From positions 310,001 to 374,000 of the IMG/VR virus record IMGVR_UViG_3300027899_000001: a DNA stretch of 64,000 bases. The stretch is one strand, 5' to 3'. Below, piece by piece: positions 1-64,000 of the stretch. The notes below the pieces were generated by a model. That model did no database searches. It saw nothing but the letters and a program-made list of their open reading frames with translations, and was not told the DNA's origin. The translations under genes were made by a program, and so were the position numbers. Each line of letters starts with the position of its first letter. Positions within the stretch are counted from its first letter, which is position 1.

Positions 1-515
1 TCATCATTTATAGTATAATGTTTAATTTCATACTCATCTAACCATTTTTTTATTTTGATTTTAAATCCTATACCCATATCATAAATAGGATCTGATTCTT
101 CTGTAAAAGCCTCTGATATAGTATTTTTATTAAGTTCGCTTTCTTTAAAAACTTTAAAATATTTTTTCCAACGTGAAATTGACGCAGTATTTGTTGCTTG
201 AGAATATGTTCTTTCTTTTCCATTTAATATATTCTTTCTTATATCTAAAAATATTGGATTAATAGTGTATCCATAAGGAACAAGATTTAATTGTAATTCA
301 TTTTTTGATAAATGTTTTATGTGATATACTATGTATAAACCAGTAGCGGGAAATGGCGTCTTATCATTAAATGCAAAATATTTACTTTCTTTAAGACATC
401 TAAGAACATCTCCTACTTCAAGATTTTCAAAACCCTTATAACCTATTCCCATATCTTTAATAGGATCAAACTCTTCAGTAAATTTTTCGTTAATATGTTC
501 TCTAATCAATTTCAT
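1..515 (-). CDS. Partial protein with two copies of the EKFxEExDPIxDMGIG motif (runs off window edge)
   Basis: Manual translation MKLIREHINEKFTEEFDPIKDMGIG...ISEAFTEESDPIYDMGIG...IKKWLDEYEI; no stop before base 1; same architecture as 28438..29262. Confidence 0.8.
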   Translation of the reverse strand, partial: MKLIREHINEKFTEEFDPIKDMGIGYKGFENLEVGDVLRCLKESKYFAFNDKTPFPATGLYIVYHIKHLSKNELQLNLVPYGYTINPIFLDIRKNILNGKERTYSQATNTASISRWKKYFKVFKESELNKNTISEAFTEESDPIYDMGIGFKIKIKKWLDEYEIKHYTIND

Positions 516-871
516 TAATCTTTAATGATGTATTTTTCTGTTGGAATTATATGATATGTAAGAGTAGTTATTCCTTTTCCTTTTACATTTATTAATCCGT
601 CTCTATTCATAATTATTTCATCGACAAGAACTTCACAATGTTTTCGTGTAGAGGAGTATTTTCCAGCTTCATATAGATCCATTATTCCAGATATTCGTTT
701 TCCATGAAATTGATATACAAATTTTACCCATTTTTGCCATACTAGATTTTCAAAATCTTTGTATATAGAAAAATATTTATCTTCAAATACTATATATCCT
801 ATACCTAAATCATGTATTGGATCTGACTCTTCAGTAAATTTTTCGTATAATTTCTCCTTTAATTTTTTCAC
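515..871 (-). CDS. DPIxDMGIG-motif family protein
   Basis: ORF track; N-terminal EKFTEESDPIHDLGIG; stop overlaps next start (TAATG). Confidence 0.75.
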   Translation of the reverse strand: MKKLKEKLYEKFTEESDPIHDLGIGYIVFEDKYFSIYKDFENLVWQKWVKFVYQFHGKRISGIMDLYEAGKYSSTRKHCEVLVDEIIMNRDGLINVKGKGITTLTYHIIPTEKYIIKD

Positions 872-959
872 TCGAGATATTATTATTTGTTTTATATATT
901 CCTATATAAACGACAAAAGAGAGACTGAGGGAGTCTCTCTTAAATCGACAAGAGGGTTG

Positions 960-1652
960 TTATAAATTTATCAACATACTAGCAACTCTTTTATTTCCCC
1001 TGTCATCAATACAGGCAATAAAATCGCCGCCAAAAAAATCTAATCGAGGAGTAACCTGAGGAGTATGTCCAAACACCTGATTTATTCCGTTATAAGGATC
1101 GTCAAGAACTTCCATGTAATCTGCCCAAAGTGGACCCGGAGTTCCTCTTCCGCCTCTCATTCTTCCAACTTTCCATATTAATTCTTGTCTATCATGAATT
1201 CTATTTAATGTGTCATGAATTAATTCGCCTTCTTTCATTTCAGGTTTAATAAAAAATTCATCATAATTTGTAGTGTATCCCGCGTGAGTAGCAAGAGTAT
1301 ATTTTTTAGTTGTATCATTAGTATATCCCCAAGCCATTTGAAACAAATCTGCATTATCATCAAAAATCTTTTTATATTCCCATGCAAATTCGTATTGTTT
1401 TCCGGTTATACCATCTATGCCGTGCATATATGCATAATCATGATTTCCGATAAGAAGCGTAACTTGATCTTTATTTTTACGAGCAAAGTTACAAATATTA
1501 TTAAGATTATATAACTGTATACTACGTTTAACAAAGAAACTATCTACATAATCGCCAAGAAACACGATTTTATAGAAATTTTTCATTCCTTCTTTAGCGA
1601 GTTCTTCCCACTCTATTAATCCATGTATATCCCCTATAAATAGTACTTTCAT
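960..1652 (-). CDS. Calcineurin-like metallophosphoesterase
   Basis: GDIHG, GDYVD, GNHD, THAG, GHTP motifs. Confidence 0.9.
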   Translation of the reverse strand: MKVLFIGDIHGLIEWEELAKEGMKNFYKIVFLGDYVDSFFVKRSIQLYNLNNICNFARKNKDQVTLLIGNHDYAYMHGIDGITGKQYEFAWEYKKIFDDNADLFQMAWGYTNDTTKKYTLATHAGYTTNYDEFFIKPEMKEGELIHDTLNRIHDRQELIWKVGRMRGGRGTPGPLWADYMEVLDDPYNGINQVFGHTPQVTPRLDFFGGDFIACIDDRGNKRVASMLINL

Positions 1653-1718
1653 TTTGTTTGTTTTTTAATTATATGTAAATATAAACAAAATACTTGACAG
1701 AAAAAAATTATTTACATA

Positions 1719-1991
1719 TTAATTTGATAATTCCATCTTTACATGTGCAACAATTTCAGATATTTCTTCTATTTTATTTTGAATTATATCCATTTCTGAT
1801 AAATATACGCTTAAATTTGTGCAAATTTCTTGAAGATATTCTTCATTAATTGGCTGTTTATCTAATTCATCTGTTAGTTCATTGAATTGATTTTGAACTT
1901 TAGTGTAATTTTCCTTAAGTACATTTAATCTATCTTTGAACTCACCAAGCAGATAAACTTTTGCGGTGTGTTCAAAACTTTGAGTTGTCAT
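1719..1991 (-). CDS. Hypothetical coiled-coil protein
   Basis: ORF track, co-oriented. Confidence 0.6.
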   Translation of the reverse strand: MTTQSFEHTAKVYLLGEFKDRLNVLKENYTKVQNQFNELTDELDKQPINEEYLQEICTNLSVYLSEMDIIQNKIEEISEIVAHVKMELSN

Positions 1992-2011
1992 TTTATGAAG
2001 TATTTAACATT

Positions 2012-2200
2012 TTATTTTTTTTCGACATTTTTTTCTATATTTTCTATTATGCTAAGATTACAAGGAAATGAATATATAACTTGTTTTCCTTTATCATAAA
2101 ATCTATATACACCATCTTGTACTGAAAAAGAATAAGCATATATATTATAATTAAGATTAGCGCCGCCTGGATTTATTACCAGAATTTTATATAAGTTCAT
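2012..2200 (-). CDS. Hypothetical protein
   Basis: ORF track. Confidence 0.55.
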   Translation of the reverse strand: MNLYKILVINPGGANLNYNIYAYSFSVQDGVYRFYDKGKQVIYSFPCNLSIIENIEKNVEKK

Positions 2201-2204
2201 TGTA

Positions 2205-2504
2205 TTAAAATCTAAACATTCCCATGGATTTTAAAATTTGTGCTTTATATTCTGGAGAATTTTGTATCTTCAGAATTTGTTTATACAAATCAGATTGTTT
2301 TAAGAAATATTCAGGTATGAATATTGGGCAAATCAACCATATTAAACAAGATCTAACAAACCAAAATGGATAGTAATAAATTTTACCCAATTTAGTAATA
2401 AATCTCCAATCTTCTTTTATATATTCTTTATATACATAAAGAGTAAAAAGGATACAAAAATCTATAAATTTTTTCATTTTTCGTTTATTTGTTTTCGTAT
2501 TCAT
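2205..2504 (-). CDS. Hypothetical protein
   Basis: ORF track. Confidence 0.55.
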   Translation of the reverse strand: MNTKTNKRKMKKFIDFCILFTLYVYKEYIKEDWRFITKLGKIYYYPFWFVRSCLIWLICPIFIPEYFLKQSDLYKQILKIQNSPEYKAQILKSMGMFRF

Positions 2505-2623
2505 CTTCTAAAATTATTTCATCATCAGATTGATCGTTATCATTATCTTTTATTAAATAACGAGCTTTTGGTTTTTCTTCTTTTTTCTTTAAACCAAATT
2601 TCTTTTCGTCTTCATCATAACCG

Positions 2624-2794
2624 TTATACATCTTCTTTATCTCTAGTAAAATACAAATAAATCGGGCAGAATATACAAAGTCCTATAGCAGACCATGTTA
2701 CTGCGGCAGGTGTAAATGGTACAAATAAAAACGAAATTGCCGCGCCTGTTATCCATCCTATTGTAATTGTTAACGCTCTGTAAAATGTTTTCAT
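2624..2794 (-). CDS. Small membrane protein (56 aa)
   Basis: Manual translation MKTFYRALTITIGWITGAAISFLFVPF...; directly downstream of promoter motif at 2817. Confidence 0.55.
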   Translation of the reverse strand: MKTFYRALTITIGWITGAAISFLFVPFTPAAVTWSAIGLCIFCPIYLYFTRDKEDV

Positions 2795-2860
2795 GATTAT
2801 AGTTTTTAATTATAGAGTAAATATAATCAATATTCTTGACAGAAAAAAATATTTAATGGA

Positions 2861-3166
2861 TTATTTCTTATTTGCCCATCCACGTCCATCAAATCTAACT
2901 CCACGAAGATTTATAGGCATTAATCTTGGTTCAGAATAATAATCAAAATGTCGAATCCATCCAACTTTACACATTTCATTAGCCATTCTTTTTAACAATT
3001 TCTTAACAAGTTCTGCAGTAGGCTTAGATACTATTTCATATGTTATCCATGTAGTTGATGTATCAGAATAACTAATTCGTGTTGGAGTAGCAGTACTATC
3101 AGCAGTGCTTACAGTATAATAACTAGGAGTAGTTAAAGTTGTTTCATTTCTATAATCTGGCGCCAT
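2861..3166 (-). CDS. Hypothetical protein, Thr/Ser-rich N-terminus
   Basis: ORF track. Confidence 0.55.
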   Translation of the reverse strand: MAPDYRNETTLTTPSYYTVSTADSTATPTRISYSDTSTTWITYEIVSKPTAELVKKLLKRMANEMCKVGWIRHFDYYSEPRLMPINLRGVRFDGRGWANKK

Positions 3167-3179
3167 AATTAAAAATTTG

Positions 3180-3251
3180 TGAAGATATCAGGACTCGAAC
3201 CCGAACCAAGAGAGTCGAAATCTCGTATGCTATCCATTACACTATATCTCC
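3180..3251 (-). tRNA. trnR-TCG: tRNA-Arg(TCG)
   Basis: Cloverleaf; acceptor GGAGATA/TATCTTC; loop TT-TCG-AC; T-loop TTCGAGT. Confidence 0.75.
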
Positions 3252-3264
3252 ATTTTATTATATA

Positions 3265-3654
3265 TCAATACCAACTTTGTTCTAACACTTTATTACCATA
3301 ATTAAGTTGGCATACTTTATATTTAACAGTTTCTTCTAGATTTTCAACCATATAAACCCATGATGACCAAGCTGTAGTAGTCTGATATTCTCTTCTTATA
3401 TAAAGCCTTTCACCTTGAACAAAACGACATTCTTTGGCATAAAGTAATATTAAACCATTTGTATCTGTTAAAGTAGTTGTAATGTATATTAACGAAGGGT
3501 CTCCTCTACGTTGTTTTTGTATATTATTATAATAAAGAAAATTTCCAGCATATTTTTTAGTAATAAATAGTTCATCTTCTACATATACACTACTTTTTTT
3601 AGATACAACACAAGACATTAAAAAAATTAATATAATGCTTATTGCTTTTTTCAT
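3265..3654 (-). CDS. Putative lipoprotein
   Basis: Signal peptide ending LMSC. Confidence 0.6.
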   Translation of the reverse strand: MKKAISIILIFLMSCVVSKKSSVYVEDELFITKKYAGNFLYYNNIQKQRRGDPSLIYITTTLTDTNGLILLYAKECRFVQGERLYIRREYQTTTAWSSWVYMVENLEETVKYKVCQLNYGNKVLEQSWY

Positions 3655-5078
3655 AAATCTAGATTTCCTTTTTGTTGATGAACGTTAGTATTCCTTTCCC
3701 TTTTAATTTTTCCCCAGCTTTTAGTTTTATTAAATACATATTGAAAATTTCCTTTCACTGCAAAGAATGCAACCATGAAATAAAGGAAAGACTCGATTAT
3801 AGAAACAAGTATTAAATTAAATACATCAACTTTTCTTCTATATTTATGAAATGTTAACTCTTCATAAAGAACTGCCCAAGTTGACAAGAATATAGAAAAG
3901 GAGTAAATAAATCCTGTTAATATCAAGAAAAATGGCCAATTAATTGCTGAAGTTGCAATAAGATATACAGTAAATAACATTCCTATTAAAGCAAGTAAAG
4001 GAGCAATAAATTCAAATATAAGCCAAAAAGGATATCCTATTAAACCAAGTTTACCATATTTTGGATTAAATAACATTTTACGATAATTTATTAAACAATC
4101 CATTAATCCTCTTGACCAACGAGATCTTTGATTACCAAGAGATTTAATATCTGATGGAACTTGAGTCCAACAAAGAGGATCAGGAATATAAGTGACAGTA
4201 TATTTGTGTTTATGTTCAGCCATGTAAGCTCTCATTTTAAGAACCATATCCATATCTTCACCCACAGATTTAACATCAAATCCACCACAGGCAACCATAG
4301 TCTTTCTATCAAACATACCCATAGCTCCTGATATAAGCATTAATCCATCAAGTTCGCTCCAAGCCATACGACCAAGAAGAAAGGCACGGGTATATTCTAA
4401 TACTTGTAATTTAGGAAGTAATTTATTAGGAAGATTTATTTTTACAACACGTCCTTTTTCTACTTCACAAGAATTTAAGATACGAATAACTCCTCCTGTT
4501 CCAATTACTTTACTATCTTTTTCTTCAAGGAAAGGTTTCACAAGTTTTACAATAGAGTCGGGTTCTATAATAGAGTCAGCATCTATAGTAATAACTAAAT
4601 CATTTTTACACACGTTTAATGCTGCATTAAGAGCATCAGATTTACTTCCAGCATTTTCTTTATCAATAACCATTATACGTTTATATTCAGGTAATGCTGA
4701 TTTGTATATTCCTCGTATTCTTCCACAAGGAATAAGATAATCAAAATAATACTCAACTTTTTCAAGTTCAAATGTATTTTTCATAAGTTCAAATGTTTTA
4801 TCACTTGAACCATCATTAACTATAATTGCGTCAAAATTAACGTAATGTAATCCTATAAGAGTTTTAACATTATCTACAATTGTTTTTTCTTCATTATACG
4901 CTGGTATTATTATAGATACAGGCGGAGATAACGGAGAAGTTGCAACATCACCATAATCTACATAACTATTCTTTCTTGTATATCTTCGTAAAGAAGTTGA
5001 AGAATATATTCCAAGAAAAATATAGGCTATGAAGATAACTAAAGTAAAAAAGAAAATAAAATTTACTAAGAATATCAT
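3651..5078 (-). CDS. Glycosyltransferase family 2 (processive, PgaC/NfrB-like)
   Basis: IIIPAYNE, DGS, DADS, GEDMD, QRSRW motifs plus TM helices. Confidence 0.9.
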   Translation of the reverse strand: MIFLVNFIFFFTLVIFIAYIFLGIYSSTSLRRYTRKNSYVDYGDVATSPLSPPVSIIIPAYNEEKTIVDNVKTLIGLHYVNFDAIIVNDGSSDKTFELMKNTFELEKVEYYFDYLIPCGRIRGIYKSALPEYKRIMVIDKENAGSKSDALNAALNVCKNDLVITIDADSIIEPDSIVKLVKPFLEEKDSKVIGTGGVIRILNSCEVEKGRVVKINLPNKLLPKLQVLEYTRAFLLGRMAWSELDGLMLISGAMGMFDRKTMVACGGFDVKSVGEDMDMVLKMRAYMAEHKHKYTVTYIPDPLCWTQVPSDIKSLGNQRSRWSRGLMDCLINYRKMLFNPKYGKLGLIGYPFWLIFEFIAPLLALIGMLFTVYLIATSAINWPFFLILTGFIYSFSIFLSTWAVLYEELTFHKYRRKVDVFNLILVSIIESFLYFMVAFFAVKGNFQYVFNKTKSWGKIKRERNTNVHQQKGNLDL

Positions 5079-5088
5079 GATTTTTATT

Positions 5089-6354
5089 TTAAATTATTCT
5101 ATGATCTAATACATGTTTTACAATAATGTTATAGTCTTTATAATCAGAGACTAACATCTTTTTAAGAGCGGCTTCACCTGCATCTCCACAATTATGAATT
5201 GCTTTGGCAGCTTCAATTTGTAAATCTGCAGAATCTTCTTTATCAAGAGCAATTTGTAAAAATCTAATAAATTTAGGTTCTCCTGATTTACCAATAGATC
5301 TAAGTATTTCTAGTTGATTTTCTGGAGTTTCGGCGTGATATCGTGTTTTTACATGTTTAAGACTATCTACAAGTTTTAGATCACCTATAACCTGAATAGT
5401 TAATTTTCTTACTGCTTCATCTGAATGATATAAAAGATTTTCAAGTTTCTTAAAATTCCAAACCTGTTTGTATTCTCTTATCATACGTAAACAAAACATA
5501 CATACAGAAGTATTTTCTAATAAAACCCATTTTCCAAAATCAGGAGGTTTAACATCTCTTTCAACCATAACTTGATGAAGAGTTATTTGTTCCCATAAAG
5601 AAAATTGAGTTTTTAGTTTTCCTAAAAACTCAAATGGATTTGCATTTTTATCTTCTTTTGATAAATCAACTAATGCAATTTGTGCTTCTATTCGAACTAG
5701 ATCATTTTTAGAATTAATACATCTATAAAGGTGTTTATTCTCTGATGTAATATTCATTGCATATAATTCCTTAAATCCTTTTATTTTTTTATGCCAATGT
5801 CTACTATGAATTTTTCTAATTGTATTTTTATGAAGATTTAATTCACGATAAAGTCTTTGTAATCTTTCATTATTTAATAAAGTAAGACTAAGATTAAGAT
5901 CACAAAACATATCAATTAATAATTGACGTTTATATCTACTCTTAGCATTTTCTTTAAAATAATCTACATATATTTTAAGTGTATAAAAATCATCTAATTT
6001 GCTACTCATATTAATAAGATAGTCCATAAGTTTCTTTTGATACAAAGGAAGCATCTTATCTCGTATTTTTTGACGTCTTTCAAGTTTTTTTCTATTTCCA
6101 AATATAAAAATAGAAAGAAACATCATTATTGATAACGTAACAATAATAGATCCTACAAGAAAATCTACTATTCTAATCGAATGATTAAAAATATTAATCT
6201 GGTACACCCATAGATTATAACTTTGGTTGGTTGCAGCTGCTTGAAATCCAAATCCCAAAATTAATAATACTATTAATAATACAAAAACTCCAATAATTTT
6301 TTTCATCTTAAATAATAAGTTAATGAGATTGCGCCAGTATATCGATTTCTCCAC
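5089..6354 (-). CDS. HEAT-repeat membrane-anchored protein
   Basis: N-terminal TM helices, C-terminal helical repeats; true start probably near 6306. Confidence 0.7.
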   Translation of the reverse strand: MEKSIYWRNLINLLFKMKKIIGVFVLLIVLLILGFGFQAAATNQSYNLWVYQINIFNHSIRIVDFLVGSIIVTLSIMMFLSIFIFGNRKKLERRQKIRDKMLPLYQKKLMDYLINMSSKLDDFYTLKIYVDYFKENAKSRYKRQLLIDMFCDLNLSLTLLNNERLQRLYRELNLHKNTIRKIHSRHWHKKIKGFKELYAMNITSENKHLYRCINSKNDLVRIEAQIALVDLSKEDKNANPFEFLGKLKTQFSLWEQITLHQVMVERDVKPPDFGKWVLLENTSVCMFCLRMIREYKQVWNFKKLENLLYHSDEAVRKLTIQVIGDLKLVDSLKHVKTRYHAETPENQLEILRSIGKSGEPKFIRFLQIALDKEDSADLQIEAAKAIHNCGDAGEAALKKMLVSDYKDYNIIVKHVLDHRII

Positions 6355-7097
6355 ATATCTGTATAATATTCTTCATATGAATATCCAACGCCAGCTCTTA
6401 GTTGTAATGTATTTAATTTATTGATATATGTAGTTACGTTTACACGTATTGTATGAGCAGTTAATACTGAGGTGTTAATCCAGGGTTCATCCTGTGCTGC
6501 ACCAGTCATTAAAGATAATTGGACATAGTTAACATCCTTCCAAAAATATCTTCCATTTAATTGATACGCGAGTCGAGCATCGGGATCTTTTAAATATACA
6601 TAAGTTTCTCCTTCAACCCAAAATCTGCCCGTATATTTTTCCAATCCACCTGTAATTGTAAATAAATTTTTATCATAATAGTAATATCGTAAGCCTCCAG
6701 ATGCAAGAAATCCTTTTCCTAATTGTTGCCATACTCTACCTATAGCTCTATGTTCTGGAAAATTAGGACCAGTTGAATATGCATAATTTAACCAAAGATT
6801 TGTAGTTTTAGTTAATTTATGATAAAAATCAAACTCGAATTGAATTTGAATTGGAATAGGAGTCATATCTCTCGTTATAGAATCAGGAACATATAACTGA
6901 CCTATATTAAAAGACTGAAAATACGCGCCATTAAATCCTTTATATCCACCGCCTATAGTGTAAATATTAAAGGCTCTTTCATCAGGTTGATAAAATATGT
7001 CTGTATTAAATCCACTAATTAAAGCGCCTGCACCTTCATTTTGTGCAAAAGTTTTAATAGATATAAACAATAAAATTAAAAAACATAATTTTTTCAT
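6303..7097 (-). CDS. YaiO-family outer-membrane beta-barrel protein
   Basis: Signal peptide, alternating beta-strand pattern, typical neighbour of GT2+HEAT genes. Confidence 0.65.
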   Translation of the reverse strand: MKKLCFLILLFISIKTFAQNEGAGALISGFNTDIFYQPDERAFNIYTIGGGYKGFNGAYFQSFNIGQLYVPDSITRDMTPIPIQIQFEFDFYHKLTKTTNLWLNYAYSTGPNFPEHRAIGRVWQQLGKGFLASGGLRYYYYDKNLFTITGGLEKYTGRFWVEGETYVYLKDPDARLAYQLNGRYFWKDVNYVQLSLMTGAAQDEPWINTSVLTAHTIRVNVTTYINKLNTLQLRAGVGYSYEEYYTDMWRNRYTGAISLTYYLR

Positions 7098-7261
7098 GTT
7101 CTGTGTATTTGTTAATAAAGAGCAAATATAATAAAAAAATTTGACAAATAAAAATATATTGTCATTTATTTACAACTTCTCCGCATTTTGGACATATCTT
7201 TGTATCTTGTTTATTAACAAAGAAAATTACTTCTCCACATGTTGGACATATTTTTGTATCT

Positions 7262-7507
7262 TTATCCATGTTCAATATTCCATTTATGATTTCTTTCTAC
7301 ACTATAAAAAATACAATTAGATATAATTACATTTTTACAGCCTTCTTCTAAATGTATACCTGAATCTCCATAATATTTAAATTCACATTTTTCTATAGAA
7401 ACATTAGAATTTGATACATGATGTTTTCTATAGAATATAAATGTCTTGTTTAATATTTGTGGAGTATCAGAATTTACTAATACATCAAATAAATCATCGT
7501 CAGTCAT
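7262..7507 (-). CDS. Hypothetical protein (beta-helix-like repeat)
   Basis: ORF track. Confidence 0.5.
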   Translation of the reverse strand: MTDDDLFDVLVNSDTPQILNKTFIFYRKHHVSNSNVSIEKCEFKYYGDSGIHLEEGCKNVIISNCIFYSVERNHKWNIEHG

Positions 7508-7509
7508 TA

Positions 7510-8007
7510 TTAAAAAATATTCATTGATACACTACTTATTTCTAAATCAAAATCTTTAAAATCTCTAAATTTTTCAGCATCAATTTTAGATCTTTCTATT
7601 ATTTTTTTATCATTCCATCCTCTTTTTTCCATTCGAGGTATTCTTACTTTATATAAGGGTGTATTGACAAAAATAATTAAACATTCTGGACGATGTATAG
7701 GAAGTATTTTACTTATTCCATCTGTTTCCATAATAAAGATATCAGCATTTTCCCACTCAAATAAACCTGTTCCATAGTAATTATCACCATACTGAACCCA
7801 TTCATAAAATAAATTATCTGTTATTCTTACTTTAAATTCATCTTTAGATATAAAATTATAATCAACTCCATCTGCTTCGCCTTCTCTTGGAGATCTTGAT
7901 GTATACGATACATCTCCCTTAAATCCTTTGTCTACAAATTTTTGACGAATATAATTTTTTCCTGCTGCACTTGGGCCAACTAAAATAATTCTTTTATGTT
8001 TATTCAT
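7510..8007 (-). CDS. gmk: Guanylate kinase
   Basis: GPSAAGK P-loop, YTSRSPREGEADGVDYNF, YGDNYYGT. Confidence 0.9.
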   Translation of the reverse strand: MNKHKRIILVGPSAAGKNYIRQKFVDKGFKGDVSYTSRSPREGEADGVDYNFISKDEFKVRITDNLFYEWVQYGDNYYGTGLFEWENADIFIMETDGISKILPIHRPECLIIFVNTPLYKVRIPRMEKRGWNDKKIIERSKIDAEKFRDFKDFDLEISSVSMNIF

Positions 8008-8053
8008 ATATGTTTAATTATTATATAAATGTAATATGTAATTGTTTTATTAT

Positions 8054-10585
8054 TTACCTTAAAAATGTAACATCGCCAACTTTTTCGAAGTAATCACCAT
8101 TTATGTATCTTCCTGAGGCTCTCCATACATAAACTCCTTGAGGCGCAAGATTTCCATCTTCAAAATATCCATCCCAGCCTTTCATTAAATCTCTACTTTC
8201 ATAGATAAGAACTCCCCATCTATTAAATATTTGAAGATAATATTCTATGACATTTTCAAAATGAGGTCTAAAAACATAATCCATTTCTGAATATACTCCT
8301 TCTTGCCATTGTCCACCAGTTGGTCCTGAACCATTCCATTTAAAAGCATTTGGAAATTTTATAGTTCCTCCTGACCATTTAACAGTTATGGGTAAATTAC
8401 TTAATACATTATCACTGCATCCGTAATCATTTTTTGCATATAATGTAACCCAGTAAGAACCTTCATTCTCATATTTATGCCAAGGATTTATATCATAACT
8501 TAATTCGGTTCCATCTCCAAAATCCCATGCATAATAATCTGCGTACTGAGAATAATTATAAAATGTAACTATTTGAGTATTACTATAAATATCTTTAGGA
8601 TAATAATCAAATGATGCAATAGGACTTTGAAATACAGTAACCATTCCTTGGTGAAAAGAAGATCCTGCAATATTATATACAGTTAATCTTACAATATAAG
8701 AACCTGGAAGATTATAAGTATGTACAGGATTAAATTCATTAGAATAAGATCTATCTCCAAAATCCCATAAATATGATTCTCCATATACACTTAAATTTCT
8801 AAATGTAACTACCATTGGATTACATCCTACAGTATCTGGAGCAAAATAAGCTAAAGGAACAGGAGGCAATACAACTTGAATATGAATAGTATCAAATGTC
8901 GTGCATCCCCATTGATCAGGAGGAATAGTATATGTAACTACATGTTCTCCTATATCTGCAATTTTTGGATCAAAGGTGGAGCCCACAACTCCTATTCCAC
9001 TCCAAATTCCGCCTTCAGGTGTTGCATGTAATACTACAGATGGTCTATTAAGAAAAATAGTTCCGACTTGTTGTATTTCTATATTAGGAATAGGCATTAC
9101 AGTTACAATAGTGCTATCTACATCTTGGCAATCTGTATTTACAATATTATAGACTATTAAATGATCTCCAGGACCTGTAATTTCTGGATGAAATACATTT
9201 CCAATCATTCCTAATCCTGTCCAAATTCCACCTAAATCATGTGTATTTACTGTAATAGGCGTACTATTCACACATAAAGTATCTACAGGAGTTATCGTTG
9301 CATTCGGAGTTGCTACAGTTATAGTTGTTGTATCACTATTACTACATCCACTTACATTTATACTATAAATAATTCTATGATTTCCCGATCCCGCCAAAAT
9401 AGGATCAAATACATTTCCTACAACTCCTGCTCCTATCCATGTGCCTCCTGGATCATGTGCTACTAAAGTAACAGGCGCATCAGAAGAACATACTATACTT
9501 GGTGCAGATATCGTTGGATCAGGAATTGGCGATACTCTTATATATGTTGTATCACTATCACTGCATCCTTCTCCACTTGTTATTGTATGTATAATTCTAT
9601 GATTTCCTGGGCCTGCAACTGTAGGATTAAAAATATTTCCCGAAACTCCGGGTCCTGACCATTCTCCATTTGGAGACACACTTGTTAAAGTTACAGGATT
9701 TGCATTTGAACACATCGAATCAACAGGATTGATTGCTGCATCGGGATAAGGAACTATTAATATAATAGCAGTTGTAACCACTGGAGGAAAATCTCCATTT
9801 ACTTTATCTCTTGGTTGTCCGGGAATACTTGGGTCATCATAAGGATTACAATAATTCCAGTTTCGTAATGTTACTTGAAAATATTGTCCAACTAATTTAT
9901 CATTAGCTACATTCATTACATCTGAATAAACACCCGATCCTGTAACAGGACCAGGAAGAGTAATTATGCGAGCTGTATCTGGATACATTGTAGAATGTCC
10001 ATCTATTGTAACAGGAATTCCTGTCATAGTTATATCAGTTCCATAAATCCATTGTATCCATCTTGTATTAATATTTGGATTATCTCTTTCTTGAGGTGGA
10101 ACACAATTAAATAAAGTTAAATCTTGAAATCTAACATCTGCTCCATTTCCAAAGCATATTGGATAAACAGTAGGATCAATATGCATACGTCCACCATTAT
10201 GATTATCATCATCCCATACAGTTACTATTTGTTCTTGTGCTGAAGAAGTGCAAAGAACACCATTAACTCTAAGCATCGCTTGAGGATGATAATTACAAAC
10301 ATCTCCAGCTGACGTATAGGTATTAGTTGCCGTTGCTTGAAAAATACCAGGACCTACCATAACTGCTGGAACATCTACAACAGTACCATTATTCCAATCA
10401 AATTGAATACTTACAGGCGTACCAGCATCATTAACTCCAGTATAACTTACATTCCAAACTGCTATAACAGGAGAACATAATTTATCTGGAGTAATATTAT
10501 TAGCTTTAGAAAATATTGTACAAGTTTGCCCAAAAATATTAAGCGAAAGAAATGATAAAATTAAATATAGAAACCATTTTTTCAT
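8054..10585 (-). CDS. PKD-domain protein with T9SS type-B (gliding-motility) C-terminal sorting domain
   Basis: Signal peptide, SGxGV repeats, YLWDFGD PKD motifs, C-terminal IFNRWGVLIYES...GWDG...GVYVW. Confidence 0.85.
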   Translation of the reverse strand: MKKWFLYLILSFLSLNIFGQTCTIFSKANNITPDKLCSPVIAVWNVSYTGVNDAGTPVSIQFDWNNGTVVDVPAVMVGPGIFQATATNTYTSAGDVCNYHPQAMLRVNGVLCTSSAQEQIVTVWDDDNHNGGRMHIDPTVYPICFGNGADVRFQDLTLFNCVPPQERDNPNINTRWIQWIYGTDITMTGIPVTIDGHSTMYPDTARIITLPGPVTGSGVYSDVMNVANDKLVGQYFQVTLRNWNYCNPYDDPSIPGQPRDKVNGDFPPVVTTAIILIVPYPDAAINPVDSMCSNANPVTLTSVSPNGEWSGPGVSGNIFNPTVAGPGNHRIIHTITSGEGCSDSDTTYIRVSPIPDPTISAPSIVCSSDAPVTLVAHDPGGTWIGAGVVGNVFDPILAGSGNHRIIYSINVSGCSNSDTTTITVATPNATITPVDTLCVNSTPITVNTHDLGGIWTGLGMIGNVFHPEITGPGDHLIVYNIVNTDCQDVDSTIVTVMPIPNIEIQQVGTIFLNRPSVVLHATPEGGIWSGIGVVGSTFDPKIADIGEHVVTYTIPPDQWGCTTFDTIHIQVVLPPVPLAYFAPDTVGCNPMVVTFRNLSVYGESYLWDFGDRSYSNEFNPVHTYNLPGSYIVRLTVYNIAGSSFHQGMVTVFQSPIASFDYYPKDIYSNTQIVTFYNYSQYADYYAWDFGDGTELSYDINPWHKYENEGSYWVTLYAKNDYGCSDNVLSNLPITVKWSGGTIKFPNAFKWNGSGPTGGQWQEGVYSEMDYVFRPHFENVIEYYLQIFNRWGVLIYESRDLMKGWDGYFEDGNLAPQGVYVWRASGRYINGDYFEKVGDVTFLR

Positions 10586-10785
10586 TAAATTTCTTTAAAC
10601 TTTGTCATTTGAATAGGCTTAAGACCATCAAAGCGAATTGTATATTCATACCATGCTGGATGCATTCCACGAATTCTATCAGTAAGTTCTTCAGCTTTAT
10701 ATGCTTTTTTCCAAACTTCACTATCATTAATATGAGAATTCATTTGTTTATCAAATGTGGGGCTAATTACCTTTTCGTCTGTCAT
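10585..10785 (-). CDS. Hypothetical protein
   Basis: ORF track, abuts neighbours. Confidence 0.55.
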   Translation of the reverse strand: MTDEKVISPTFDKQMNSHINDSEVWKKAYKAEELTDRIRGMHPAWYEYTIRFDGLKPIQMTKFKEI

Positions 10786-10789
10786 GTTT

Positions 10790-11077
10790 CTATTGTTTTA
10801 AATGAATGATATTTTCTATTTTTTGTTTTAGAGTTATTTCGTGTCTATCTTTTCTTATGTAATTATTCCAAATGTATATTGATATTGTGAATACAAATAC
10901 TGTCACAATAAATACTTTAATAAGATACGGAACAATGCTAATAAGTTTCTTAAATTTTTGAGTAAGTTTTAAAAAGAAATGATCACTATGATAAATACTT
11001 GGATCACATTTATTAAATTTATATTTATTATCTTTAATAAAAGTTTCAATATTTTCTTCTGTCCATTCCATAATCAA
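10790..11077 (-). CDS. Hypothetical single-pass membrane protein
   Basis: ORF track. Confidence 0.55.
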   Translation of the reverse strand: MIMEWTEENIETFIKDNKYKFNKCDPSIYHSDHFFLKLTQKFKKLISIVPYLIKVFIVTVFVFTISIYIWNNYIRKDRHEITLKQKIENIIHLKQ

Positions 11078-11301
11078 TCTTTATAGTACAAATATAATTA
11101 AAATATATGAATAAATCATTAAAATGTTGTTAAAAAATTGTTAATGACTATTATATTATATTTATTCATCCTGTAATTCCAAAGGCTTTAAGAAAATATA
11201 AAACACCGGCAATAATTAGTATAATTACTATTATGCCAAATAATTTAAAGCATCCGCCTAAACAAGAACATCCACTTTCCATATAATATAGTTTTAATTT
11301 G

Positions 11302-11375
11302 AGGCCACAATCGGGATCGAACCGACTTCTCTGCGTTACGAAGGCAGAATCCTATGCCATCTAGACGATGCGGCC
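11302..11375 (-). tRNA. trnT-CGT: tRNA-Thr(CGT)
   Basis: Cloverleaf; loop TT-CGT-AA with C31-C39 mismatch; U73 as in the other Thr tRNAs here. Confidence 0.7.
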
Positions 11376-11384
11376 ATTTTTCGG

Positions 11385-11443
11385 ACGGGGCCCGCCTCCC
11401 ATTTAGGTGCCACGATTTTCGTGTCTTTAATAACCTGCCCCGT
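11385..11443 (-). ncRNA. Unidentified GC-rich structured spacer RNA
   Basis: ACGGGGC/GCCCCGT closing stem, AGGT/ACCT and CACG/CGTG inner helices. Confidence 0.35.
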
Positions 11444-11450
11444 ATCGGCG

Positions 11451-11533
11451 CGGAGAGCAGAGTACTCGAAACTCAGTCCTTGTAGACCCACTCGCTTTCC
11501 AGACGGTGGCAGACCCTATCTGCGTTACTCTCC
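11451..11533 (-). tRNA. trnS-GGA: tRNA-Ser(GGA)
   Basis: Long V-arm cloverleaf, loop CT-GGA-AA, G73. Confidence 0.8.
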
Positions 11534-11608
11534 ATAATCTCTCAGTGTATACATCGTTTCAGTAATACACTCATCAATATTGTTCCAATTGATGTTGAGA
11601 GAAGTTTG

Positions 11609-11693
11609 CGGAGAGAGCGGGTAACGATCCCGCTTGAGTATTGCCCCAGCCTCAGTTTAGCAAACTGGCCTATTACCTTCCTAGCCTCTCTCC
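11609..11693 (-). tRNA. trnS-GCT: tRNA-Ser(GCT)
   Basis: Loop TT-GCT-AA, long V-arm, atypical T-loop. Confidence 0.75.
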
Positions 11694-11697
11694 AATT

Positions 11698-11967
11698 TTA
11701 TCTTAGAAGATTCTTAATTATCATTGTTTTTGAATCTTCTAAAACTTTTTTAGTAAGTTTTATTACTTCATCAGCTTCTCCTTGTGATTCTTTAAGAAGT
11801 TGTTTATATTTTTCTACAGATTCATTTAAAAAAGTAATGTAATTATTTTTAACTTTATCAAGTTCATCCATAGCTTTTATTTTATCTCTAAGAGCTTCAA
11901 TCAATTCATCTTTTCTTTTGAATTCTGCCAAAAGGCTTTGTGTTAAATCATTGTTTGTCGAACTCAT
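11698..11967 (-). CDS. Hypothetical coiled-coil protein
   Basis: ORF track, fills gap between tRNAs. Confidence 0.6.
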   Translation of the reverse strand: MSSTNNDLTQSLLAEFKRKDELIEALRDKIKAMDELDKVKNNYITFLNESVEKYKQLLKESQGEADEVIKLTKKVLEDSKTMIIKNLLR

Positions 11968-11989
11968 TGTATCATATATTAAATGTTTG

Positions 11990-12079
11990 CGGAGTATAAA
12001 GGAATCGAACCCTCGGCGAACTACTGAACGCCGGCCTAGTTTTCGAGACTAGTTGTGCACCCATTGCACTCTACACTCC
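11990..12079 (-). tRNA. trnS-CGA: tRNA-Ser(CGA)
   Basis: CTAGT-CTCGAAA-ACTAG anticodon arm, long V-arm. Confidence 0.85.
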
Positions 12080-12339
12080 TAAATTTTCTTTAAAGGAAAA
12101 TGAATTAAAATTTTATCTTCATCCACTTCATTTAAAGATTTTTCATCTTTATCTTCCTCATCGATTACATATGCATTGCTATAAGCAAATTTTATGTATT
12201 CCATAGAGTTTTCATATGTTTTTCCTTTCTTCTCTAAAAAGTCAAACATATCGGATATCATTGCTTCACTACTTTTGTAACTTACAATTTCAAGAGTAAC
12301 TCTACCCACTAAATTTTTTTCATCTACAAATATTCTCAT
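12079..12339 (-). CDS. Hypothetical protein
   Basis: ORF track. Confidence 0.55.
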   Translation of the reverse strand: MRIFVDEKNLVGRVTLEIVSYKSSEAMISDMFDFLEKKGKTYENSMEYIKFAYSNAYVIDEEDKDEKSLNEVDEDKILIHFPLKKI

Positions 12340-12360
12340 ATTCTTATATTAAAAAAGTTT

Positions 12361-12450
12361 TGGCGGATGAGGTGGGGTTCGAACCCACGGACCACTTACG
12401 CGATCATTAGTTTTCAAGACTAACGCCATAGACCACTCGGCCACCCATCC
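12361..12450 (-). tRNA. trnS-TGA: tRNA-Ser(TGA)
   Basis: Canonical class II cloverleaf with encoded CCA. Confidence 0.95.
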
Positions 12451-12456
12451 AATTTG

Positions 12457-12528
12457 AGCCGAAAAAGGGTTTCGAACCCCCAACCTATAGTTTACAAAAC
12501 TATTGCTCTACCATTGAGCTACTTCGGC
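12457..12528 (-). tRNA. trnT-TGT: tRNA-Thr(TGT)
   Basis: ATAGT-TTTGTAA-ACTAT. Confidence 0.9.
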
Positions 12529-12535
12529 GTTTTTG

Positions 12536-12608
12536 AGCCCCCATGAGAATTCGAATCCCAGTCTTCGGTGTACAAAACCGACATAATTACCATCTATACG
12601 ATGGAGGC
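12536..12608 (-). tRNA. trnT-TGT: tRNA-Thr(TGT), second divergent copy
   Basis: TCGGT-TTTGTAC-ACCGA. Confidence 0.8.
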
Positions 12609-12616
12609 ATTTTTTG

Positions 12617-12688
12617 AGCCCTTACGCAGCTTCGAACTGCGAGTTCTACGATACCAACGTAGTGTTTTTCCTATTGAACTATAAGGGC
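12617..12688 (-). tRNA. trnT-GGT: tRNA-Thr(GGT)
   Basis: CTACG-TTGGTAT-CGTAG. Confidence 0.85.
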
Positions 12689-12699
12689 ATTAAAAATCG

Positions 12700-12776
12700 T
12701 TCCGAAGGAGGGGGTCGAACCCTCATGTAACCAATTACCCTTTCAACAGTGTATAAGACAGGGGGGATACTCCGGA
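12700..12776 (-). tRNA. D-armless tRNA-like RNA, anticodon TAT (Ile-AUA?)
   Basis: Acceptor TCCGGAG/CTTCGGA, perfect T-arm, loop CT-TAT-AC (imperfect stem) directly after acceptor, long extra segment. Confidence 0.55.
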
Positions 12777-12777
12777 G

Positions 12778-12894
12778 TGGAGCGTGTTCCTGGATTTGAA
12801 CCAAGACTTCCGCAATTACGAGTGCGGTGTTCTACAAAGGATTTTCTCGTGAGAAATGGTACCAATTTCCTTTCCTTCCTTAAACTACACACGC
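12778..12894 (-). tRNA. tRNA-Thr(CGT)-like gene with ~40-nt D-loop insertion and 8-nt anticodon loop
   Basis: Encoded CCA, T-arm CTTGG-TTCAAAT-CCAGG, stem CCGCA/TGCGG, D-stem GTTT/GAAC enclosing AAAGGA...TCCTTT hairpin. Confidence 0.55.
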
Positions 12895-12901
12895 ATTAAA
12901 A

Positions 12902-13102
12902 AATTAACTATGAGCATAGCCGCCATTCTGTTCTATTCCACCATTTGTCTATGCCTCAACCTTGTTATTATAGACCAGCTCACCGTCTAAACTATTTTGA
13001 GTTGCATCCTCGGCGGTTCAATCGATTATTAGTCTCCCTCCTTAAGCTGTGATGTGGCGAACTTCCTCACCTTTCGGCGCGATGGATCCTCGGTAGTTAA
13101 TT
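12902..13102 (-). ncRNA. rnpB: Minimal RNase P RNA (catalytic domain only)
   Basis: P1 ends pair; P2 TCCATC/GGTGGA; P3 GCC-GAAA-GGT; P4 GAGGAAG-T-TCGCCA with AACAGAA-TGGCGG-CT (bulged U); P5 CATC/GATG then CAA; P15 CTC/GAG with GGT; TAGACAAAT junction. Confidence 0.85.
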
Positions 13103-13361
13103 ATATTCAAAGAACACATTCTATTACAACATATAAAAGTCCGCAACATAAAACTGCTCCAATTGAAGCAAATACTAACGCTTCTTTCCATGATGCTTTA
13201 TTGATATATCTATAGGTAATTAAATTACCTGTAAACAATCCTAAAGTAAAAACTAGTATGTCTAATATGTCCATGACTTTAATTTTTTTATAATGTAAAT
13301 ATAAACATTATTTCTGAATTAAAAAAATATTTTGCCAATTATTTTCAAAGAACTTGTAAAT

Positions 13362-13387
13362 AAAAAAGGGAGCTAAAAAGCTCCCTT
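13362..13387 (-). terminator. Intrinsic terminator (attenuator of tRNA array 1)
   Basis: AAGGGAGC-TTTTTA-GCTCCCTT followed by T-run. Confidence 0.85.
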
Positions 13388-13411
13388 AATTTATGATACA
13401 CGAGAGCATAT

Positions 13412-13471
13412 TTATTCCGTACCTGTTGTTGAACTGGTTATTGATATCGATATGTTATTAATTGCTTTCAT
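13412..13471 (-). promoter_or_regulatory. Leader peptide MKAINNISISITSSTTGTE (attenuator 1)
   Basis: 19-codon ORF rich in ATA/TCN/AGT/ACN directly before terminator. Confidence 0.75.
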
Positions 13472-13518
13472 TGTATATTATATATCATACTATATTTAAA
13501 GTTTTCGATTACTTAATG

Positions 13519-14460
13519 CTAAATATAAGGTGTTGGTGTTATTTTCATTTTTCCAAATTTCTCTTCATATTTTGCTAATTTAGCTTGGCCATCTCCGTTT
13601 AATAAATAGGCTCCTGTTTTTTTATCTATATGTATTTTTGGATGAACTATATCTTTAATACCATCTCCCCAATATCCTACATTTGTTAATGGATGATAAC
13701 TTCCTTTTCCATAAGTTAATTCATACAAAAATTTAGAAAGTTCTTTATCACTGGTTACTGTATTTTCATTTATGTATTTTAAGACTCTATAAATTTTATA
13801 TCCATGAGGATATGATTGTCCCTGTTGTGATTTTTGAACTCCTAAAAATAATTTAATTTTATCAAGTTTTTTCTGATCTCTTGGATGAACTAATTCTGGT
13901 AATTCATCTATATGATCTCTTAAATATTGTATAATTTTGTCATGTTGTGCAACTTTTGAAAATAATCTAAAATTATAATCTGTTTGAAAAAGTGCATTAA
14001 TCATTCCAATTTTTAACTTATCTCCTCTTTCAATACATTTCTTAAATAAAGAAAAATTACCAGCTTTGCATGCTACCGTTAATTCTTCTTCAGGTGAAAG
14101 TGTTGCAAGAGTTCCTTCTAAATTTAAAACATAATAAGCTTTTTGAGATAAATCTTCAAATTTTGCGCCCCTTTGTATTAAAGTATCTACAAATTCATGC
14201 ATTTCATAAGAAAAAGAATTTTGTAATGCTCTTTGAACGTTATAATCAGAATGATGATTTATTATATATGAAATAAAATCTTTTTTTCTTTTATAAAAAC
14301 ATTGATCTAAAGCATCATTTATTTGATTTTTTATATCAATTCTTCTCCAAAGTTCTAAAGTATCTAACCAATTCTGTATTTTATGATCCATGCCTATTCC
14401 CATATCATAAATAGGATCGGACTCTTCAGTAAATTTTTCGAATATACGCCAAGCTTTCAT
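13519..14460 (-). CDS. DPIxDMGIG-motif protein with ankyrin-like helical repeats
   Basis: N-terminal motif; LTVACKAGNFSLFKKCIERG segment. Confidence 0.7.
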   Translation of the reverse strand: MKAWRIFEKFTEESDPIYDMGIGMDHKIQNWLDTLELWRRIDIKNQINDALDQCFYKRKKDFISYIINHHSDYNVQRALQNSFSYEMHEFVDTLIQRGAKFEDLSQKAYYVLNLEGTLATLSPEEELTVACKAGNFSLFKKCIERGDKLKIGMINALFQTDYNFRLFSKVAQHDKIIQYLRDHIDELPELVHPRDQKKLDKIKLFLGVQKSQQGQSYPHGYKIYRVLKYINENTVTSDKELSKFLYELTYGKGSYHPLTNVGYWGDGIKDIVHPKIHIDKKTGAYLLNGDGQAKLAKYEEKFGKMKITPTPYI

Positions 14461-14476
14461 ATAAGATATATTTATT

Positions 14477-14797
14477 TTATATATCTTCTGTGGAAATAGT
14501 CTTTATTCTTTCAGCTATTTGTTGATTTTTAATTGTGAATACATTTCTTGTAGCTATCCAAGCATCTGCGGGATTAACTTCTGAAGTTAAAAATGTAGTA
14601 TACATTGGATAATAGAAATCAGTTAATTCTTGTTTTTCTTCTTCTAATAAAGGTAAATGACCAAATAAAATAAGAAAATCTTCTAATGGCATTATTTCAT
14701 CAACATTTATTTCGTCCCAGCTTTTCATTTTTATGTAATTTGTATTTTTTGTAAAATCTTGTATTTGAATAATCATACATATCAGGATTATAATCAA
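14477..14797 (-). CDS. Hypothetical protein (true start probably MKSW)
   Basis: ORF track. Confidence 0.5.
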   Translation of the reverse strand: MIIILICMIIQIQDFTKNTNYIKMKSWDEINVDEIMPLEDFLILFGHLPLLEEEKQELTDFYYPMYTTFLTSEVNPADAWIATRNVFTIKNQQIAERIKTISTEDI

Positions 14798-14912
14798 ACC
14801 AGTTTATTCCATCATAAAAACAAATAATTATCATATTAAATAATGCAACTGTTGTAATTAATATTGAAATTGCTAACCAAATTACTGCTATTATGATAAT
14901 TATTTTATCCAT
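14700..14912 (-). CDS. Small membrane protein
   Basis: ORF track, hydrophobic N-terminus. Confidence 0.5.
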   Translation of the reverse strand: MDKIIIIIAVIWLAISILITTVALFNMIIICFYDGINWFDYNPDMYDYSNTRFYKKYKLHKNEKLGRNKC

Positions 14913-14913
14913 G

Positions 14914-15150
14914 TCATTCTACTTTTGGTTTTCCACCTAATCTGCGAGTTATTCTTCCTTTTGTTAAATCATAAGGACTCATTTCAATTAGAACCTTATC
15001 TCCGGGAAGTATCTGTATCGAATTCATACGAATTTTTCCAGATAAGTGAGTTACTATTATATGTCCATTTGTTAATTGAGATCTAAAAATAGAATTTCCA
15101 AGTGCTTCTGTTATTACACCTTCTATTTCTACGTTTTGTTGCTTTGACAT
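14914..15150 (-). CDS. infA: Translation initiation factor IF-1
   Basis: [10 protein letters not shown]...[34 protein letters not shown]. Confidence 0.95.
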
Positions 15151-15153
15151 ATG

Positions 15154-15366
15154 TTATTGTTTTGAATAAAGTTTTACCCACTCAGGTTTTCCGTGATGCC
15201 ATAATCCACATACTTTACATTGATAAACAGTATAATCACTGTGCACAATACCTTGTCCTATAAGAAAATCAAGAGAATCTTGTGCGTATTTCTGTGAGCT
15301 AAATGATATTCTACGAACTTGATTAGGAATTTCTCCTGCTACGCATAAACCTTTTTCGCCTTTCAT
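15154..15366 (-). CDS. Small Zn-finger protein
   Basis: YQCKVCGLWHHG. Confidence 0.6.
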   Translation of the reverse strand: MKGEKGLCVAGEIPNQVRRISFSSQKYAQDSLDFLIGQGIVHSDYTVYQCKVCGLWHHGKPEWVKLYSKQ

Positions 15367-15368
15367 AA

Positions 15369-15629
15369 TTAATCTTTTTTATCTATGTTTGGTACTGAGT
15401 TTCCGCCTTTAATTAAAATTCCCATTATCCATGTTAAACATACTGATGTCCACCAAGGAAGTTTAGCAAGAATTATTCCAGATGCTACTGCTTTAGGAAA
15501 AAGAACAGGAAATGTATAGGGCCAAATCCAATATACAATTGTTCCACCAAGAAATGCTGCTATAGCAATTAAAGCTGCCGCAAAAACTATTGCTCCAATT
15601 GCTACAAATAATTTTAAAAATCCTTCCAT
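15369..15629 (-). CDS. Membrane protein
   Basis: Hydrophobic ORF. Confidence 0.6.
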   Translation of the reverse strand: MEGFLKLFVAIGAIVFAAALIAIAAFLGGTIVYWIWPYTFPVLFPKAVASGIILAKLPWWTSVCLTWIMGILIKGGNSVPNIDKKD

Positions 15630-15683
15630 GTTTAATTTTTTAGTAAGTAAATATAATACTAATTTCTGATATAAAAAAATATT

Positions 15684-16268
15684 TTAGTATTTTTTTTCAA
15701 CGTATTCAATTAATTTTTTAATATTTTTATCTGCAGATGTTCCAAATAAGCCTATACATTTATTTAAAAATTCTATTCGTTTTTCTTTATATACTTTATC
15801 AGAAGCATACGAATTTTCTTTTCTTATTAATTTTTCATTTTTTAATAAGCCTTCATATCCTTTTTTAAATTTAGAATTATCAGCTTCCCAAAAAATTCGT
15901 TCTAATGTTAACGTAGGTCTTTTACGATGTTTTGTAGTTTCTATTAAATCACAAACAACTTTTTTCATTTTAAGATCTTTTCCTATATAAGAATCTAAGA
16001 AAAATTGTATAGATTGATCTTCATTATCAGTTTTCTTTGGGTCATATATTGCATCATGAAAAAATGCAGCAAGTAAAAGTGCTTGTTTTTCATAAACGTT
16101 TAATCTTCGAAATTCTGGAGTTTCTCCTATATCTTCAATAATATCTCGAAGATGTATTTCATTATGATAAAATCTATCTGGCTTAGTCCAAAAGAATTTT
16201 AGAAGTTTAATAGATTGCTGTGATACATATAGATTTAATGTATCATTAAATGTGATAAATGGGTTCAT
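15684..16268 (-). CDS. HD-superfamily metal-dependent phosphohydrolase
   Basis: RFYHNEIH, AAFFHDAIYDP, DNEDQS. Confidence 0.85.
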   Translation of the reverse strand: MNPFITFNDTLNLYVSQQSIKLLKFFWTKPDRFYHNEIHLRDIIEDIGETPEFRRLNVYEKQALLLAAFFHDAIYDPKKTDNEDQSIQFFLDSYIGKDLKMKKVVCDLIETTKHRKRPTLTLERIFWEADNSKFKKGYEGLLKNEKLIRKENSYASDKVYKEKRIEFLNKCIGLFGTSADKNIKKLIEYVEKKY

Positions 16269-16319
16269 TATGTTATTTAATTAACTAGTATCTTTTTCAC
16301 ATTGACAATTTAAAAAGAG

Positions 16320-16390
16320 AGCGCATGATCAGAATCGAACTGACGTCGAAAGCTTGGAAGGCTCCCGCACTACCACTGTGCTACACGCGC
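16320..16390 (-). tRNA. trnG-TCC: tRNA-Gly(TCC)
   Basis: Loop CT-TCC-AA, U73. Confidence 0.85.
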
Positions 16391-16590
16391 TTGGTAATAT
16401 AATATCTAATTCTCCAGAATGCTCTTTTATACCAGGGAATAGATTTCCATTTATTATGATATTCAAACCATGTTTTTACTTGATCAAAAGAAAGAGTTTC
16501 AGCAGGTAAAGTATCAATACTTATTGGACCCCCTTCAGGTGTGGGAAATATAATTATTTCGCCTGTTTTTCTATCTTGTATTTCTAACAT
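16381..16590 (-). CDS. Hypothetical protein; stop lies inside tRNA-Gly 5' end
   Basis: ORF track. Confidence 0.5.
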   Translation of the reverse strand: MLEIQDRKTGEIIIFPTPEGGPISIDTLPAETLSFDQVKTWFEYHNKWKSIPWYKRAFWRIRYYITKRV

Positions 16591-16605
16591 AGTTTACTAT
16601 ATTTG

Positions 16606-16676
16606 AGCGCCACAGGGTAATCGAAACCCCATGTTCAGACTGGCAATCTGACGTAATACCTTTATACCAATGGCGC
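16606..16676 (-). tRNA. trnG-GCC: tRNA-Gly(GCC)
   Basis: TCAGA-TTGCCAG-TCTGA. Confidence 0.85.
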
Positions 16677-16679
16677 ATT

Positions 16680-17354
16680 TTACCAAAAAATAATTTCATA
16701 TATAATTAAAGGAAATTTTTCTTTAAATGCTATTTCTTTTAACTTTGTTTCATTTAATGTAACATTCCAAGAATTTTTTATTTCTACGACTTTATTATCA
16801 TTTATTAAAAAATCTGGTTGGTATGTTCTATTATTTCCCTTTTCGTCTTTATATTTAATTTTAAAATTTTCAGGTTCGTACGTAAATTTTAAAATTTCAT
16901 TGTTTTTATTTATATCATCAATATATATTTTTTCATATGAAGATCTAACATTAAATTGTTTTTTACCTGTATGTTTTTCTGAATAAACCTTAATAAGTTT
17001 TGTATTTTTAGGACTTTTTCCATACATTCCATTTTTTTCTCCTGAATTTTTTCCTAACATTTTTTTACTTATTGCTTTTCGTGCTTCAAGACTTATATTT
17101 TTTGAAGAACATGATCGTGAACAATATTTTTGATGTCTTTTATTCCAACGAATTTTAAATTTTTTTCCACATTTTTTACATATATTAACTACATCTGAAT
17201 GTGAATTTAATTTTCTTTTTTTACGTATTTTATCATTTATCAAAGAACGTTTTTCTTTTGTACTGAAACTTTTTGCGCATTTAGAAGAACAAAATCTTCC
17301 AGAACCATATAATCCATTGTGCTCTTTTTTACAAGTTTCACAAATATACTTCAT
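16680..17354 (-). CDS. Free-standing endonuclease, Cys-repeat DNA-binding region plus PD-(D/E)xK (TnsA-like) domain
   Basis: FCSSKCA, YCSRSC; RSSYE...YQPDFL...VEIK. Confidence 0.75.
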   Translation of the reverse strand: MKYICETCKKEHNGLYGSGRFCSSKCAKSFSTKEKRSLINDKIRKKRKLNSHSDVVNICKKCGKKFKIRWNKRHQKYCSRSCSSKNISLEARKAISKKMLGKNSGEKNGMYGKSPKNTKLIKVYSEKHTGKKQFNVRSSYEKIYIDDINKNNEILKFTYEPENFKIKYKDEKGNNRTYQPDFLINDNKVVEIKNSWNVTLNETKLKEIAFKEKFPLIIYEIIFW

Positions 17355-17409
17355 TGTTTTATTTTATATATTCATGAAATAATTTGAACTTGTGTCTTTA
17401 ACCTTGAGC

Positions 17410-17664
17410 TTAATATTTAGTACCACCTATCATTCCTCCGCCATATCGACGAAATTTATATGGGTGGTATGTAATATTCTTTTTATATTTTCTGTATGCT
17501 TTTCTCTTTGTCTTTTTGTTATGTTTAGAATGAAATTCTTTATTTCTTCCTAACTCTGTGTTTTCTAATAACATTAAGTTCTTTCTTTCATTATTAGAAC
17601 AATGTTTAGTTGAAGAACACCCTACTAGTAATAATATAAAGATAAGTATAAAAAGTTTTCGCAC
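17410..17664 (-). CDS. Putative lipoprotein
   Basis: LLVGC lipobox. Confidence 0.55.
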   Translation of the reverse strand: MRKLFILIFILLLVGCSSTKHCSNNERKNLMLLENTELGRNKEFHSKHNKKTKRKAYRKYKKNITYHPYKFRRYGGGMIGGTKY

Positions 17665-17674
17665 TATATAGATT

Positions 17675-17887
17675 TTATTTTAGTTGTTCTAGTATTTTTT
17701 CTATTTGTTTTTGTACATCATCAATTTCTTTTGATATACGTTCTAATTCAATTTGTTCTTCTGGCTCTGTTCTCCAACCATATAAATCTGCAAGTCTATT
17801 AGTTTCAAATATAAAGTTTTCTAATAACTTAGCTTTTAATTTAAGAAATCTCGCTAATGTTTCGTAATTAATAATCTTATCTTCCAT
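17675..17887 (-). CDS. Hypothetical protein
   Basis: ORF track. Confidence 0.55.
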   Translation of the reverse strand: MEDKIINYETLARFLKLKAKLLENFIFETNRLADLYGWRTEPEEQIELERISKEIDDVQKQIEKILEQLK

Positions 17888-17902
17888 ATATTTTTTATAT
17901 AT

Positions 17903-18208
17903 TCAAATCTTCCATTTTGTCTTTCGATTATGTTTCCACGTTCTATACATCCTTACTTGATGTTGCCAAATCAATTTAGATTTCCAATATCCTCTATACC
18001 CTCTGTTGTGTTTTTGATATTCTCCATATAATTCTGGATAAGGATCATCGTCTACTACTCTCAATATATGATATATTCGACGATTAGCTGTTGTTTTCAT
18101 TAATTTATCTCTTTTCATGGTACCATTGTTTTTTTCTTTTACTTTGGTCTTTCCATGAAGTAGAAAAATGTCTTCCCATCCATCTGTTACAACCTTCGTG
18201 AAGTCCAC
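17903..18208 (-). CDS. Small basic hypothetical protein
   Basis: ORF track; shares TTxNRRxY with next ORF. Confidence 0.45.
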   Translation of the reverse strand: MDFTKVVTDGWEDIFLLHGKTKVKEKNNGTMKRDKLMKTTANRRIYHILRVVDDDPYPELYGEYQKHNRGYRGYWKSKLIWQHQVRMYRTWKHNRKTKWKI

Positions 18209-18296
18209 AGAGATGACAAGAAGTTAATCTAAGAATTTGTATACGAGAAAGTCTATATACTCTTCTATTAGTTGTTGTTCTAAAATTGTCATTCAT
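18105..18296 (-). CDS. Small basic hypothetical protein
   Basis: ORF track. Confidence 0.5.
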   Translation of the reverse strand: MNDNFRTTTNRRVYRLSRIQILRLTSCHLCGLHEGCNRWMGRHFSTSWKDQSKRKKQWYHEKR

Positions 18297-18413
18297 AATC
18301 TTTAGGTTATTTTACCTAAAGACCATCATATGTTTTTTTCATATTGTTTATTTAATTGTGTAAATATAATAAAAATTTCTGATATATTAAAATCTTTATC
18401 TATATATTTTTTG

Positions 18414-18486
18414 TAACTCCACTGAGATTCGAACTCAGATCAAGAATTTAGGAAATTCTTATTCTAATCCATTGAAATATGGAGTC
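18414..18486 (-). tRNA. trnR-CCT: tRNA-Arg(CCT)
   Basis: AGAAT-TTCCTAA-ATTCT. Confidence 0.85.
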
Positions 18487-18487
18487 A

Positions 18488-19471
18488 TTAAAATTCAGGA
18501 CATGGAAGAGCTCTCATTCGTTGTTTTCCATTTCTTTCAAAAAATCTATTAAATTCATAGATAAATGAAATTTCATGAGCTCCAACTGTTGCTCTATTGA
18601 GACTAGAAATTGTAAAATCGTAACTATAGCCAACAAATATATTTTTTGTTTTTAATCCTGCTAAACCTATAACTGCATCTCCTGGTTGATTTGATAATCC
18701 TGGAATGCCTCTATACCAAAGTCCTAAAATAAGTGGAGGTCTTGCATAATAAACTCCTACATCTGCTTGATAAAACTTTCCTTGGGTTTGTAAATTAACT
18801 GCTAAAGAAACAACATCTTGTCGTTCTATTTTAAGTCTTTGTTTCTTTATTATTTGTATTCCTCCATATAAGTTTACCTTTACTGGAACTCTTGATTCAT
18901 CTCCATAAAAAGAAATTTTAGGAGTTAACATATGATCTACTGTTACTCCACTCCATATTCTATCATTATACGCTATTATCGATGAAGCAAAGTCTATACT
19001 TGCTGAATTATCAAAAGTTGGTGGAATAACTGGAGGAGTATTGTTTATATTACTATTAAATATAAGTTTGTTAATATCTAATCCTAAATATTGAAATTTG
19101 AAATTAACACCAGGCCTTACATGCCATGTATTATTAATTTTAATATCATAAGAATATAAAGCTCCTATTGTTGTATTACTTAAATCTCCTGATCCTGCTA
19201 CATCGTATGATGCAATTATTCCTATTCCTGAATTATATTGAGGTAACGCTTTATCAAATGAAACACTATAAGTGTTATAGATATTTGATATTCCAGGCCA
19301 CTGATTTCTATAATTCATTGTTAATCTATAATCTTCTGTAGCACCTGCAAAAGATGGCGCTAACCATAACTTGTTGGCATAAAATTGTGAATACGTTGGA
19401 TCTTGTGCAAAAGTATTTGAATAGATTACAAATAACAGAATAAATGAACATATGTATTTTACAATACGCAT
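18488..19471 (-). CDS. PorP/SprF family T9SS outer-membrane protein
   Basis: QDPTYSQFY...APSFAG...YRNQWPG...YSYDFTIS...HEISFIY. Confidence 0.9.
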   Translation of the reverse strand: MRIVKYICSFILLFVIYSNTFAQDPTYSQFYANKLWLAPSFAGATEDYRLTMNYRNQWPGISNIYNTYSVSFDKALPQYNSGIGIIASYDVAGSGDLSNTTIGALYSYDIKINNTWHVRPGVNFKFQYLGLDINKLIFNSNINNTPPVIPPTFDNSASIDFASSIIAYNDRIWSGVTVDHMLTPKISFYGDESRVPVKVNLYGGIQIIKKQRLKIERQDVVSLAVNLQTQGKFYQADVGVYYARPPLILGLWYRGIPGLSNQPGDAVIGLAGLKTKNIFVGYSYDFTISSLNRATVGAHEISFIYEFNRFFERNGKQRMRALPCPEF

Positions 19472-20085
19472 TTTATTATATTTAATATATTATCGTTATA
19501 TACTTCTAAATAATGTAATTCTATAATTTTCCATCCCTCGTTTTCAATTAAATTATGTCTATTTTGATAATAGGGTTTTAATGTTTTATTTTTATAATAA
19601 TGTTGATTGCCATTAACTTCTATTCCTAATTTTAATTCAGGAAACGCTATATCTATTGAAAAATATCTATTTGGAAATAATGGTTGATATTCTTCTTCGA
19701 ATGTTATCTTATTTTTCTTTAATATATCTTTTAAGTATTCACATGGTATCGAAATAAACTTTGTATTTTTTCTCCAGGGATGTTTTTCGGGGTTTTCTAA
19801 TAAATACTGTTTTCTTTTATTAGACATTTGAATTTTTGTTTTTTCACTGTGGGTTTTTCCTTTATATGAAGGAGAATGTACTTTAATTCTTTTTTCTTTA
19901 TATGATTTTGATAAAGTGTTTGCTTGTTTTTTTCTCTGCTCCGGTGTTATAGTAGATCTTACATAATTAAGGCCATTCACGTATATATTATATTTAGGAT
20001 TTAATTTACACCATCTACTATGATTAGCTTTTTGAGATATTGTTAAATTTTCAAATTTTTTATTACAGTATTTACAAGATGTCAT
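19459..20085 (-). CDS. Free-standing DUF559/Vsr-like endonuclease
   Basis: FSIDIAFPELKLGIEVNGNQHY. Confidence 0.75.
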   Translation of the reverse strand: MTSCKYCNKKFENLTISQKANHSRWCKLNPKYNIYVNGLNYVRSTITPEQRKKQANTLSKSYKEKRIKVHSPSYKGKTHSEKTKIQMSNKRKQYLLENPEKHPWRKNTKFISIPCEYLKDILKKNKITFEEEYQPLFPNRYFSIDIAFPELKLGIEVNGNQHYYKNKTLKPYYQNRHNLIENEGWKIIELHYLEVYNDNILNIIKCVL

Positions 20086-20133
20086 AGTTTATTATATATA
20101 TTCATGGATAAAATATGAGATTTATATATTTAG

Positions 20134-20208
20134 AGCCCTGGAAGGGATTCGAACCCTCATCGTTCCGTTACATTACTACAGCTTAGAAGACTGCTATGAT
20201 ACCAGGGC
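20134..20208 (-). tRNA. D-armless tRNA-like RNA, anticodon TCT (Arg-AGA?)
   Basis: Acceptor GCCCTGG/CCAGGGC, loop CT-TCT-AA right after acceptor, perfect T-arm. Confidence 0.6.
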
Positions 20209-20298
20209 AAATTTTGTATCATATGTGATACTTTGGAGTGAAAAACTACCATTAGTGTATCATATATAATTCATTAGTATCATAAAAGATACTTTTTG

Positions 20299-20373
20299 TA
20301 CGTCCCAAGGGATTCGAACCCTTAATCTCAAGTTTCGTAGACTTGTGCATTTATCCAGTTGTGCTAGGGACGT
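20299..20373 (-). tRNA. trnR-ACG: tRNA-Arg(ACG)
   Basis: CAAGT-CTACGAA-ACTTG. Confidence 0.9.
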
Positions 20374-20557
20374 ATTAATAATGTGAAAGTTTACAGTGAT
20401 TTTTTATATCCTGATAAATTCCAGATATAAAAAAATACATGAATAATGTTGGTGGTATAGTTATTCCTACAACGAAAATAAGAAACCAGAAAACTATTAT
20501 TATCATCAGAATTGCGAGTAATACGTTTATCATGGCAGTGTTTGTTTAATTATATAT

Positions 20558-21421
20558 TTATTTTTTTATTATCTTTAAAACTTGAATTATATTTCCTTTA
20601 CTATAATCAGTTATAAGTAATATGTATAAACCGGATTTATAATTTAACATATCTATTAATACTGTTTCGCTCATCATTTTTTCTTCATATAATAATGAAG
20701 CTTTTTGATCATATATTCTAAATACTATTCCTGTATTATCTTTTATTGATAAATTTAATTTATCAGTAACAGGATTAGGCCAAACATTAATATCAATTTT
20801 TATACTATCAACTGTAATAAATTCTTTAATAACAGGAATTAAAAGTAATTTTGTGCCATTTATTGTTTCAAATGTAACTTCATCTGACATTACATAATCT
20901 CTGCAATCTGCCTCTGTTATTTGGCCTTCGGTTAAAGAAAGAAATAAAGTTTTATTACTTCCTATTCCATTATAGATATTAAGCTTAAATTGAGTATCAA
21001 ATGTTGTAATAATAGGTTCAACAAATAAGTATTGTCCAGTAAATAAATCGCTCCCTAATTCAGCTTTTCTTAATGATGCATAATAAATCGTATCTACAGG
21101 ACCTTCATATTTGTATATAATTAAATTTGTATTTCCTGTAGTTTTAAATTCAAATGTTACTATATCATTTGGAAAACCAAAATTTATTATCTTAAAATCA
21201 TCTGGTTGTTTAAGACCATCCCAAACTCTCGCCGATAATAAAACCTTTGACCTGCAGATTATTCCTTGATTTTCATACCATGTACTATTTATTGTTCCTT
21301 CTGTTCCAAATCTTATTCTTCTAAAATTGGATTTATTACCTTTCAAAGAATCATATACAATATCTTGCGCAGATATTGATAAAGACAATAACCAAAAAAG
21401 AATAATAAGAAATACTTTCAC
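20558..21421 (-). CDS. Secreted protein with T9SS type-A C-terminal sorting domain
   Basis: Signal peptide; VWPNPVTDKL...IYDQKA...SGLYIL...KIIKK. Confidence 0.85.
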   Translation of the reverse strand: MKVFLIILFWLLSLSISAQDIVYDSLKGNKSNFRRIRFGTEGTINSTWYENQGIICRSKVLLSARVWDGLKQPDDFKIINFGFPNDIVTFEFKTTGNTNLIIYKYEGPVDTIYYASLRKAELGSDLFTGQYLFVEPIITTFDTQFKLNIYNGIGSNKTLFLSLTEGQITEADCRDYVMSDEVTFETINGTKLLLIPVIKEFITVDSIKIDINVWPNPVTDKLNLSIKDNTGIVFRIYDQKASLLYEEKMMSETVLIDMLNYKSGLYILLITDYSKGNIIQVLKIIKK

Positions 21422-21487
21422 ACATCGGAATAATTTTTAGTATATACTATATATTCCTATTTAAGTTTTCTTCCTAATAATGACACT

Positions 21488-21562
21488 GGGTGAAATATGG
21501 GATTCGAACCCATGCCTCATGATTCACAGTCATGCATGCTTACCACTAACACTAAAATCACC
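21488..21562 (-). tRNA. trnH-GTG: tRNA-His(GTG)
   Basis: CATGA-CTGTGAA-TCATG. Confidence 0.85.
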
Positions 21563-21742
21563 ATTTACTCTGTTTTTATAAAACGAATTTTGATTTCCTT
21601 TCCTTCTATATTAGATTTAAGATAAAGAAACATTTCTTCGCCTTCAATATTTTCATATACCATACTATTTTCAAAATTAAGATATGGTTTACCATCTACT
21701 TCTACAGCCGCTTTAATTTTTTCTTGTAATTTAACTTCCATA

Positions 21743-21976
21743 TTATTGTATCTGTATAAATTTTTCGTTTTCCATTCCTTTTCTTATCCATCTCATTAAA
21801 GTTATTGCTTTGAAAGTAGGATAAAGAAAAGTAGTTTTCCATTCATCTTCAGTAGAATCTATTTCTAATCGATAAACAGAATTTTCAACAACTATCGCAT
21901 AATATACTTTACCATCACATACGTGACTCATATGTGCTTCAGTTCCTTTAACTATTTCTTTTAATGTGTGTTTCAT
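21743..21976 (-). CDS. Hypothetical protein
   Basis: ORF track. Confidence 0.6.
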   Translation of the reverse strand: MKHTLKEIVKGTEAHMSHVCDGKVYYAIVVENSVYRLEIDSTEDEWKTTFLYPTFKAITLMRWIRKGMENEKFIQIQ

Positions 21977-21987
21977 ATTTTTATTTA

Positions 21988-22302
21988 TTAAAATAATTCA
22001 TTTCCTGTAAAGGGTATTAATAATTTAGGGCTAATATAATAAAAATTTCGTTTATAATCAGCATAATTTACTAAATTACATTGCCAATATATTTTTTCAG
22101 TTCTTCCAATTGGTTCAAGCCAATAATAATAAAATTGTTCATTGGTTAGTTCTATAGGAATCGATTGTTTAAAATGAGATTTTAATGGAAGAATAATATG
22201 TTCTTTTGTTAATTCTACATAATCTCCTCTTCCTCCATGAACTACTCTTTCATATCCTTTTGCGAAAAGAGTGCCATCTTTAAAATATAAATTCCTAATC
22301 AT
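21988..22302 (-). CDS. Hypothetical protein (start corrected to MIRNLY)
   Basis: The ORF-track N-terminus runs through tRNA-Met. Confidence 0.6.
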   Translation of the reverse strand: MIRNLYFKDGTLFAKGYERVVHGGRGDYVELTKEHIILPLKSHFKQSIPIELTNEQFYYYWLEPIGRTEKIYWQCNLVNYADYKRNFYYISPKLLIPFTGNELF

Positions 22303-22322
22303 ATGTATTATATGAAATTTTG

Positions 22323-22395
22323 TAGCGGGTACTGGTTTCGAACCTGCGACCTTTGGGTTATGACTCCAACGCTCTGCCAACTGAGCTAACCCGCC
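22323..22395 (-). tRNA. trnM-CAT: tRNA with CAT anticodon (elongator Met or Ile2)
   Basis: Canonical cloverleaf, loop GT-CAT-AA. Confidence 0.85.
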
Positions 22396-23116
22396 ATTTT
22401 ATAAACTTATTAAATTCTTTTTCAACAAACATTTTATCATATCTGCCCATATCTTTTATTATATAAGGAATGTAACCCATATCTTTAATTTGTTTAATTT
22501 TAATTTTATCTCTATTTTGAACTTGTTCTACCGAATGTTTTTTATTTATTTTTTCATAATGCCATTTTCCATTCCAAAGTACAGCAACTTTAATATCTTC
22601 TATAATTATATCTGCATCCCAACCATTAAACATTTGTTCATTTGTTAAAACTTTAATAAAATTTTGTATACATAAATTTGCAAAATATATTTCATTTTTA
22701 CTTCTTCTACTTTTAGATTGTAATTCTGCAGATTTTAAACCGCTTATACGATAAATATTTGATAAACATTCTTTTGAGCAACATTTTCTTCTTTTACGAT
22801 ATTCACATGTAAACTCCTTTCCACAGTTTTTACAAATACAAGAATAAATTTTCTTTTTTCGGTTTTTTCTTGCGCATGATACTGAACAACATATTTTATC
22901 TCTTCCATTCCATGGCACAATAAATATTTTTTTACATTGAGGGCATATTTTTTTAACTGCTGGATGCGCATTTTCATGAATAGCTTTACTTACTTTAGCA
23001 TTTATTTCTTTTCTTTTAGCTTTCGTACTAAATCCTCTTGCACATTTGCTTGAACAAAATCTTCCTGAACCGTATGTTCCTTGTTGTTCTTTTCCACAAT
23101 TTTCACAAATTTTCAT
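22358..23116 (-). CDS. Free-standing endonuclease (Cys repeats plus PD-(D/E)xK); 3' end overlaps tRNA-Met
   Basis: FCSSKCA; WDADII...WNGKWHY; C-terminus WRVSSVGRALES read from tRNA. Confidence 0.75.
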   Translation of the reverse strand: MKICENCGKEQQGTYGSGRFCSSKCARGFSTKAKRKEINAKVSKAIHENAHPAVKKICPQCKKIFIVPWNGRDKICCSVSCARKNRKKKIYSCICKNCGKEFTCEYRKRRKCCSKECLSNIYRISGLKSAELQSKSRRSKNEIYFANLCIQNFIKVLTNEQMFNGWDADIIIEDIKVAVLWNGKWHYEKINKKHSVEQVQNRDKIKIKQIKDMGYIPYIIKDMGRYDKMFVEKEFNKFIKWRVSSVGRALES

Positions 23117-23224
23117 TGTTTATTTATTATATGTATAAACAATATAAAAGTTTTGAACTTGTGCATTTGTAGTGGACACCGGTACTGTACTGAAGTGAAA
23201 CCAACGCACTCTTTGCATTTAATT

Positions 23225-23299
23225 TGGTGGCGGGAGGGGGAGTTGAACCCCCAACTAGAGCTTATGAAACTCTCGAGATGCCGATTTCTCTATCCCACA
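23225..23299 (-). tRNA. trnM-CAT: tRNA with CAT anticodon, 1:72 mismatch
   Basis: AGAGT-TTCATAA-GCTCT, encoded CCA. Confidence 0.75.
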
Positions 23300-23302
23300 G
23301 TG

Positions 23303-23387
23303 TGGAAGGTAAGGGATTCGAACCCATGTGAACTATTCGCCTCTTGCTTGTAAAGCAAGTGCTCTGAACCAGCTGAGCTAACCTTCC
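23303..23387 (-). tRNA. trnV-TAC: tRNA-Val(TAC) with long variable arm
   Basis: CTTGC-TTTACAA-GCAAG then AGGCGAATAGTTCAC extra arm. Confidence 0.8.
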
Positions 23388-23395
23388 ATAAAAAG

Positions 23396-23468
23396 TGATC
23401 CCGGAGGGGCTCGAACCCTCGACTCCAACATTAAAAGTGTTGTACTCTGCCAACTGAGTTACGAAATC
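23396..23468 (-). tRNA. trnK-TTT: tRNA-Lys(TTT)
   Basis: CAACA-CTTTTAA-TGTTG. Confidence 0.9.
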
Positions 23469-23470
23469 AG

Positions 23471-23550
23471 ATAGATAAGTAGGCAAACCGAATGTTCCCA
23501 ATGTAGGGAGGCTATATATGCCCTTTAAGCTCGAAACGGAACTTATCTAT
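23471..23550 (-). ncRNA. Unidentified 80-nt multibranch RNA
   Basis: 10-bp terminal stem ATAGATAAGT/ACTTATCTAT enclosing GGC/GCC and TCCC/GGGA hairpins. Confidence 0.35.
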
Positions 23551-23553
23551 TTG

Positions 23554-23632
23554 TGGGCAGAATGGGATTCGAACCCACATTTTCAACCAAATTACCTTGG
23601 TCGTGTGTATCAGACACGCTGGATATCTGTCC
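23554..23632 (-). tRNA. D-armless tRNA-like RNA, anticodon GAT (Ile)
   Basis: Acceptor GGACAGA/TCTGCCC; CGTGT-CTGATAC-ACACG; extra arm GACCAA-GGTAAT-TTGGTT; T-arm. Confidence 0.65.
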
Positions 23633-23641
23633 TAAAATTTG

Positions 23642-23726
23642 CGTTTGGTGAAGGATTCGAACCTTCGATCGGATTTCTCTCGACGGATTAACAGTCCGTT
23701 GTCGTGGGCCACTTGACTAACCAAAC
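23642..23726 (-). tRNA. trnN-GTT: tRNA-Asn(GTT) on Tyr-like class II body
   Basis: ACGGA-CTGTTAA-TCCGT, long V-arm, G73. Confidence 0.8.
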
Positions 23727-23734
23727 TTAATTTG

Positions 23735-23810
23735 CGGGCGATAAGGGATTCGAACCCTCCTGATCTCCGAAGTGACAGTCCGGCGTCCACGCCAAGCAGA
23801 CCCATCGCCC
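23735..23810 (-). tRNA. trnD-GTC: tRNA-Asp(GTC)
   Basis: CCGGA-CTGTCAC-TTCGG. Confidence 0.85.
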
Positions 23811-23918
23811 TGGTATAGTAAGACTTGGGATCTTACTATCTTTGACCTTTATTCAAGAACGCACTCTTTATAATTTCCCAAATCATGTGTTCCAGACTTT
23901 CGATTTAATAAAGGACTG

Positions 23919-23994
23919 TTCCCCTGATGGGAGTCGAACCCACATACAAACCCTCATTAAGAGTGAGGACCGGCGCCATTACGGATACAGAGGA
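23919..23994 (-). tRNA. trnK-CTT: tRNA-Lys(CTT)
   Basis: CCTCA-CTCTTAA-TGAGG. Confidence 0.8.
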
Positions 23995-24788
23995 GGATAT
24001 TTTTTATTCCAATTTTCTATTTTTTCTTGTAATTCTGTTAATGTCAAAGAACATTTTTTGTATTTACTTATATTATCATTATGTCTCATTAACTTACAAT
24101 TTGCAGGATGACTTATTAATTTAGGATCTACATTTTGTAAAAATCCTTCCTTTATAGAAAACATATGATCTCTACTTATGCCATTTAGATTATCTCCACG
24201 ATTTTTTGCTTTATACCATCCGTACTGTTCTACTAAAGAAAAATCAAATTCGTTAGGATATTCATTTAATGAAAAATTAAATTGACAAGCTAATCGATAT
24301 CTTTGATAATTTGTGTAATCTTTTATTAAATATTCATGTCTGCATTCTTTACAACAGTATTTTCTTATTTTTCCTTCTATTTTTTTATTACAGTTAATAC
24401 AAAAACTATATGTATCTTCTTTTAAATTTATTTTTCTATTTTTATTATTAACAAATCCTACTATTTCTCCTCTTCTAATTTTATCTTTAACAATTTTACT
24501 AAAATTCTTTTTTGATTCTTCTGTTCTTATATGTGTATTTGCACAAATTCTAGAACAATAATACTTTTCTTTTTTAGGTTTATCTGTATTACATTCTTTT
24601 ATTATTATTTCTTTATTACATTTACAACAATTTACATTAAATGAATTCCATTTATTTTCAAAATGTTCTTTACTTTTTTTTCGGGTTTCATCATTTTTAA
24701 AAAGATATCCTTTGTGTTCCCATCTATGATGATTTGCTTTTGCTTGAAAAGTTTCAAATTCTAAATTACATTCTCCACATTTATACAT
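23979..24788 (-). CDS. Free-standing HNH-type endonuclease; stop inside tRNA-Lys
   Basis: Cys repeats; ISRDHMFS...NCKLMRHNDNISK. Confidence 0.75.
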   Translation of the reverse strand: MYKCGECNLEFETFQAKANHHRWEHKGYLFKNDETRKKSKEHFENKWNSFNVNCCKCNKEIIIKECNTDKPKKEKYYCSRICANTHIRTEESKKNFSKIVKDKIRRGEIVGFVNNKNRKINLKEDTYSFCINCNKKIEGKIRKYCCKECRHEYLIKDYTNYQRYRLACQFNFSLNEYPNEFDFSLVEQYGWYKAKNRGDNLNGISRDHMFSIKEGFLQNVDPKLISHPANCKLMRHNDNISKYKKCSLTLTELQEKIENWNKKYPPLYP

Positions 24789-24858
24789 AATAGTTTTATT
24801 TTATATATTCATGTGGAGAACATAATTATTGAATTCGTGTGTTAAATTTTTGTTAAAG

Positions 24859-24931
24859 TGGAACCATCCGGCTTCGAACCGGAGACTGGTGCTTGCAGGG
24901 CACCTGTGTTTGCCAGCTATACCATGATCCC
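24859..24931 (-). tRNA. trnA-TGC: tRNA-Ala(TGC)
   Basis: G3:U70, GGTGC-CCTGCAA-GCACC. Confidence 0.9.
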
Positions 24932-24937
24932 TTTTTG

Positions 24938-25020
24938 CACGTAAGGTAGGATTCGAACCCACGAACTCTTTCGAGGCTGGTTTTGGAGACCAGTGCCTTT
25001 AACCACTCGGCAACTTACGC
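24938..25020 (-). tRNA. trnW-CCA: tRNA-Trp(CCA) with long variable arm
   Basis: CTGGT-CTCCAAA-ACCAG plus CTC-GAAA-GAG arm, Ser/Leu-type D-arm, G73. Confidence 0.8.
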
Positions 25021-25026
25021 ATTTTG

Positions 25027-25102
25027 CGATCCGTAGGGGTATCGAACCCCTTGTTTTACTTGGGTGACAGCCAAGTTCTTCATCCTCAAAGCCTAACGGA
25101 CC
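25027..25102 (-). tRNA. trnD-GTC: tRNA-Asp(GTC), second copy
   Basis: CTTGG-CTGTCAC-CCAAG. Confidence 0.75.
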
Positions 25103-25111
25103 ATTTAAATT

Positions 25112-25804
25112 TTAATTATTATTTTTAAAATATATTTGTTCATATTTTTTTATATCATTTAGAAATATAATTTCTACATTATTATAATGAGATAAAATAT
25201 ACTTCATTTTAATTTTATCTTTATTACTATACCAACCTTTTACTTCAAAAAATTTTTGTAAATTTGGACACCAGAAATCAGGAAAATATAAATGTTCTTT
25301 TTTATTATCATCAATCCAAATTAAATTTAAATTATCTTTATATGAAACAGGTTTTACCCAATCTTTATCTAGATAATTTAAAATTTCTGCAAATCGTTTT
25401 TCATATGTTCCTTGAACTTTAACTATAGTTCCATCTAATTTTTTAGTTTCGTACCATTTACATCTTCTACTGCCTCCACTAGCATGCTTACCCCCACCCC
25501 CTTTATTATTTTTAGAAATTTGTTCCTTTGCTATTTGTGTATGCTTATATAAACTTTTTCTACCTTTTATGGGTGAAATTTTACCTTTATTTGGATGCCA
25601 ATTTTTTCCTTTTTCTGTATGACAAGCCCATATATGAAATTTTACATTTTTAAATTCTTTATTACAATATGGACATTGTTTTATAAATTTTTCTTTTTTT
25701 ACTTTTACTTTTATTATTCCACATTTATCATAATGTTTTTTAAAATTTGATATACTAATTTCTTTGTTACATTTATCACAAACTTTTTTAGTTCTTGATT
25801 TCAT
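25112..25804 (-). CDS. Free-standing PD-(D/E)xK endonuclease (paralog of 50256..50921)
   Basis: VQGTYEKRFA...YFPDFWCPNLQKFFEVKG. Confidence 0.75.
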   Translation of the reverse strand: MKSRTKKVCDKCNKEISISNFKKHYDKCGIIKVKVKKEKFIKQCPYCNKEFKNVKFHIWACHTEKGKNWHPNKGKISPIKGRKSLYKHTQIAKEQISKNNKGGGGKHASGGSRRCKWYETKKLDGTIVKVQGTYEKRFAEILNYLDKDWVKPVSYKDNLNLIWIDDNKKEHLYFPDFWCPNLQKFFEVKGWYSNKDKIKMKYILSHYNNVEIIFLNDIKKYEQIYFKNNN

Positions 25805-25892
25805 ATGAATTATTTTTTATTTATTATATTCATATTAACTCTTTTAGTTTTGCTACTTTTAAAAGTAACTCCATTCCATTACTACTACTTAG

Positions 25893-25964
25893 TGCGGATA
25901 GAGGTAATCGAAACCTCATCTTAAGTTTGGAAGACTTGTACACTAGCCATTGTGCTATACCCGC
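25893..25964 (-). tRNA. trnG-TCC: tRNA-Gly(TCC), second copy
   Basis: CAAGT-CTTCCAA-ACTTA. Confidence 0.85.
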
Positions 25965-25969
25965 ATGAT

Positions 25970-26082
25970 ACTGAGAAAATTTAGAAGAATAAATTGCCGC
26001 GCCATTGCGGCTATTTCCCCTTATTATTATTTGGCGGGGAAATTCAGAATCGAACCGATGTAATTCTTACAGTTACTACAGT
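25970..26082 (-). ncRNA. YrlA-type Y RNA (Ro-binding stem plus permuted tRNA-like domain)
   Basis: ACTG-T-AG/CT-CAGT ends; T-arm TCGG-TTCGATT-CTGA; loop-closed acceptor TTTCCCC-GCCA..GGGGAAA; D-like arm GCCGC..GCGGC. Confidence 0.8.
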
Positions 26083-26087
26083 ATTTG

Positions 26088-26160
26088 TGACCCCACCCAG
26101 AGTCGAACTGGGACAACTTGCTTAAAAGGCAAGGATTCTATCCATTGAAATTATGAGGTC
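26088..26160 (-). tRNA. trnK-TTT: tRNA-Lys(TTT), second copy
   Basis: CTTGC-CTTTTAA-GCAAG. Confidence 0.85.
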
Positions 26161-26201
26161 AATTGCCAACATGTCAAAGATCGTTGTTCTAAGTAGAACG
26201 T

Positions 26202-26235
26202 AAAAAAGCGGGAACTTTTGAGGAACCCGCTTTTT
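26202..26235 (-). terminator. Intrinsic terminator (attenuator of tRNA array 2)
   Basis: AAAAAGCGGG...CCCGCTTTTTT. Confidence 0.8.
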
Positions 26236-26253
26236 AGATTATTATGATTGTCT

Positions 26254-26361
26254 TTATTTACCAATCAAATATATCATATATACTGCGGGCGTAAGTTTTC
26301 CTCTAATGCCATTATCATTAGCATTCCAGTTGTTCACCATATGTTTCGCCATGCGTATCAT
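26254..26361 (-). promoter_or_regulatory. Leader peptide MIRMAKHMVNNWNANDNGIRGKLTPAVYMIYLIGK (attenuator 2)
   Basis: 35-codon ORF upstream of terminator; composition mirrors array 2. Confidence 0.75.
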
Positions 26362-26566
26362 TTTCTGCGTTGTTTAATTTATTATTTTATTTATATATAT
26401 TAGCAAAGTTTTAATTTTTTACCACTAAATGCAAATTATTTATTTTTTTTCTTACTAATTTTATACATTGTAAATAGAAAAGTAAATGCTAACAAAATAA
26501 CTCCTAATTCAAATATAAATACTTTCCAAAATATTATAGTATCGTTCATAACATTTAATTTAGAGT

Positions 26567-26604
26567 GTAAATATAATACTAATTTCTGAATTAAAAAAAT
26601 ATTT
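26567..26604 (-). promoter_or_regulatory. Representative copy of the recurring promoter AAATATTTTTTT..TCAGAAAT-N4-TTATATTTAC
   Basis: TATATTTAC/TATATTTGC core seen at about 1675, 2817, 7122, 13295, 15647, 18360, 26567, 27853, 33683, 39063, 39712, 47245, 51163, 57731, 63814. Confidence 0.7.
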
Positions 26605-26610
26605 TATCAA

Positions 26611-27210
26611 TTATTTTCTAATAATATGATTATTTATTTTTTGAGGCATAGCTGCTTCTATTAGTTTATCTGAAAATTGAATATTAGGACATTTCTTTTG
26701 CGCTTTTTCAAGAAATACTTTATACTCGTTTATATATTTTTTATAGTTCGCGTATACATAAATTAATCTATTGCTTTCTCCAATTGCTATTGTATTTGAG
26801 TCTCCTACTCTTTGAACAGTTAAAAATTTAGATTTTGTAGGAAGAACTGTAGTCCAATTTTTATTTGTTTCTTGTAGTACTAATTGTTCAGCTTTTAACA
26901 CTGAAAGAATATCATTGTGAATATTATTAGGTCTAAATTCTAAAAATAAATCTCCGTTTTCTATTATTACTCCTCTAACATCTTTTCCAAAATTGGTTAA
27001 ATATTCTGGATTTCTCCATATTATAAAATCTTCATTTCTATAAAAAGGTTTTTTATCTCCTTTAAGTTTTTGTTTTTCTTGTTCTTCTTTATACTTTTTT
27101 TCAAATTCTTCATGTTCTCTTGGAACTCTTGATAAATTAGAATCTTGAGCAATAAACTTATCTGATATACTCTCTTCTATTTTAATATTTTCACGAACAA
27201 TCTTTAACAT
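26611..27210 (-). CDS. Hypothetical protein with KIVRE-type N-terminus
   Basis: ORF track. Confidence 0.65.
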   Translation of the reverse strand: MLKIVRENIKIEESISDKFIAQDSNLSRVPREHEEFEKKYKEEQEKQKLKGDKKPFYRNEDFIIWRNPEYLTNFGKDVRGVIIENGDLFLEFRPNNIHNDILSVLKAEQLVLQETNKNWTTVLPTKSKFLTVQRVGDSNTIAIGESNRLIYVYANYKKYINEYKVFLEKAQKKCPNIQFSDKLIEAAMPQKINNHIIRK

Positions 27211-27225
27211 TTTTAATTTATATAT

Positions 27226-27435
27226 TCAATTTAAACCTATAGCAGTGAAACCTATTAGATAAGTATTATACACTTTAAATATATGATATTCTTTTTTAAC
27301 AGCTTGATATTGAGCATATGCTTCAAGAGATATAAATTCATTAATAGTTACTTTAGCCTGATCAAAACAATATAACAATACATGATGCTGTCCAAGAGCT
27401 GCTGCATAAGTTGCAAAAATTTCTTTCTTTTTCAT
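27226..27435 (-). CDS. Hypothetical protein (start corrected to MKKKEIF)
   Basis: ORF track, trimmed to 4-nt overlap. Confidence 0.5.
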   Translation of the reverse strand: MKKKEIFATYAAALGQHHVLLYCFDQAKVTINEFISLEAYAQYQAVKKEYHIFKVYNTYLIGFTAIGLN

Positions 27436-27812
27436 AATAAATCTATCATTTCTTGAGTTAGTGTTCCTTGTAATAATGTACAATTTGCAGGAGACCCCCA
27501 ATATTCAATTTTATCTACTTCATAAAATCCTATTCTTTTGAACATTGAAGCTAATTTTTTAGTTATAGAAGCTGCTTGTAATAAAGTTTCAGGAGGAAAA
27601 TAAGAAAGTAACTGTTTTAACATTAATTTAAATTTTCCAGTTCCTCTATATTCTTTAAAAACTATACTTCCATTAAGAATAACCAAACCATTTGGATATT
27701 CTTTATTTATAATATAAAAATAGTCTATATTACCATATTGTGTTTCAAATATATGTGGCGTGAAGATCACCTCGTTATCATCGAGTGATTCTCTGACTAC
27801 TTTAGTATCCAT
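27432..27812 (-). CDS. GNAT-like acetyltransferase
   Basis: VFKEYRGTGKFK acetyl-CoA motif, MFKRIGF. Confidence 0.6.
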   Translation of the reverse strand: MDTKVVRESLDDNEVIFTPHIFETQYGNIDYFYIINKEYPNGLVILNGSIVFKEYRGTGKFKLMLKQLLSYFPPETLLQAASITKKLASMFKRIGFYEVDKIEYWGSPANCTLLQGTLTQEMIDLL

Positions 27813-27902
27813 CTTATATGGTTATATTAAAATTTATTTATGTTCTTAGAGAGTAAATATAATAAAATTTTTTGATATAAAAAAATATTTTATCAATTAT
27901 TT

Positions 27903-28103
27903 TTATTCTTCTTTTATATAAGCGTTTTTTACTTTAACGTTTTTCTTTACAGCATTTATAAACTGCCATGGATTTTCAATTCCATAAATTTCTTTTCTAT
28001 AATTATTATCATATATTATGACTACACAATATGTAACAGGTTTAAGAGGCACATACCCATTAAAAAAGGATTTTGGATTATATGATTTAAAAAAATCACT
28101 CAT
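27903..28103 (-). CDS. Hypothetical protein
   Basis: ORF track. Confidence 0.55.
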   Translation of the reverse strand: MSDFFKSYNPKSFFNGYVPLKPVTYCVVIIYDNNYRKEIYGIENPWQFINAVKKNVKVKNAYIKEE

Positions 28104-28441
28104 TTATGTACTTTAAATCCTTTATCTTTTAGTAGTGCTTGTATACCAGATCTATACCAACTAAACGCAGTTTGAGGATTACCTTTAACTGTAATATATT
28201 TTGTAATAAAATCTCCTATTTTTTGATCATATTTATGAGGAAACCAGTTATCAGCAGATCTTATTATATCTTCAGGAATTTCACGTGTTTCTAAGATTTG
28301 ATGTAAATGATCTACTATCCATTTATCTAATTCTAACCAAGTATTAAAATCGCGATGTACATAAAGTCCAATTCCCATATCTTCTATAGGATCCGATTCT
28401 TCTTTAAATACTTCATTTATATTTTCTCTAACTAATTTCAT
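28100..28441 (-). CDS. DPIxDMGIG-motif family protein
   Basis: MKLVRENINEVFKEESDPIEDMGIG. Confidence 0.75.
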   Translation of the reverse strand: MKLVRENINEVFKEESDPIEDMGIGLYVHRDFNTWLELDKWIVDHLHQILETREIPEDIIRSADNWFPHKYDQKIGDFITKYITVKGNPQTAFSWYRSGIQALLKDKGFKVHK

Positions 28442-29262
28442 TCGTAAAAAGGCATTTTAACTTTACAAATCTTTCTAATTTTCGCTTCAGTAATTCCATA
28501 ATGCATAGACATACAAACAGTTCCATCTATTCTTTTTGGAAATCCTTTTAATGATCTTATATCGTTATCTGATGCATTAAAATCTTCTTTTACATATTCA
28601 GGAAATCCTATGCATGATTGTATAGTTCCTGGAACACAAAAATTTCCATACACATGGTGAAATTTAATATATTCAGGAAGTTTTTTATATTTTGGATAAG
28701 TATTTCTAACACAATATAAATTTACTTGACCTTGTACTGTAATGCTTAAATCTTTATTTATAGTATAATCAATAATATTCATTTCTTTAAGCCAATCTTT
28801 AATCTTTTTAATGATTCCTATACCCATGTCTTGAATAGGATCAGTATCTTCAGCAAATTTTTCATTAACTGATTCATTTATTTTTAATACATCAAAATAT
28901 TCGTCCCAAACTTCTATAGGGGCAGATCCATATGTATAATAATATCCTCCCGAATCTATATACCTTCTTGCTGTTATAGCGTTCTGCACATTATCTCCAA
29001 AATTAATTATTACTAAACTTAAAATATTTTTTTCTTTGTTTACTTCTTTAACTATACTAGTATTGCCTTTACGAATTCTTGCGGTGACCTTTTCAATATT
29101 TTCGTCAAAAATAATATCATTGTTTTTTTGATATAAATCTTGTTTAACTATAATTATATCTCCTTTCTTTATTCTCGTAAATTTAGATCCAATACCTAAA
29201 TCCCATATGGGATCAGTTCCTTGTTCAAATTTTTCATTTATATGTTCTTTTACTATTTTCAT
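28438..29262 (-). CDS. DPIxDMGIG-motif protein with two motif-headed domains
   Basis: Motif at N-terminus and internally (NEKFAEDTDPIQDMGIG). Confidence 0.8.
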   Translation of the reverse strand: MKIVKEHINEKFEQGTDPIWDLGIGSKFTRIKKGDIIIVKQDLYQKNNDIIFDENIEKVTARIRKGNTSIVKEVNKEKNILSLVIINFGDNVQNAITARRYIDSGGYYYTYGSAPIEVWDEYFDVLKINESVNEKFAEDTDPIQDMGIGIIKKIKDWLKEMNIIDYTINKDLSITVQGQVNLYCVRNTYPKYKKLPEYIKFHHVYGNFCVPGTIQSCIGFPEYVKEDFNASDNDIRSLKGFPKRIDGTVCMSMHYGITEAKIRKICKVKMPFYE

Positions 29263-29286
29263 ATATTCTATTTATCTAACAAAACA

Positions 29287-29316
29287 AAAGGCCAAGATTA
29301 TAAAACCTTGGCCTTT
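29287..29316 (-). terminator. Intrinsic terminator after long Y-like RNAs
   Basis: AAAGGCCAAG...CTTGGCCTTT plus T-run. Confidence 0.8.
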
Positions 29317-29325
29317 CAATATCGT

Positions 29326-29583
29326 CTGAGAAAAATTAGGAAGCGTGTTTTTATAAGTTGTCTCTTATGCTCTAACCTACTTATCAATCTGTCCTGTACG
29401 TGATTAAAAGACGCCTAAGACACCGCACCTTCGGGAATTACGGCCCTTTCGGGAAAATTGATGTTCAGAATCAAGAGCGCTGTCATAGTTTGAATTTATC
29501 TAGGTTGCCGAAATCCATCAGCTGGGTTTTAACTATGTTGCCATAGAAAAAAGGTTTCGAAGTACCGCTTGACCTTACTACAG
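29326..29583 (-). ncRNA. Long Y-like RNA (258 nt) with unknown multibranch insert
   Basis: CTGTAGTAAGG..TACTTCGAAACC 5' motif, TTCTCAG 3' motif, several GNRA-capped hairpins. Confidence 0.65.
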
Positions 29584-29600
29584 ATGTTGTTTAAAATATA

Positions 29601-29826
29601 ACTGAGAATTGTTGTTTTGTGCGTTTTAAGGAATTATCTTTCCGAAAATCGTTGCGGTGATTTTCAATACCGTGCTGTGTTGTGTAGGCCGAAGCCGCAA
29701 ACCTTGAGCGTTATTTAACTGATTTAATTGGCATTGCTGCCGATCAATAGTATGACTCTTTCGAGCCAGAAGTTGCCGAGGCAACGTTTTGTTGGTTTCG
29801 AAGTATCACAAAAACTTCACTACAGT
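29601..29826 (-). ncRNA. Long Y-like RNA (226 nt) with tetraloop-rich insert
   Basis: ACTGTAGTGAAG..TACTTCGAAACC; GGCTC-GAAA-GAGTC, GGCA-GCAA-TGCC, GGC-TTCG-GCC; TTCTCAGT. Confidence 0.65.
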
Positions 29827-29942
29827 TTTATTATTAAAAATTTTAAAGAACTTTTATATACTATATATGGATTTAAAAAGTATTAGTTTTATAACTTAAT
29901 GCATTTATTTCATTAATATATAAAATAAAAGTAGTAAGTTTT

Positions 29943-30518
29943 ATGATTAAAGAAGAAAAACATCATTATGTATATTTAACTACTAATCTTATCAATGGTA
30001 AACAATATATTGGTGATAGAACATGTAAATGTAATCCTGAAAATGATAAGTATTTAGGAAGTGGCAGACCATATTTTCAAAATGCTATTAAAGAATATGG
30101 AAAAAATAATTTTAGCAAACAAATACTTGAATGTTTTAATACAAGAGAAGAAGCTTTTAATGCCCAAGAAAAATATATTATACAATATAATACGCTTATT
30201 CCTAATGGATATAATATAAGTCCTAAAGGTGGCCATAATGTTAAAGAATGTTGGAGCAAAGAATCTAAAGAAAAATGCAGTAACACTAAAAAAGGAAAAA
30301 TTGGATATTGGAAAAATAAAAAATTATCAGAAGAACATATTAAACATTTAAAAGAAAATCATAAAGGAATGTTAGGAAAATATCATTCAGATGATTCTAA
30401 ATTACAACTTAGTAATTCAATGAAAATCAAAAATAACGGAAAAGAAACAGAAGAACATAAACAAAAAATAAAATTAAGTATGCAAAATTATTGGGCAAAA
30501 AAGAAATTAGTGCATTAA
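29943..30518 (+). CDS. GIY-YIG homing endonuclease with NUMOD3-like repeats
   Basis: YVYLTTNLINGKQYIG, YLGSG, GYNISPKGG; opposite strand. Confidence 0.85.
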   Translation: MIKEEKHHYVYLTTNLINGKQYIGDRTCKCNPENDKYLGSGRPYFQNAIKEYGKNNFSKQILECFNTREEAFNAQEKYIIQYNTLIPNGYNISPKGGHNVKECWSKESKEKCSNTKKGKIGYWKNKKLSEEHIKHLKENHKGMLGKYHSDDSKLQLSNSMKIKNNGKETEEHKQKIKLSMQNYWAKKKLVH

Positions 30519-30522
30519 TTTT

Positions 30523-30735
30523 CTATCTTGTAATTGCAACATCTCCAGTAGAACTTATAACTACAACATAATGTGTATTATTCATATCTAGTTGATAAAC
30601 TGAAGCTTTTCCATCTAACGTTGTAACTTTATAAGAAGATTGCGGGGGTGCTACAACTTTAGTTGCAGCAAATACAGTTATAGCAAAAAGTAAAACAAGT
30701 GTTACTAAAACAATAATAAATTTTGGAGTTTTCAT
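30523..30735 (-). CDS. Small secreted/membrane protein
   Basis: Signal peptide. Confidence 0.55.
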   Translation of the reverse strand: MKTPKFIIVLVTLVLLFAITVFAATKVVAPPQSSYKVTTLDGKASVYQLDMNNTHYVVVISSTGDVAITR

Positions 30736-30736
30736 G

Positions 30737-31951
30737 TTATTTTATATTAAGTTGATATTTACAAAATTCTATCATTTTTTCATCTCCTGTATGTTTTCCT
30801 TCTGAATCAGACAATTTAATACAAGGTACCCATTCATCGTCAGGATCAGGTTTTGCTGCAATTAGTTTAATAACCATATTAAGTGGGTTAACTCCAACAT
30901 CATTAGATAAATTTGTGCCTATTCCCATTGCGCATTTAATTTCTTTATTACATGATTTTGTTAATTCAATTGCAAGATCAGGATTAAGATTATCTGAAAA
31001 AATTATAGTTTTATCATTGGGGTCAATTCCCATACTTTGATAATGTTTAATAACTTTTTCTGCAAAATGAAATGGATTTCCACTATCATGTCTTACACCA
31101 TCAAAAAGCTTTGAGAATTTTTTTCCAAATGATTTAAAGAATGATTCTGTTGTAAATGTATCTGTAAGAGCAATTCCAAGATCACCTTGATAAACATTTG
31201 ACCAGTTTTCAAGAGCTAAAAAATTTGCTTGTTTAAATCCATATTTTGCAGCATGAAACATAAACCATTCATGTGCATGAGTTCCTATTGGAGTAAGATT
31301 AAACATATGAGCAAAGTGTACATTAGAAGTTCCATTAAAATTATCTCTCATACTAAATGCTAAATCTTCTACAACTTCTTTTTGATTTTCATATGAATAT
31401 CTTCTACGAGTTCCAAATTCAGAAATCTTAACTCCATGATTATTAAATAATGCAGCTTTTTTTAGATTATTTTGTTCTCTTTCTACTCTTGAATTTATTT
31501 TTTCTCCCGTCATTTTAAAATACAATTCAGATATAAGAGCAAGAAGTGGAACTTCCCAAAGAATTGTACGATACCAGTAGCCTTCTACAGTTACTTGAAG
31601 TTCACTTCCATTTTGTATAACTCCAACTTCTGAAGGATTATATCTATATCCTGCCAAAAAATCAAAATACGCAGGATCGATATATTTACATTTAGTTTCA
31701 AAGAAGTGTTTTTCTGCAGTCAAAAGTTTAAGAGAAGACATATGAGAAATTTGTAATCTTAGTTCTTCTGCAAATCCTTCTGGAAAATTTACTTTTGAAC
31801 GAACTATTAATGCATATTTAACTTTTGCTCTTGGAAAAAGTTTTAACACTGCATTCATCATACTAAATTTATAAAGATCGTTATCGAGTATTGATGTAAT
31901 TATAGGTTCCATTTTATATTTTTTTAGCATGAAAATAAGTGACTCCATCAA
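30737..31951 (-). CDS. pncB: Nicotinate phosphoribosyltransferase
   Basis: SILDNDLYKFSM, EFGTRRR, GTHAHEW, LTDT, GVRHDSG, KLSDSEGK. Confidence 0.95.
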   Translation of the reverse strand: MMESLIFMLKKYKMEPIITSILDNDLYKFSMMNAVLKLFPRAKVKYALIVRSKVNFPEGFAEELRLQISHMSSLKLLTAEKHFFETKCKYIDPAYFDFLAGYRYNPSEVGVIQNGSELQVTVEGYWYRTILWEVPLLALISELYFKMTGEKINSRVEREQNNLKKAALFNNHGVKISEFGTRRRYSYENQKEVVEDLAFSMRDNFNGTSNVHFAHMFNLTPIGTHAHEWFMFHAAKYGFKQANFLALENWSNVYQGDLGIALTDTFTTESFFKSFGKKFSKLFDGVRHDSGNPFHFAEKVIKHYQSMGIDPNDKTIIFSDNLNPDLAIELTKSCNKEIKCAMGIGTNLSNDVGVNPLNMVIKLIAAKPDPDDEWVPCIKLSDSEGKHTGDEKMIEFCKYQLNIK

Positions 31952-32381
31952 TTTCTGTCATATCAAGAATTTTAAATTGATATGCACTAAATAATGCTGT
32001 TACAATTCTTGGTGTTAACGATCTATCAATTTTATTATCTAATAAATTAAATATAACATCTATAAGCTTTCCATATAATATATGAGTTTTTAAACTCAAC
32101 ATAGGTTTACTTGCTATAAATTTTCCATATACATAAGTATTCTTTTTTAAAAGATTATTAAAATCTTTAATAGTATCGTCTAAATATTTAATTTCATTTA
32201 ATTTTTTAAGATGAACAAGCGTTTTAATTCCTTTTAGTTCATCTTTATCATAGAAATAAAAATGTTTTCCCGAAAGAAATAAAACTTTTTCATCTTTAAC
32301 TTTTTTATGTTTTTGCACATATGCATGCATAACATGATCATATGTTTCATCTTTATATTGAATATCATTAAAACTTTTCAT
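31914..32381 (-). CDS. Hypothetical protein
   Basis: ORF track. Confidence 0.55.
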   Translation of the reverse strand: MKSFNDIQYKDETYDHVMHAYVQKHKKVKDEKVLFLSGKHFYFYDKDELKGIKTLVHLKKLNEIKYLDDTIKDFNNLLKKNTYVYGKFIASKPMLSLKTHILYGKLIDVIFNLLDNKIDRSLTPRIVTALFSAYQFKILDMTEIDGVTYFHAKKI

Positions 32382-32383
32382 TA

Positions 32384-32749
32384 TTATCTTATTCTAAATG
32401 TATCAAAAAATGTTCTAAACGATAGTCTTTTTTTCAAAATTATTGTTTCAGATACGTATTGAGTATCATTTTCATAATATTTTGTTCCTTTAGGAATTAT
32501 GAATTTAAATACAGTTAAGTAAGAATGAGCATCATCTGCCGCAATTTTAAAACTTTTATATGAATGATAGCCTATGTTAATAGAAACTTGATCATAATAA
32601 AAAGTAGCATCAAATTCTACTTTTTTATTTAAAAGATTTTTAGTATATTGAAAATCTGTAAACCAAGATATTCCTCTTCTAGTCATAGTTTTATAACAAA
32701 CTATATCTTTTTTTGCTGTTTTAAGAACATTTTTTCCAGTAAAACACAT
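32384..32749 (-). CDS. Hypothetical phage protein
   Basis: TAKKDIVCYK...GYHSY...FIIPKGTKYY. Confidence 0.6.
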   Translation of the reverse strand: MCFTGKNVLKTAKKDIVCYKTMTRRGISWFTDFQYTKNLLNKKVEFDATFYYDQVSINIGYHSYKSFKIAADDAHSYLTVFKFIIPKGTKYYENDTQYVSETIILKKRLSFRTFFDTFRIR

Positions 32750-32760
32750 ATTTTTAATTT

Positions 32761-33665
32761 TTAAAAGATTAGACTTCCTTCATCATCCCAACGACAATAT
32801 AATTTACTATTTTCTCTTAAGATAACATATTTAAGAGATTCGTTATTGCCTTTAGACATACAATCATCATCAATAACAACTGACATTCCATTTATAGAAT
32901 AAACTTTTGCACCAAACGGAAGAGTATAAAGAAATTCACCATTTCCCGCCTTTTTAGGAAACATTCTCTCAGTTCCTATATATGCATTTTCTCCTGTAAT
33001 ATATTTCTTAATAGCACTTATAGTTTCGTCTTTACATGCATTTTCTTTAACCCATTCACCTTCGTCATTTATAATAAATCCATCTTTATCTAACTCATAA
33101 TATATTTTTCTAAAAGTAACTTGATTTGCACCAAGAAATTTACATCTAGCTATAATTTCTTTTGGAGTATGATTATCATATTCTTTTAACATATTAAGAC
33201 TTAAACGAATATTAAATCCTCGTGATTTAAGTAAAGAAATTAATTCTGATAAGTTAAATTTTAATTTTTTAGAAACTCCAATTATATTTAAATTATTTTC
33301 ATCAGAAAAAATATCAGCAACAGAAAGACTTATCGTATTTACTTGAAGTTTTTGTAATAATCAATATTATCATCATCTAATAATACTCCAGTAGTTTGTA
33401 ACTCAACATTAGGAAATGGATAATTTAAATCTTTAAATAAAACAGATAAAACTTTTAAGAAATTTGTATTTTGCAAAGCTTCTCCTGTTCCTGTAAGAAT
33501 ACAAGTATTTACTCCATTCATTACAGCATACTTAATACGTTTTTCTATTTGAATATACATAAAAGTATCTTCATATGGAGAATCATGCATTCTACTTACA
33601 CAAAATGGACATTTATTTACACAACTTTTTGTAGGAACTACGATAGAAATTGTCTAAATGTTCAT
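32761..33665 (-). pseudogene. Radical SAM protein interrupted by TAG at codon 4 and a 1-nt frameshift near 33360
   Basis: MNI*TISIVVPTKSCVNKCPFCVSRMH (CxxxCxxC), LTGTGE, ELQTTG; continues in the -1 frame LQKLQVNTISLSV into ORF 32761..33192. Confidence 0.75.
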
Positions 33666-33731
33666 ATATTAATTATTATTGTGTAAATATAATACTAATT
33701 TCTGAATTAAAAAAATATTTTGCTATTTATT

Positions 33732-34382
33732 TTAAATATTTCCTATAAAAGAAAGTGTAAGAGAATCTACATAATAAACTTTAGCTTGTGTAAAAGCTTC
33801 TATAGTTTCTGACAAATCTGAATTTATTGATTTACACGCATCTTCAATAACATATGTATTAAAACCTTCCATTGCTGCATCTATTGCAGTTTCTTTCACA
33901 CAATAATCTAGAGCTAAACCACATACGTAAACTTCAACTACATTTCTTTCATTAAGAAAATCTTGAAGTTTTTTAGGAGCATCTGGATTTATTATTTTTG
34001 ATCTATCAAATGCACTATAAACATGATTATTCCTTTCCATGCCTTTTTTAAAGATATAAAAATCTTTTTTGCATTTTGATAAATTCAGATCTGGATGAAA
34101 TGAAGCACCTAATGTATCTGCTACACAATGATCAGGCCAAAGAATATCTTTTTCTCCATTTTCTCTTACGTAACTATCGTAAACAGAAGCTCCGGGATGT
34201 TGTGAGGCGAAAGCATCCATTTCTGGATCATGCCAATCTTGTGTAAATATAACTAAATCAAATCTTTCAAGGAGATCATTAACTACGGGTACAATTTTGT
34301 CTCCATCTGGTACTGCTAGTGATCCTCCAGGGCAAAAATCTCTTTGCAAATCGATCACTATTAATGCTTTTTTCTTTATCAT
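33732..34382 (-). CDS. pncA: Nicotinamidase
   Basis: VIDLQRDFCPGGSLAV, TQDWH, WPDHCV, GLALDYCVKETA. Confidence 0.95.
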   Translation of the reverse strand: MIKKKALIVIDLQRDFCPGGSLAVPDGDKIVPVVNDLLERFDLVIFTQDWHDPEMDAFASQHPGASVYDSYVRENGEKDILWPDHCVADTLGASFHPDLNLSKCKKDFYIFKKGMERNNHVYSAFDRSKIINPDAPKKLQDFLNERNVVEVYVCGLALDYCVKETAIDAAMEGFNTYVIEDACKSINSDLSETIEAFTQAKVYYVDSLTLSFIGNI

Positions 34383-34538
34383 ATCATCTTATAGTTTGAA
34401 TTTCATATTCATCATATCCATCTCTTGATTCATCTGAATCTATACATACAATTTCTAATCCAAATGATTGTAAAGCGTCTGATATATTGTCTACAATTTC
34501 ATCAGCTCTATCATCATAATCTACTCTAAATTTTGATT

Positions 34539-35474
34539 TCATAATTCTTCCTTTTTATTTTTAACATATCTATTGTATATACTATTTTCATTTTCTATTA
34601 TATCGTGTCTATATATATTGACAGGATTATTTCTTTTGAATTGAGATTTTAAATGTCGTTGAATGACAGAGTGTTGACGCATTTTATTAATTTCATCCAT
34701 ATATACTGCATTAACAGTTGGTGAATGTTTTTCAATAAAGTCTAAATATTCTTTAAGTATTCTATCAACTTCTTTATAACCATCTCTAGAATTTCCTGTC
34801 CAGTCTGGCATTATTTGTCCAAGATCTCCAAGATTTGTAACTCCAAGGCCATCAGTTGCAAGTGCAGTTATCGTATTTATTATTGTACTTCCTGCTTCAT
34901 AATTTCCAGCATATTCATTCATAGTTAACCATTCTGCCATATCATATACTTCTGTTTTCCAAAGATTTTGTATCATACCATAATCACCTACATCACCATG
35001 AAGAGTCCAAAAACCAAGAAGAAATTCTGTATAATTATCAGTAGAAAGAACTATTCCACGATGATATGAAGCTAAATCATACAAATAAATCATACGCAGT
35101 CTTGCTTTAAGATTTCCATTACGTATACGACTTGATGAACCTTCAGGATTAGGCGCATGAAACAGCATATTAGATTCCATTTTGGAATACATAAAATTAT
35201 ATTCTTCTTCAACGCTATGCTCTAAGAATTTTGTACAAAATACTTTTCCTGTTAATTTGGCTCTTTCTAATTCTTCTGGTTGATTTGAACTTACTGGCAA
35301 ACTTCTTCCTATAAGTGGAATATTTAATTCATCACAAACTGGTCTAGCAAGTGCTGCGCAAAGACAACTATCTATTCCACCTGAAATCCCTATAATAAGA
35401 GACTTTATATTATTGTTTGTAATATACAGACTTAATTCTTTTCGAATATTCGATACTGCTATTTGATAATTCAT
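34539..35474 (-). CDS. nadE: NH3-dependent NAD synthetase
   Basis: GISGGIDS, NLKARLRM, STDNYTE, FWTLHGD, KTEVY. Confidence 0.9.
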   Translation of the reverse strand: MNYQIAVSNIRKELSLYITNNNIKSLIIGISGGIDSCLCAALARPVCDELNIPLIGRSLPVSSNQPEELERAKLTGKVFCTKFLEHSVEEEYNFMYSKMESNMLFHAPNPEGSSSRIRNGNLKARLRMIYLYDLASYHRGIVLSTDNYTEFLLGFWTLHGDVGDYGMIQNLWKTEVYDMAEWLTMNEYAGNYEAGSTIINTITALATDGLGVTNLGDLGQIMPDWTGNSRDGYKEVDRILKEYLDFIEKHSPTVNAVYMDEINKMRQHSVIQRHLKSQFKRNNPVNIYRHDIIENENSIYNRYVKNKKEEL

Positions 35475-35482
35475 ATTATTTT

Positions 35483-35716
35483 TTATTTACGTATTATCCA
35501 AAATAATAACCAAAGTATAGTCGTGGGTATCCAAATTGCCCAAGTAAATATTGAAAATTTTTCACTATTTTTTGCCCAACATAAAAATGTTAAAATAGCA
35601 GAAGTAGCACTCATTAAAAATAATACACCTGGATAAATAGGGATAAAAAGATTTCCTACTATTAAAATTACAGTAGTAATTATTAAAGCCATTGTGAAAT
35701 TTTCAAAAATTTTCAT
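35483..35716 (-). CDS. Membrane protein
   Basis: Hydrophobic ORF. Confidence 0.55.
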   Translation of the reverse strand: MKIFENFTMALIITTVILIVGNLFIPIYPGVLFLMSATSAILTFLCWAKNSEKFSIFTWAIWIPTTILWLLFWIIRK

Positions 35717-35743
35717 ATTTATTTGTGTTTAATTATTAAAAAA

Positions 35744-36247
35744 TTATAAATCATTTTCTTTGTGTTTACACCAAGTTAGATATTCATCTTGATCTCTTAT
35801 CCATTGTAATAATTCTGGATCAGTAACTTGTTCATGTTCTATTTTAGACCATAATTCGTTATCTCTTTCATTTTTATCATATTGATTAACGAAATATATT
35901 TTCTTAATTCCCGCTGCTATTATATTTTTCAAACATTCACTGCAAGGTTCAAGTATACAATAAAGTTCTGCTTCTTCAATAGCAATTCCATGTTTGGCTG
36001 CAAAATTAATAGCATTCATTTCAGCATGAACCTCATATTTTTTAGACCAATTATGATGGGCTTCTCTATCAGTTAGAAAATTATAATTAGGAAAATGATC
36101 ACAACAATTTTCAAATCCTTTAGGTGTCCCATTTATTCCCGTGGAAATAATTCTTCTATCATGAACAATAAGAGCTCCCACTTGTCTTGAGACACATTTA
36201 GATTCTTGTCCAAGTAAATATGCTGTTTTAAGAAAGAAATGTTTCAT
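35744..36247 (-). CDS. dCMP deaminase
   Basis: SKCVSRQVGA, HAEMNAI, PCSEC. Confidence 0.9.
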   Translation of the reverse strand: MKHFFLKTAYLLGQESKCVSRQVGALIVHDRRIISTGINGTPKGFENCCDHFPNYNFLTDREAHHNWSKKYEVHAEMNAINFAAKHGIAIEEAELYCILEPCSECLKNIIAAGIKKIYFVNQYDKNERDNELWSKIEHEQVTDPELLQWIRDQDEYLTWCKHKENDL

Positions 36248-36495
36248 TTGAATTCTGCTTCTAAATTTCTTAAATGTTCATTAGTATATTCGTATTCTAT
36301 TTTATCTTCATAATCATAAAGATATATTTTATCTTTACATACTTTTGTTATTTTACACTTAAAATTTTTCCAAGAATAACAATTATATAAATTATCTACA
36401 ACTCCTGACCAATTATATTTTTTACCTTCAACTAGTTGAAAACCATCATGAGTTACAAATATCTTTTTGGGTTTTTTCTTAAATGGATTTTTCAT
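36244..36495 (-). CDS. Hypothetical protein
   Basis: ORF track. Confidence 0.55.
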   Translation of the reverse strand: MKNPFKKKPKKIFVTHDGFQLVEGKKYNWSGVVDNLYNCYSWKNFKCKITKVCKDKIYLYDYEDKIEYEYTNEHLRNLEAEFK

Positions 36496-36695
36496 GGTCT
36501 TAAGCTTTTTTGTTCATTTTCTTCTCCATCGCCATCCATTAAAGTAGCAATCATGTTAATAGATTCAAGAATAGATTGTCTTAACATTTTAATCCAAGTT
36601 TCATAATCCTCTACTTTTGTGATATTAGGACGAATTGTTACGTTTTTTAGATTTTCACAAACAGTTTTAAGCACTTTCTTTTCTAACTTTTCCAT
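36492..36695 (-). CDS. Hypothetical protein
   Basis: ORF track. Confidence 0.55.
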   Translation of the reverse strand: MEKLEKKVLKTVCENLKNVTIRPNITKVEDYETWIKMLRQSILESINMIATLMDGDGEENEQKSLRP

Positions 36696-36813
36696 ATTGT
36701 TATTTGTTTATTATAATGCTAATATATAAAAAATATGAATACGATGTGATTTTTTGTTGTTAATTTTTTGTTAAAAAAGCAAAAGGGAGAATTTCTTCTC
36801 CCTTTCTATTCTA

Positions 36814-45900: not shown

Positions 45901-45982
45901 TGGCCAAAAAGGGACTCGAACCCTTACGTCTTTCAACACATGCTTTTGAGGCATACGCGTCTACCAATTTCGCCATCTGGCC
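45901..45982 (-). tRNA. trnL-CAA: tRNA-Leu(CAA)
   Basis: Loop CT-CAA-AA, class II. Confidence 0.9.
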
Positions 45983-46281
45983 AGGCTAGCCTCCGCCGAT
46001 CTTTCATCAGTTTCTTTTGTTAAACCTTTTCTCCAATTTCTTTTTCCTACAAATCCGTCTATAGCTGGTTTTCCTTCTCTATGAATTAAACAGTGTAAAA
46101 AATGTGAATTTAAACTTTGATGATTATTGAATTCTTTTTCACATTCGCATCTATATAAATTTTCATTAATTTTATATTTTGATGGTTGTTTTTCTTTTTT
46201 AACATAGATTTTACAAAAAGTTTTATGCCCATTTATTCCTTGAGAACTTTCAAATTCTCTTCCACATTCACACTTATACAT
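45961..46281 (-). CDS. Truncated endonuclease-type Zn-finger protein; stop inside tRNA-Leu
   Basis: YKCECG..HxxxC repeats, WRKGLTKETDER; no nuclease domain. Confidence 0.55.
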   Translation of the reverse strand: MYKCECGREFESSQGINGHKTFCKIYVKKEKQPSKYKINENLYRCECEKEFNNHQSLNSHFLHCLIHREGKPAIDGFVGKRNWRKGLTKETDERSAEASLARWRNW

Positions 46282-46334
46282 TTTTAATTTATATATTCAT
46301 AAACAAATTTGGGAGAGTCAATGATTATTCTATG

Positions 46335-46422
46335 TGCTCTTGAAGGGGATCGAACCCTCAATCCTTTTTAAGGCATTAATTTTTGAGACTAACGTGTATT
46401 TCCTATTTTCCACCACAAGAGC
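46335..46422 (-). tRNA. trnL-CAA: tRNA-Leu(CAA), second copy
   Basis: TTAGT-CTCAAAA-ATTAA, class II. Confidence 0.8.
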
Positions 46423-46437
46423 AAAATTTATTTTTTG

Positions 46438-46511
46438 TACTGCGTGCGGAGCTCGAATCCGCGAATTCAGGATTGAAAGTCCTGTGTGTTAACCAACTTC
46501 ACCAACGCAGC
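46438..46511 (-). tRNA. trnE-TTC: tRNA-Glu(TTC)
   Basis: CAGGA-CTTTCAA-TCCTG. Confidence 0.9.
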
Positions 46512-46530
46512 ATATTTAATTTCAGAAATT

Positions 46531-46630
46531 CTGAGAATCGAGAATCACCGTGAAACTTTTGTCTATCACAAGGATGCCAACCCACCCTTCAACTGTTTTA
46601 ACGCCGAGTTGGGGTCGCTTTATCAGTTGC
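46531..46630 (-). ncRNA. Unidentified structured RNA with possible kissing loop
   Basis: CAACTG/CAGTTG, AAGGGTG-GGTTGG-CATCCTT, CCAACT partner, GTGA/TCAC. Confidence 0.4.
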
Positions 46631-46648
46631 ATTTAATAACTTAAAAAA

Positions 46649-46768
46649 ATCGTTACAAGGAATCAAACCCTGTTATTTCTTCGCTGAGTCCATACTATAG
46701 CTAGGATTATTCATTTACTTCATAGATTTCACTACCTCTTGGTTTTTAAGCGAATCGAGGATAACGAT
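46649..46768 (-). ncRNA. tmRNA-TLD-like 120-nt RNA
   Basis: ATCGTTA/TAACGAT stem, TTCGCT/AGCGAA helix, T-arm CAGGG-TTTGATT-CCTTG. Confidence 0.35.
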
Positions 46769-46788
46769 TTTTTATTTTTTCAAAGAAC

Positions 46789-47019
46789 TTATAATAATCT
46801 TTTATCTTTTTTATATTTTTTAAATTCTACGTCTGTATCTATTGTTGTATCTAATTTATCTTTGTATTCTTTCATTAACCATTTTGCAAATCCCAATTTT
46901 AATTTAGTAGTTTCAAGATCATCAATAGTAAATAACATATTATATTGTATTGAATAATCTGCTCTATCTATTAAACTATCCAATTGATCTGTTATAACTT
47001 TTGATACTGATCCTGTCAT
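46789..47019 (-). CDS. Hypothetical protein
   Basis: Similar to next ORF (AKWL / VKFL..IDxD). Confidence 0.55.
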   Translation of the reverse strand: MTGSVSKVITDQLDSLIDRADYSIQYNMLFTIDDLETTKLKLGFAKWLMKEYKDKLDTTIDTDVEFKKYKKDKRLL

Positions 47020-47028
47020 ATTATATTT

Positions 47029-47229
47029 TTATCTATTTAAAAATTTATTCCAAATTTCATCTGCATCAATTTCTTTATTTAAATTTCCTTTAAGCTCTAA
47101 AATAAGAAATTTTACGAAATTAATATCTTTATTCATAATAGCCACATCTTTTGTATTCATTGATAATACTTCTTGAACATCAGATAAATGACTCATTGCT
47201 ATTAAAGACGCTGTTGTTTTCATTATCAT
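47029..47229 (-). CDS. Hypothetical protein
   Basis: ORF track. Confidence 0.55.
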   Translation of the reverse strand: MIMKTTASLIAMSHLSDVQEVLSMNTKDVAIMNKDINFVKFLILELKGNLNKEIDADEIWNKFLNR

Positions 47230-47288
47230 TTTTTATTTTATAGTGTAAATATAATAAAAAGATTTGACAGAAAAAAATATTTAAGCAA

Positions 47289-47594
47289 CTATTTTTCAGT
47301 TTCTACAAAATTTTCATCTATAAAATTTGATAACTTTTTTGCTTCTGTTGGAGTTAATAAAATTTCATCTAAATGCATTTTACCTGTTTTCATATAGTGC
47401 CACATTACTTTCAATTTATCCCAAAATCTCGGTTTTTCTGAATAATTTCCATAACTAAACATTGCTAAAGTAAATTCTTGTCTTACTCTAGTTGTTTTAG
47501 ATATCGTATCGTCAAAGTATTCTGTTTCACTTTGTACTACTAATAAATGTGCTCCACATTCACATTCAATTATGGTTTTCTTTGTTTCTTCCAT
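47289..47594 (-). CDS. Hypothetical protein
   Basis: IECECGAH. Confidence 0.6.
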   Translation of the reverse strand: MEETKKTIIECECGAHLLVVQSETEYFDDTISKTTRVRQEFTLAMFSYGNYSEKPRFWDKLKVMWHYMKTGKMHLDEILLTPTEAKKLSNFIDENFVETEK

Positions 47595-47824
47595 TATTGT
47601 TCTATTTTATATAAATTATTATTAAATTCAAAATGATCTCCACAACAATTCTGAGATCCATCATCGTTTTCTAGTTCGCAAAATTGTTGTGTAGAACTTA
47701 TAAACTTATGAATACAATAATCACATTTAAATTCATGATTTTTAAAATCTACACAGTATTTTGAACATAAATGTTTATCATGTTCATATATGCAAGTCGT
47801 ACAGTTTTTAGCAATAGTAATCAT
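47594..47824 (-). CDS. Cys-rich small protein (start corrected to MITIAKNC)
   Basis: Track N-terminus runs through tRNA-Tyr. Confidence 0.5.
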   Translation of the reverse strand: MITIAKNCTTCIYEHDKHLCSKYCVDFKNHEFKCDYCIHKFISSTQQFCELENDDGSQNCCGDHFEFNNNLYKIEQ

Positions 47825-47839
47825 AATTTTAAATATTTG

Positions 47840-47920
47840 TGCCGCCGGAGGGACTCGAACCCCCAAGCCTTTCGGGTCTGATCTACAGTCAGGTGAGCCA
47901 ACCAATTGCTCAACGTCGGC
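47840..47920 (-). tRNA. trnY-GTA: tRNA-Tyr(GTA)
   Basis: Loop CT-GTA-GA, V-arm CC-GAAA-GG. Confidence 0.85.
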
Positions 47921-47960
47921 GTTTGGCTGTCTTTCCAGCCTGTCATTATCAATTCGTGAA

Positions 47961-48152
47961 TTATATTAATTTAACATTAATTGCATTCAATCCTTTTGGT
48001 CCTTCTTTTAAATCGAATTCGACTTTGTCGTTTTCGTTAATAGTATCTACACATCCTGTTACGTGTACAAAATACTCTTTAGAATCTCTGTTGTCTTTGA
48101 TAAATCCAAATCCTTTAACTGAGTTAAAAAATTTTACTGTTCCTTCATTCAT
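47961..48152 (-). CDS. csp: Cold-shock protein
   Basis: GTVKFFNSVKGFGFI, YFVHVT. Confidence 0.95.
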   Translation of the reverse strand: MNEGTVKFFNSVKGFGFIKDNRDSKEYFVHVTGCVDTINENDKVEFDLKEGPKGLNAINVKLI

Positions 48153-48200
48153 ATTATTAATTTATTTTAATTAGCATAGACACTATGTCTATGTTTACTT

Positions 48201-48566
48201 TTAACCATGTTCCATTTGTGAGTCATATTCAATTGCTTCAATAACTGAAACTGTTATATCTTTTATATCATCTATTTCTTTTATTTCCTTTTCCCAAAAG
48301 TGATTTGATATAAGTCTAGAATCTAATTCTTCATAGTTTACAATTTCTGTATATCCTGCTCCATAACCACTTCTTTTATTATATTCTGCTCTTTGGCTTA
48401 TCCAATCATTTAGGGCGTCAATAAACATATCTCTTTTCATTTTTATTAAACAAAATTTATCGTCAGAATAATATCCATAATTACCTGGTAGCCATACATA
48501 ATCTTCATCTGCTAAAACTATTGTTAAACCATCAAAATTAAATGTTACTAATTCTTTTTCTTTCAT
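48201..48566 (-). CDS. Hypothetical protein
   Basis: ORF track. Confidence 0.55.
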   Translation of the reverse strand: MKEKELVTFNFDGLTIVLADEDYVWLPGNYGYYSDDKFCLIKMKRDMFIDALNDWISQRAEYNKRSGYGAGYTEIVNYEELDSRLISNHFWEKEIKEIDDIKDITVSVIEAIEYDSQMEHG

Positions 48567-49366
48567 GATATTAATTTTTTAAATTCTTCTATTTGTTTAT
48601 ATAATTTTTCTTTATTAATTTCATTTATAGGGTTAACCCATTTTATTCTAATAACTTTCCACTCATGCTGTAATAAAAAATCATCTTTTATTTTATCTTT
48701 TTCTTTTCGTTCTTCATGTTGTTTTCCATCTATTTCTAAAGCTATTTTTTTATCTACAAATGCAAAATCAATCCACCATCTATTAACTTTATAGTCTCTA
48801 TGCCATCCAGTTATATTTTCATTTTCAAATAAAGATATAAAGTATTTTTCAGGATATGATGGCGCATTATCTTTTCTAGATTTCCATCCTATAAAAGTTC
48901 CGTTTGCAATTCTTTCGTGTGCTTTATCAGAAATCTTTTTCTTAGCAGATTCACTACAACCATGGTGTTTTCTTGCACATTCTCTAGAACAATATATTCG
49001 CCTTTTATATCTTGTTTTATATTCTTTTTTACATTCAGGACATATTTTTTGAATATATTCTAATGATAATATATCAGTTTCATGCTGTTTATACCTTAGA
49101 GTTTTTCCTATTTTTTCTTTAGTTTCTTTACTTAATATACGTTTTTTATTGTTGAAAGAATTTGAACAGCTTTTAGAACAAAAAGTACTATAGCGATGTT
49201 TATAATCAAAACCAACATTACAATTTTTACATTTTTTAGGAGCTTTATTATATTCAGCTATTCTTTTTTGTTTTAATAATGATAGTTTTTCTCTTCCTTT
49301 TTTAAATGCATTTCTTGCATTTTCTTGATGTTTTAATGAACCTTGATAATTTTTATCTTTAGACAT
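48563..49366 (-). CDS. Free-standing DUF559-like endonuclease
   Basis: Cys repeats; WWIDFAF..IALEIDGKQH. Confidence 0.8.
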   Translation of the reverse strand: MSKDKNYQGSLKHQENARNAFKKGREKLSLLKQKRIAEYNKAPKKCKNCNVGFDYKHRYSTFCSKSCSNSFNNKKRILSKETKEKIGKTLRYKQHETDILSLEYIQKICPECKKEYKTRYKRRIYCSRECARKHHGCSESAKKKISDKAHERIANGTFIGWKSRKDNAPSYPEKYFISLFENENITGWHRDYKVNRWWIDFAFVDKKIALEIDGKQHEERKEKDKIKDDFLLQHEWKVIRIKWVNPINEINKEKLYKQIEEFKKLIS

Positions 49367-49426
49367 ATTGTTTTTATATTATATATCTAAAAATTAGTCG
49401 AGTTTTAATTATTCGAACAAAAAATG

Positions 49427-49506
49427 TAGGGTGAACGGGATTCGAACCCGCGTAAAAACTCCTGATCCCAAATCAGGCGAGATAAACCTGGCTCCTCTAC
49501 CACCCT
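49427..49506 (-). tRNA. trnP-TGG: tRNA-Pro(TGG)
   Basis: CCTGA-TTTGGGA-TCAGG. Confidence 0.85.
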
Positions 49507-49514
49507 ATTTATTG

Positions 49515-49598
49515 TGCTCTCTGTCGGACTCGAACCGACATCCATTTAAGGACAGCTTCTTAGGCTGATGCGTCTTATTCCAGTTGCGCCAAGAGAGC
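49515..49598 (-). tRNA. trnL-AAG: tRNA-Leu(AAG)
   Basis: Loop CT-AAG-AA; body near-identical to Leu(TAG) at 49694. Confidence 0.85.
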
Positions 49599-49604
49599 AT
49601 TTTG

Positions 49605-49689
49605 TGCCTCTGAAGGGAGTCGAACCCTCATGGTCTTTCGACCCACGGATTTTAAGTCCGTTGCGTACTACCAATTTCGCCACAGAGGC
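49605..49689 (-). tRNA. trnL-TAA: tRNA-Leu(TAA)
   Basis: ACGGA-CTTAAAA-TCCGT. Confidence 0.9.
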
Positions 49690-49693
49690 ATTG

Positions 49694-49777
49694 TGCTCTC
49701 TGTCGGACTCGAACCGACATCCAACTAAGGCGTGCTCCTAAGGCACGTGCGTCTTAATCCAGTTGCGCCAAGAGAGC
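49694..49777 (-). tRNA. trnL-TAG: tRNA-Leu(TAG)
   Basis: CGTGC-CTTAGGA-GCACG. Confidence 0.9.
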
Positions 49778-49807
49778 AAAAATCAACATGTCAAAGACCT
49801 AAAATTG

Positions 49808-49880
49808 TGGAGCAAATTGTATCGAAACAATACCTTATGTTCTTCAGACATACGTGACACACCTATTACACCATTGCTCC
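49808..49880 (-). tRNA. trnF-GAA: tRNA-Phe(GAA)
   Basis: TATGT-CTGAAGA-ACATA. Confidence 0.8.
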
Positions 49881-49945
49881 ATTTATGGCTGGTGATTTGA
49901 ATCCCATTTAATCGTTCTACCTTAACGAACCATATTTTTTATTTG

Positions 49946-50026
49946 CTGCCCTGAGTGGATTCGAACCACTATCCCAAGTTTCAAAGACTCAGATAATTAA
50001 CTTTCGCACCTTTATACGACAGGGCA
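49946..50026 (-). tRNA. trnQ-TTG: tRNA-Gln(TTG) with small GC-GAAA-GT D-loop insertion
   Basis: Acceptor TGCCCTG/CAGGGCA, G73, loop CT-TTG-AA. Confidence 0.7.
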
Positions 50027-50030
50027 ATAA

Positions 50031-50100
50031 ACTGAGAAATTCGGTTAGAGCATTTTTTCTAATTTCCAGGTTTCGAAGTATCTCTTTACCTTACTACAGT
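50031..50100 (-). ncRNA. Short Y-like RNA
   Basis: ACTG-T-AG/CT-CAGT, GGTAAAGAG/CTCTAACC, TACTTCGAAACC. Confidence 0.7.
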
Positions 50101-50103
50101 TTG

Positions 50104-50178
50104 CTGTTCTACCTGGATTCGAACCAGGATGGACCTGGCTTCAGAGGCCAGCGCGATATCCAGTTACGCTATAGAACA
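50104..50178 (-). tRNA. trnQ-CTG: tRNA-Gln(CTG)
   Basis: CTGGC-CTCTGAA-GCCAG, G73. Confidence 0.9.
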
Positions 50179-50184
50179 ATTTAA

Positions 50185-50262
50185 GTTGAGAAATGTGGAG
50201 TGAGTGTCTTTTTTATTAGATTTGCATGTCTTTTACGAAGTAACTCATTTCCTTACTACAAC
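50185..50262 (-). ncRNA. Short Y-like RNA
   Basis: GTTG-T-AG/CT-CAAC, GGAAATGAGT/ACTCACTCC, TACTTCG. Confidence 0.7.
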
Positions 50263-50921
50263 TTTATATTAAATATTTTTTCATAATTTTGAATATCTGA
50301 TAAAAATATCATTTCAATATTATTATAATTACTCAAAATATATCTCATTTTCTTTTTATCTTCTTCTTCATATCTTCCTTTAACTTCAAAGAACTTTTTT
50401 AAATTTGGACACCAAAAATCTGGATAATATGTGTGAATTTCCCCGAATTCATTTGTCCAAGATAAACCATCAGAAAAAGGCTTTATCCAATCTTTATCTA
50501 TAATATTTAAAATAACTGCGAAACGTTTTTCATAGGTTCCTTGTACTTTTATCTTTGTTCCATCAGGTTTTATAATTTCATACCATTTACATTTTCCGCC
50601 AGTTATCCATCCTTTATTATTTATAGATATTTTTCTTTTTGTTTCTAAATCTCTTGGACCATTTTTTCTTCCTTTCAATTTAGAAGGTCTTCCTTTTTTA
50701 GTATCCCAAACTCTATTTTCAGAATGAATAGCCCAAATATGAAATTTTACGCCTCTAGGATTATCATATTCTTTTTCACATATTGGACATTTATGAAAAC
50801 CATTAGGTTGTTTATAAATATTAACTTTATTTTGTCTATTACCACATTTTTCATAATGTTTCTTAAAATTTGATAAACTTATTTCTTTATTACATTTATC
50901 ACAAATTCTTTTATTTACCAT
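50256..50921 (-). CDS. Free-standing PD-(D/E)xK endonuclease; TAG stop inside Y-like RNA
   Basis: Paralog of 25112..25804. Confidence 0.75.
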   Translation of the reverse strand: MVNKRICDKCNKEISLSNFKKHYEKCGNRQNKVNIYKQPNGFHKCPICEKEYDNPRGVKFHIWAIHSENRVWDTKKGRPSKLKGRKNGPRDLETKRKISINNKGWITGGKCKWYEIIKPDGTKIKVQGTYEKRFAVILNIIDKDWIKPFSDGLSWTNEFGEIHTYYPDFWCPNLKKFFEVKGRYEEEDKKKMRYILSNYNNIEMIFLSDIQNYEKIFNIKL

Positions 50922-50968
50922 ATTTTTATTTTATATATTCATATAGTAATTCTTTAATTTACTACTTA

Positions 50969-51020
50969 ATGTAACACTTGTTCATTACTACATTGCTGAG
51001 AAAGCCGAAAAGTGTGTAAT
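50969..51020 (-). ncRNA. Possibly permuted Ro-binding stem
   Basis: ACACTT-TTCG..CTCA-GCAA-TG-T-AG..TGAA-C-AAGTGT-TACAT. Confidence 0.45.
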
Positions 51021-51045
51021 TAGCTTTTAACTTTTCCCCCATTTG

Positions 51046-51128
51046 AGACCGAGAAGGGATTCGAACCCTTGTGAGCTTTCGCTAATGGTTTTGCAGACCA
51101 TCCTTTTCAACCACTCAAGCACTCAGTC
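51046..51128 (-). tRNA. trnC-GCA: tRNA-Cys(GCA) with long variable arm
   Basis: ATGGT-CTGCAAA-ACCAT, AGC-GAAA-GCT arm, U73. Confidence 0.85.
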
Positions 51129-51307
51129 AAATTTTATTCCAATATTTCAAATAACTTATAATGCAAATATAATACTAATTTCTGAATTAAAAAAATATTT
51201 TTGCATTTATTTTCTATTTTTTTTACTTATCTTAAAAATTGTATACAAATATAAACAATAATCTTGATATAAAAAAATAATTTAACACTTATTTTAAAGA
51301 ACTATAT

Positions 51308-51339
51308 AAACAAAGAACCCTCCGTATTTTGGAGGGTTC
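51308..51339 (-). terminator. Intrinsic terminator (attenuator of tRNA array 3)
   Basis: GAACCCTCC-AAAATAC-GGAGGGTTC-TTTGTTT. Confidence 0.85.
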
Positions 51340-51367
51340 AGAAAGGAGTATATAATAAATGATATTA

Positions 51368-51478
51368 TTACCTACGCTTAACTATTCCCTCCGTTTTAAC
51401 AAAATAACATAACGGTAGCTGCTCGCTAACTTGTGGGAGTTGTTGTGAAAAAGAAGAATATGTAGGTTTCAATATCAT
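51368..51478 (-). promoter_or_regulatory. Leader peptide MILKPTYSSFSQQLPQVSEQLPLCYFVKTEGIVKRR (attenuator 3)
   Basis: 36-codon ORF upstream of terminator; Q/L/P/E/C/Y/F run. Confidence 0.75.
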
Positions 51479-51570
51479 CACTTAATATTTCTTAATTTTA
51501 ATATATATCAATGTATATTTGTAAATTATATATACTGAATGCAAAAAGTTTTAAAAAAATGAAAAATAAT

Positions 51571-51792
51571 TTAATCATTAAAAATTTTAACCAAATATAA
51601 TGCTTCTTGTCTTTGTAAAAGTTCTTCATTTAATCTATCATGCAGATCTTCTATATTTACTAAACCATTCTTTTTGGCTGCTTTAACGTAATTATTTATT
51701 AGAACCTTACAATTAGTTATCTGATCTTCATTTTGACAAGAATTTATAATTCCTAATATTTTTTTAACTGGTACAGAATTTTTATTTTTCAT
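51571..51792 (-). CDS. Hypothetical protein
   Basis: ORF track. Confidence 0.55.
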   Translation of the reverse strand: MKNKNSVPVKKILGIINSCQNEDQITNCKVLINNYVKAAKKNGLVNIEDLHDRLNEELLQRQEALYLVKIFND

Positions 51793-51809
51793 GGCATTAT
51801 ATAATTTTT

Positions 51810-52208
51810 TTATTTCATTGTTATCTTATACGTGTGACTATCATCTAAAGAATACGGAGTTCCTCTTCTAGTATAAACACGAACTTCATAAATTCTATCA
51901 GACATATTTACACTACTAAAGTCTAATTTTATTTTAACTACTTCTATAGAAATATTTTTAGCCCATTTATATGTGTTAAAATTAAAAAAATCACCCGTTA
52001 TTATTTTTCCTAATAATTTTTGTTTAAATAATTTGCGTAATTGAGCACGTCTTTTTTTAATTATAGTACTAATGTCTTTTTGTACATTTGTATAATATAT
52101 TTCATTTTGATCTCTTAAAATAAAATTCTCTTTGTATCCTATACCCATATCTTTTACTGGATCGGAATCTTCAACAAATTTTTCATTTATATGTTCTTTA
52201 ACTATCAT
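51810..52208 (-). CDS. DPIxDMGIG-motif family protein
   Basis: EKFVEDSDPVKDMGIG; GKIITGDFF shared with 52913. Confidence 0.75.
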   Translation of the reverse strand: MIVKEHINEKFVEDSDPVKDMGIGYKENFILRDQNEIYYTNVQKDISTIIKKRRAQLRKLFKQKLLGKIITGDFFNFNTYKWAKNISIEVVKIKLDFSSVNMSDRIYEVRVYTRRGTPYSLDDSHTYKITMK

Positions 52209-52211
52209 AAT

Positions 52212-52618
52212 TTAAATCATTCTTAATGTATACATATTTTTGTAGTCTTCTAAAACAAAAGAATTTCCATCTTCATCATATACGCGAACTTCAGAAAGAG
52301 TATCACACCCATATCCATCATGAAAACTTACTCTTATTCTAACTACATTTACAGTTTTATTTTTTAGTGGTCTATAATAATCTCCTTTTTTAACTAAAAA
52401 AGTTCCTGTCATTTCTTTACCAACTAGTTTTTCTTTTAATTCTTTACGTAAAGTTTTTCTATATTTTTCTACTATCTTTTGAAATTGTTGATATGTGTAT
52501 GAACCATATTCTTTTTTTGTTTAGAAAAATCATATTCTTCCTTATGACCTATACCCATTTGACGAATAGGATCACCTTCTTCTTTAAACTTTTCAAATAT
52601 ATGTTCTTTAACTATCAT
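52212..52618 (-). pseudogene. DPIxDMGIG-motif protein split by a -1 frameshift at A-AAA-AAG (~52512-52518)
   Basis: MIVKEHIFEKFKEEGDPIRQMGIG...SKQKK then -1 frame EYGSYTY...LVGKEMTGTFL matching flanking paralogs. Confidence 0.65.
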
Positions 52619-52905
52619 GCGGGTATTCTCCAATGTGTTTTTAAAAATTCTTCTTCAGTATTAAAAGTTGTTATATCAATATTTTTTGTTATTATAAAAT
52701 TATACCATAATTGTTCCCATTGATCAACATTTTGTAATTTTCCTGCTTTGTGTCTTTTCATTAGATCTTTTACATAATTCCAATTATTTATAATTTCTAA
52801 AACAGTTTCATTATGAATTATATATTCAGGCACGGACTGTTGAGCTTGCATATTTTGTTGTCCTGGTCCAAAGAACGCTTGAAAAAAATGTGGTGGTTGT
52901 TGCAT
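52615..52905 (-). CDS. Hypothetical protein, Gln-rich N-terminus
   Basis: ORF track. Confidence 0.55.
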   Translation of the reverse strand: MQQPPHFFQAFFGPGQQNMQAQQSVPEYIIHNETVLEIINNWNYVKDLMKRHKAGKLQNVDQWEQLWYNFIITKNIDITTFNTEEEFLKTHWRIPA

Positions 52906-52912
52906 ATTTATT

Positions 52913-53305
52913 TTATTTAGCTGTTATTACATATTCTTGTTCACCCCAACTAGAGGTATTCATATTATATTTTCTTCCTTTATTTGATGTTACTATTAAT
53001 TCTCTTACATATCCATAATCTAAATCTACTACAACTTCAACACTTTTTATTAATAATGATCTTGTCATTTCTTTATATTCTGTAAAAAAATCACCCGTCA
53101 CAATTTTTCCAACAAATTTTTCACTCAGTTCTTTTTGTAATGAACTTTCCATTATTTTTAAAAGTTTTCTTTTTTCTTTATTAAATTTTTTCGCGTGAGT
53201 TGTACATAACACTTCCATATCAATTTTTTCTTTGTATCCTATACCCATATCGTGTATAGGATCAGATTGTTCCTGAAATTTTTCAAATATGAAGTGAGCT
53301 TTCAT
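52913..53305 (-). CDS. DPIxDMGIG-motif family protein
   Basis: EKFQEQSDPIHDMGIG. Confidence 0.75.
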   Translation of the reverse strand: MKAHFIFEKFQEQSDPIHDMGIGYKEKIDMEVLCTTHAKKFNKEKRKLLKIMESSLQKELSEKFVGKIVTGDFFTEYKEMTRSLLIKSVEVVVDLDYGYVRELIVTSNKGRKYNMNTSSWGEQEYVITAK

Positions 53306-53310
53306 TTAGA

Positions 53311-54087
53311 TTATTTTATTTTGAATAATTTTCTAAATAATCCTCGTGATGCTTTATGAGCATCTGCTTTTGCTGATAGATTTTCAGGATTTGAATCAGC
53401 ATCAATAGCAGTCCAAACTTCCCACTGAAATCCCCATTCAGCAAAAGGAAAATAAGTATATCCTTGATCGCCCCATTCTGCTGTCCATGAATTTCTAATA
53501 ATAAATTTATCTTTAAGATATCCAGCAACACAAACTGCATGTCCACCTAACATTTCTTGACCAGTAAAATCTGGTTTCCAAAAATCCATTTTATCTGAAT
53601 TAAATACTGGAAATGCAATATAACAAGGTCCATTAGCAAATAAAGCTTTTTTAAGTGAATCTACTGTATTGATTTGAGCATATCCTTGAATTTTATATTT
53701 AGCTGCTTTAAATTTTAATTCTGGCGTAATAGCTTTAAATTGTCCATAAGGATAATCTTTTTCTGTAACAATTCCAATCTTATATAAAATATCCATTGTA
53801 TCTCTTGGTGTCATTCCAGAAGATTCTTGATTTGATCTTAAATTATATACAAATTGAGGTGATAAATATTCTCTAAGTTCAACATCTGTTAATTCTTCCC
53901 ATTCTTTAAGTGCTGCTGCAGTTTGTGCAGAGCATGTACCTTGCTGACCTTGATCTCTTACTGGTCTCATTTGAGGTCTCAAATCCCATATTTCTGGAAG
54001 AACTACTCTGTTAGGATATATTGATTCTAACATAAAGTCCCTTTTATCTACGGGAGATTTTTCAAGATTAAATAAATACTTTTGCAT
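53311..54087 (-). CDS. Papain-like C1 cysteine peptidase
   Basis: VRDQGQQGTCSA, GGHAV, IRNSW..WGDQGY. Confidence 0.9.
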   Translation of the reverse strand: MQKYLFNLEKSPVDKRDFMLESIYPNRVVLPEIWDLRPQMRPVRDQGQQGTCSAQTAAALKEWEELTDVELREYLSPQFVYNLRSNQESSGMTPRDTMDILYKIGIVTEKDYPYGQFKAITPELKFKAAKYKIQGYAQINTVDSLKKALFANGPCYIAFPVFNSDKMDFWKPDFTGQEMLGGHAVCVAGYLKDKFIIRNSWTAEWGDQGYTYFPFAEWGFQWEVWTAIDADSNPENLSAKADAHKASRGLFRKLFKIK

Positions 54088-54096
54088 ATTATTAAA

Positions 54097-54618
54097 TTAT
54101 TTTAATTTATCTACTACACTTTTTATTTTTTCTGCGCTTTTTATAATGTGATCTAATGTATCTAAAAAATATTGATTAACTGGAGTATACTTATTACGAA
54201 AATCTACTGATGATCTTTTGTCTCCTGGCATAATTTCTTTATCTTGCCATATATTATATACTGGTTCAAAATATATTTTTATTGTTCTATATGAATATGA
54301 ACTTGGAATGCCTGCACCTGTCACTCTATATAATGCCGTAATTATATCTGGAAATTTTACATCATCTTCATACCATAATTGATTAGCGCCTTGTTTTACA
54401 CAAAATTTAATAAGATTTATTCTTTCAAATGTATTTTCTGCATAATGAGTTACTCCGATTACTAATATATCATTATATGTTGATTGAGAAGTAATTTCTT
54501 CTCTAGAGTATTCCGGAAATTTTTTTAATATTTGAGCAAGTGGACCAATACCCATGTCTTTAATAGGATCTGATTCTTCAGAGAATTTTTCATTAAGATA
54601 TTCACGTACACGGTCCAT
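54097..54618 (-). CDS. DPIxDMGIG-motif family protein
   Basis: EKFSEESDPIKDMGIG. Confidence 0.75.
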   Translation of the reverse strand: MDRVREYLNEKFSEESDPIKDMGIGPLAQILKKFPEYSREEITSQSTYNDILVIGVTHYAENTFERINLIKFCVKQGANQLWYEDDVKFPDIITALYRVTGAGIPSSYSYRTIKIYFEPVYNIWQDKEIMPGDKRSSVDFRNKYTPVNQYFLDTLDHIIKSAEKIKSVVDKLK

Positions 54619-54656
54619 GAAGAGATTTTTTATTATATATTCATAGTCCAGAACAG

Positions 54657-54690
54657 CAAAAAACCCTTAGAATCATCTAAGGGTTTTATT
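54657..54690 (-). terminator. Intrinsic terminator
   Basis: AAAACCCTTAGA..TCTAAGGGTTTT. Confidence 0.7.
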
Positions 54691-54706
54691 TTTGAGATAA
54701 GGAATA

Positions 54707-54784
54707 CTATTTCTTATCAGGTTTTGGTGTCTCTGAATTGCTTGGAAGCATCTTAGTAAGATCTTCAGGCTTCATTCCAATGAA
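54707..54784 (-). pseudogene. Orphaned flotillin C-terminal fragment
   Basis: FIGMKPEDLTKMLPSNSETPKPDKK* versus FIGVKPEDAIAMLKPKTEVDKK*. Confidence 0.75.
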
Positions 54785-54848
54785 TTAAAAAAATTTAATG
54801 CATTAAGTACCTCAAAAAATTAAATTTTCATTAATATATAAAATAAAG

Positions 54849-55553
54849 ATGAACTACCAAAAAATTTATGAATCTATAATTCAAAAAGCTAAATCTGAAA
54901 ATAGAGTAAAACACAAAGAAGTATATTATGAAAATCATCATATTATGCCTAAATGTTTAGGTGGAAATAACGATATATCAAATTTAATTTTATTAACGGC
55001 AAAAGAACATTTTATATGTCATAAATTATTAACATATATTTATCCAACGAATAGAAAAATAATATGTGCTTTACATATGATGACATATTCTTGTAATGAA
55101 AATTCTATTAAATCTTCAAGAGATTATAAATTTGTAAAAGAGCTTTTATCAGATAATAGTAAAGGAAAAAAACATCCTATGTTTGGAAAACATCATTCAG
55201 AAGATGCAATAAATAAAATGAAAAAACCACATAAAAAATATTCGAAAGATTATATGTTAAGCTTAAAAGAAATTCGTAAAGGAGAAAAAAATCCTATGTA
55301 TGGCAAAAAACAAACTAAAGAATCAAATGAAAAAAATTCTCAATCTCATATAGGAAAAAAACATACAACAGAAAGTAAGAAAAAAATGTCTATAACTCGT
55401 ATATCAAAACATTTTAAACATACAGAACAAACAAAAAAGAAACAAGGAGAATGGCAAAAAGGAAAAACATATATAGAACTATATGGAGAAGAAAAGGCAT
55501 CACAAATGAAAGAAAAACAAAGACTTGCTAAATTACAAAAAAATAGGAAGTAA
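54849..55553 (+). CDS. HNH homing endonuclease with NUMOD3 repeats
   Basis: ENHHIMPKCLGG..NL..LTAKEHFICHKLL. Confidence 0.9.
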   Translation: MNYQKIYESIIQKAKSENRVKHKEVYYENHHIMPKCLGGNNDISNLILLTAKEHFICHKLLTYIYPTNRKIICALHMMTYSCNENSIKSSRDYKFVKELLSDNSKGKKHPMFGKHHSEDAINKMKKPHKKYSKDYMLSLKEIRKGEKNPMYGKKQTKESNEKNSQSHIGKKHTTESKKKMSITRISKHFKHTEQTKKKQGEWQKGKTYIELYGEEKASQMKEKQRLAKLQKNRK

Positions 55554-55582
55554 TTACTTCCTATTTTTAAATAAATTTAATT

Positions 55583-57142
55583 TTATTTTTTATCTACTTC
55601 TGTTTTTGGTTTAAGCATAGCTATTGCGTCTTCTGGTTTTACTCCTATAAAATTTAATAAAGATGTCATATCGAAACCTGTTCCTTTTAAACCTTCAAAC
55701 ATTTTAGTAAGTACTTCTACTGGTATAGTTCCAAATTTTGATGTAGCAGAACCTCCTTCTTTTCCAGATCCAAAATCTACTATTTTAATATCTTTAACAT
55801 TTCCGAGATGTGATGTACTTGCTGCCATAACTCCTGCAAATTCTTTTATAACATTTGGTCCAAGAGTTTGAAGAGCTGACAAAACTTCTAAAAAACGGCC
55901 AGTTTGATCAAGTTTTGCATAAGCTTCAGCTTTTTCCAATGTACCTTTAGCTTCTGCAGAAAGTTTAGCATAAATTGCATTACCTTCAGCCTGTCCTTTT
56001 TTCGTAATAATAGCAGCTTCACCCTCAGCTTCTGCATTCTTTTTCAACACAATTGCCTTAGCTTCACCTTCTGCTTTAATACGCTGTGCTTCTCTTTGTC
56101 CTTCAGCTTCAAGAATATAAGCCTGTTTTGCCGCATCTGCATTAATGATTTTCTGTTGTTTTTGAGCTTCAGCTGGAACAATCATTTCAGCTTCATATTG
56201 TTTCTGAGTTTTAAGAGCTCTTTGTTCTTGAACAGCAATATTAGCCTTTTCTGCTGCAGCTTCTGTAGCTGCTCTTGCTTCTACTACATTTTTCATTGCC
56301 TGTGCTTGAGATAAAGGACCAGCCTGATTTGCAATTTCATTCTGTCTATCAGTTTCAGCCTTCATTTCAGCCTTCCTTACATTCATACTTCTATTAGCTT
56401 CTGCAATCTTCATTTCATTCTGGTTTGCAGCTTCAACTGCTAGTCTATTAGCATCAGTTGTTTTGATTGTAGAATCTCTCAAAGCTTCTGCAGTACCAAT
56501 TTCTGCGTCTCTCTTGATTTCAGCAGTTCTTTTCTTACCAAGGTTAATAATATAACCATCTTTATCAGTTACATTCTGAATGTTAAGAGAATCTACAGTA
56601 ATACCAAGTTTCTTAAAATCTTCTGATGCATCTTCAAGAACAGCCTGATTAAGTTTTTGCTTGTCACCGATTAATTCTTCAATAGTCATTTTACCTACTA
56701 CAGAACGAAGGTGACCTTCAAGATTTTGAAAAATAATTTTATCAACTTCATCATCATCTTTTCCAAGGAATCTTTCAACTGCGATTTCCAATAGTGCTTT
56801 ATCACTTGAGAATTTAGTATTAGCTACGCCTTCTACGGTTGTCATAACTCCGTTTTTATTAGGTGCATTATCCACCTTTATGTTAATTACTCGGTTAGAC
56901 AAATCCATCATCTGTACTTCTTCCAAAAAAGGAAGCTTAAATACACCGCCACCTGTGATAAGACGATATCCTTTCGTGCCACCGCCCGCGGCTTTATTTT
57001 TTCTACCATAAAGAACAGCAGCTTTATTAGGAGCGATTCGAATATAGTTTTTTACTAGTATGGCTATTAATCCTACTAAAACTATAATGGAAACAAGCGT
57101 GATAGCTGCAACAACTAACATTGATTTTGCTTCTGGGTTCAT
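55583..57142 (-). CDS. Flotillin (SPFH/band 7) protein
   Basis: N-terminal TM, EGHLRSVVGKMTIEEL, EA/AE coiled coil. Confidence 0.9.
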   Translation of the reverse strand: MNPEAKSMLVVAAITLVSIIVLVGLIAILVKNYIRIAPNKAAVLYGRKNKAAGGGTKGYRLITGGGVFKLPFLEEVQMMDLSNRVINIKVDNAPNKNGVMTTVEGVANTKFSSDKALLEIAVERFLGKDDDEVDKIIFQNLEGHLRSVVGKMTIEELIGDKQKLNQAVLEDASEDFKKLGITVDSLNIQNVTDKDGYIINLGKKRTAEIKRDAEIGTAEALRDSTIKTTDANRLAVEAANQNEMKIAEANRSMNVRKAEMKAETDRQNEIANQAGPLSQAQAMKNVVEARAATEAAAEKANIAVQEQRALKTQKQYEAEMIVPAEAQKQQKIINADAAKQAYILEAEGQREAQRIKAEGEAKAIVLKKNAEAEGEAAIITKKGQAEGNAIYAKLSAEAKGTLEKAEAYAKLDQTGRFLEVLSALQTLGPNVIKEFAGVMAASTSHLGNVKDIKIVDFGSGKEGGSATSKFGTIPVEVLTKMFEGLKGTGFDMTSLLNFIGVKPEDAIAMLKPKTEVDKK

Positions 57143-57174
57143 TTGTTTATTTGTATTTAGTTAATATAAGAAAT

Positions 57175-57699
57175 TTAGATTTTTTCAACGATAAGTAAAC
57201 CTTCTTGTGCTTCAATAACTTTAACAGTTTGGCTTTTTCTTAAAGGCTTGTCACTTTTATCTTTACATGTATAATATAAATTATCTACATAAATTTCACC
57301 AAGACCTTGATCGCCTGAAGCAATTGTTATAGTTCCTGATTTTCCTACAAGATTTTTTGCATCTTTCACTTCTCCTGCCTGTTGACTATAAAAGGCTTTA
57401 ATTATTAGAAAAGCAAAAAACATCATTACAAATCCTATTAAAAATCCCAAGAATAGTTGTCCGCCTATACTCCAATTAAGAAGAGTTTTAGCACATATAC
57501 CAGCTACTCCAAATCCTGCTAGAAAAGCAGAAATAGTACGAATAGAAAATAGACCAGGAGAATCTGTGTCTGTATCTGCATGTCCATCAAAATCGTGATG
57601 GAAATCAAAATGTGTATCAAAATCGTGGTCTATGCCACCGAAGATTGCTAGAGAAAATACTACCAATCCTACAATAAGAAATACTAAATAAAGTGTCAT
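57175..57699 (-). CDS. NfeD-like membrane protein (flotillin partner)
   Basis: DHD-rich loop, FSIR..AFLAGFG, C-terminal OB fold. Confidence 0.8.
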   Translation of the reverse strand: MTLYLVFLIVGLVVFSLAIFGGIDHDFDTHFDFHHDFDGHADTDTDSPGLFSIRTISAFLAGFGVAGICAKTLLNWSIGGQLFLGFLIGFVMMFFAFLIIKAFYSQQAGEVKDAKNLVGKSGTITIASGDQGLGEIYVDNLYYTCKDKSDKPLRKSQTVKVIEAQEGLLIVEKI

Positions 57700-57788
57700 T
57701 TTTCGTTTGTTTTTAATTATTAAATGTTATGTAAATATAAACATTATTCTTGATGTGAAATAATAGTTTTTGTTAATGTTATGTTAAT

Positions 57789-58388
57789 TTATTTAGTTAT
57801 TTTTTCTTCAACTGTCATTGATAACATATCTGCGCAATGTATAAGTCTTACTAATGGATGATCTATAGCTGTATTGTATGCGTAATTCTGAGGAGAATTT
57901 GCAAAGTTAACACTCATTTCAGTAGCACCCATATGCCATCTTATTGCCATTGCTTCTGCATCTGTAAGTTTCATATATTTTGAAATTAAATGTACGCTTT
58001 TTTCTCCATGTCCATACGGAAACTTATCTTCTACAACATAAGCAAGATATTTTTCCCATTTATCTTCTGTATTTTTTCTAAATTTTTCTTGTTGTTTATA
58101 ATAATTTGTTTTACAAACATCATGAAATAATGCAGAAATGATAACAGATTCTTTAAGATATTCTAAATCTGGTTTATTACTAATAATAAAATTAAAATTA
58201 TGAAGTGCAAATTTAAGCACTAACATAGTATGGTCAAGTAAACCTCCTTCATAGTTTCCATGAAATTTTGTAGAAGCAGGAGCTGTATAAAAATCGGTAT
58301 CTGTTTGTAACCAATTTAACAATTCAGTTATTCCCGGTCTTGTAATAAAGGATACTGCTTGATTAAATCCTTCTCTTGATGGTGTCAT
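57789..58388 (-). CDS. HD-domain phosphohydrolase
   Basis: APASTKFHG..GGLLDH, HDVCK, GHGEKS, AIRWHMG. Confidence 0.9.
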   Translation of the reverse strand: MTPSREGFNQAVSFITRPGITELLNWLQTDTDFYTAPASTKFHGNYEGGLLDHTMLVLKFALHNFNFIISNKPDLEYLKESVIISALFHDVCKTNYYKQQEKFRKNTEDKWEKYLAYVVEDKFPYGHGEKSVHLISKYMKLTDAEAMAIRWHMGATEMSVNFANSPQNYAYNTAIDHPLVRLIHCADMLSMTVEEKITK

Positions 58389-58390
58389 TT

Positions 58391-59062
58391 TTATTTTTGT
58401 TTAAATGTTATTAATAATTCTTTGTTTTCTATTGAGAAATATGATAAAAGTTCTGTATTTGTTAAATTAAATGTTTCTTGATACATTTTTATATAAGATT
58501 GTTGATCTATTGTTTCTATGATGAATCTTAATTGTTGTTCATAATATAATGAAGTTGCATATCTGTCTCCATATATATTTTCAAATCCATTATCTTGAAT
58601 TAAATTATCAACATTTTTCTTTACTAAATATTCGGTTCTTAATAATTGCAAGTAAGGTTCTATAGATTCATTTACATCATTATATGTGCATCTAACTTCT
58701 CCATTATCAAATGTGCCAACATTAAAAATAGATTTAGTATATAACGCCTTGCCCTTTGTTCCTAAATGCGATTCTGCGATTCCTTGTGCTAATACTAATC
58801 TAATATCTACTTTATATTGTTCACATTTTCGAACTAAAAAATTTACATTAATTTTTGAATCGGGCGCTATATTATCAACCACTTTTTTAACTTCTGTAAC
58901 TAAATGTTCATGTATCTGTTGTCTTACAAGTATAGGAAAAACCGTTTGATTTTTACTATAATTTTCTTGTGTGGTCATCGGCGATGAAAAAGTTTTATAA
59001 TTCGGATTACCAACATTTAAGAAAAAAAGTATTATAATTATTATTAAAGTTTTAAAAATCAT
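58391..59062 (-). CDS. Glucosaminidase/lysozyme-like cell-wall hydrolase
   Basis: LAQGIAESHLG..SIFNVG..YAT. Confidence 0.7.
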   Translation of the reverse strand: MIFKTLIIIIILFFLNVGNPNYKTFSSPMTTQENYSKNQTVFPILVRQQIHEHLVTEVKKVVDNIAPDSKINVNFLVRKCEQYKVDIRLVLAQGIAESHLGTKGKALYTKSIFNVGTFDNGEVRCTYNDVNESIEPYLQLLRTEYLVKKNVDNLIQDNGFENIYGDRYATSLYYEQQLRFIIETIDQQSYIKMYQETFNLTNTELLSYFSIENKELLITFKQK

Positions 59063-59084
59063 TCATTAAATTTATGTTTGTTTA

Positions 59085-59612
59085 TCACTCAGTAAAGAGT
59101 GATATACTTCCAACATGATGCTCAAAGTCATCATCTTGAGAAGGTTTAATCGGAGTAATAACCATTACTTCCACATCATGTTCACCATATATTTCATTTA
59201 TATATCTTTGTGACGTCGTTAATTTTCCATCTTCTTCAATATGTTTAAGTATCATATAGGCTTTATCTTTAATATGGCCATCAATTAATTTAAGTGCATT
59301 GAAAGATAACTCTTCTTCCTCTTCAACTATTCTAGCTATGCAATTAAGTAATCTGCTTTTTATTAAAATATATTTTCCATAAGGAAGTCCCAAAGAATAA
59401 TTAAGAACATCTTTTGAAAAAACGCCACCCTTGCCTCTTCCCCAAGCTTTAAAAAATGTTCCAGTTACATGATCAGGAAGAACCACAGTATGATGGCCTT
59501 CAAATAAAGTAACAATATAATTATCTATAACATTTGGAGTAATTTGATCAATAGTAACATCAGTAATTACATCACTTACTTCTTCTCCTGTTTGTATTTT
59601 ATCTTTCATCAT
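59085..59612 (-). CDS. Hypothetical protein
   Basis: ORF track. Confidence 0.6.
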   Translation of the reverse strand: MMKDKIQTGEEVSDVITDVTIDQITPNVIDNYIVTLFEGHHTVVLPDHVTGTFFKAWGRGKGGVFSKDVLNYSLGLPYGKYILIKSRLLNCIARIVEEEEELSFNALKLIDGHIKDKAYMILKHIEEDGKLTTSQRYINEIYGEHDVEVMVITPIKPSQDDDFEHHVGSISLFTE

Positions 59613-59815
59613 TTTATTTTTATTAGTTTATATGCCATTATTTCTATTAATTCTTTAGCGGTAATAAATTGTTTATCTTCTATTAATTTTTTTACAGTTC
59701 CAGACCAAGTACTTGGATCAACTATCATATCAGGTTCAGTAAGATATTCATATACCTTTACAAGATTGCCTTCTGTATATTTTTGTACAAGTATTTTTAC
59801 TCTGGGCTCTTTCAT
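59609..59815 (-). CDS. Hypothetical protein
   Basis: ORF track. Confidence 0.5.
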   Translation of the reverse strand: MKEPRVKILVQKYTEGNLVKVYEYLTEPDMIVDPSTWSGTVKKLIEDKQFITAKELIEIMAYKLIKIK

Positions 59816-60036
59816 AAGTTTATTTCTTCTTGTGTTTCAATAACTATAAGCCAATCTATTGTATTATTTCTTCCTGCTACTCTAGCTGGAGTTATGCTTA
59901 TAACTTTTCCATTTTTACCCATTGAATTATTAATGTCCTCTAATTCCTTCATTGTTAAAGATTCATTTTGAGAGGTACATAAGTATACAATTTTTTGCAT
60001 ATTATTCTGATTTACAAAGTTTATAAGTTTCGTCAA
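59812..60036 (-). CDS. Hypothetical protein
   Basis: ORF track. Confidence 0.45.
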   Translation of the reverse strand: MTKLINFVNQNNMQKIVYLCTSQNESLTMKELEDINNSMGKNGKVISITPARVAGRNNTIDWLIVIETQEEINL

Positions 60037-60196
60037 AACACATTTGAAGAGCTAAATTTACATTTTTTCTGGACATGTATCTATAAGTTTCTTCACAACT
60101 TCCTTCTACTTGAACATCAAAGTTTTCAAAGTTTTCTTTACAAAATACATTTACTTTTTCAACCACTTGTTTATATATTTCTTCTCTTTCCATCAC
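60002..60196 (-). CDS. Hypothetical protein
   Basis: ORF track. Confidence 0.45.
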   Translation of the reverse strand: MMEREEIYKQVVEKVNVFCKENFENFDVQVEGSCEETYRYMSRKNVNLALQMCFDETYKLCKSE

Positions 60197-60612
60197 TTTT
60201 GATTTATAACTTTTTCAAATTCTTTTAATTCTTTAATCATTTCATCTGGATAAAATGTAAGAGCATCTCTTACTGTTTTAGGATCTAATTCAAATGCTTT
60301 ACAATATTCTTTTATTAAATCATTACTTATATTAAGCTTTTTTTCTTTAACTTCTGCTACTTTTTTAACGCCTTTAGTATATATCCATTTAGGAAGATAT
60401 CCTTTATAAGTTTTTCTTAAATATAAATGCCAAAAATCAATAACTGCTTCTTGATTTATTTTATTATGTTGTAAAGCATTTGCTTGAAGAGGATGTTGAA
60501 TTGCAAATCTTCTATTACACATGAAAAAGTGTTTTCTTTTCTCACCAACAGAGAGGTTTAGATATTCACGAGGATTTGTGAAGATAATATCAATAAAAGG
60601 AAATAATTCCAT
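60193..60612 (-). CDS. Hypothetical protein (possibly clamp-loader small subunit-like)
   Basis: FMCNRRFA..; weak resemblance only. Confidence 0.5.
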   Translation of the reverse strand: MELFPFIDIIFTNPREYLNLSVGEKRKHFFMCNRRFAIQHPLQANALQHNKINQEAVIDFWHLYLRKTYKGYLPKWIYTKGVKKVAEVKEKKLNISNDLIKEYCKAFELDPKTVRDALTFYPDEMIKELKEFEKVINQK

Positions 60613-60722
60613 AGTTTATTAAGTTTTTATTCTAGAGACAGGATTTCCTAGAGAGTTAAAGGTATTAATTATATGGTAGCTAAGAAAAAAGTTTTGCATT
60701 TTTTGTTAAAATTTTGTTAATG

Positions 60723-61103
60723 TTATTTCCAAGGTAAGTTTGTTACAGGGAATAACGTAGTGCCATTTTGAGGTGGTGGAGATTGATATTGTTCATTTTG
60801 TGTTATAGCTGGAGGTGGTTGAGAATTCTTAGTTTTATTATAAGGATTTTTTTCACCCACAGAATCATAATTATAAGTTCTTGTTAAATCTTCTTTAGTA
60901 ATTATCATAGGTTTTACTTCTCTAACTATAAATAATGAGGGTTTATTTTGTATATACTGAACAAACTGCCATTTTCCAGTTTTTTCAACAGTTTCAATAA
61001 TAGAAGAAAGTAAAATTTTCATGTCTGAATAATTTTGTCCTTCAAGTTGAAGAGTTTCAGGAATTAATTTTTGTAATTCTGAAATTGTAACTACGTGTGT
61101 CAT
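60723..61103 (-). CDS. Hypothetical protein
   Basis: ORF track. Confidence 0.55.
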   Translation of the reverse strand: MTHVVTISELQKLIPETLQLEGQNYSDMKILLSSIIETVEKTGKWQFVQYIQNKPSLFIVREVKPMIITKEDLTRTYNYDSVGEKNPYNKTKNSQPPPAITQNEQYQSPPPQNGTTLFPVTNLPWK

Positions 61104-61122
61104 TTGTTTATGATTTTAATTA

Positions 61123-62295
61123 TTAAAATAATGCTGTTCCAGATATTCTATCAATTTGTTTGAATATAGATGCTTCATTTTCATTTTTCTTTTCACTAAT
61201 ATATCTAGTTCCTTCAAGAAGATCTTTCATATTTAAGCTGCTATAATTAACTCGAGGTTTATCAAGTTCTTTTTGTTTAACTTCATTAAATTTATTAATG
61301 ATTTCTTCTGGAAATACATCAGGACTTAACACAACAAGTTTAATTTGTCGTCTAAGTCTATCATCAATTTTGAAGGTGGGCTTAGTTTTAGATACAGCTT
61401 TTATTAATTTCATTACATCATTTCTTCTTTCCCATAAAGTATCATGATCCATAAGTTCATCTGATTCTATTTTGATGCCTTCATATATCTTTTCAAATTT
61501 AGAATTTGTTATTCTAACTTCAACATCTTTTTCATTTAACCAAGTATGTATTGCAGGAATATTATCTCCATCATCTCCACAGAAAATTTTACGAAGCATA
61601 ATCATTCTTCCATTGACAACTTCCATCTTAGTTTTTTCTGCATTTATGATTTTTCTAAAATCTTCTTTATCTACATTTATAGTTCCTTTAAGATTCATGA
61701 AATCTACTGCATCTGCAGTGTTTATCCAATCTTCAAAATGTTGAGGAACATAGAGTTTACGAGAAGAATTTTTTCCTTGCATAAAAGGATTATATACAGT
61801 TGTATAAGCTATTTTTCCTGACTCATATGGCCAAAAACTTACTAACTGTCTCATATCTTCATCACCAGATACGATTATTGCATGTTGATGTTGTTTATGT
61901 TGTATTTCATCTGCCCAAAGAGTTAATAAATCGTCAGATTCGGCTGTAGAAATTCCAGAAACTGTTATTCCGTTATTTTCAGCTATTTTACAAAATTCTT
62001 CTAATGCTGAATAAATATTATTCCAGTTTATATTTGTAGATTTTATTCTCTGCGCTTTATAACCATCATTTTCTTCTATTTTTATTTCTTTTCTCCATGA
62101 ACGATCATCTTTAGTAAAAATTACTCTAGAAGGGTTGATTAAACGAATTATAGAAGATATATCTATTGATATTTTTCTAATAAGTTGATCTATTTCATTT
62201 TGAGAATCAAATGTCATTGTTTTAGATCCATACCCAGATATAATAAAAAGACTTCTATATACTAAATTGTTTAAATCAAATAATAAGTTAATCAT
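61123..62295 (-). CDS. 5'-3' exonuclease / RNase H (PIN fold)
   Basis: DLNNL, D..SWRK, YKAQR, ESDD, SGDEDM.QL, GDDGDNIP. Confidence 0.9.
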   Translation of the reverse strand: MINLLFDLNNLVYRSLFIISGYGSKTMTFDSQNEIDQLIRKISIDISSIIRLINPSRVIFTKDDRSWRKEIKIEENDGYKAQRIKSTNINWNNIYSALEEFCKIAENNGITVSGISTAESDDLLTLWADEIQHKQHQHAIIVSGDEDMRQLVSFWPYESGKIAYTTVYNPFMQGKNSSRKLYVPQHFEDWINTADAVDFMNLKGTINVDKEDFRKIINAEKTKMEVVNGRMIMLRKIFCGDDGDNIPAIHTWLNEKDVEVRITNSKFEKIYEGIKIESDELMDHDTLWERRNDVMKLIKAVSKTKPTFKIDDRLRRQIKLVVLSPDVFPEEIINKFNEVKQKELDKPRVNYSSLNMKDLLEGTRYISEKKNENEASIFKQIDRISGTALF

Positions 62296-62299
62296 ATGT

Positions 62300-63001
62300 T
62301 TATTTTTTAAATTTACAATTGTTAAAATGATATCTTGTCATATTTGGACCCTTTCCAATTAATCCACAATGCGGACATATTTTTTTAATATGTTCATGGT
62401 GTTTTCCTATTTGTGCTGCACTCATTTTTTGTTTTGATTTTTCTGTATGTTTTAATCCTATACGCGAATTAGACATATTATCCTTTATTTGTTTTGATTT
62501 TTTTATTCCATAAAATTCTTCATACGTTTTTCCTTTGCGTTTTTTATTATATTTTTTTAACCCCCAAGTATGATAATTTTTACCAAATGCTCCATTGTTA
62601 GATCCCTGTAGTTTTTTTCCATTTTTAAACATTCCGTTATGTTTACCAGAACTTTTAATACTTAATTTTTCTTTAGTTTCATAAGACAATGATTTATTTG
62701 ATCTTAATGATCTTGCTAATTCATAATCTCTAGCAGAAATATATTTTTTATTTTTATTTACACAAGTCATCATATGAAATGCATATATAATTTTGGTATT
62801 TTCGGAATGAATATAACACAATAATTTATGACATACATAATGTTCTCTTGCTGTTAATAAAATTTTATTTTCTTTATCATCAGTGCCTCCTATACATTTA
62901 GGAATTATATGATGATTTTCATAATATTTTCCATTTTCTTTTAATCTATTTTCTAATTTTGCTTTGTTAATTATAGACTCATAAATTTTTTGATAATTCA
63001 T
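62300..63001 (-). CDS. HNH homing endonuclease with NUMOD3 repeats
   Basis: Paralog of 54849..55553. Confidence 0.85.
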   Translation of the reverse strand: MNYQKIYESIINKAKLENRLKENGKYYENHHIIPKCIGGTDDKENKILLTAREHYVCHKLLCYIHSENTKIIYAFHMMTCVNKNKKYISARDYELARSLRSNKSLSYETKEKLSIKSSGKHNGMFKNGKKLQGSNNGAFGKNYHTWGLKKYNKKRKGKTYEEFYGIKKSKQIKDNMSNSRIGLKHTEKSKQKMSAAQIGKHHEHIKKICPHCGLIGKGPNMTRYHFNNCKFKK

Positions 63002-63194
63002 TTTCCTGGATAAATTTAGTTTCAGGAAGAATATATAAAAATTTTCTTTTATTCATTTTTTTATATTTAATAATTCCGCCGCGTCTCCAATTGTTTAATG
63101 TTTGGCGATGAATCTTAAATATATTTAAAATTTCCCTTTGCGAATATAATTTTTGTTCTTCCATATATTTTATATATTCATGAAATTTATACAA
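62979..63194 (-). CDS. MerR-like HTH protein
   Basis: IHRQTLNNWRRGGII. Confidence 0.55.
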   Translation of the reverse strand: MYKFHEYIKYMEEQKLYSQREILNIFKIHRQTLNNWRRGGIIKYKKMNKRKFLYILPETKFIQENELSKNL

Positions 63195-63339
63195 GTTTTT
63201 ACATCTATGTTAAATTTATGTTAATTTTTTATATTACCAGTTTTCCAAAAATATTTTATATTTTGTCTTTGTTCTATTGTAAGTGTTTTACCCTTCATAA
63301 ATTTTATAGAATGTTCAATATCATCTTTAGTTATTTTTG

Positions 63340-63810
63340 TCATGTATTGAGTTTTTTAATTATTTCTTCACGTTTTCCTGTTTGTTTTATTCCTTCATAA
63401 AATCTTGTGCATATTACAAATCTTTTTTCTGGAAGCCAAAGAGATAAATCTAAATCATCTACTGCAGTCCAATGAAGAGGTTTTATTCTATTCACATGCT
63501 CAAGTATTTCTTCTGATCTATATTTTTCCAGTAATTGCATTGTTCTTCCTTTAAGAGATACTGTAACATCTATGGGAGCTTTTTTAACTCCCATCATTTC
63601 GACAAATATTTCTTGTAAAGAAGTCAACGAATAATGATCTTTCCAATCACTTGATAGTATAATATCTGTATCAGTCTCATCTATTATTTCATTCAATACT
63701 CTTACTGCTTTTTTATTTACTCTATGAACATATCCCCACTTTGTAAGTTTTGGATGTATTTCACTTCCCAATGACAATACACCATCAATATCTAAGTATA
63801 GAAATTTCAT
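63340..63810 (-). CDS. HAD-superfamily phosphatase (RNA-repair associated type)
   Basis: YLDIDGVL, ILSSDWK, AVDDLD. Confidence 0.8.
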   Translation of the reverse strand: MKFLYLDIDGVLSLGSEIHPKLTKWGYVHRVNKKAVRVLNEIIDETDTDIILSSDWKDHYSLTSLQEIFVEMMGVKKAPIDVTVSLKGRTMQLLEKYRSEEILEHVNRIKPLHWTAVDDLDLSLWLPEKRFVICTRFYEGIKQTGKREEIIKKLNT

Positions 63811-64000
63811 AATGTAAATATAATAAAAAATTATGATATTAGAATATAATAGGAGTTAATATTTTGTTAAATTGTAAGATCAATTACTTCTATGTATTCT
63901 ATTAAAACGCCATGACGACTAGTGCCAGAACCAGAACAACTCATAGCATAGTGTACACTTGTTATATTAACTTTAGGATTTTCTTCGATCCATTCATTTA

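What the first reader, a model, noticed from the sequence alone, without database searches (positions are those of the whole stretch)
25970..26082. Clear YrlA-type tRNA-mimic Y RNA embedded in tRNA array 2
Seen: terminal stem with a bulged U, then T-arm, loop-closed acceptor stem still showing GCCA, then D-like arm, i.e. a circularly permuted tRNA with the Ro stem in place of the anticodon arm. Established: this is the described architecture of bacterial YrlA RNAs that bind Rsr. It anchors the identification of the other CTGTAG...CTCAG elements as Y RNAs and places one under attenuator 2.
Basis: partly seen in the sequence, partly recalled or inferred. Interest (0 to 1): 0.6.

Follow-up and report, generated by a model that had tools for sequence, protein, structure and literature searches.

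The report
Phage tRNA-mimic Y RNA, new subfamily
A 117-nt RNA gene wedged between two tRNA genes of an uncultured 405-kb phage folds as a circularly permuted tRNA closed by a conserved bulged stem, as bacterial YrlA Y RNAs do. It belongs to an apparently uncatalogued phage RNA family that is genetically linked to a phage Ro60 (TROVE) gene.

Summary
On the minus strand, window 26084..25968, an 8-bp terminal stem with a bulged U encloses a second stem, a T arm, a 7-bp acceptor stem with an encoded G-CCA and an 11-nt loop, and a D arm. There is no anticodon loop. Relatives in other huge-phage contigs keep the same plan with different sequences: 17 cores are 95% paired against 68% in shuffles, and 14 of 16 pairs change on both sides. 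All share a conserved frame (yUGUAGUAA..UUACWUCG at the 5' end, AUUUCUCAG at the 3' end). The same frame also encloses short hairpins, T-arm/acceptor minihelices and long inserts. Frame RNAs co-occur with a phage Ro60/TROVE gene, and short members lie 0.4-1.6 kb upstream of it. The layout is that of YrlA, but Rfam's YrlA model does not match and the GNCGAA motif is absent, so I call it a new phage variant rather than a member. The best reading is a Y RNA cut from the tRNA array by tRNA-processing enzymes and bound by the phage Ro60. Its acceptor/T module probably engages tRNA-recognising factors, possibly after RNase P opens the loop. Ro60 binding and expression are untested.

The parts
25968..26084 (-). 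Whole RNA element (117 nt): permuted tRNA-like Y RNA
26076..26084 (-). Stem 1, 5' strand AUACUG-U-AG, with bulged U at 26078
   Evidence: outer pairs covary across 67 frames
25968..25975 (-). Stem 1, 3' strand CU-CAGUAU
26063..26068 (-). Stem 2, 5' strand AAGAAU (in the anticodon-stem position)
   Evidence: compensatory A-U to U-A change in L171
25985..25990 (-). Stem 2, 3' strand AUUCUU
26056..26063 (-). Family motif UUACWUCG (here UUACAUCG); its UCG doubles as part of the T stem in this copy
26043..26059 (-). T arm: stem (A)UCGG/CUGA(A), loop UUCGAUU
26036..26042 (-). Acceptor stem, 3' strand UUUCCCC
26032..26035 (-). Discriminator G followed by encoded CCA
26021..26031 (-). 11-nt A/U loop closing the acceptor stem; predicted to be removed by RNase P and 3' trimming
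   Evidence: inference from M. smegmatis YrlA (PMC4201824)
26014..26020 (-). Acceptor stem, 5' strand GGGGAAA
25996..26011 (-). D arm GCCG(C)-AAUGG..-(G)CGGC; also flagged as terminator-like by the consensus scan
26087..26160 (-). Upstream tRNA-Lys(UUU); its 3' processing would define the element's 5' end
25892..25964 (-). Downstream tRNA-Gly(UCC); RNase P cleavage at its 5' end would define the element's 3' end
36814..38517 (-). Phage Ro60-like TROVE protein gene (567 aa), the proposed protein partner
38893..38973 (-). Short member of the same frame family, about 375 nt upstream of the TROVE start
50029..50102 (-). Short frame-family member, next to tRNA-Gln(CUG)
50183..50264 (-). Short frame-family member
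29323..29586 (-). Frame-family member with a long (~200 nt) non-tRNA insert

Best explanation
The element is a phage-encoded Y RNA of YrlA-like design. It is a non-coding RNA whose 5' and 3' ends pair into a conserved bulged stem that acts as a protein handle. That stem replaces the anticodon arm of a circularly permuted tRNA body made of T arm, 7-bp acceptor stem and D arm. Proposed steps follow. (1) It is transcribed with the tRNA array (inferred from position). (2) Its ends are released by the enzymes that mature the flanking tRNA-Lys and tRNA-Gly (inferred). (3) It folds into stem 1, stem 2 and an L-shaped tRNA-like module (supported by covariation). (4) The conserved frame is bound by the phage Ro60/TROVE protein (inferred from family-wide linkage and analogy). 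(5) The acceptor/T 'top half' with its NCCA engages host factors that recognise tRNA. RNase P and 3' trimming probably open the loop to leave a nicked RNA with a free CCA end, as in M. smegmatis YrlA. In this way Ro60 would be tethered to a partner such as an exoribonuclease or another tRNA-binding enzyme during infection (inferred).
For: Anatomy and stability. Covariation: 17 related cores are 95.1% paired vs 68.3% in shuffles, 14 of 16 pairs change on both sides, and slid registers give 44-56%. Three close homologues have compensatory changes in stem 1, stem 2, the acceptor and the D stem. G-U pairs are frequent, so selection acts on this RNA strand. When elements are chosen by the frame alone, 30 of 32 distinct elements of 100-175 nt contain a T arm followed by a 7-bp acceptor, and none of 20 shorter ones does. 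The stem 1 outer pairs take A-U, U-A, G-C and C-G, and stem 2 is found in 50 of 55 frames with many sequence types. NCCA follows the acceptor in 16 of 23 cores, although only 4-5 of the phage's 39 tRNA genes encode CCA. Ro60 link: the TROVE protein matches Thermus phage phiLo Ro60 (9KOP/9L5Y, E=5e-14) and has a DxSxS MIDAS motif. TROVE is found on 14 of 35 fragmentary contigs that carry frame RNAs and on all 3 such contigs that are 78% complete or more, against 1 of 10 long control contigs. Short members lie 0.4-1.6 kb upstream of TROVE in at least 6 phages, and a permuted-tRNA member lies 625 nt downstream in another. The published YrlA plan has the same order of parts (PMC4201824; 10.1101/312249).
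Against: Binding could not be tested. Rfam YrlA does not match and GNCGAA is absent. The element is 10.7 kb from TROVE, not adjacent to it. The phage has no RtcB and no CCA-adding enzyme, so it lacks the bacterial rsr-rtcB operon context. Co-occurrence with TROVE could simply reflect shared ancestry within one phage clade. The cores used for the pair counts were first chosen with a pairing filter, although repeats the selection using the frame alone.
Confidence: 0.7

Rival explanations
1. It is a structured tRNA-mimic RNA, but its conserved frame is bound by something other than Ro60, for example a processing nuclease or another phage protein. The acceptor/T module would then act alone, for instance as a decoy or substrate for enzymes or defence nucleases that recognise the tRNA top half.
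For: The common denominator of the tRNA-like inserts is T arm + 7-bp acceptor + NCCA. The element lies inside a tRNA array. The YrlA Ro-binding motif is absent and the Rfam model fails. About 60% of the fragmentary contigs with frame RNAs show no TROVE gene.
Against: Those contigs cover only 2-28% of their genomes, and every near-complete one has TROVE. Short frame RNAs sit directly upstream of TROVE in several phages. Only 1 of 10 control contigs carries TROVE.
Confidence: 0.2
2. It is a circularly permuted tRNA gene that matures by end-joining and acceptor processing into a functional adaptor tRNA.
For: A perfect 7-bp acceptor stem, a discriminator base and encoded CCA are present. One relative (L150:3099-3248) also has an anticodon-arm-like hairpin with GCA.
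Against: The target and its close homologues have no anticodon loop. The candidate A/U hairpin after the D arm is mutually exclusive with the covarying stem 2 and is not conserved. The same frame encloses non-tRNA inserts. ARAGORN and Rfam tRNA do not call the element. No RtcB is encoded.
Confidence: 0.03
3. It is a non-functional relic of tRNA gene rearrangement, or a spacer, within the array.
For: tRNA arrays evolve by duplication and deletion, and no donor tRNA could be found in the genome.
Against: The plan is kept with compensatory changes across many diverged phages. CCA is retained far more often than in the phage's own tRNA genes.
Confidence: 0.03
4. It is an intrinsic terminator or attenuator of the tRNA operon, with the GC-rich D hairpin followed by a U-rich tail as the terminator.
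For: The consensus scan flags 26011-25996 plus its tail as terminator-like.
Against: The tail starts with AA and is not a clean U tract. Relatives have A-rich tails after the D arm. A terminator does not explain the T loop, the 7-bp acceptor, the CCA or the frame.
Confidence: 0.02

Closest known systems
YrlA RNAs (Rfam RF02553; Chen et al. 2014, PMC4201824; crystal structure in Wang et al. 2018, bioRxiv 10.1101/312249)
   Same: The RNA has two modules. An end-to-end stem takes the place of the anticodon arm, followed by T arm, acceptor-like stem-loop and D arm in that order. The T-loop and D-loop signatures are tRNA-like. It is encoded in a genome that also encodes Ro60/Rsr. YrlA candidates have already been reported in phages.
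   Different: The Rfam model gives no match and there is no GNCGAAN0-1G motif. The conserved frame is different (yUGUAGUAA..UUACWUCG / AUUUCUCAG, with a bulged U). The element lies inside a tRNA array 10.7 kb from TROVE rather than beside it, and there is no RtcB context. Several paralogues per phage carry different inserts.
Mycobacterium smegmatis YrlA (PMC4201824)
   Same: The acceptor stem has 7 bp. In M. smegmatis this makes the RNA an RNase P substrate and yields two halves, one ending in CCA.
   Different: In M. smegmatis the CCA is completed after cleavage. Here N-CCA is encoded in the gene in most family members, including the target.
Thermus phage phiLo Ro60 with Yrl1/Yrl2 (PMC12135203; PDB 9KOP, 9L5Y)
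   Same: phiLo Ro60 is the closest solved relative of the window's TROVE protein. That phage also encodes Y-like RNAs upstream of its Ro60 gene, with a 5'-3' stem flanking a bulge that holds a CGAA-type motif. Some members of this family have UUCGAA at the equivalent place.
   Different: The phiLo paper does not use the term 'tRNA-like'. The motif in the target is AUCGG.
Circularly permuted tRNA genes (Cyanidioschyzon merolae type; from my own knowledge)
   Same: The 3' half of the tRNA is encoded upstream of the 5' half, with a short linker between the acceptor strands.
   Different: Those genes yield complete tRNAs with anticodon loops through bulge-helix-bulge processing and circularisation. 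The target has no anticodon loop or bulge-helix-bulge motif, and its end-stem is shared with non-tRNA RNAs.

Membership tests
YrlA (Y RNA-like A) | 5' and 3' ends pair into a stem; T arm, acceptor-like stem-loop and D arm follow in that order; no anticodon loop | tested here: met
   plan as described in PMC4201824 and 10.1101/312249
YrlA (Y RNA-like A) | tRNA-like conserved nucleotides in the T loop (UUCRANN with a G-C closing pair) and the D loop (GG) | tested here: met
   Read directly from the sequence: UUCGAUU closed by G-C, and AAUGG in the D loop
YrlA (Y RNA-like A) | GNCGAAN0-1G motif near the 5' end (proposed Rsr contact) | tested here: not met
   Absent from 26084-26043. The family instead keeps UUACWUCG followed by a variable base
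YrlA (Y RNA-like A) | Score at or above the Rfam RF02553 gathering threshold (69 bits) | tested here: not met
   No match at E<=10 on the 501-nt region or in the whole genome. The model also stayed below threshold in all 14 control genomes, so it is a narrow model
YrlA (Y RNA-like A) | Encoded next to an Rsr/Ro60 (TROVE) gene | tested here: inconclusive
   The target is 10.7 kb downstream on the same strand. Other members of the same frame family are 0.4-1.6 kb from TROVE, and the family co-occurs with TROVE
YrlA (Y RNA-like A) | Bound by Rsr/Ro60; modified by TruB/DusA | not testable with these tools
   Needs EMSA or RIP and modification mapping
Canonical tRNA | Contiguous cloverleaf with an anticodon arm | tested here: not met
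   Not called by ARAGORN or Rfam tRNA; no 7-nt anticodon loop
Permuted tRNA genes that give functional tRNAs | An anticodon arm is restored after the ends are joined; processing motif at the termini | tested here: not met
   The ends form a conserved 8-bp bulged stem that is shared with non-tRNA inserts
tmRNA (one- or two-piece) | tRNA-like domain plus a tag reading frame | tested here: not met
   ARAGORN reports no tmRNA in the window; a 117-nt RNA has no room for a tag ORF
Intrinsic terminator | GC hairpin followed by a conserved U tract | tested here: inconclusive
   The D arm is flagged, but its tail is not conserved as U-rich in relatives

The most novel reading that the evidence does not exclude
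The frame is a portable Ro60 handle that this phage clade has fused to tRNA parts in several permutations. It appears at the anticodon-arm position (the target), the acceptor position (L021:11515-11629) and the variable-arm position of a complete tRNA-Cys-like body (L150:3099-3248). The modules with an encoded NCCA would be opened by RNase P into nicked RNAs with a free CCA end. Some are tRNA-Leu-like with A73 and might be charged by an anticodon-independent synthetase. Ro60 would then carry tRNA decoys or sensors that act on host tRNA-directed enzymes or defences.
Probability: 0.15. Interest if true: 0.85.

Novelty: new variant of a known kind. Interest (0 to 1): 0.6.

Why it matters
What the tRNA-like module of bacterial Y RNAs does is still unknown. 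This phage clade offers dozens of diverged natural variants that share one protein handle but carry different tRNA parts, and nearly all tRNA-like ones keep the acceptor/T top half and an NCCA. That points to the top half as the working part and makes the question testable with RNase P cleavage, CCA-end status, charging, and partner pull-downs with the phage Ro60. It also shows that current models (Rfam YrlA) miss a whole phage branch of Y RNAs. Finally, it shows that tRNA arrays of huge phages can hide non-tRNA genes that use the tRNA-processing machinery for their own maturation.

Tried and rejected
- Rfam scans found only tRNAs, at gathering thresholds over the whole window and at E<=10 on 25800-26300. 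A direct RF02553 search of the 405-kb genome gave one 11-bit match on a tRNA.
- BLAST of the element against five related phage records found only 11-19-nt chance matches. Homologues had to be found by structure and frame motif.
- The genome-contig scan found frames only on small MAG contigs and none in the one complete bacterial genome that matched the pattern.
- The region around the TROVE gene of the nearest GenBank phage (LR745206.1, 34% identity) has no frame RNA and no tRNA.
- No donor tRNA for the core could be identified among the phage's 39 tRNAs.
- The MFE 'variable hairpin' UGUAA/UUACA and the A/U hairpin after the D arm were rejected in favour of stem 2.
- The short frame RNAs fold no better than shuffles on their own; their support is comparative only.
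- The large protein searches, structure prediction and complex prediction were not used because they were not needed. No alternative genetic code was applied.

Full report
**What is there.** The window is bases 310001-374000 of a 405,016-bp IMG/VR virus record with direct terminal repeats, at about 28% G+C. All 39 tRNA genes of that genome lie in the window, all on the minus strand. The finding occupies the whole gap between tRNA-Lys(UUU) (26160-26087) and tRNA-Gly(UCC) (25964-25892).

Read on the minus strand, the parts run in this order:
- A 5' strand AUACUG-U-AG (26084-26076) that pairs with CU-CAGUAU (25975-25968), leaving U26078 bulged.
- A T arm with the canonical loop UUCGAUU.
- UUUCCCC, then G, then CCA, then an 11-nt A/U loop, then GGGGAAA. 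This is a perfect 7-bp acceptor stem.
- UA, then a D arm whose loop contains AAUGG.

There is no anticodon loop. No ORF of 60 aa or more overlaps the element.

**Chance.** The RNA folds at -30.5 kcal/mol, z = -3.3, and 0 of 200 shuffles are as stable. A pattern scan for T arm + 7/7 acceptor + CCA + 4-bp D stem finds one site in the window, against 0.01 expected per shuffled window.

**Relatives and covariation.** BLAST found no homologue in related phages. A structural scan and the conserved end motifs did.

Two close homologues are L199:605-720 and L171:2610-2724. They align over the full length. The proposed five-helix structure is 96% paired, with one compensatory change each in stem 1, stem 2, the acceptor and the D stem.

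Seventeen more diverged cores were compared from contigs whose TROVE proteins are 65-80% identical to the window's. The T, acceptor and D helices are 95.1% paired, against 68.3% in column shuffles and 44-56% in slid registers. Fourteen of 16 pairs change on both sides, and there are many G-U pairs. Those cores had been picked with a pairing filter, so I repeated the selection using the frame only. Of 32 distinct frame-delimited elements of 100-175 nt, 30 contain a T-arm hairpin followed directly by a 7-nt strand that pairs with a strand 4-39 nt downstream. None of the 20 shorter elements does.

The comparison also corrects the single-sequence fold. Stem 2 (AAGAAU 26068-26063 with AUUCUU 25990-25985) replaces two small MFE hairpins at nearly the same energy.

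**The frame family.** All these RNAs share a frame:
- At the 5' end: yUGUAGUAA, a few bases, the stem 2 strand (usually AAGAG), then UUACWUCG.
- At the 3' end: the stem 2 partner (usually CUCUU), a few bases, then AUUUCUCAG.

The outer pairs of stem 1 take A-U, U-A, G-C and C-G, and the y-r pair is C-G or U-A. Stem 2 is found in 50 of 55 frames with many sequence types.

The frame encloses very different inserts:
- Full permuted tRNA bodies like the target. Some are clearly tRNA-Leu-like, with class II D arms and extra hairpins.
- T arm plus acceptor minihelices without a D arm.
- Short hairpins of 55-90 nt.
- Inserts of 200-250 nt.

The window itself holds five members: the target, three short ones (50183-50264, 50029-50102, 38893-38973) and one long one (about 29323-29586).

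**CCA.** N-CCA follows the 7-bp acceptor in 16 of 23 tRNA-like cores, which is 12 of 17 distinct acceptor sequences. Only 4-5 of the phage's 39 tRNA genes encode CCA; most have N73-C-AAA. The CCA is therefore selected, not inherited by default.

**Link to Ro60.** The ORF at 36814-38517 (minus strand, 567 aa) passes the Pfam TROVE threshold. Its best solved relative is the Ro60 of Thermus phage phiLo (9KOP/9L5Y, E=5e-14). The match covers both the HEAT-repeat and vWA parts, and a DxSxS MIDAS motif is present.

Among contigs found through the RNA motif alone, 14 of 35 carry a TROVE homologue, although most cover only 2-28% of a genome. All three contigs that are 78% complete or more (G000, G004, G028) carry one. 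Only 1 of 10 long control contigs that matched the motif by chance does.

Short members lie 0.4-1.6 kb upstream of TROVE in the window, L006, L007, L010, G006 and G009. In G014 a permuted-tRNA member with G-CCA lies 625 nt downstream of a TROVE gene that is only 39-42% identical.

The frame was not found in the one complete bacterial genome that matched the search pattern, only on small MAG contigs that are probably phage. It was also not found beside the TROVE gene of the nearest GenBank phage, which is 34% identical.

**Comparison with known systems.** The order of parts is the published YrlA plan: a circularly permuted tRNA whose anticodon arm is replaced by the Ro-binding stem (PMC4201824; 10.1101/312249). 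YrlA candidates have been reported in phages. However, two defining features fail here:
- The Rfam YrlA model gives nothing at E<=10. The model is narrow and stayed below threshold in all 14 control genomes.
- The GNCGAAN0-1G motif is absent. A different motif, UUACWUCG, occupies the equivalent junction, and some members read UUCGAA there.

The closest functional precedent is M. smegmatis YrlA. Its 7-bp acceptor stem is cut by RNase P and its 5' half acquires CCA. Here the CCA is already encoded. The phage has no RtcB and no CCA-adding enzyme. I therefore file the element as a new phage variant of the Y RNA / YrlA kind, not as a member of the Rfam family.

**Likely mechanism.**
- Shown: the conserved structure, the tRNA-like top half with NCCA, and the genetic linkage with phage Ro60.
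- Inferred, transcription and end formation: the RNA is co-transcribed with the array. Its ends come from 3' maturation of tRNA-Lys and RNase P cleavage at tRNA-Gly.
- Inferred, the protein partner: Ro60 binds the bulged frame.
- Inferred, the tRNA-like module: RNase P and 3' trimming open the acceptor loop. The acceptor/T module then recruits a tRNA-recognising host factor, so that Ro60 is tethered to it.

**Rivals.** I considered another protein partner for the frame (0.2), a functional permuted tRNA (0.03), a relic (0.03) and a terminator (0.02). They are weighed in the Rival explanations section.

**Limits.** Binding was not tested. The 'attenuator 2' claim was not evaluated. The contigs are metagenomic fragments from one phage clade, so co-occurrence is partly phylogenetic.

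**Verdict.** This is a new variant of a known kind. Interest is 0.6.

Noticed in passing
L150:3099-3248 (+), contig IMGVR_UViG_3300013131_000375: A frame-family member 625 nt downstream of a divergent TROVE gene. It carries a T arm, a 7-bp acceptor with G-CCA, a D arm and also an anticodon-arm-like hairpin (loop CUGCAAA, anticodon GCA). The frame therefore sits at the variable-arm position of a complete permuted tRNA-Cys-like body. The MFE fold does not form that hairpin.
   Followed up: partly
L021:11515-11629 (-), contig IMGVR_UViG_3300035698_018106: A frame-family member whose insert is a D arm + anticodon-like arm + T arm in normal order. Here the frame replaces the acceptor stem, the opposite permutation to the target.
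   Followed up: no
L124:9591-9761, L204:3331-3502, L206:6309-6480 (+): A frame 5' half, a T arm, an acceptor 3' strand and G-CCA are followed directly by a complete short frame RNA. No obvious acceptor 5' partner follows. This may be a nested or split arrangement; I could not explain it.
   Followed up: partly
window, all 39 tRNA genes (e.g. 26087-26160, 25892-25964): Most tRNA genes of this phage have the discriminator followed by C and then AAA rather than CCA; only 4-5 encode CCA. The conserved N73-C-AAA trailer may be a 3'-processing signal.
   Followed up: partly
window 43926-43999 (-): A tRNA with anticodon CUA (an amber-reading suppressor, labelled Pyl by ARAGORN). Similar tRNAs occur in related contigs (L027:15749-15824, L028:12183-12256). 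I did not test whether TAG is recoded, and no alternative code was used.
   Followed up: no
window 12780-12895, 23540-23640, 49945-50030, 46640-46700 (-): T-loop motifs outside the ARAGORN tRNA calls. They lie in tRNA-like sequences with insertions or odd arms, which may be intron-containing or degenerate tRNAs.
   Followed up: no
L023:18087-18386 (+), contig IMGVR_UViG_3300032053_000050: ARAGORN calls a permuted tmRNA (tag peptide GENSYKLQMAA) inside the tRNA array of a related phage. No tmRNA is called in the window.
   Followed up: no
window 29323-29586 (-); also L011:19156-19420, L021:16090-16330, L010:2239-2548, L167:3177-3445: Frame-family members with 200-250-nt structured inserts that are not tRNA-like. 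No Rfam family matches; only a weak sub-threshold hit lies next to the window copy.
   Followed up: partly
window 30737-35474 (-) and 35744-36247 (-): Between the TROVE gene and the element lie NAD-salvage genes (NAPRTase, an isochorismatase-type protein that may be a nicotinamidase, NAD synthase). A 167-aa cytidine/deoxycytidylate-type deaminase lies just downstream of TROVE.
   Followed up: no
window 8054-10585 (-), 18488-19471 (-): One protein has PKD domains and a CHU_C type IX secretion sorting domain, and another is a PorP/SprF homologue. Both point to a Bacteroidota host.
   Followed up: no
window 26200-26231 (-): A GC-rich hairpin flanked by an A tract and a U tract (bidirectional terminator shape), 40 nt upstream of tRNA-Lys. 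The + strand gives a weak sub-threshold Rfam match to cow-rumen-4 (E=0.32).
   Followed up: no

Follow-up and report, generated by a model that had tools for sequence, protein, structure and literature searches.

Phage tRNA arrays are usually discussed as static codon-usage or anti-defence cargo, and how they are regulated is essentially unknown. A minus-strand locus in a 405-kb phage (IMG/VR record IMGVR_UViG_3300027899_000001) raises the question of whether transcription of such an array can be gated by a short open reading frame (ORF) that samples the codons its tRNAs decode. The window analysed here comprises 64,000 nucleotides, positions 310,001 to 374,000 of that record, and contains three tRNA arrays. 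The second of these (array 2; 16319..26160) contains 17 tRNAs detected by ARAGORN and one weak Rfam tRNA at 20134-20208, interspersed with ORFs including an endonuclease-like one. Immediately upstream lies a 35-codon ORF with an ATG start (26361..26254), followed by an intrinsic terminator and, 40 nt later, tRNA-Lys, which starts at 26160.

The initial annotation proposed that the first 22 residues of this ORF use exactly the 11 amino acids supplied by the tRNAs at 16.3-26.2 kb, and that the leader can pair with the terminator. Both observations hold, with one reservation on the tRNA set. The first 22 residues contain M, I, R, A, K, H, V, N, W, D and G and none of S, T, L, P, Q, E, C, Y and F, whereas the remaining 13 residues include L, T, P and Y. 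ARAGORN finds Gly, Arg, His, Met (CAT x2), Val, Lys, Asn, Asp, Ala and Trp tRNAs in this interval, accounting for 10 of the 11 amino acids. However, no tRNA-Ile is annotated there, and decoding of Ile would require one of the two CAT tRNAs (22322, 23225) to be a lysidine tRNA-Ile2; the third CAT tRNA (42264) has initiator features. In the closest relative, the orthologous array has explicit Ile-GAT and Ile-TAT tRNAs. At the codon level, 25 of 35 codons are readable by array-2 tRNAs and 12 of 14 distinct tRNA species have a readable codon, though ATT and AGA are not readable and Lys-CTT and Arg-CCT have no codon in the leader.

This match is not due to chance. Against peptides drawn from the codon usage of the window, the probability that coverage and readable fraction are both as high is about 3e-4, and the binomial P for 21/22 in-set residues is 7.5e-5. 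Among 455 short ATG ORFs in all six frames of the window, this one ranks first for matching array 2, and its N-terminal in-set run of 22 compares with a next best of 11. Codons 2-22 (26358..26296) are hereafter termed the sensor part.

The leader is preceded by a promoter-like motif (motif A; AAAACTTT-N-TATATATAA) at 26391..26412, 29 nt upstream of the ATG. A pattern scan found three matches to this motif against 0.02 expected, and a looser form lies upstream of all three leaders in the window and of several ordinary genes, though its promoter function is inferred. The intrinsic terminator (26232..26206, with the T-run extending to 26202) comprises a 5' arm AAGCGGG (segment 3), a 3' arm CCCGCTT (segment 4) and T6 at 26207..26202. 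Within the ORF, codons 20-26 form a potential antiterminator 5' half (segment 2; 26284..26303; GAGGAA...CGCCCGCA). GAGGAA (26303..26298) and CCCGC (26289..26285) are complementary to GCGGG-TTCCTC (26230..26220), the 5' arm and loop of the terminator, whose 3' arm includes CCCGC (26212..26208), yielding 11 bp with an 8-nt bulge. This duplex has a predicted energy of -12.4 kcal/mol, against a shuffled mean of -7.3 (P=0.009).

Equivalent arrangements are found at the other two arrays of the window. Attenuator 1 (13366..13505, minus strand) contains motif A (13505..13478), a 19-codon ORF (13471..13412; MKAINNISISITSSTTGTE), segment 2 just after the stop codon (13408..13401) and a terminator (13387..13366). 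It lies directly upstream of array 1 (11301..12688, minus strand; Thr x4, Ser x3), and its eight Ser/Thr codons cover all 6 distinct anticodons of that array (P about 1e-4; antiterminator P=0.011). Attenuator 3 (51315..51552, minus strand) contains motif A (51552..51526), a 36-codon ORF (51478..51368), segment 2 (CGGAGGGA; 51393..51386) and a terminator (51339..51315). The following array 3 (41539..51128, minus strand) encodes Cys, Gln x2, Phe, Leu x5, Pro, Tyr, Glu, suppressor CTA and initiator Met tRNAs and ends before a terminator at 40825..40803. All 11 elongator tRNA species of array 3 have a readable codon in the leader (P about 5e-4), including one codon for each of the four Leu anticodons and both Gln anticodons; the corresponding P for the 12/14 coverage at array 2 is about 9e-3. 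Each of the three leaders (L1, L2 and L3) ranks first among the 455 short ORFs for its own array. Motif A, a short ORF, a terminator and tRNAs occur together at all three arrays, and they occur nowhere else in the window. However, at arrays 1 and 3 a second, strongly conserved promoter-like motif (motif B) lies between the terminator and the array, and these arrays could be transcribed without passing the attenuator.

Comparison with related phages indicates that leader composition does not drift independently of array content. Four syntenic phage contigs were found through the NAPRTase gene, and a profile search of 1.84 billion proteins found five more leader peptides. Motif A is present before every homologous leader. 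Nine array-2-type leaders from different phages, at 27-72% identity, share as little as 27-32% identity with only 4 invariant columns, and their reading frame is maintained with in-frame indels. Despite this divergence, 189 of 193 sensor residues remain inside the 11-residue set, compared with 42 of 84 in the tails, though four of these homologues have one Thr each. A homologue of attenuator 3 lies on the sequence designated L048 (L048:2159-2334). Every amino acid of the unit's tRNA set is present in its leader in all 7 evaluable units. The converse does not hold for L3-type leaders, which carry Thr, Ser, Ile, Lys, Asn and Val codons, and Tyr in relative R1, without matching tRNAs in the unit.

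Other routes to relatives were less productive. The gene just upstream of the leader (199 aa) retrieved only the same phage as close IMG/VR hits, with more distant homologues sitting in other contexts without tRNAs or on contigs that end too early, and anchors near arrays 3 and 1 (an SPFH protein and a 313-aa protein) gave no relatives. A degenerate leader pattern and the motif-B 22-mer found only the same phage in IMG/VR, plus one chance hit inside a coding region. A metagenome scan with NAPRTase returned 80 loci, none of which beyond R1 had arrays nearby, and nhmmer with the four leader regions found only the seeds. A pattern for the L3 terminator/antiterminator found only the same phage, missing R1 because its gap is one base over the limit applied, and two scans of genome contigs gave nothing or chance hits in GC-rich bacteria.

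The alternative pairing is also conserved. The duplex between segments 2 and 3 is better than dinucleotide shuffles in all 11 units tested (P 0.001-0.043; Fisher 4e-14), although many of the sequences are related and pooled P values therefore overstate independence; the independent designs are roughly L1/LH (LH being the relocated leader of relative R2 described below), L2, L3 and that of the Lak megaphages. Segments 2 and 4 change together with segment 3: GCGGG with CCCGC in the window and relative R6, GCGGG with CTCGC in R1, GCGAG with CTCGC in R4, AACGGGA with TCCTGTT or TCCCGTT in R2, and GGCGGA with TCCGCC in R3. These pairings are reported per sequence, given that a MAFFT alignment of the switch region was shifted by one base in three rows. 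An alternative view, that an ordinary terminator insulates the array from upstream transcription and that the ORF is fortuitous and untranslated, is very unlikely in light of these data. It draws some support from the bidirectional appearance of the terminator, with an A-run before and a T-run after, from the position of motif B after the terminator at arrays 1 and 3, and from the abundance of short ORFs in AT-rich DNA. However, it does not account for maintenance of the reading frame across nine homologues, the restriction of compositional constraint to the sensor part, the first rank of each leader for its own array, or the conserved and covarying antiterminator copy of the 3' arm.

The relative R2 shows that leaders track tRNA gene rearrangement. 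In this phage, the His and Ile tRNAs lie in a separate unit together with Thr/Ser tRNAs (His, Thr, Ile-TAT, Ser, Ser, Ile-GAT), preceded by a leader at L051:17617-17673 (LH; MKRTIIHISSSIISHKCG; L051 denotes the R2 sequence concerned) whose 12-residue core uses only T, I, H and S. Correspondingly, the R2 array-2-type leader has no His and its unit lacks a His tRNA. These findings bear on whether the signal would be classical amino acid starvation, with the phage coupling tRNA synthesis to the nutritional state of the host. Characterized leader-peptide attenuators, such as those of the trp, his, thr and ilv operons, generally respond to charged-tRNA supply, and nothing in the sequence distinguishes charging from abundance. 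However, making more tRNA does not relieve amino acid starvation, so the output would not correct the signal. In addition, the leaders match the anticodons actually encoded, for example four Leu codons for four Leu anticodons and six Ser/Thr codons for six anticodons, and follow tRNA gene relocation. This fits sensing of the tRNAs themselves, and a starvation signal acting through the same attenuator is considered possible but unlikely.

An unrelated leader is present in the Lak megaphages. This 42-codon ORF, also preceded by motif A, has 18 of 28 sensor residues in the set {H,P,R,G,C,M}, which has a background frequency of 0.14 (P 1e-9). It carries a copy of the terminator 3' arm inside the ORF, followed by a terminator and then, 14 nt on, by His, Pro, Arg, Arg, Gly, Cys and Met tRNAs, and the unit is conserved in Lak A, B and C. 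In contrast, the crAss-like phage cr106_1 has no such unit before its array. The recurrence of the composition-to-array rule in unrelated leaders (L1, L3, LH and Lak) also argues against a stand-alone small gene whose peptide, or terminated RNA of about 150 nt, acts in trans without controlling the downstream tRNAs, as for instance rnTrpL/peTrpL. The element does have its own promoter-like motif and terminator, the MIR..HM..NW..IRGK subfamily is fairly conserved at the peptide level, and attenuator-derived sRNAs and leader peptides with trans functions are known (PMC6614838, PMC7968998). However, distant homologues keep composition but not sequence, and the first tRNA starts only 14-48 nt after the T-run at L2-type, LH and Lak units. 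This explanation is very unlikely, though a trans role could exist in addition.

Together, these observations are best explained, with good though purely computational support, by ribosome-mediated transcription attenuation in which the regulated genes are tRNA genes. In the proposed mechanism, transcription starts at motif A and proceeds through the short ORF, whose first about 22 codons sample the amino acids, and largely the very codons, served by the downstream tRNAs. If all of these are decoded quickly, the ribosome would run over segment 2 to the stop codon, about 20 nt before the terminator, and segment 3 would pair with segment 4, terminating transcription at 26207..26202. If any sampled codon is decoded slowly because its tRNA is scarce, damaged or uncharged, the ribosome would stall upstream, leaving segment 2 free to pair with segment 3 as soon as it is made, such that the polymerase continues into tRNA-Lys and the rest of the array. 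The result would be negative feedback on decoding capacity, and the same design is proposed to govern arrays 1 and 3. Translation of the ORF, the direction of the switch, promoter identity, operon extent and the physiological signal are inferred, and there are no expression data of any kind. With respect to extent, no convincing terminator lies between 26.2 and 13.4 kb, including on the minus strand inside array 2, and the leader carries His, Arg-CGC and Gly-GGC codons whose only tRNAs lie at 16.6-21.5 kb.

Ribosome-masked folding partially supports this mechanism. For the L2 leader of the window, masking codons 2-8 drops the equilibrium terminator probability from 0.90 to 0.02-0.15, and for both L3 leaders a ribosome over segment 2 drops pre-emptive pairing of segment 3 from about 0.5-0.75 to 0.06. 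However, the folding model is only moderately discriminating for several units. In the long leaders (L2 and L3 types), segment 2 lies 5-10 codons before the stop, meaning a ribosome parked on the stop codon does not cover it, and a trp-like helix between segments 1 and 2 is not supported, with the best duplexes no better than shuffles (P 0.07-0.86); how fast translation prevents the antiterminator is not settled. Equilibrium folding with the ribosome at codons 32-36 of the window L2 leader predicts that segment 3 can still be captured, which would be compatible with a reverse logic wherein efficient translation permits read-through and stalling leads to termination. This reading is nevertheless very unlikely. 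In the short leaders (L1 and LH), segment 2 sits on or just after the stop codon and is masked by a terminating ribosome, giving the classical direction, while the stop codon is kept 19-24 nt before the terminator in L2-type units, leaving the hairpin free to form. Positive feedback on failure would also be maladaptive.

The design resembles the leader-peptide attenuators of enterobacterial amino acid operons (trpL, hisL, leuL, pheL, and the multi-amino-acid thrL with Thr+Ile and ilvL with Ile+Val+Leu) in combining a short ORF enriched in regulatory codons, an intrinsic terminator and a competing antiterminator that uses the 5' arm of the terminator. It differs from them in being encoded by a virus, in its output of tRNA genes rather than biosynthetic enzymes, in sampling up to 11 amino acids, mostly once to four times each, rather than runs of one to three, and in lacking a supported 1:2 helix, a feature not universal in the family. 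The pheM leader of pheST likewise appears to control a component of the translation apparatus for the amino acid it senses, though this is a cellular synthetase gene and a single amino acid. No Rfam leader family (Thr_leader, Phe_leader, His_leader, Leu_leader, Trp_leader or Bacteroid-trp) was hit at gathering thresholds, with only terminator-driven sub-threshold matches to Thr_leader (18.2 bits) and Phe_leader (25.1 bits) against gathering scores of 55. T-box riboswitches also read the state of a specific tRNA to switch a terminator/antiterminator, but bind uncharged tRNA directly through a specifier codon and the T-box sequence, with no ORF; no match to RF00230 was detected in the window at gathering thresholds, nor at E<=5 around the leaders. 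Ribosome stalling on short upstream ORFs also switches on antibiotic resistance genes (ermC, cat, bmrCD, vmlR; e.g. PMC4191407, PMC9226507), though there the stall is caused by a drug and a specific nascent peptide rather than, as proposed here, by codon supply. Promoter-level control of bacterial tRNA operons likewise adjusts tRNA synthesis to translational demand, but acts globally at initiation through ppGpp/DksA and involves no leader ORF. Searches of a non-exhaustive literature collection found no description of leader-peptide attenuation of tRNA genes or phage tRNA arrays.

If confirmed, this element would be the first attenuator known to control tRNA genes, the broadest multi-amino-acid leader sensor and a virus-encoded feedback loop on decoding capacity. 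It would make testable the long-standing question of when and why phages need their own tRNAs, explain why tRNAs are grouped as they are, and offer a compact natural part for sensing translation speed at chosen codons. A broader possibility, judged only slightly more likely than not, is that huge phages of Bacteroidota, in at least two unrelated lineages (the clade of this phage and the Lak megaphages), sort their tRNA genes into operons that each carry a leader sampling exactly the tRNAs of that operon. The arrays would then be a demand-driven replacement system, switching on whichever block is needed when host tRNAs are limiting, degraded during infection or cut by anticodon nucleases. Leader composition could also be used to read operon boundaries and the decoding identity of ambiguous tRNAs, such as CAT tRNAs acting as Ile. 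The presence of the element in Lak megaphages of the human and animal gut suggests that it is widespread.

Other features accompany these units. Stop-codon recoding is not evident in the window despite the CTA suppressor tRNA of array 3. Array 1 is preceded by two aberrant tRNA-like elements and an RNase P-like RNA, and a pattern for the aberrant element found only the window phage and R2. Between the terminator and the first tRNA of array 2 lies a conserved box of unknown function (GATCTTTGACATGTTGG; 26166..26182, minus strand), which is nearly identical in R1, R4 and R6, with related forms (RKWTCWTTGAMAT) following every terminator of the family.

The window is 28.9% G+C, carries almost all of its genes on the minus strand and is identical to part of the 405-kb IMG/VR contig 3300027899_000001. 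The encoded proteins include PorP/SprF, a CHU_C type IX secretion signal, NAPRTase and a TROVE/Ro protein, indicating that the contig represents a huge phage, probably of a Bacteroidota host. It has no close relative among GenBank phages. ARAGORN identified 39 tRNA genes in three groups, namely A1 at 11.3-12.7 kb (Thr, Ser), A2 at 16.3-26.2 kb (Gly, Arg, His, two CAT, Val, Lys, Asn, Asp, Ala, Trp) and A3 at 41.5-51.1 kb (Cys, Gln, Phe, Leu, Pro, Tyr, Glu, a CTA suppressor and one CAT with initiator features). The suppressor (43926-43999, minus strand; amber, called Pyl by ARAGORN) lies inside A3, though ORF lengths in the window give no sign of TAG recoding and the A3 leader contains no TAG. 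A weak tRNA at 20134-20208 (minus strand; Rfam 36.8 bits), missed by ARAGORN at default settings, has good acceptor and T arms but an irregular anticodon arm, leaving its identity unclear. ORFs are interspersed in A2 (25112-25804 on the minus strand, and 16680-17354, 19459-20085, 20558-21421, 22358-23116 and 23979-24788); the one tested matches phage endonuclease/HNH families in PHROGs, and they are likely homing endonucleases that fragment the array. A PorP/SprF type IX secretion homologue (18488-19471) also lies inside the array.

Upstream of A2, the minus strand at 26361..26254 is a 35-codon ORF. As reported in the initial annotation, its first 22 residues use M, I, R, A, K, H, V, N, W, D and G and nothing else. 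The last 13 include L, T, P and Y. Twenty-one bases after the stop codon comes a hairpin (26232..26206) with a T-run to 26202, and tRNA-Lys starts at 26160. The pairing proposed in the initial annotation is also correct, with GAGGAA (26303..26298) and CCCGC (26289..26285) inside the ORF being complementary to GCGGG-TTCCTC of the terminator's 5' arm and loop. However, no tRNA-Ile is annotated in A2, and Ile would have to be served by one of the two CAT tRNAs acting as tRNA-Ile2. The extent of the operon is supported only indirectly, in that no convincing terminator lies between 26.2 and 13.4 kb and the leader holds codons whose only tRNAs lie at 16.6-21.5 kb.

This composition is unlikely to have arisen by chance. 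At codon level, 25 of 35 codons are readable by A2 tRNAs and 12 of 14 distinct A2 tRNA species have a readable codon, with a joint probability of about 3e-4 against random peptides with the window's codon usage; the binomial probability of 21/22 in-set residues is 7.5e-5. The strongest control is empirical: among all 455 ATG ORFs of 15-45 codons in six frames, this ORF ranks first for A2, and its N-terminal in-set run of 22 compares with 11 for the runner-up. Nor is the amino-acid partition a base-composition effect, given Asp and His are in while Glu and Gln are out, which follows the arrays rather than the nucleotides.

The same construction precedes the other two arrays. Upstream of A1 lies a 19-codon ORF (13471..13412, MKAINNISISITSSTTGTE), whose eight Ser/Thr codons (TCG, TCA, ACC, AGT, TCA, ACA, ACA and ACG) cover all six distinct anticodons of A1 (P about 1e-4), followed by a terminator at 13387..13366. 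Upstream of A3 lies a 36-codon ORF (51478..51368), followed by a terminator at 51339..51315; this ORF contains one codon for each of the four Leu anticodons, both Gln codons, and Pro, Tyr, Phe, Glu and Cys codons, giving 11/11 elongator species (P about 5e-4). Each of these ORFs ranks first for its own array among the 455 short ORFs. All three leaders are preceded by the same promoter-like motif A, AAAACTTT-N-TATATAA, and within the window the combination of motif A, short ORF and terminator occurs only at these three places. A second promoter-like element, motif B, is a conserved element of about 60 nt ending in TATATTT(A/G)CA, which resembles the Bacteroidota -7 box, and is found on the minus strand at 13310-13331, 15662-15683, 26582-26603, 33698-33719 and 51178-51199. 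The four exact copies of its 22-nt core in the 405-kb contig all lie in the window, next to tRNA arrays or small membrane-protein ORFs. Motif B lies between terminator and array at A1 and A3, and upstream of the leader at A2; the attenuators may therefore modulate only one of two promoters' output. In addition, a conserved box of unknown function (GATCTTTGACATGTTGG and variants; RKWTCWTTGAMAT) lies 10-50 nt downstream of every attenuator terminator in the family, at 26166-26182 (minus strand), at approximately 13356-13344 and 51300-51288, and in the retrieved sequences L046, L051, L024, L136 and L140. At A1 and A3 it is the start of the extended motif B, whereas at A2 it lies 6 nt before tRNA-Lys.

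In every unit, a stretch inside or just after the ORF (segment 2) repeats the core of the terminator's 3' arm (segment 4) and can therefore pair with the 5' arm (segment 3) instead. The predicted duplexes are -9.5 to -17.9 kcal/mol, better than dinucleotide-preserving shuffles of the leader in 11 of 11 units (P 0.001-0.043). Two layouts exist. In the short leaders (L1, the window's A1 leader, and LH, a leader in the relative R2 discussed below), segment 2 lies on or 4 nt after the stop codon, so that a terminating ribosome masks it, as in the classical geometry. In the long leaders (types L2 and L3, named for the A2 and A3 leaders, and that of the Lak phages), segment 2 lies at codons 20-34, with 5-10 codons before the stop, and in the L2-type units the stop is held 19-24 nt before the terminator. 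A ribosome at the stop codon of a long leader does not cover segment 2, and no supported helix between segments 1 and 2 was found; the way in which rapid translation blocks the antiterminator is therefore inferred, with candidates being the timing of the ribosome over segment 2, or the ribosome acting as a wedge between segments 2 and 3. Folding with a 30-nt ribosome footprint masked is moderately supportive. For the window's L2, a ribosome with its A site at codons 2-8 lowers the equilibrium terminator probability from 0.90 to 0.02-0.15, while for both L3 leaders a ribosome over segment 2 lowers early capture of segment 3 from 0.5-0.75 to 0.06.

Homologous leaders are present in related phages. 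The NAPRTase gene, which lies 4.4 kb upstream of the A2 leader, retrieved three IMG/VR contigs with syntenic arrays that start with tRNA-Lys(TTT), designated R1 (74% identity), R2 (60%) and R3 (61%), each of which has motif A, a leader ORF and a terminator immediately before that tRNA. A profile of the four peptides, searched against 1.84 billion proteins, found five more leaders, of which three (R4-R6) have visible terminators and tRNA-Lys. The peptides share 72, 32 and 27% identity with the window's, with only four invariant columns and with indels in frame. Yet 189 of 193 sensor residues are in the 11-residue set, the four exceptions all being Thr, compared with 42 of 84 residues in the tails. 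The R1 array has Lys, Gly, CAT x2, Ala, Asp, Trp, Asn, Ile-GAT, Ile-TAT, Val, His, Arg-ACG and Arg-TCT, the same 11 amino acids, with explicit tRNAs for the ATT, ATA and AGA codons that are orphans in the window. Its tRNA-Asn(GTT) is interrupted by a 78-nt insertion in the anticodon loop, and a permuted tmRNA-like gene (RF04321, 65 bits) also lies inside the array (L046:10531-10681 and L046:11687-11986). CAT-anticodon tRNAs of 84-85 nt with a long variable arm, unusual for Met or Ile tRNAs, are conserved in R1 and R2 (L046:7770-7854, L051:13945-14028).

The switch covaries across these units, with the cores of segments 3, 2 and 4 changing together. In that order, they read GCGGG, CCCGC and CCCGC in the window and R6; GCGGG, CTCGC and CTCGC in R1; GCGAG, CTCGC and CTCGC in R4; AACGGGA, TCCTGTT and TCCCGTT in R2; and GGCGGA, TCCGCC and TCCGCC in R3. 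Both alternative helices are therefore maintained through G-C, G-U and A-U states.

In R2, the unit after the array-2-type leader contains Lys, Gly, Asp, Val, Trp, Ala, Asn, CAT, Arg-TCT, Gly-GCC and CAT, but no His, and the leader itself has no His. Two opposite-strand genes then intervene, after which comes a further attenuator (L051:17617-17739) whose leader (LH) is MKRTIIHISSSIISHKCG. It is followed by His, Thr, Ile-TAT, an aberrant tRNA-like element, Ser, Ser and Ile-GAT, after which protein genes resume. The 12-residue core of this leader uses only T, I, H and S, exactly the four amino acids of that unit (P 2e-5 for the whole sensor). Leader composition thus follows tRNA gene relocation, and in all seven units whose arrays could be seen, every amino acid of the unit's tRNA set occurs in its leader. 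The match is looser for L3-type leaders, in which 63% and 56% of sensor residues are in-set against 34% and 27% expected; these also carry Thr, Ser, Ile and other codons, and the R1 unit lacks a detectable Tyr tRNA.

The same design, with an unrelated sequence, was found by scanning Prevotella phage Lak-A1, which was reached through a tRNA BLAST hit (L147:22217-22345, minus strand; MK250015.1 at about 108.1 kb). The unit comprises a motif-A-like promoter, a 42-codon ORF whose residues 9-28 (GMHPVCGMVHMFPCGGGRPM) have 17 of 20 in {H,P,R,G,C,M}, an 8-nt copy of the terminator's 3' arm at codons 30-33, and a strong terminator, with tRNAs His, Pro, Arg, Arg, Gly, Cys and Met beginning 14 nt later. 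This is the only array within 140 kb. With that set at 0.14 in Lak proteins, 18 of 28 sensor residues gives P = 1e-9, and the antiterminator has P = 0.03. A crAss-like phage showed nothing similar. The Lak unit is conserved at 89-100% identity in Lak A, B and C genomes, with the same array (including Lak-B1, L151, and Lak-B7, L152).

The anatomy of these units is that of ribosome-mediated transcription attenuation, although those in the window do not belong to any Rfam leader family or to the T-box family. They differ from known leader-peptide attenuators in controlling tRNA genes, in sampling up to eleven amino acids roughly once to four times each, and in being viral. Full-text searches of an incomplete library found no report of leader-peptide attenuation of tRNA genes or phage tRNA arrays. 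The inference in the initial annotation that the A2 leader is a multi-amino-acid sensor is supported by statistics, homologues, covariation and an independent lineage, and it is likely that the element is a translation-sensing attenuator of tRNA transcription, although all evidence is computational and translation of the ORF and the direction of the switch are inferred. The most coherent logic is negative feedback on decoding capacity, in which slow decoding of any sampled codon stalls the ribosome, frees segment 2, prevents the terminator and sends RNA polymerase into the tRNA genes, with termination resuming once the tRNAs accumulate. Sensing based on tRNA charging cannot be excluded, but would not be corrected by the output.

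The region just upstream of A1 contains further RNA elements. Two tRNA-like elements (12780-12895 and 12697-12775, minus strand) have an acceptor stem and T-arm, the first ending in CCA, but aberrant middle parts, and are called by neither ARAGORN nor Rfam. The second is homologous to an element in R2 (L051:18795-18876) whose anticodon-like loop reads CTGATAT (GAT, Ile), and these elements may explain the four Ile codons in the A1 leader. An RNase P RNA-like element of about 180 nt (12912-13091, minus strand) sits behind motif B and a 55-aa membrane ORF, matching RF00373 (archaeal type) at 36.5-44.7 bits (gathering score 84; E 5e-9 to 8e-11). It keeps the GAGGAA-GUUC and AACAGAAUGGCGGCUAU conserved regions but lacks most of the specificity domain, and may be a miniaturised phage-encoded RNase P RNA.

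What the first reader, a model, noticed from the sequence alone, without database searches (positions are those of the whole stretch)
29326..29583. 258-nt Y-like RNA carrying an unknown ~190-nt structured module
Seen: the same terminal stem and TACTTCGAAACC motif as the short copies, but the loop is replaced by a multibranch insert (CTATG-GCAA-CATAG, GCTG/CAGC, GCTCT/AGAGC, CCC-GAAA-GGG, CCGTA/TGCGG); own terminator at 29287. Established: Y RNAs are modular, a Ro-binding stem plus an effector domain (PNPase tether, tRNA mimic). Inference: a new effector domain, possibly a protein scaffold or ribozyme.
Basis: partly seen in the sequence, partly recalled or inferred. Interest (0 to 1): 0.75.

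Follow-up and report, generated by a model that had tools for sequence, protein, structure and literature searches.

The report
Long Y-like RNA of a jumbo phage
This is a 258-base non-coding RNA gene of a 405-kb freshwater phage: its ends form the handle of a new family of Y-like RNAs that travels with a phage Ro60 (Rsr) protein gene, and its middle is a roughly 200-base folded insert of unknown partner that three other phage lineages also carry, whole or in part.

Summary
Window 29326-29583 (minus strand) has the same terminal stem and TACTTCGAAACC motif as two ~70-nt copies near 50.1 kb, a ~200-nt GC-enriched insert, and a strong terminator.

The Y RNA reading is well supported. The window encodes a full-length Ro60/Rsr homolog (36814-38517). 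Six RNAs in the window share the 'clamp', and one lies ~380 nt upstream of rsr on the same strand. Rsr orthologs occur in 12 of 16 clamp-bearing contigs and in none of 11 chance-hit contigs. The clamp shows strong covariation and has no Rfam family.

In relatives the clamp carries nothing, whole or circularly permuted tRNA bodies (the YrlA layout), a piece identical to 23S rRNA, or long modules.

The insert of this RNA has one full-length homolog, one broken copy and partial metagenomic copies. These show compensatory changes in three helices, two invariant blocks and a hairpin shared with the other long forms. Its 5' half is not conserved, its folding energy is unremarkable, and no RNA data were found.

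The likeliest role is an Rsr-bound Y RNA whose insert is an effector (tether or decoy) domain; its partner is unknown. I class it as a new variant of a known kind.

The parts
29326..29583 (-). Long Y-like RNA 'A' (258 nt), the finding
   Evidence: Clamp plus insert read directly. The ends are set by the P1 pairing CUG/CAG; no RNA-seq ends are available.
29553..29583 (-). 5' half of the clamp: P1 (CUG), UAGUAAGG, P2 5' strand (AAGCG), GUACUUCGAAACC motif containing CGAA
   Evidence: Family alignment and pair counts. UAGU, ACUUCG and neighbouring bases are invariant in the 13 short forms.
29326..29352 (-). 3' half of the clamp: AAAAAC, P2 3' strand (CGCUU), CC-UAAUUUUUCU, P1 (CAG)
   Evidence: Same calls. 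P1 and P2 keep pairing through double changes between this RNA and L114 (pairs 3:258 and 18:241).
29353..29552 (-). Insert of about 200 nt (the module)
   Evidence: 40% GC, no Rfam match at E<=10, no long open frame.
29533..29546 (-). First hairpin, CUAUG-GCAA-CAUAG
   Evidence: In the minimum-energy fold. The other long forms (B and its relatives) also start with a tetraloop-capped hairpin right after the motif. The full-length A-type homolog in L114 has none at this place.
29474..29478 (-). Closing helix of the core domain, 5' strand GCUCU (pairs with 29369-29373)
   Evidence: L114 has GUUCUC/GAGAAC at the same place, where one pair changes from C:G to U:A.
29369..29373 (-). Closing helix, 3' strand AGAGC
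   Evidence: As above.
29444..29453 (-). Hairpin CCC-GAAA-GGG
   Evidence: It reads CCUC-GAAA-GAGG in L114 and in a divergent metagenomic copy. The compensatory pair was counted by RNAalifold (pair 133:140).
29423..29443 (-). Hairpin CCGUA-AUU-CC-CGAA-GG-UGCGG
   Evidence: Same shape with different letters: UCGA-A-CCC-CACG-GGG-UCGA in L114 and CCG-GA-CUC-UACG-GAG-CGG in run X2's loose end.
29407..29419 (-). Block CUUAGGCGUCUUU: invariant in this phage, L114 and the metagenomic copies; the first 11 bases also in L111
29353..29368 (-). Last hairpin AUAAG-AGACAA-CUUAU
   Evidence: Identical in the three A-type phages. The other long forms keep a hairpin with an ARNNAA loop at this place on different stems: GGAG/CUCC, GGAA/UUCC, CCGGAG/CUCC.
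29285..29318 (-). Intrinsic terminator after A
   Evidence: 15-bp stem plus U run.
29602..29825 (-). Long Y-like RNA 'B', 18 nt upstream of A, probably co-transcribed
   Evidence: Same clamp, fold z = -2.56, homologs in L019 and L111.
36814..38517 (-). Ro60/Rsr homolog (567 aa), the likely protein partner
   Evidence: Pfam TROVE 36.4 bits against a cut-off of 23. It aligns over residues 17-189 and 250-556 with the solved phage Ro60 (9KOP/9L5Y, E 5e-14), including the DxSGSM site.
38895..38971 (-). Short Y-like RNA 'F', about 380 nt upstream of rsr
   Evidence: Model R1, 54.4 bits. TTGACT...TATAAT just upstream and a hairpin plus U run downstream, read from the sequence.
25970..26082 (-). Y-like RNA 'E' with a permuted tRNA-like domain (YrlA layout)
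   Evidence: (32.1 bits).
50031..50100 (-). Short Y-like RNA 'C'
   Evidence: 76.1 bits.
50185..50262 (-). Short Y-like RNA 'D'
   Evidence: 73.7 bits.

Best explanation
RNA A is a non-coding Y RNA of the phage. Its paired 5' and 3' ends, the bulged UAGUAAG/AAUUUCU helix and the adjacent UACUUCGAA (CGAA) motif form a conserved handle. By analogy with known Ro60-Y RNA pairs, the phage's own Ro60/Rsr ring protein binds this handle. The ~200-nt insert sits where other family members carry a tRNA look-alike. It is the effector part: a folded domain that either brings Rsr, and whatever nuclease Rsr works with (most likely host PNPase), to a partner, or holds a partner away from it.

Shown: the family, its structure, its linkage to rsr, and the conservation of part of the insert. 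Inferred: Rsr binding, co-transcription with B from one promoter followed by processing, and the tether or gate role. Unknown: the partner of the insert.
For: 1. The clamp is a real, structured family.
- In 13 short forms, 94% of cells pair, against 40-52% when partners are slid. Six pairs change on both sides.
- In 37 model matches, 93% pair and 13 of 15 pairs change on both sides. That alignment is fitted to the model.

2. Linkage to Ro60.
- The window encodes a TROVE + vWA protein on the same strand.
- Family members lie directly next to rsr on the same strand in this phage and in L001, L007, L014, L019, L021, L031 and L041.
- Rsr orthologs of 30-83% identity are found in 12 of 16 clamp-bearing contigs, most of them fragments under 10% complete.
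- TROVE is found in 0 of 11 contigs that matched the search pattern by chance.

3. Same build as known Y RNAs: a terminal 5'/3' stem and a CGAA motif in the loop next to it. These criteria were used to identify the Yrl RNAs that the closest solved homolog, Thermus phage Ro60, binds (PMC12135203).
- Relatives with the same clamp have the T arm, closed acceptor stem and D arm order of YrlA (PMC4201824).
- One of them matches Rfam YrlA at 34.8 bits.

4. The insert is constrained.
- The blocks CUUAGGCGUCUUU and AAUAAGAGACAACUUAUAAAAAC are identical in a phage whose Rsr is only 66% identical.
- Three helices keep their shape with other letters.
- A natural GA>AG swap at 29388-29389 keeps both pairs of a predicted helix.
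- GNRA and UNCG-type loops cap GC-rich hairpins in a 29% GC genome.
Against: - No RNA run could be listed, so expression and the ends are unproven.
- Rsr binding is untested.
- The folding energy is not better than that of shuffles.
- The 5' 70 nt of the insert are not alignable with the only full-length homolog.
- The copy in L111 is broken by a homing-endonuclease remnant, so the RNA can be lost.
- A-type RNAs are rare: two JGI metagenome contigs and three viral-contig lineages.
- Co-occurrence with rsr could partly reflect common descent of these phages.
- A lies 7 kb from rsr, further than the 4 kb usual for bacterial YrlA.
- The genome has no PNPase, RtcB or Rnl2, so any nuclease partner must come from the host.
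Confidence: 0.55

Rival explanations
1. The insert is a decoy: a look-alike of a host RNA (an rRNA or tRNA segment, or another abundant RNA). It soaks up or misdirects a host enzyme or defence nuclease, and the clamp and Rsr mainly stabilise it.
For: The same clamp in relatives carries tRNA bodies. In L010 it carries a module with 22 of 22 bases identical to E. coli 23S rRNA 1912-1933, plus two weaker pieces from the same rRNA region (1651-1690, 1975-1987). The window is a 39-tRNA region.
Against: For A itself no significant similarity to E. coli 16S, 23S or 5S was found (best E 0.45). The pieces of A that resemble 23S are not kept in its homologs. The invariant blocks match nothing in the rRNA operon in either sense. 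The host, and so its RNAs, are unknown.
Confidence: 0.15
2. The clamp is a leader-trailer element of the phage tRNA cluster, a processing or stability signal for RNase P, RNase Z or RNase E, with no functional link to Rsr. A is then a stable structured RNA of some other function that uses the same ends.
For: All six copies lie among tRNA genes on the tRNA strand. In relatives the clamp flanks complete tRNAs that ARAGORN calls. UACUUCG then takes the place of the acceptor 5' strand.
Against: Most tRNAs in the window have no clamp. A copy sits next to rsr in at least eight contigs. Clamp RNAs with no cargo have nothing to process. The closest solved Ro60 binds RNAs of just this build encoded upstream of its gene (PMC12135203).
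Confidence: 0.13
3. A is a decaying duplicate: a Y RNA gene whose loop picked up junk or a mobile-element scar. The insert has no function.
For: The region is a homing-endonuclease hot spot: a GIY-YIG gene lies next to B and a truncated one is fused into the A-type copy of L111. The 5' part of the insert is not conserved, and folding energy is ordinary.
Against: There are invariant blocks and compensatory helices across phages with 66% identical Rsr. The clamp is intact. The insert has 40% GC and stable tetraloops. It has no similarity to the GIY-YIG gene or any open frame.
Confidence: 0.1
4. The insert is a self-cleaving or other ribozyme.
For: It is multi-helix, compact and conserved in part. 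Nothing more.
Against: No match to any Rfam ribozyme family at E<=10. By eye, from memory of the consensus, no hammerhead-type core. The only joints in the laid data are two go-backs at 29262 inside the neighbouring ORF, none within the RNA; those data are DNA contigs, so this says little.
Confidence: 0.03
5. A is a cis-acting leader (riboswitch or attenuator) of the downstream ORF 29262-28438.
For: It lies upstream of that ORF on the same strand and ends in a terminator.
Against: The terminator is separate from the clamp, with no alternative pairing seen. The downstream genes differ among this phage, L114 and L111. The RNA belongs to a family of free-standing RNAs.
Confidence: 0.02

Closest known systems
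Bacterial and phage YrlA / YrlB Y RNAs (Rfam RF02553; Chen et al. 2014, PMC4201824)
   Same: A terminal stem from the 5' and 3' ends, a short CGAA-containing motif near the 5' strand, and genes next to and co-oriented with a Ro60/Rsr gene. There are several Y RNAs per genome, some processed from one precursor. Family members E (window 25970-26082) and relatives have the YrlA order: T arm, closed acceptor stem, D arm.
   Different: The handle sequence is different: UAGUAAG...UACUUCGWAA...AAUUUCU rather than GNCGAAN0-1G. A gets no RF02553 match at all, and the best relative scores 34.8 bits against a threshold of 69. A has no tRNA-like domain but a ~200-nt multi-helix insert, which makes it about twice the length of the Rfam YrlA model (114 positions). 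Some relatives encode CCA in the acceptor loop.
Yrl1 / Yrl2 of Thermus phage phiLo with phiRo60 (PMC12135203; PDB 9KOP, 9L5Y)
   Same: The protein is the closest solved homolog of the window's Rsr. Its RNAs were identified by the same features: encoded upstream of the gene, with a 5'-3' stem flanking a large loop that holds CGAA. That RNP recruits host PNPase, and this phage, like phiLo, has no PNPase of its own.
   Different: The proteins are remote homologs (55 bits). The phiLo RNAs are reported as stem-bulge-stem RNAs, with no large modules or tRNA bodies described in the passages read. Binding has been shown there and not here.
Deinococcus radiodurans Yrn1 and metazoan Y RNAs
   Same: Modular logic: a Ro-binding bulged stem plus an effector part that tethers Ro to PNPase or gates its cavity (PMC4201824). 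The predicted clamp is also a bulged helix with invariant bases. Relatives with unpermuted tRNA bodies resemble the Yrn1 orientation.
   Different: There is no sequence similarity to GGUCCGA/UUGACC. The effector domain of A has no counterpart.

Membership tests
Y RNA / Y RNA-like (Ro60-associated ncRNA) | The 5' and 3' ends pair to form a terminal stem | tested here: met
   P1 and P2 covary across the family. In A: CUG/CAG and AAGCG/CGCUU.
Y RNA / Y RNA-like (Ro60-associated ncRNA) | Conserved CGAA-type motif on the 5' side next to the stem (GNCGAAN0-1G in YrlA; 'CGAA motif' in phage Yrls) | tested here: met
   A has UACUUCGAAACC. ACUUCG is invariant in the short forms. About half of the family has CGUAA instead of CGAA, and the G two bases before CGAA in the YrlA motif is U here, so the match is partial.
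Y RNA / Y RNA-like (Ro60-associated ncRNA) | Encoded near a Ro60/TROVE gene on the same strand | tested here: met
   rsr at 36814-38517 (-). A lies 7.2 kb away on the same strand, and family member F lies 380 nt upstream of rsr. The same linkage is seen in at least seven other contigs.
Y RNA / Y RNA-like (Ro60-associated ncRNA) | Bound by the Ro60 protein | not testable with these tools
   This needs EMSA or immunoprecipitation.
YrlA (Rfam RF02553) | Scores at or above the family's gathering threshold (69 bits) | tested here: not met
   No RF02553 match for A at E<=10. The relative L007:11179-11296 scores 34.8 bits.
YrlA (Rfam RF02553) | tRNA-like domain: T arm, acceptor-like stem-loop, D arm | tested here: not met
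   ARAGORN and the Rfam tRNA model find nothing in A, and no GTTCGA-type T loop is present. The feature is met by sister RNA E and by relatives.
Known self-cleaving ribozyme classes (Rfam) | Match to a ribozyme covariance model | tested here: not met
   None at E<=10.
rRNA mimic, as in the L010 clamp RNA | Significant sequence identity to a conserved rRNA segment that is kept among homologs | tested here: not met
   Best hit for A has E 0.45, and it falls in the clamp (bases 1-19), not in the insert. The similar stretches differ in L114 and X2. Only E. coli rRNA was available.

The most novel reading that the evidence does not exclude
The clamp is a universal Rsr handle that these jumbo phages use as a display platform. 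They plug different host-RNA look-alikes into it: whole tRNAs, permuted tRNAs, a 23S H69-H71 piece. The A-type and B-type modules would be further look-alikes or adaptors for host factors not yet recognised. The phage would thus field a set of Rsr RNPs, each aimed at a different part of the host translation or RNA-decay machinery, or at tRNA- and rRNA-cleaving defence nucleases.
Probability: 0.25. Interest if true: 0.85.

Novelty: new variant of a known kind. Interest (0 to 1): 0.6.

Why it matters
In bacteria, Y RNAs are known mainly as tRNA mimics of about 100 nt. How their effector domains choose partners is an open question.

This family shows one conserved Ro60 handle carrying interchangeable cargos within single phage genomes. 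The cargos include two ~200-nt modules with no known relative and, in a related phage, a piece identical to a universally conserved 23S rRNA segment.

That gives a natural series of cargo swaps for testing what a Y RNA effector domain does. It adds an uncatalogued RNA family (no Rfam model) for annotating huge phages. It also suggests that phage Ro60 RNPs are aimed at more targets than PNPase tethering alone.

Tried and rejected
- Rfam at gathering and at E<=10 on the locus: nothing but noise.
- BLAST of the locus against 50,697 phage records: no match.
- rRNA mimicry of A and B: word-based and Smith-Waterman comparisons with E. coli 16S, 23S and 5S gave nothing significant. With cheap gaps the test could not even separate the true L010 case, so only the word-based result counts. 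Three co-linear weak similarities of A to 23S 2084-2327, and one to 16S helix 27, were dropped because the matching letters are not kept in L114 or X2.
- Complementarity of the invariant blocks to the rRNA operon or to the phage genome: none.
- More A-type homologs: four dedicated pattern scans. The first 14-mer gave 63 loci, nearly all chance. The metagenome scan returned only this genome and the L080 contig. Two further scans added only L113 and L114.
- RNA-seq: no run could be listed. DNA contigs of four runs were laid instead.
- Formal pair counting on the A-type helices: the MAFFT alignments put the helices out of register, so those comparisons were read by eye and are marked as such.
- Hammerhead, Cas12a repeat handle, kink-turn, sarcin-ricin and retron resemblances, recalled from memory, were considered for the clamp. 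They were dropped for wrong core letters or wrong topology.
- Phage-encoded PNPase/RNase PH, RtcB and Rnl2: absent. The Rnl1 search was uninformative because its controls did not ring.

Full report
**Where we are.** The window is bases 310001-374000 of a single 405,016-bp virus record with terminal repeats and 28.8% GC. A freshwater metagenome run holds 97% of the locus. The window carries 39 tRNA genes, all on the minus strand. The finding lies on that strand too.

**The observation.**
- Read 5' to 3' on the minus strand, 29583->29326 begins CUG-UAGUAAGG, then AAGCG, then GUACUUCGAAACC. It ends CGCUU-CC-UAAUUUUUCU-CAG.
- The 12-mer occurs three times in the window, against 0.31 expected.
The exception is GCTG/CAGC, for which the fold prefers a local hairpin.
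- A 15-bp terminator follows at 29318-29285.
- The insert has 40% GC and no long open frame in any of the six frames.
- The fold is not more stable than shuffles (z = +0.29).
- A second long copy, B (29602-29825, z = -2.56), ends 18 nt before A starts. The two are probably one transcript.

**A family, not a pair.**
- A scan of viral contigs with the 5' signature returned 33 loci, about 20 of which are true members from related phages.
- All true members share one plan: four to six bases that pair with the last bases of the RNA (P1); UAGURA; a variable helix (P2); (U)UACUUCG; a loop; AAAAA; P2'; AAUUUCU; P1'.
- P1 reads CUG/CAG, UUG/CAA, AUG/CAU, GUAG/CUAC, CCG/CGG and so on.
- On an unfitted MAFFT alignment of 13 short forms, 94.4% of cells pair, against 40-52% with slid partners. 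Six pairs change on both sides, and no shuffle out of 500 reaches the observed covariation score.
- A covariance model built from these found 37 matches in the held sequences. 93% of cells pair and 13 of 15 pairs change on both sides; that alignment is fitted to the model.
- In this genome there are six members, all inside the window: A, B, C (50031-50100), D (50185-50262), E (25970-26082) and F (38895-38971).
- No Rfam family matches any of them.

**The Ro60 link.**
- The genome encodes a 567-aa protein at 36814-38517 on the same strand. It scores 36.4 bits on Pfam TROVE, against a cut-off of 23.
- It aligns over nearly its whole length with the solved Ro60 of Thermus phage phiLo (9KOP, 9L5Y; E 5e-14), including the DxSGSM metal site of the vWA domain.
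- RNA F lies about 380 nt upstream of this gene. A TTGACT...TATAAT pair sits just before it and a hairpin plus U run after it.
- Pfam TROVE was found in 8 of 24 records searched. Seven were clamp-bearing fragments and one was the ambiguous L018. None of the 11 records that had matched the pattern by chance had it, though several of those are complete.
- tblastn with the window's protein finds full-length orthologs of 30-83% identity, plus a partial one at a contig end (L014, 46% over 222 residues), in 12 of 16 clamp-bearing contigs. In L001, L007, L014, L019, L021, L031 and L041 a clamp RNA lies within a few hundred bases of the gene on the same strand.
- The four contigs without the gene are fragments of 14-32 kb.

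**Comparison with known Y RNAs.**
- Chen et al. (PMC4201824) describe YrlA as follows: a short motif GNCGAAN0-1G near the 5' end, then a variable arm, a T arm, a closed acceptor-like stem, a D arm, and a 3' end that pairs with the 5' end. It is encoded within 4 kb of rsr on the same strand.
- The phiLo study (PMC12135203) identified its two Ro60-binding RNAs by a 5'-3' stem flanking a large loop with a CGAA motif, upstream of the gene. It showed that the RNP recruits host PNPase.
- The present clamp meets these descriptive criteria. E in this window and relatives in L004, L007, L010 and L019 have exactly the YrlA order of tRNA parts inside the clamp, some with an encoded GCCA before the linker.
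- One such RNA, L007:11179-11296, is the only one to reach Rfam YrlA, at 34.8 bits against a threshold of 69.
- The family therefore works like YrlA and YrlB but does not meet the criteria of the Rfam family. Its handle sequence is its own.

**What the clamp carries.**
- Nothing: 60-78 nt RNAs.
- Complete or acceptor-shortened tRNAs in normal order: L007 Pro, Lys and Ile; L019, L025, L004 and L010.
- Permuted tRNA bodies.
- Long modules.
- In L010:10954-11228 the module contains 22 of 22 bases identical to E. coli 23S rRNA 1912-1933 (E 6e-5), plus weaker similarity to 1651-1690 and 1975-1987. This prompted a test of whether A or B imitate rRNA.
- They do not detectably do so. The best hits have E of 0.45 or more, the similar letters are not kept in homologs, and the invariant blocks match nothing.

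**The insert of A.**
- Homologs are scarce.
- Laying contigs of four metagenome runs showed three near-identical copies and two divergent partial ones.
- Pattern scans found a 3' half in L080 (the same contig as L111) and a full-length 209-nt RNA in L113 and L114.
- The phage of L114 has an Rsr only 66% identical to the window's.
- Read by eye from these sequences:
  1. The closing helix GCUCU/AGAGC is GUUCUC/GAGAAC in L114, with a C:G to U:A change.
  2. CCC-GAAA-GGG is CCUC-GAAA-GAGG in L114 and in a divergent X2 contig. RNAalifold also counted this change.
  3. The next hairpin keeps an outer stem, an inner stem and a tetraloop but changes nearly every letter: CCGUA..CC-CGAA-GG..UGCGG here, UCGA-A-CCC-CACG-GGG-UCGA in L114, and CCG-GA-CUC-UACG-GAG-CGG in X2.
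  4. CUUAGGCGUCUUU and AAUAAGAGACAACUUAUAAAAAC are invariant.
  5. The last hairpin, with loop AGACAA, recurs at the same place in the B, L013 and L003 types of long RNA with loop ARNNAA on other stems.
  6. The natural GA>AG swap at 29388-29389 keeps two U-purine pairs of a predicted helix.
- The 5' 70 nt of the insert do not align between the two full-length RNAs.
- Window 29369-29406 has no counterpart in L114.
- In L111 the 5' half has been replaced by a 41-codon remnant of a GIY-YIG gene. The RNA is therefore dispensable in at least one lineage.
- MAFFT put these helices out of register, so I could not obtain formal pair counts for them.

**Mechanism.**
- Shown: a structured, conserved handle; genomic linkage to a Ro60 gene; a partly conserved, helix-rich insert at the position where sister RNAs carry tRNA mimics.
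- Inferred from the named literature: Rsr binds the handle, and the insert is the effector that tethers or gates.
- The genome lacks PNPase/RNase PH, RtcB and Rnl2. Any nuclease or ligase partner would therefore be the host's, as in phiLo.
- The invariant, probably single-stranded CUUAGGCGUCUUU is the best candidate contact site. RNAalifold can also pair it with the equally invariant AAGAGAC, so its state is open.

**Verdict.** The insert is a real but thinly sampled structured module whose partner is unknown. It is a new variant of a known kind. The wider family, with its interchangeable cargos, is the more interesting result.

Noticed in passing
L010:10954-11228 (+): A 275-nt clamp RNA of a related phage. 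Its module contains 22/22 bases identical to E. coli 23S rRNA 1912-1933 (the helix 69-71 region, by my recollection), directly after UACUUCGA. It also has weaker pieces resembling 23S 1651-1690 and 1975-1987. It looks like a miniature of part of 23S rRNA inside a Y RNA handle.
   Followed up: partly
L007:7677-7804, 10891-11012, 11031-11154; L019:5017-5125; L025:8084-8188; L004:4070-4190; L010:8061-8178: Complete or acceptor-shortened tRNAs (Pro, Lys, Ile, Cys, Leu) sit in normal order inside the same clamp. UACUUCG takes the place of, or directly precedes, the acceptor 5' strand. It is unclear whether these are released as working tRNAs or stay as Y RNAs.
   Followed up: partly
window 25970-26082 (-): Family member E has, in order, a T arm, an acceptor 3' strand, GCCA, an 11-nt linker, an acceptor 5' strand and a D arm, all inside the clamp. 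This is the YrlA layout with an encoded CCA. It lies between tRNA-Gly and tRNA-Lys.
   Followed up: partly
window 49945-50026 (-): A tRNA-like element directly after Y RNA C has a perfect acceptor stem and T arm but aberrant D and anticodon arms. ARAGORN calls it only at relaxed settings, as tRNA-Gln with a 5-nt intron. Rfam does not call it.
   Followed up: partly
window 43926-43999 (-): A tRNA with anticodon CUA, which reads UAG (ARAGORN labels it 'Pyl'). The ORFs examined here are open under code 11, so no recoding was assumed.
   Followed up: no
L111:7345-7470 (same contig as L080): A 41-codon remnant of a GIY-YIG homing-endonuclease gene is fused into the A-type RNA and replaces its 5' half. 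An intact GIY-YIG gene lies upstream of the B-type RNA there, as it does in the window (29943-30518, +). The long-RNA locus seems to be a homing site.
   Followed up: partly
window 28438-29262, 28100-28441, 26611-27210 (-): Paralogous ORFs share an N-terminal stretch (MK.V.E.INE...DPI.DMGIG) and have no Pfam match. Many unrelated metagenome contigs lay on 29206-29275 at 80-90% identity, so this N-terminus is a widespread repeated module in these phages.
   Followed up: no
window 29845-29865 (-), and upstream of the long RNAs in L003, L013, L019, L111, L114: A conserved GTTCTTTRAA box lies about 20 nt before the 5' end of the first long RNA. It is possibly a phage-specific promoter element. F, by contrast, has a sigma-70-like TTGACT/TATAAT pair.
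   Followed up: no
window 30737-35474 (-): An NAD salvage and synthesis cluster: a 404-aa ORF that I read as nicotinate phosphoribosyltransferase-like and a 216-aa nicotinamidase-like ORF (both judged by eye from the translations, not scanned), plus NAD synthase (Pfam). A dCMP deaminase lies at 35744-36247 and a thioredoxin at 40827-41153.
   Followed up: no
window 23302-23387, 23641-23726, 24937-25020 (-): tRNA-Val, tRNA-Asn and tRNA-Trp are 84-86 nt long with an extra stretch in the variable region, which is unusual for these tRNA identities.
   Followed up: no

What the first reader, a model, noticed from the sequence alone, without database searches (positions are those of the whole stretch)
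29601..29826. 226-nt Y-like RNA with a different tetraloop-rich module, in tandem with the first
Seen: Ro-type ends enclosing at least five short hairpins capped by GAAA, GCAA, TTCG, CTCG or GGAA loops. The insert is unrelated in sequence to its neighbour, and a boxA-like site lies just upstream. Inference: a second distinct effector domain; the phage may use Ro60 as a common chassis for interchangeable RNA modules.
Basis: partly seen in the sequence, partly recalled or inferred. Interest (0 to 1): 0.72.

Follow-up and report, generated by a model that had tools for sequence, protein, structure and literature searches.

The report
Large Y-like RNA in jumbo phage
This is a real 224-nt structured non-coding RNA gene on the minus strand of a 405-kb freshwater jumbo phage; it shares a conserved bulged end-stem with five other RNAs in the genome (one beside the phage's Ro60 gene, one carrying a tRNA-like domain), so it is most likely an unusually large Y RNA that gives Ro60 a different RNA module.

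Summary
The element is real but reads on the MINUS strand (RNA 5' end 29825, 3' end 29602), the strand of the TROVE/Ro60 gene and all 39 tRNAs. It has a conserved "chassis". This is a 7-bp end stem with two invariant bulged U's (CUGUAGUGA / UUCUCAG), an upper stem, and a junction motif AUACUUCGAA. The chassis encloses a 171-nt insert of six hairpins, four of them capped by CUCG, GAAA, GCAA and UUCG.

The same chassis occurs six times in this phage and in at least 60 distinct copies in related phage contigs. Covariation in the stem is strong. A minimal copy lies 0.14-1.6 kb upstream of the Ro60 gene, same strand, in all nine Ro60 loci examined. Other copies carry a circularly permuted tRNA-like insert, the hallmark of bacterial YrlA Y RNAs.

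Orthologues of this particular insert exist, and their hairpins covary. The insert is unrelated to that of its tandem neighbour. The two appear to be co-transcribed from a conserved upstream block that includes the boxA-like GTTCTTTAA, ending at a strong terminator.

Ro60 binding, transcript ends and the insert's partner are untested: no RNA-seq run was listed and the complex prediction was not run. Verdict: a new, oversized variant of phage Y-like RNA. The modular-chassis idea is supported by comparison but not proven.

The parts
29602..29825 (-). u2: the 224-nt Y-like RNA of the finding (RNA position i = 29826 - window coordinate)
   Evidence: Conserved 5' CUGUAGUGA and 3' UUCUCAG ends. Orthologues in other phage and metagenome contigs.
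29817..29825 (-). 5' strand of the terminal stem, CUGUAGUGA; U4 and U7 are invariant single-base bulges
   Evidence: Family-wide covariation of pairs 1, 2 and 5.
29602..29608 (-). 3' strand of the terminal stem, UUCUCAG
29807..29815 (-). 5' strand of the upper stem (G UUUUUGUG)
   Evidence: Pairs with 29614-29621. Conserved in the u2 class, with a G-C to A-U change in subclass B. The equivalent helix covaries across the family.
29614..29621 (-). 3' strand of the upper stem (CACAAAAC)
29797..29806 (-). Junction motif AUACUUCGAA (CGAA = 29797-29800)
   Evidence: G-W-UAC-W-UCG is present in all 60 family copies, partly forced by the search pattern. CGAA occurs in 14 of 60, including u1, u2 and u3. 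CGAA is a validated Ro60 determinant in phage phiLo Yrl2 (PMC12135203).
29622..29627 (-). 3' junction A-run, AAAACG
   Evidence: An A-run followed by NYRC precedes the 3' strand of the upper stem in 40 of 60 copies.
29772..29785 (-). H1: GUUGC-CUCG-GCAAC
   Evidence: Stem fully covaried in orthologues (GUCUC/GAGAC, GCUUC/GAAGA). Loop stays CUCG or UUCG.
29753..29768 (-). H2: UGGCUC-GAAA-GAGUCA (one G-U pair)
   Evidence: Covaried (CAUUGC/GCAAUG, CAUUAC/GUAAUG, CAUCGC/GCGAUG). Loop swaps between GNRA and UUCG.
29724..29747 (-). H3: hairpin with internal loop, GGCA-GCAA-UGCC tip
   Evidence: Loop is GNRA in four of five subclass-A sequences, and the closing pair covaries. H3 is absent in L074.
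29674..29709 (-). Conserved core: GCU/AGC helix enclosing UUUG(C)GGC-UUCG-GCCUACA
   Evidence: This is the most conserved part of the insert in subclasses A and B. Tip pairs covary (C-G to U-A or A-U) in the 10-sequence alignment.
29655..29672 (-). H5: CGGU...ACCG with a 10-nt loop
   Evidence: Changes from CGGU/ACCG to AGGU/ACCU. A possible pseudoknot with 29644-29665 is unresolved.
29630..29643 (-). H6: GGAA-AGAUAA-UUCC
   Evidence: The stem covaries (CGAG/CUCG, GGAG/CUCC, UGAG/CUCA) and the loop is AGANAA. A hairpin of this type precedes the A-run in all large family members.
29584..29601 (-). 18-nt AU-rich spacer between u2 and u1
   Evidence: u2-class followed by u1-class (GGUAC type) tandem with a similar AU-rich spacer in L073, L075, L084 and probably L082.
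29326..29583 (-). u1: tandem 258-nt paralogue with an unrelated insert
   Evidence: Same chassis. Its own orthologues are L057, L063 and L071.
29285..29318 (-). Intrinsic terminator (15-pair stem followed by UUUUGUUUUGUU)
   Evidence: It starts 8 nt after the u1 3' end.
29843..29851 (-). boxA-like box GTTCTTTAA
   Evidence: Conserved as AGTTCTTTGAA 10-20 nt upstream of every u2-class copy. It recurs on this strand ahead of tRNA clusters.
29854..29902 (-). Conserved upstream block: hairpin GCAUUAAGUU..AACUAAUAC plus U-run (29875-29902), then ATATATAGTATATAA (29854-29868)
   Evidence: Aligned upstream regions of 10 loci; coordinates. Read as the upstream terminator followed by a promoter region (inference).
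36814..38517 (-). TROVE/Ro60-like protein gene (567 aa), the presumed protein partner
   Evidence: Pfam TROVE E = 4.7e-9. PDB 9L5Y/9KOP, phage phiLo Ro60, E = 5e-14. DTSGS MIDAS motif visible.
38896..38970 (-). Minimal family copy (75 nt), 379 nt upstream of the TROVE start codon
   Evidence: A syntenic copy is present in all other TROVE loci.
50032..50099 (-). u3: minimal copy (68 nt) immediately 3' of tRNA-Gln(CUG)
   Evidence: At the same position, relatives carry a copy with a permuted tRNA-like insert.
50186..50261 (-). Minimal copy (76 nt)
25971..26081 (-). Copy (111 nt) with a permuted tRNA-like insert: T-arm, acceptor-like stem with GCCA, D-arm-like hairpin
   Evidence: Covariance-model hit of 34.7 bits, E = 2e-4, not in the training set.

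Best explanation
u2 is a phage-encoded Y-type RNA, a non-coding partner of the phage's Ro60 (TROVE) protein, read on the minus strand.

Proposed steps:
1. It is co-transcribed with its tandem neighbour u1. Transcription starts in a conserved upstream block (TATA-rich box plus boxA-like GTTCTTTAA) and stops at the terminator at 29318-29285.
2. The precursor is cut in the 18-nt AU-rich spacer.
3. The 5' and 3' ends of each RNA pair into a conserved stem with two bulged U's, followed by an upper stem and the junction UACUUCGAA / AAAAC. This 'chassis' is the Ro60 docking site.
4. The 171-nt insert (six hairpins around a conserved UUCG-capped core) projects from the Ro60 ring. It serves as a module that recruits or occludes a specific partner, as the Deinococcus Y RNA tethers PNPase and as YrlA presents a tRNA mimic. 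The phage encodes no PNPase or RtcB, so the partner would be a host enzyme or an unidentified phage protein.

Shown: strand, fold, family membership, conservation of the insert, linkage of the family to TROVE, and YrlA-type inserts on the same chassis.
Inferred: transcription unit, processing, Ro60 binding, and tether or gate function.
For: Strand and fold:
- GNRA/UNCG loops and G-U pairs occur only on the minus strand.
- There is a minus-strand terminator.
- All tRNAs and the TROVE gene are on the same strand.

Chassis:
- Six copies in this genome and 60-72 distinct copies in related contigs.
- Terminal pairs 1 and 2 are paired in 59/72 and 64/72 copies, against about 41 in shuffles (0/2000). 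All four Watson-Crick combinations occur.
- In 15 minimal copies, 94% of cells are paired and 9 of 15 pairs have compensatory changes. The covariation score is 0.39, against 0.165 shuffled (0/500) and at most 0.13 when the partners are slid.

Insert:
- Nine orthologues were found.
- In subclass A, 94% of cells are paired, 12 of 49 pairs are compensatory, and 0/500 shuffles reach the observed values.
- The core hairpin, H6 and the upper stem are kept in all 10 sequences.

Link to Ro60:
- The covariance model built from minimal copies finds a copy 0.14-1.6 kb upstream of TROVE, on the same strand, in all nine TROVE loci, including copies not used for training.
- Every contig at least 50% complete that carries the family encodes TROVE.
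- The same chassis carries circularly permuted tRNA-like inserts. ARAGORN calls a tRNA on the rotated sequence, with the chassis as an 'intron'. This is the architecture described for YrlA (PMC4201824).
- CGAA sits at the stem/insert junction, as in phiLo Yrl1/2, where it contributes to Ro60 binding (PMC12135203).
- The protein has a TROVE domain, similarity to phiLo Ro60 and a MIDAS motif.
Against: - There is no transcript evidence. No RNA run was listed and only one DNA run holds the sequence.
- There is no binding evidence. Complex prediction did not fold the protein-RNA pair.
- u2 is 7.0 kb from TROVE, outside the 4-kb window used for bacterial Y RNAs.
- At 224 nt, it is about twice the size of any described Y RNA.
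- The Rfam YrlA model finds nothing in the genome, and no Rfam family hits the region.
- The bacterial motif GNCGAAN0-1G is met only as UUCGAAAC. CGAA is present in only 14 of 60 family copies.
- The TROVE-adjacent synteny comes from one phage lineage (65-80% identical TROVE proteins). The nine loci are therefore not independent, and both TROVE and the RNAs sit in the same tRNA island.
- Several 'invariant' positions were imposed by my search patterns.
- The u2 structure was derived from the same five-sequence alignment on which it was scored.
Confidence: 0.7

Rival explanations
1. The family is a phage-specific class of structured RNAs whose conserved bulged stem is recognised by something other than Ro60. 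Candidates are a processing nuclease that punctuates the tRNA/ncRNA arrays, or another phage RNA-binding protein. On this view the proximity to TROVE only reflects that both lie in the tRNA island.
For: Copies sit directly after tRNAs (50099 after tRNA-Gln, 26081 after tRNA-Lys). The TROVE linkage is inherited synteny in one lineage. The canonical Ro60 helix sequence GGUCCGA and the bacterial GNCGAAN0-1G motif are not matched, and the YrlA model gives no hit.
Against: A stem that serves only as a processing signal would not need 25 or more conserved positions plus a junction motif. A permuted tRNA-like domain attached through its anticodon stem to a long end-stem is so far known only from Ro60-bound YrlA RNAs (PMC4201824). 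A minimal copy with no insert is kept next to TROVE in every locus.
Confidence: 0.17
2. The element belongs to a mobile or self-splicing element associated with the adjacent GIY-YIG homing-endonuclease gene. It would be a group I-like intron or its remnant, rich in GNRA tetraloops.
For: A GIY-YIG/NUMOD3 ORF lies at 29943-30518, about 120 nt away. Group I introns are rich in GNRA loops and often carry such genes.
Against: The ORF is on the opposite strand. No Intron_gpI or other Rfam hit appears even at E <= 10. No interrupted host gene flanks the element. The same RNA with the same upstream block and terminator occurs in nine other contigs. The same chassis occurs as 58-85-nt minimal hairpins. 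Loops swap between GNRA and UUCG, which argues against tetraloop-receptor contacts.
Confidence: 0.03
3. The plus strand is the functional strand, read either as RNA or as the small ORFs 29728-29886(+) and 29626-29784(-), and the hairpins are incidental.
For: The plus strand also folds, and sigma-70-like hexamers are found on it.
Against: The plus-strand MFE is no better than shuffles (z = -0.73). G-U pairs become A-C mismatches and the loops become UUUC, UUGC and CGAG. The promoter-like count is not above shuffles (3 found, 3.6 expected). Orthologues differ by indels that are not multiples of three and by paired compensatory changes. tRNA-like inserts, CCA ends and the terminator all read on the minus strand.
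Confidence: 0.02

Closest known systems
Bacterial YrlA / YrlB Y RNAs (Salmonella, Mycobacterium; Rfam RF02553; Chen et al. 2014, PMC4201824)
   Same: The ends pair into a long stem, and a CGAA-containing motif sits on the 5' side where the stem opens. They are encoded on the same strand as Ro60, with several paralogues per genome processed from one precursor. Paralogues on the same chassis, here (25971-26081) and in sister phages, carry a permuted tRNA-like domain, as YrlA does.
   Different: u2 has no tRNA-like domain. It is 224 nt against about 80-130 nt. RF02553 gives no hit. The motif is UUCGAAAC rather than GNCGAAN0-1G. The stem has its own conserved sequence with two bulged U's. u2 lies 7 kb from Ro60.
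Thermus phage phiLo Yrl1/Yrl2 with phiRo60 (PMC12135203; PDB 9L5Y, 9KOP)
   Same: Phage-encoded Ro60 plus more than one Y-like RNA, with a stem-bulge-stem layout and CGAA. The window's TROVE protein is detectably similar to phiRo60 (E = 5e-14). As with phiLo, this phage has no PNPase of its own, so a host effector is plausible.
   Different: phiLo has two small RNAs immediately upstream of Ro60. Here there are six copies spread over a 25-kb tRNA island, two of them with 170-200-nt structured inserts. No binding data exist here.
Deinococcus radiodurans Yrn1 (the Ro60-Y RNA-PNPase 'RYPER' tether)
   Same: The working model is the same: one end of the RNA docks on Ro60 and the other module engages an effector.
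   Different: The effector module of u2 is unrelated in sequence and much larger, and its partner is unknown.
rrn-leader boxA antitermination sites (from memory: E. coli UGCUCUUUAACAA; Firmicutes GUUCUUUGAAAA)
   Same: The conserved box AGTTCTTTGAA / GTTCTTTAA upstream of u2-class genes and of tRNA clusters matches the boxA core. It precedes stable-RNA transcription units.
   Different: It is not known whether it lies in the transcript or in the promoter. NusB/NusE binding was not tested. The consensus is recalled from memory, not taken from a tool.

Membership tests
Y RNA (Ro60-associated ncRNA, general definition) | 5' and 3' ends base-pair into a long stem | tested here: met
   Terminal stem plus upper stem. 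Covariation in 72 copies and 15 minimal copies. Invariant but paired within the u2 class.
Y RNA (Ro60-associated ncRNA, general definition) | Conserved bulged helix in that stem (the Ro60 binding site; GGUCCGA / CUUGACC in animals) | tested here: inconclusive
   A conserved helix with two invariant bulged U's on the 5' strand exists. Its sequence (YUGUAGUAA / UUUCUCAR) is not the animal one. Whether Ro60 reads it is untested.
Y RNA (bacterial/phage) | GNCGAAN0-1G / CGAA motif near the 5' end at the stem-loop junction | tested here: inconclusive
   u2 has UUCGAAAC, with CGAA at 29797-29800 and U in place of the first G. CGAA is present in 14 of 60 family copies, and only UAC(U/A)UCG is constant.
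Y RNA (bacterial/phage) | Encoded within about 4 kb of the Ro60 gene on the same strand (operational criterion of Chen et al. 2014) | tested here: not met
   u2 is on the same strand but 6,989 nt downstream of the TROVE stop codon. The criterion is met by the paralogue at 38896-38970 (379 nt upstream) and by a copy in each of eight other TROVE loci.
Y RNA (general) | Physically bound by Ro60 | not testable with these tools
   Complex prediction did not fold protein-RNA pairs. No immunoprecipitation or RNA-seq data are available.
Y RNA (general) | Size about 80-130 nt | tested here: not met
   u2 is 224 nt between the conserved ends. Family copies range from 58 to 306 nt.
YrlA (Rfam RF02553) | Match to the covariance model at or above 69 bits | tested here: not met
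   No hit in the whole phage genome at E <= 0.001. Nothing in 29200-29950 at E <= 10. None in relatives with tRNA-like copies either.
YrlA (Rfam RF02553) | tRNA-like domain with T- and D-arms, permuted so that a closed acceptor-like stem lies between them | tested here: not met
   u2 has no T-loop or D-arm, and neither ARAGORN nor the Rfam tRNA model calls anything there. The feature is met in paralogue 25971-26081 (weakly) and in G002 and G003 copies.
Group I intron (RF00028) | Conserved P3-P7 core detectable by the covariance model; flanking exons | tested here: not met
   No hit at gathering threshold or at E <= 10. The flanks are a promoter-like block and a second family copy, not exons.
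rrn-type boxA | boxA consensus in the leader transcript of a stable-RNA operon, bound by NusB/NusE | tested here: inconclusive
   The sequence match is conserved in 10 of 10 loci and recurs before tRNA clusters. Its position relative to the transcription start and any Nus binding are unknown.

The most novel reading that the evidence does not exclude
A lineage of freshwater jumbo phages, probably infecting Bacteroidota, has turned the Y-RNA end-stem into a standard docking handle and multiplied it to 5-7 genes per genome. The inserts are exchangeable: none, a permuted tRNA mimic, or at least three unrelated classes of 150-250-nt folded domains. This would make phage Ro60 a programmable RNP hub. 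Each insert would direct Ro60, and whatever nuclease or repair enzyme it recruits, to a different target or decoy function during infection. u2 would be the first Y RNA whose effector module is a large, autonomously folded RNA domain.
Probability: 0.45. Interest if true: 0.85.

Novelty: new variant of a known kind. Interest (0 to 1): 0.72.

Why it matters
Y RNAs are known as small (about 100-nt) Ro60 partners with one or two types per organism. Their effector modules are understood in only two cases: the PNPase tether and the tRNA mimic.

Here one conserved stem is combined with many inserts within a single genome, and across at least 60 copies in related phages. Two of the inserts in this genome are larger than any described Y RNA. 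This amounts to a natural 'domain-swap' series.

The series makes testable which part of a Y RNA docks on Ro60 and what the variable part does. It also suggests that jumbo phages use Ro60 RNPs in several ways at once, alongside their large tRNA sets. If Ro60 binding fails, the family would still be a new, abundant class of structured phage RNAs with strong covariation support.

Tried and rejected
- Rfam at gathering threshold on the window, and at E <= 10 on 29200-29950: only tRNAs and noise.
- The YrlA model on the whole genome: nothing.
- blastn of the locus against 50,697 GenBank phage records: no match.
- First pattern scans returned chance matches inside coding DNA (L003, L014-L016, L018). 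I discarded them after inspection.
- IMGVR_UViG_3300003860_000007 (L004/L005/L006) is an identical copy of this phage and gives no comparative information.
- Complex prediction (TROVE protein plus the 74-nt stretch holding the 68-nt minimal copy u3) was accepted but not folded. It is not evidence either way.
- Sequencing runs: no RNA run was listed. One DNA run is probably the source sample.
- The covariance model of the minimal chassis does not span the 170-190-nt inserts. On u1 and u2 it recognises only the 5' half and mis-pairs the 3' half. Membership of u1 and u2 therefore rests on explicit end and stem matching.
- Reading the conserved GGUUUCGAAGUAYC (plus strand) as a T-arm was rejected, because no flanking stem fits on either strand.
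- Reading the upstream box as a Bacteroidetes -7 element (TAnnTTTG) does not fit the spacing of the letters. This is left open.
- The genome-contig scan found the family only on two short MAG contigs, one of which also carries a TROVE gene 67% identical to the phage's. No chromosomal bacterial copy was found with that strict pattern.

Full report
CONTEXT. The window is bases 310001-374000 of a 405,016-bp viral contig with direct terminal repeats. The only sequencing run that holds it is a freshwater metagenome. It is a jumbo phage of about 29% GC. The window holds 39 tRNA genes, all on the minus strand, and type-IX-secretion-type proteins that suggest a Bacteroidota host. It also holds a 567-aa TROVE/Ro60-like gene at 36814-38517 on the minus strand. 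The evidence for that gene is Pfam TROVE at E = 4.7e-9, similarity to the solved Ro60 of Thermus phage phiLo (9L5Y/9KOP, E = 5e-14), and a DTSGS MIDAS motif visible.

OBSERVATION. The stretch 29330-29830 is a GC island: 0.42-0.45 against 0.14-0.29 around it. It contains no credible ORF.

Read on the minus strand, 29825 to 29602 is a 224-nt RNA. Its ends are CUGUAGUGA...UUCUCAG, and it has six hairpins:
- H1 29772-29785, loop CUCG
- H2 29753-29768, loop GAAA
- H3 29724-29747, loop GCAA
- a UUCG-capped core hairpin, 29683-29701
- H5 29655-29672
- H6 29630-29643, loop AGAUAA

Three hairpins of at least 4 bp capped by GNRA/YNCG compare with a mean of 0.2 in 2000 dinucleotide shuffles (0/2000 reach 3). 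The plus strand has one. Folding energy alone is weak evidence: z = -1.86 on the minus strand and -0.73 on the plus strand. Otherwise the description holds.

STRAND. Five lines of evidence agree on the minus strand:
- Tetraloop identities fit only that strand.
- G-U pairs in H2 and H3 would be A-C mismatches on the plus strand.
- U-G and G-U pairs recur in the family alignments.
- A 15-pair terminator with a U-tract at 29318-29285 sits right after the neighbouring RNA.
- The tRNA-like inserts and CCA ends of paralogues read on this strand.

A FAMILY WITH ONE CHASSIS. The motif shared by this RNA (u2) and its neighbour (u1, 29326-29583) recurs at 50032-50099. That copy is a 68-nt RNA immediately 3' of tRNA-Gln(CUG). 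A looser search found six copies in this genome, all on the minus strand:
- 50186-50261
- 50032-50099
- 38896-38970
- u2
- u1
- 25971-26081

It also found 29 copies in five related contigs retrieved through their TROVE genes (70-80% identity). With further scans, the total reached 60-72 distinct copies of 58-306 nt.

The consensus in RNA sense runs as follows. First comes YUGUAGUAA, then the 5' strand of an upper stem, then G-W-UAC-W-UCG-NN. The insert follows. After it come an A-run with NYRC, the 3' strand of the upper stem, 3-5 mostly A residues, and UUUCUCAR.

The terminal helix is 7 bp with U4 and U7 bulged. I defined 3' ends without constraining the last two bases. On that basis, pairs 1 and 2 are formed in 59/72 and 64/72 copies, against about 41 expected (0/2000 shuffles). 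C-G, U-A, G-C and A-U all occur. On 15 minimal copies, 94.1% of cells pair and 9 of 15 pairs have compensatory changes. The covariation score is 0.390, against 0.165 shuffled (0/500) and at most 0.131 when the partners are slid. A covariance model built from these copies recovers non-training copies, such as 25971-26081 at 34.7 bits.

Caveat: my patterns imposed part of the 'invariance' of the junction motif.

LINK TO Ro60. Three lines of evidence connect the family to Ro60.
(i) In this phage, a 75-nt insert-less copy lies 379 nt upstream of the TROVE start codon on the same strand. The model finds such a copy 0.14-1.6 kb upstream of TROVE in all eight other TROVE loci examined. These include a short MAG contig whose TROVE protein is 67% identical. 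This meets the operational criterion used to nominate bacterial Y RNAs: within 4 kb, same strand (PMC4201824).
(ii) Every contig at least 50% complete that carries the family encodes TROVE.
(iii) In sister phages, the copy at the position of the 68-nt RNA carries a roughly 100-nt insert. From 5' to 3', that insert reads variable arm, T-arm, acceptor 3' strand with NCCA, a closing loop, acceptor 5' strand and D-arm. After rotating the sequence, ARAGORN calls a class-II tRNA with the chassis as an 'intron' in the anticodon loop. The copy at 25971-26081 in this window has the same layout, more weakly. A permuted tRNA mimic attached through its anticodon stem to a long end-stem is what defines YrlA Y RNAs (PMC4201824).

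In addition, u1, u2 and the 68-nt copy carry CGAA at the stem/insert junction. That motif was used to find Yrl1/2 in phage phiLo and was shown there to contribute 3-4-fold to Ro60 binding (PMC12135203).

Against: these loci are homologous, so they are not independent. CGAA is present in only 14 of 60 copies. The curated YrlA model finds nothing.

THE INSERT OF u2. It is unrelated to that of u1 and to any Rfam family. It is conserved, however. Pattern scans of viral and metagenome contigs gave nine further u2-class RNAs.

Subclass A (L082, L055, L073, L074) has the same order of hairpins. H1, H2, H3, H5 and H6 change by paired substitutions. H2 swaps between GNRA and UUCG caps, and some members add or lose a hairpin. 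On that alignment, 94.1% of cells pair and 12 of 49 pairs are compensatory. The covariation score is 0.239, against 0.101 shuffled (0/500) and at most 0.074 slid. There are only five sequences, and the structure was derived from the same alignment.

Subclass B (L051, L065, L075, L080, L084) keeps the upper stem, the core UUUG-GG(N)C-UUCG-G(N)CC hairpin and H6, but has different peripheral hairpins.

The cap swapping argues that the tetraloops are structural caps rather than tertiary contacts. The conserved core and its flanking A/C-rich single strands are the best candidates for a binding site. A possible H-type pseudoknot (RNA 154-157/168-171 with 161-167/176-182) is not resolved.

TRANSCRIPTION UNIT. 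Upstream of all ten u2-class genes lies a conserved block. It consists of a hairpin plus U-run (here 29875-29902), ATATATA(A/G)T (29854-29868) and AGTTCTTTGAA (here GTTCTTTAA, 29843-29851). The block ends 10-20 nt before the RNA. The box recurs on the minus strand ahead of several tRNA clusters in the window. Whether it is transcribed or is part of a promoter cannot be decided without a 5' end.

In four other loci, the u2-class gene is followed after an AU-rich spacer by a u1-class gene. Here the pair ends at the terminator. Co-transcription and processing are therefore inferred, not shown.

FUNCTION. The phage encodes neither PNPase nor RtcB. The genes between the RNA pair and TROVE encode NAD-salvage enzymes and a TadA-like deaminase.

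The most likely model follows Deinococcus Yrn1, YrlA and phiLo Yrl. The chassis docks on phage Ro60, and the insert recruits or blocks a host or phage factor. The insert-less copies would act only as gates or occupancy regulators.

I put 0.7 on 'Ro60-partner Y-type RNA' and above 0.9 on 'real, conserved, structured minus-strand ncRNA of this family'. I put roughly 0.4 on the specific tether role of the insert.

WHAT COULD NOT BE DONE. No RNA-seq run was listed. The complex predictor does not score protein-RNA pairs.

NOVELTY. Phage Ro60 genes and small phage Y-like RNAs are known: mycobacteriophages, CcrColossus, phage G and phiLo (PMC4201824, PMC12135203). TROVE in some jumbo phages has also been noted (PMC7824862). 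In the searchable literature I found no description of three things: a multi-copy family with one conserved stem and exchangeable inserts, Y-type RNAs of 200-300 nt, or this insert. I rate it a new variant of a known kind.

Noticed in passing
window 25971-26081 (-): A 111-nt family copy between tRNA-Lys and tRNA-Gly. Its insert is a permuted tRNA-like domain: T-arm UCGG-UUCGAUU-CUGA, an 8-bp acceptor-like stem with GCCA closed by a loop, and a D-arm-like hairpin. It is the phage's own YrlA-type RNA.
   Followed up: partly
window 49945-50026 (-) and 49881-49935 (-): Two uncalled tRNA-like genes in the array. One has a perfect T-arm, but ARAGORN accepts it only at a relaxed threshold, with a 4-base anticodon. 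The other is a mini tRNA-like with a 7-bp acceptor stem and a D-arm but no evident anticodon arm.
   Followed up: partly
window 43926-43999 (-): A tRNA with a CUA anticodon (amber suppressor; ARAGORN labels it 'Pyl'). This hints at stop-codon suppression or recoding in this phage.
   Followed up: no
window 29943-30518 (+): A GIY-YIG/NUMOD3 homing-endonuclease ORF. It is the only plus-strand gene nearby and is inserted just upstream of the u2 promoter block. Several DUF559/Vsr-like endonuclease ORFs sit between tRNA genes (41601-42257, 48563-49366).
   Followed up: partly
window minus strand: 51302, 50394, 46788, 24052, 17248, 13353, 13115 (5' ends): The boxA-like GTTCTTTRA box recurs in AT-rich intergenic DNA. 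It often follows a terminator hairpin and precedes tRNA or Y-like RNA clusters. It may be a shared signal for stable-RNA transcription units.
   Followed up: partly
G004:264809, G002:43055, G003:10955 (L034, L040, L047): A third class of large (273-304 nt) family members shares a conserved insert (CUAAGGUAGU.CCG..GCGAG..CCACGAA ... GUCAGGAGGA..AAUAAUCCGUAUA.ACUGUGAA). It has no Rfam match and is absent from this phage.
   Followed up: no
L040:10713-10831 (-): In a related phage, a roughly 120-nt RNA has tmRNA/tRNA-like ends (GGGGGAG.../...CUCCCCCACCA) and an internal GAGAUACUUCGUAAC resembling the family's junction motif.
   Followed up: no
window 30737-36247 (-): An NAD-salvage cluster (NAPRTase, nicotinamidase-like isochorismatase, NAD synthase) and a TadA/dCMP-deaminase-like ORF lie between the u2/u1 pair and the Ro60 gene. 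The phage has no RtcB or PNPase.
   Followed up: partly
window 29644-29672 (-): Possible H-type pseudoknot in u2. Stem 1 (29655-29658 / 29669-29672) covaries. Stem 2 (29644-29650 / 29659-29665) shows only one-sided changes and competes with pairing between the U-run and the A-run around H6.
   Followed up: partly
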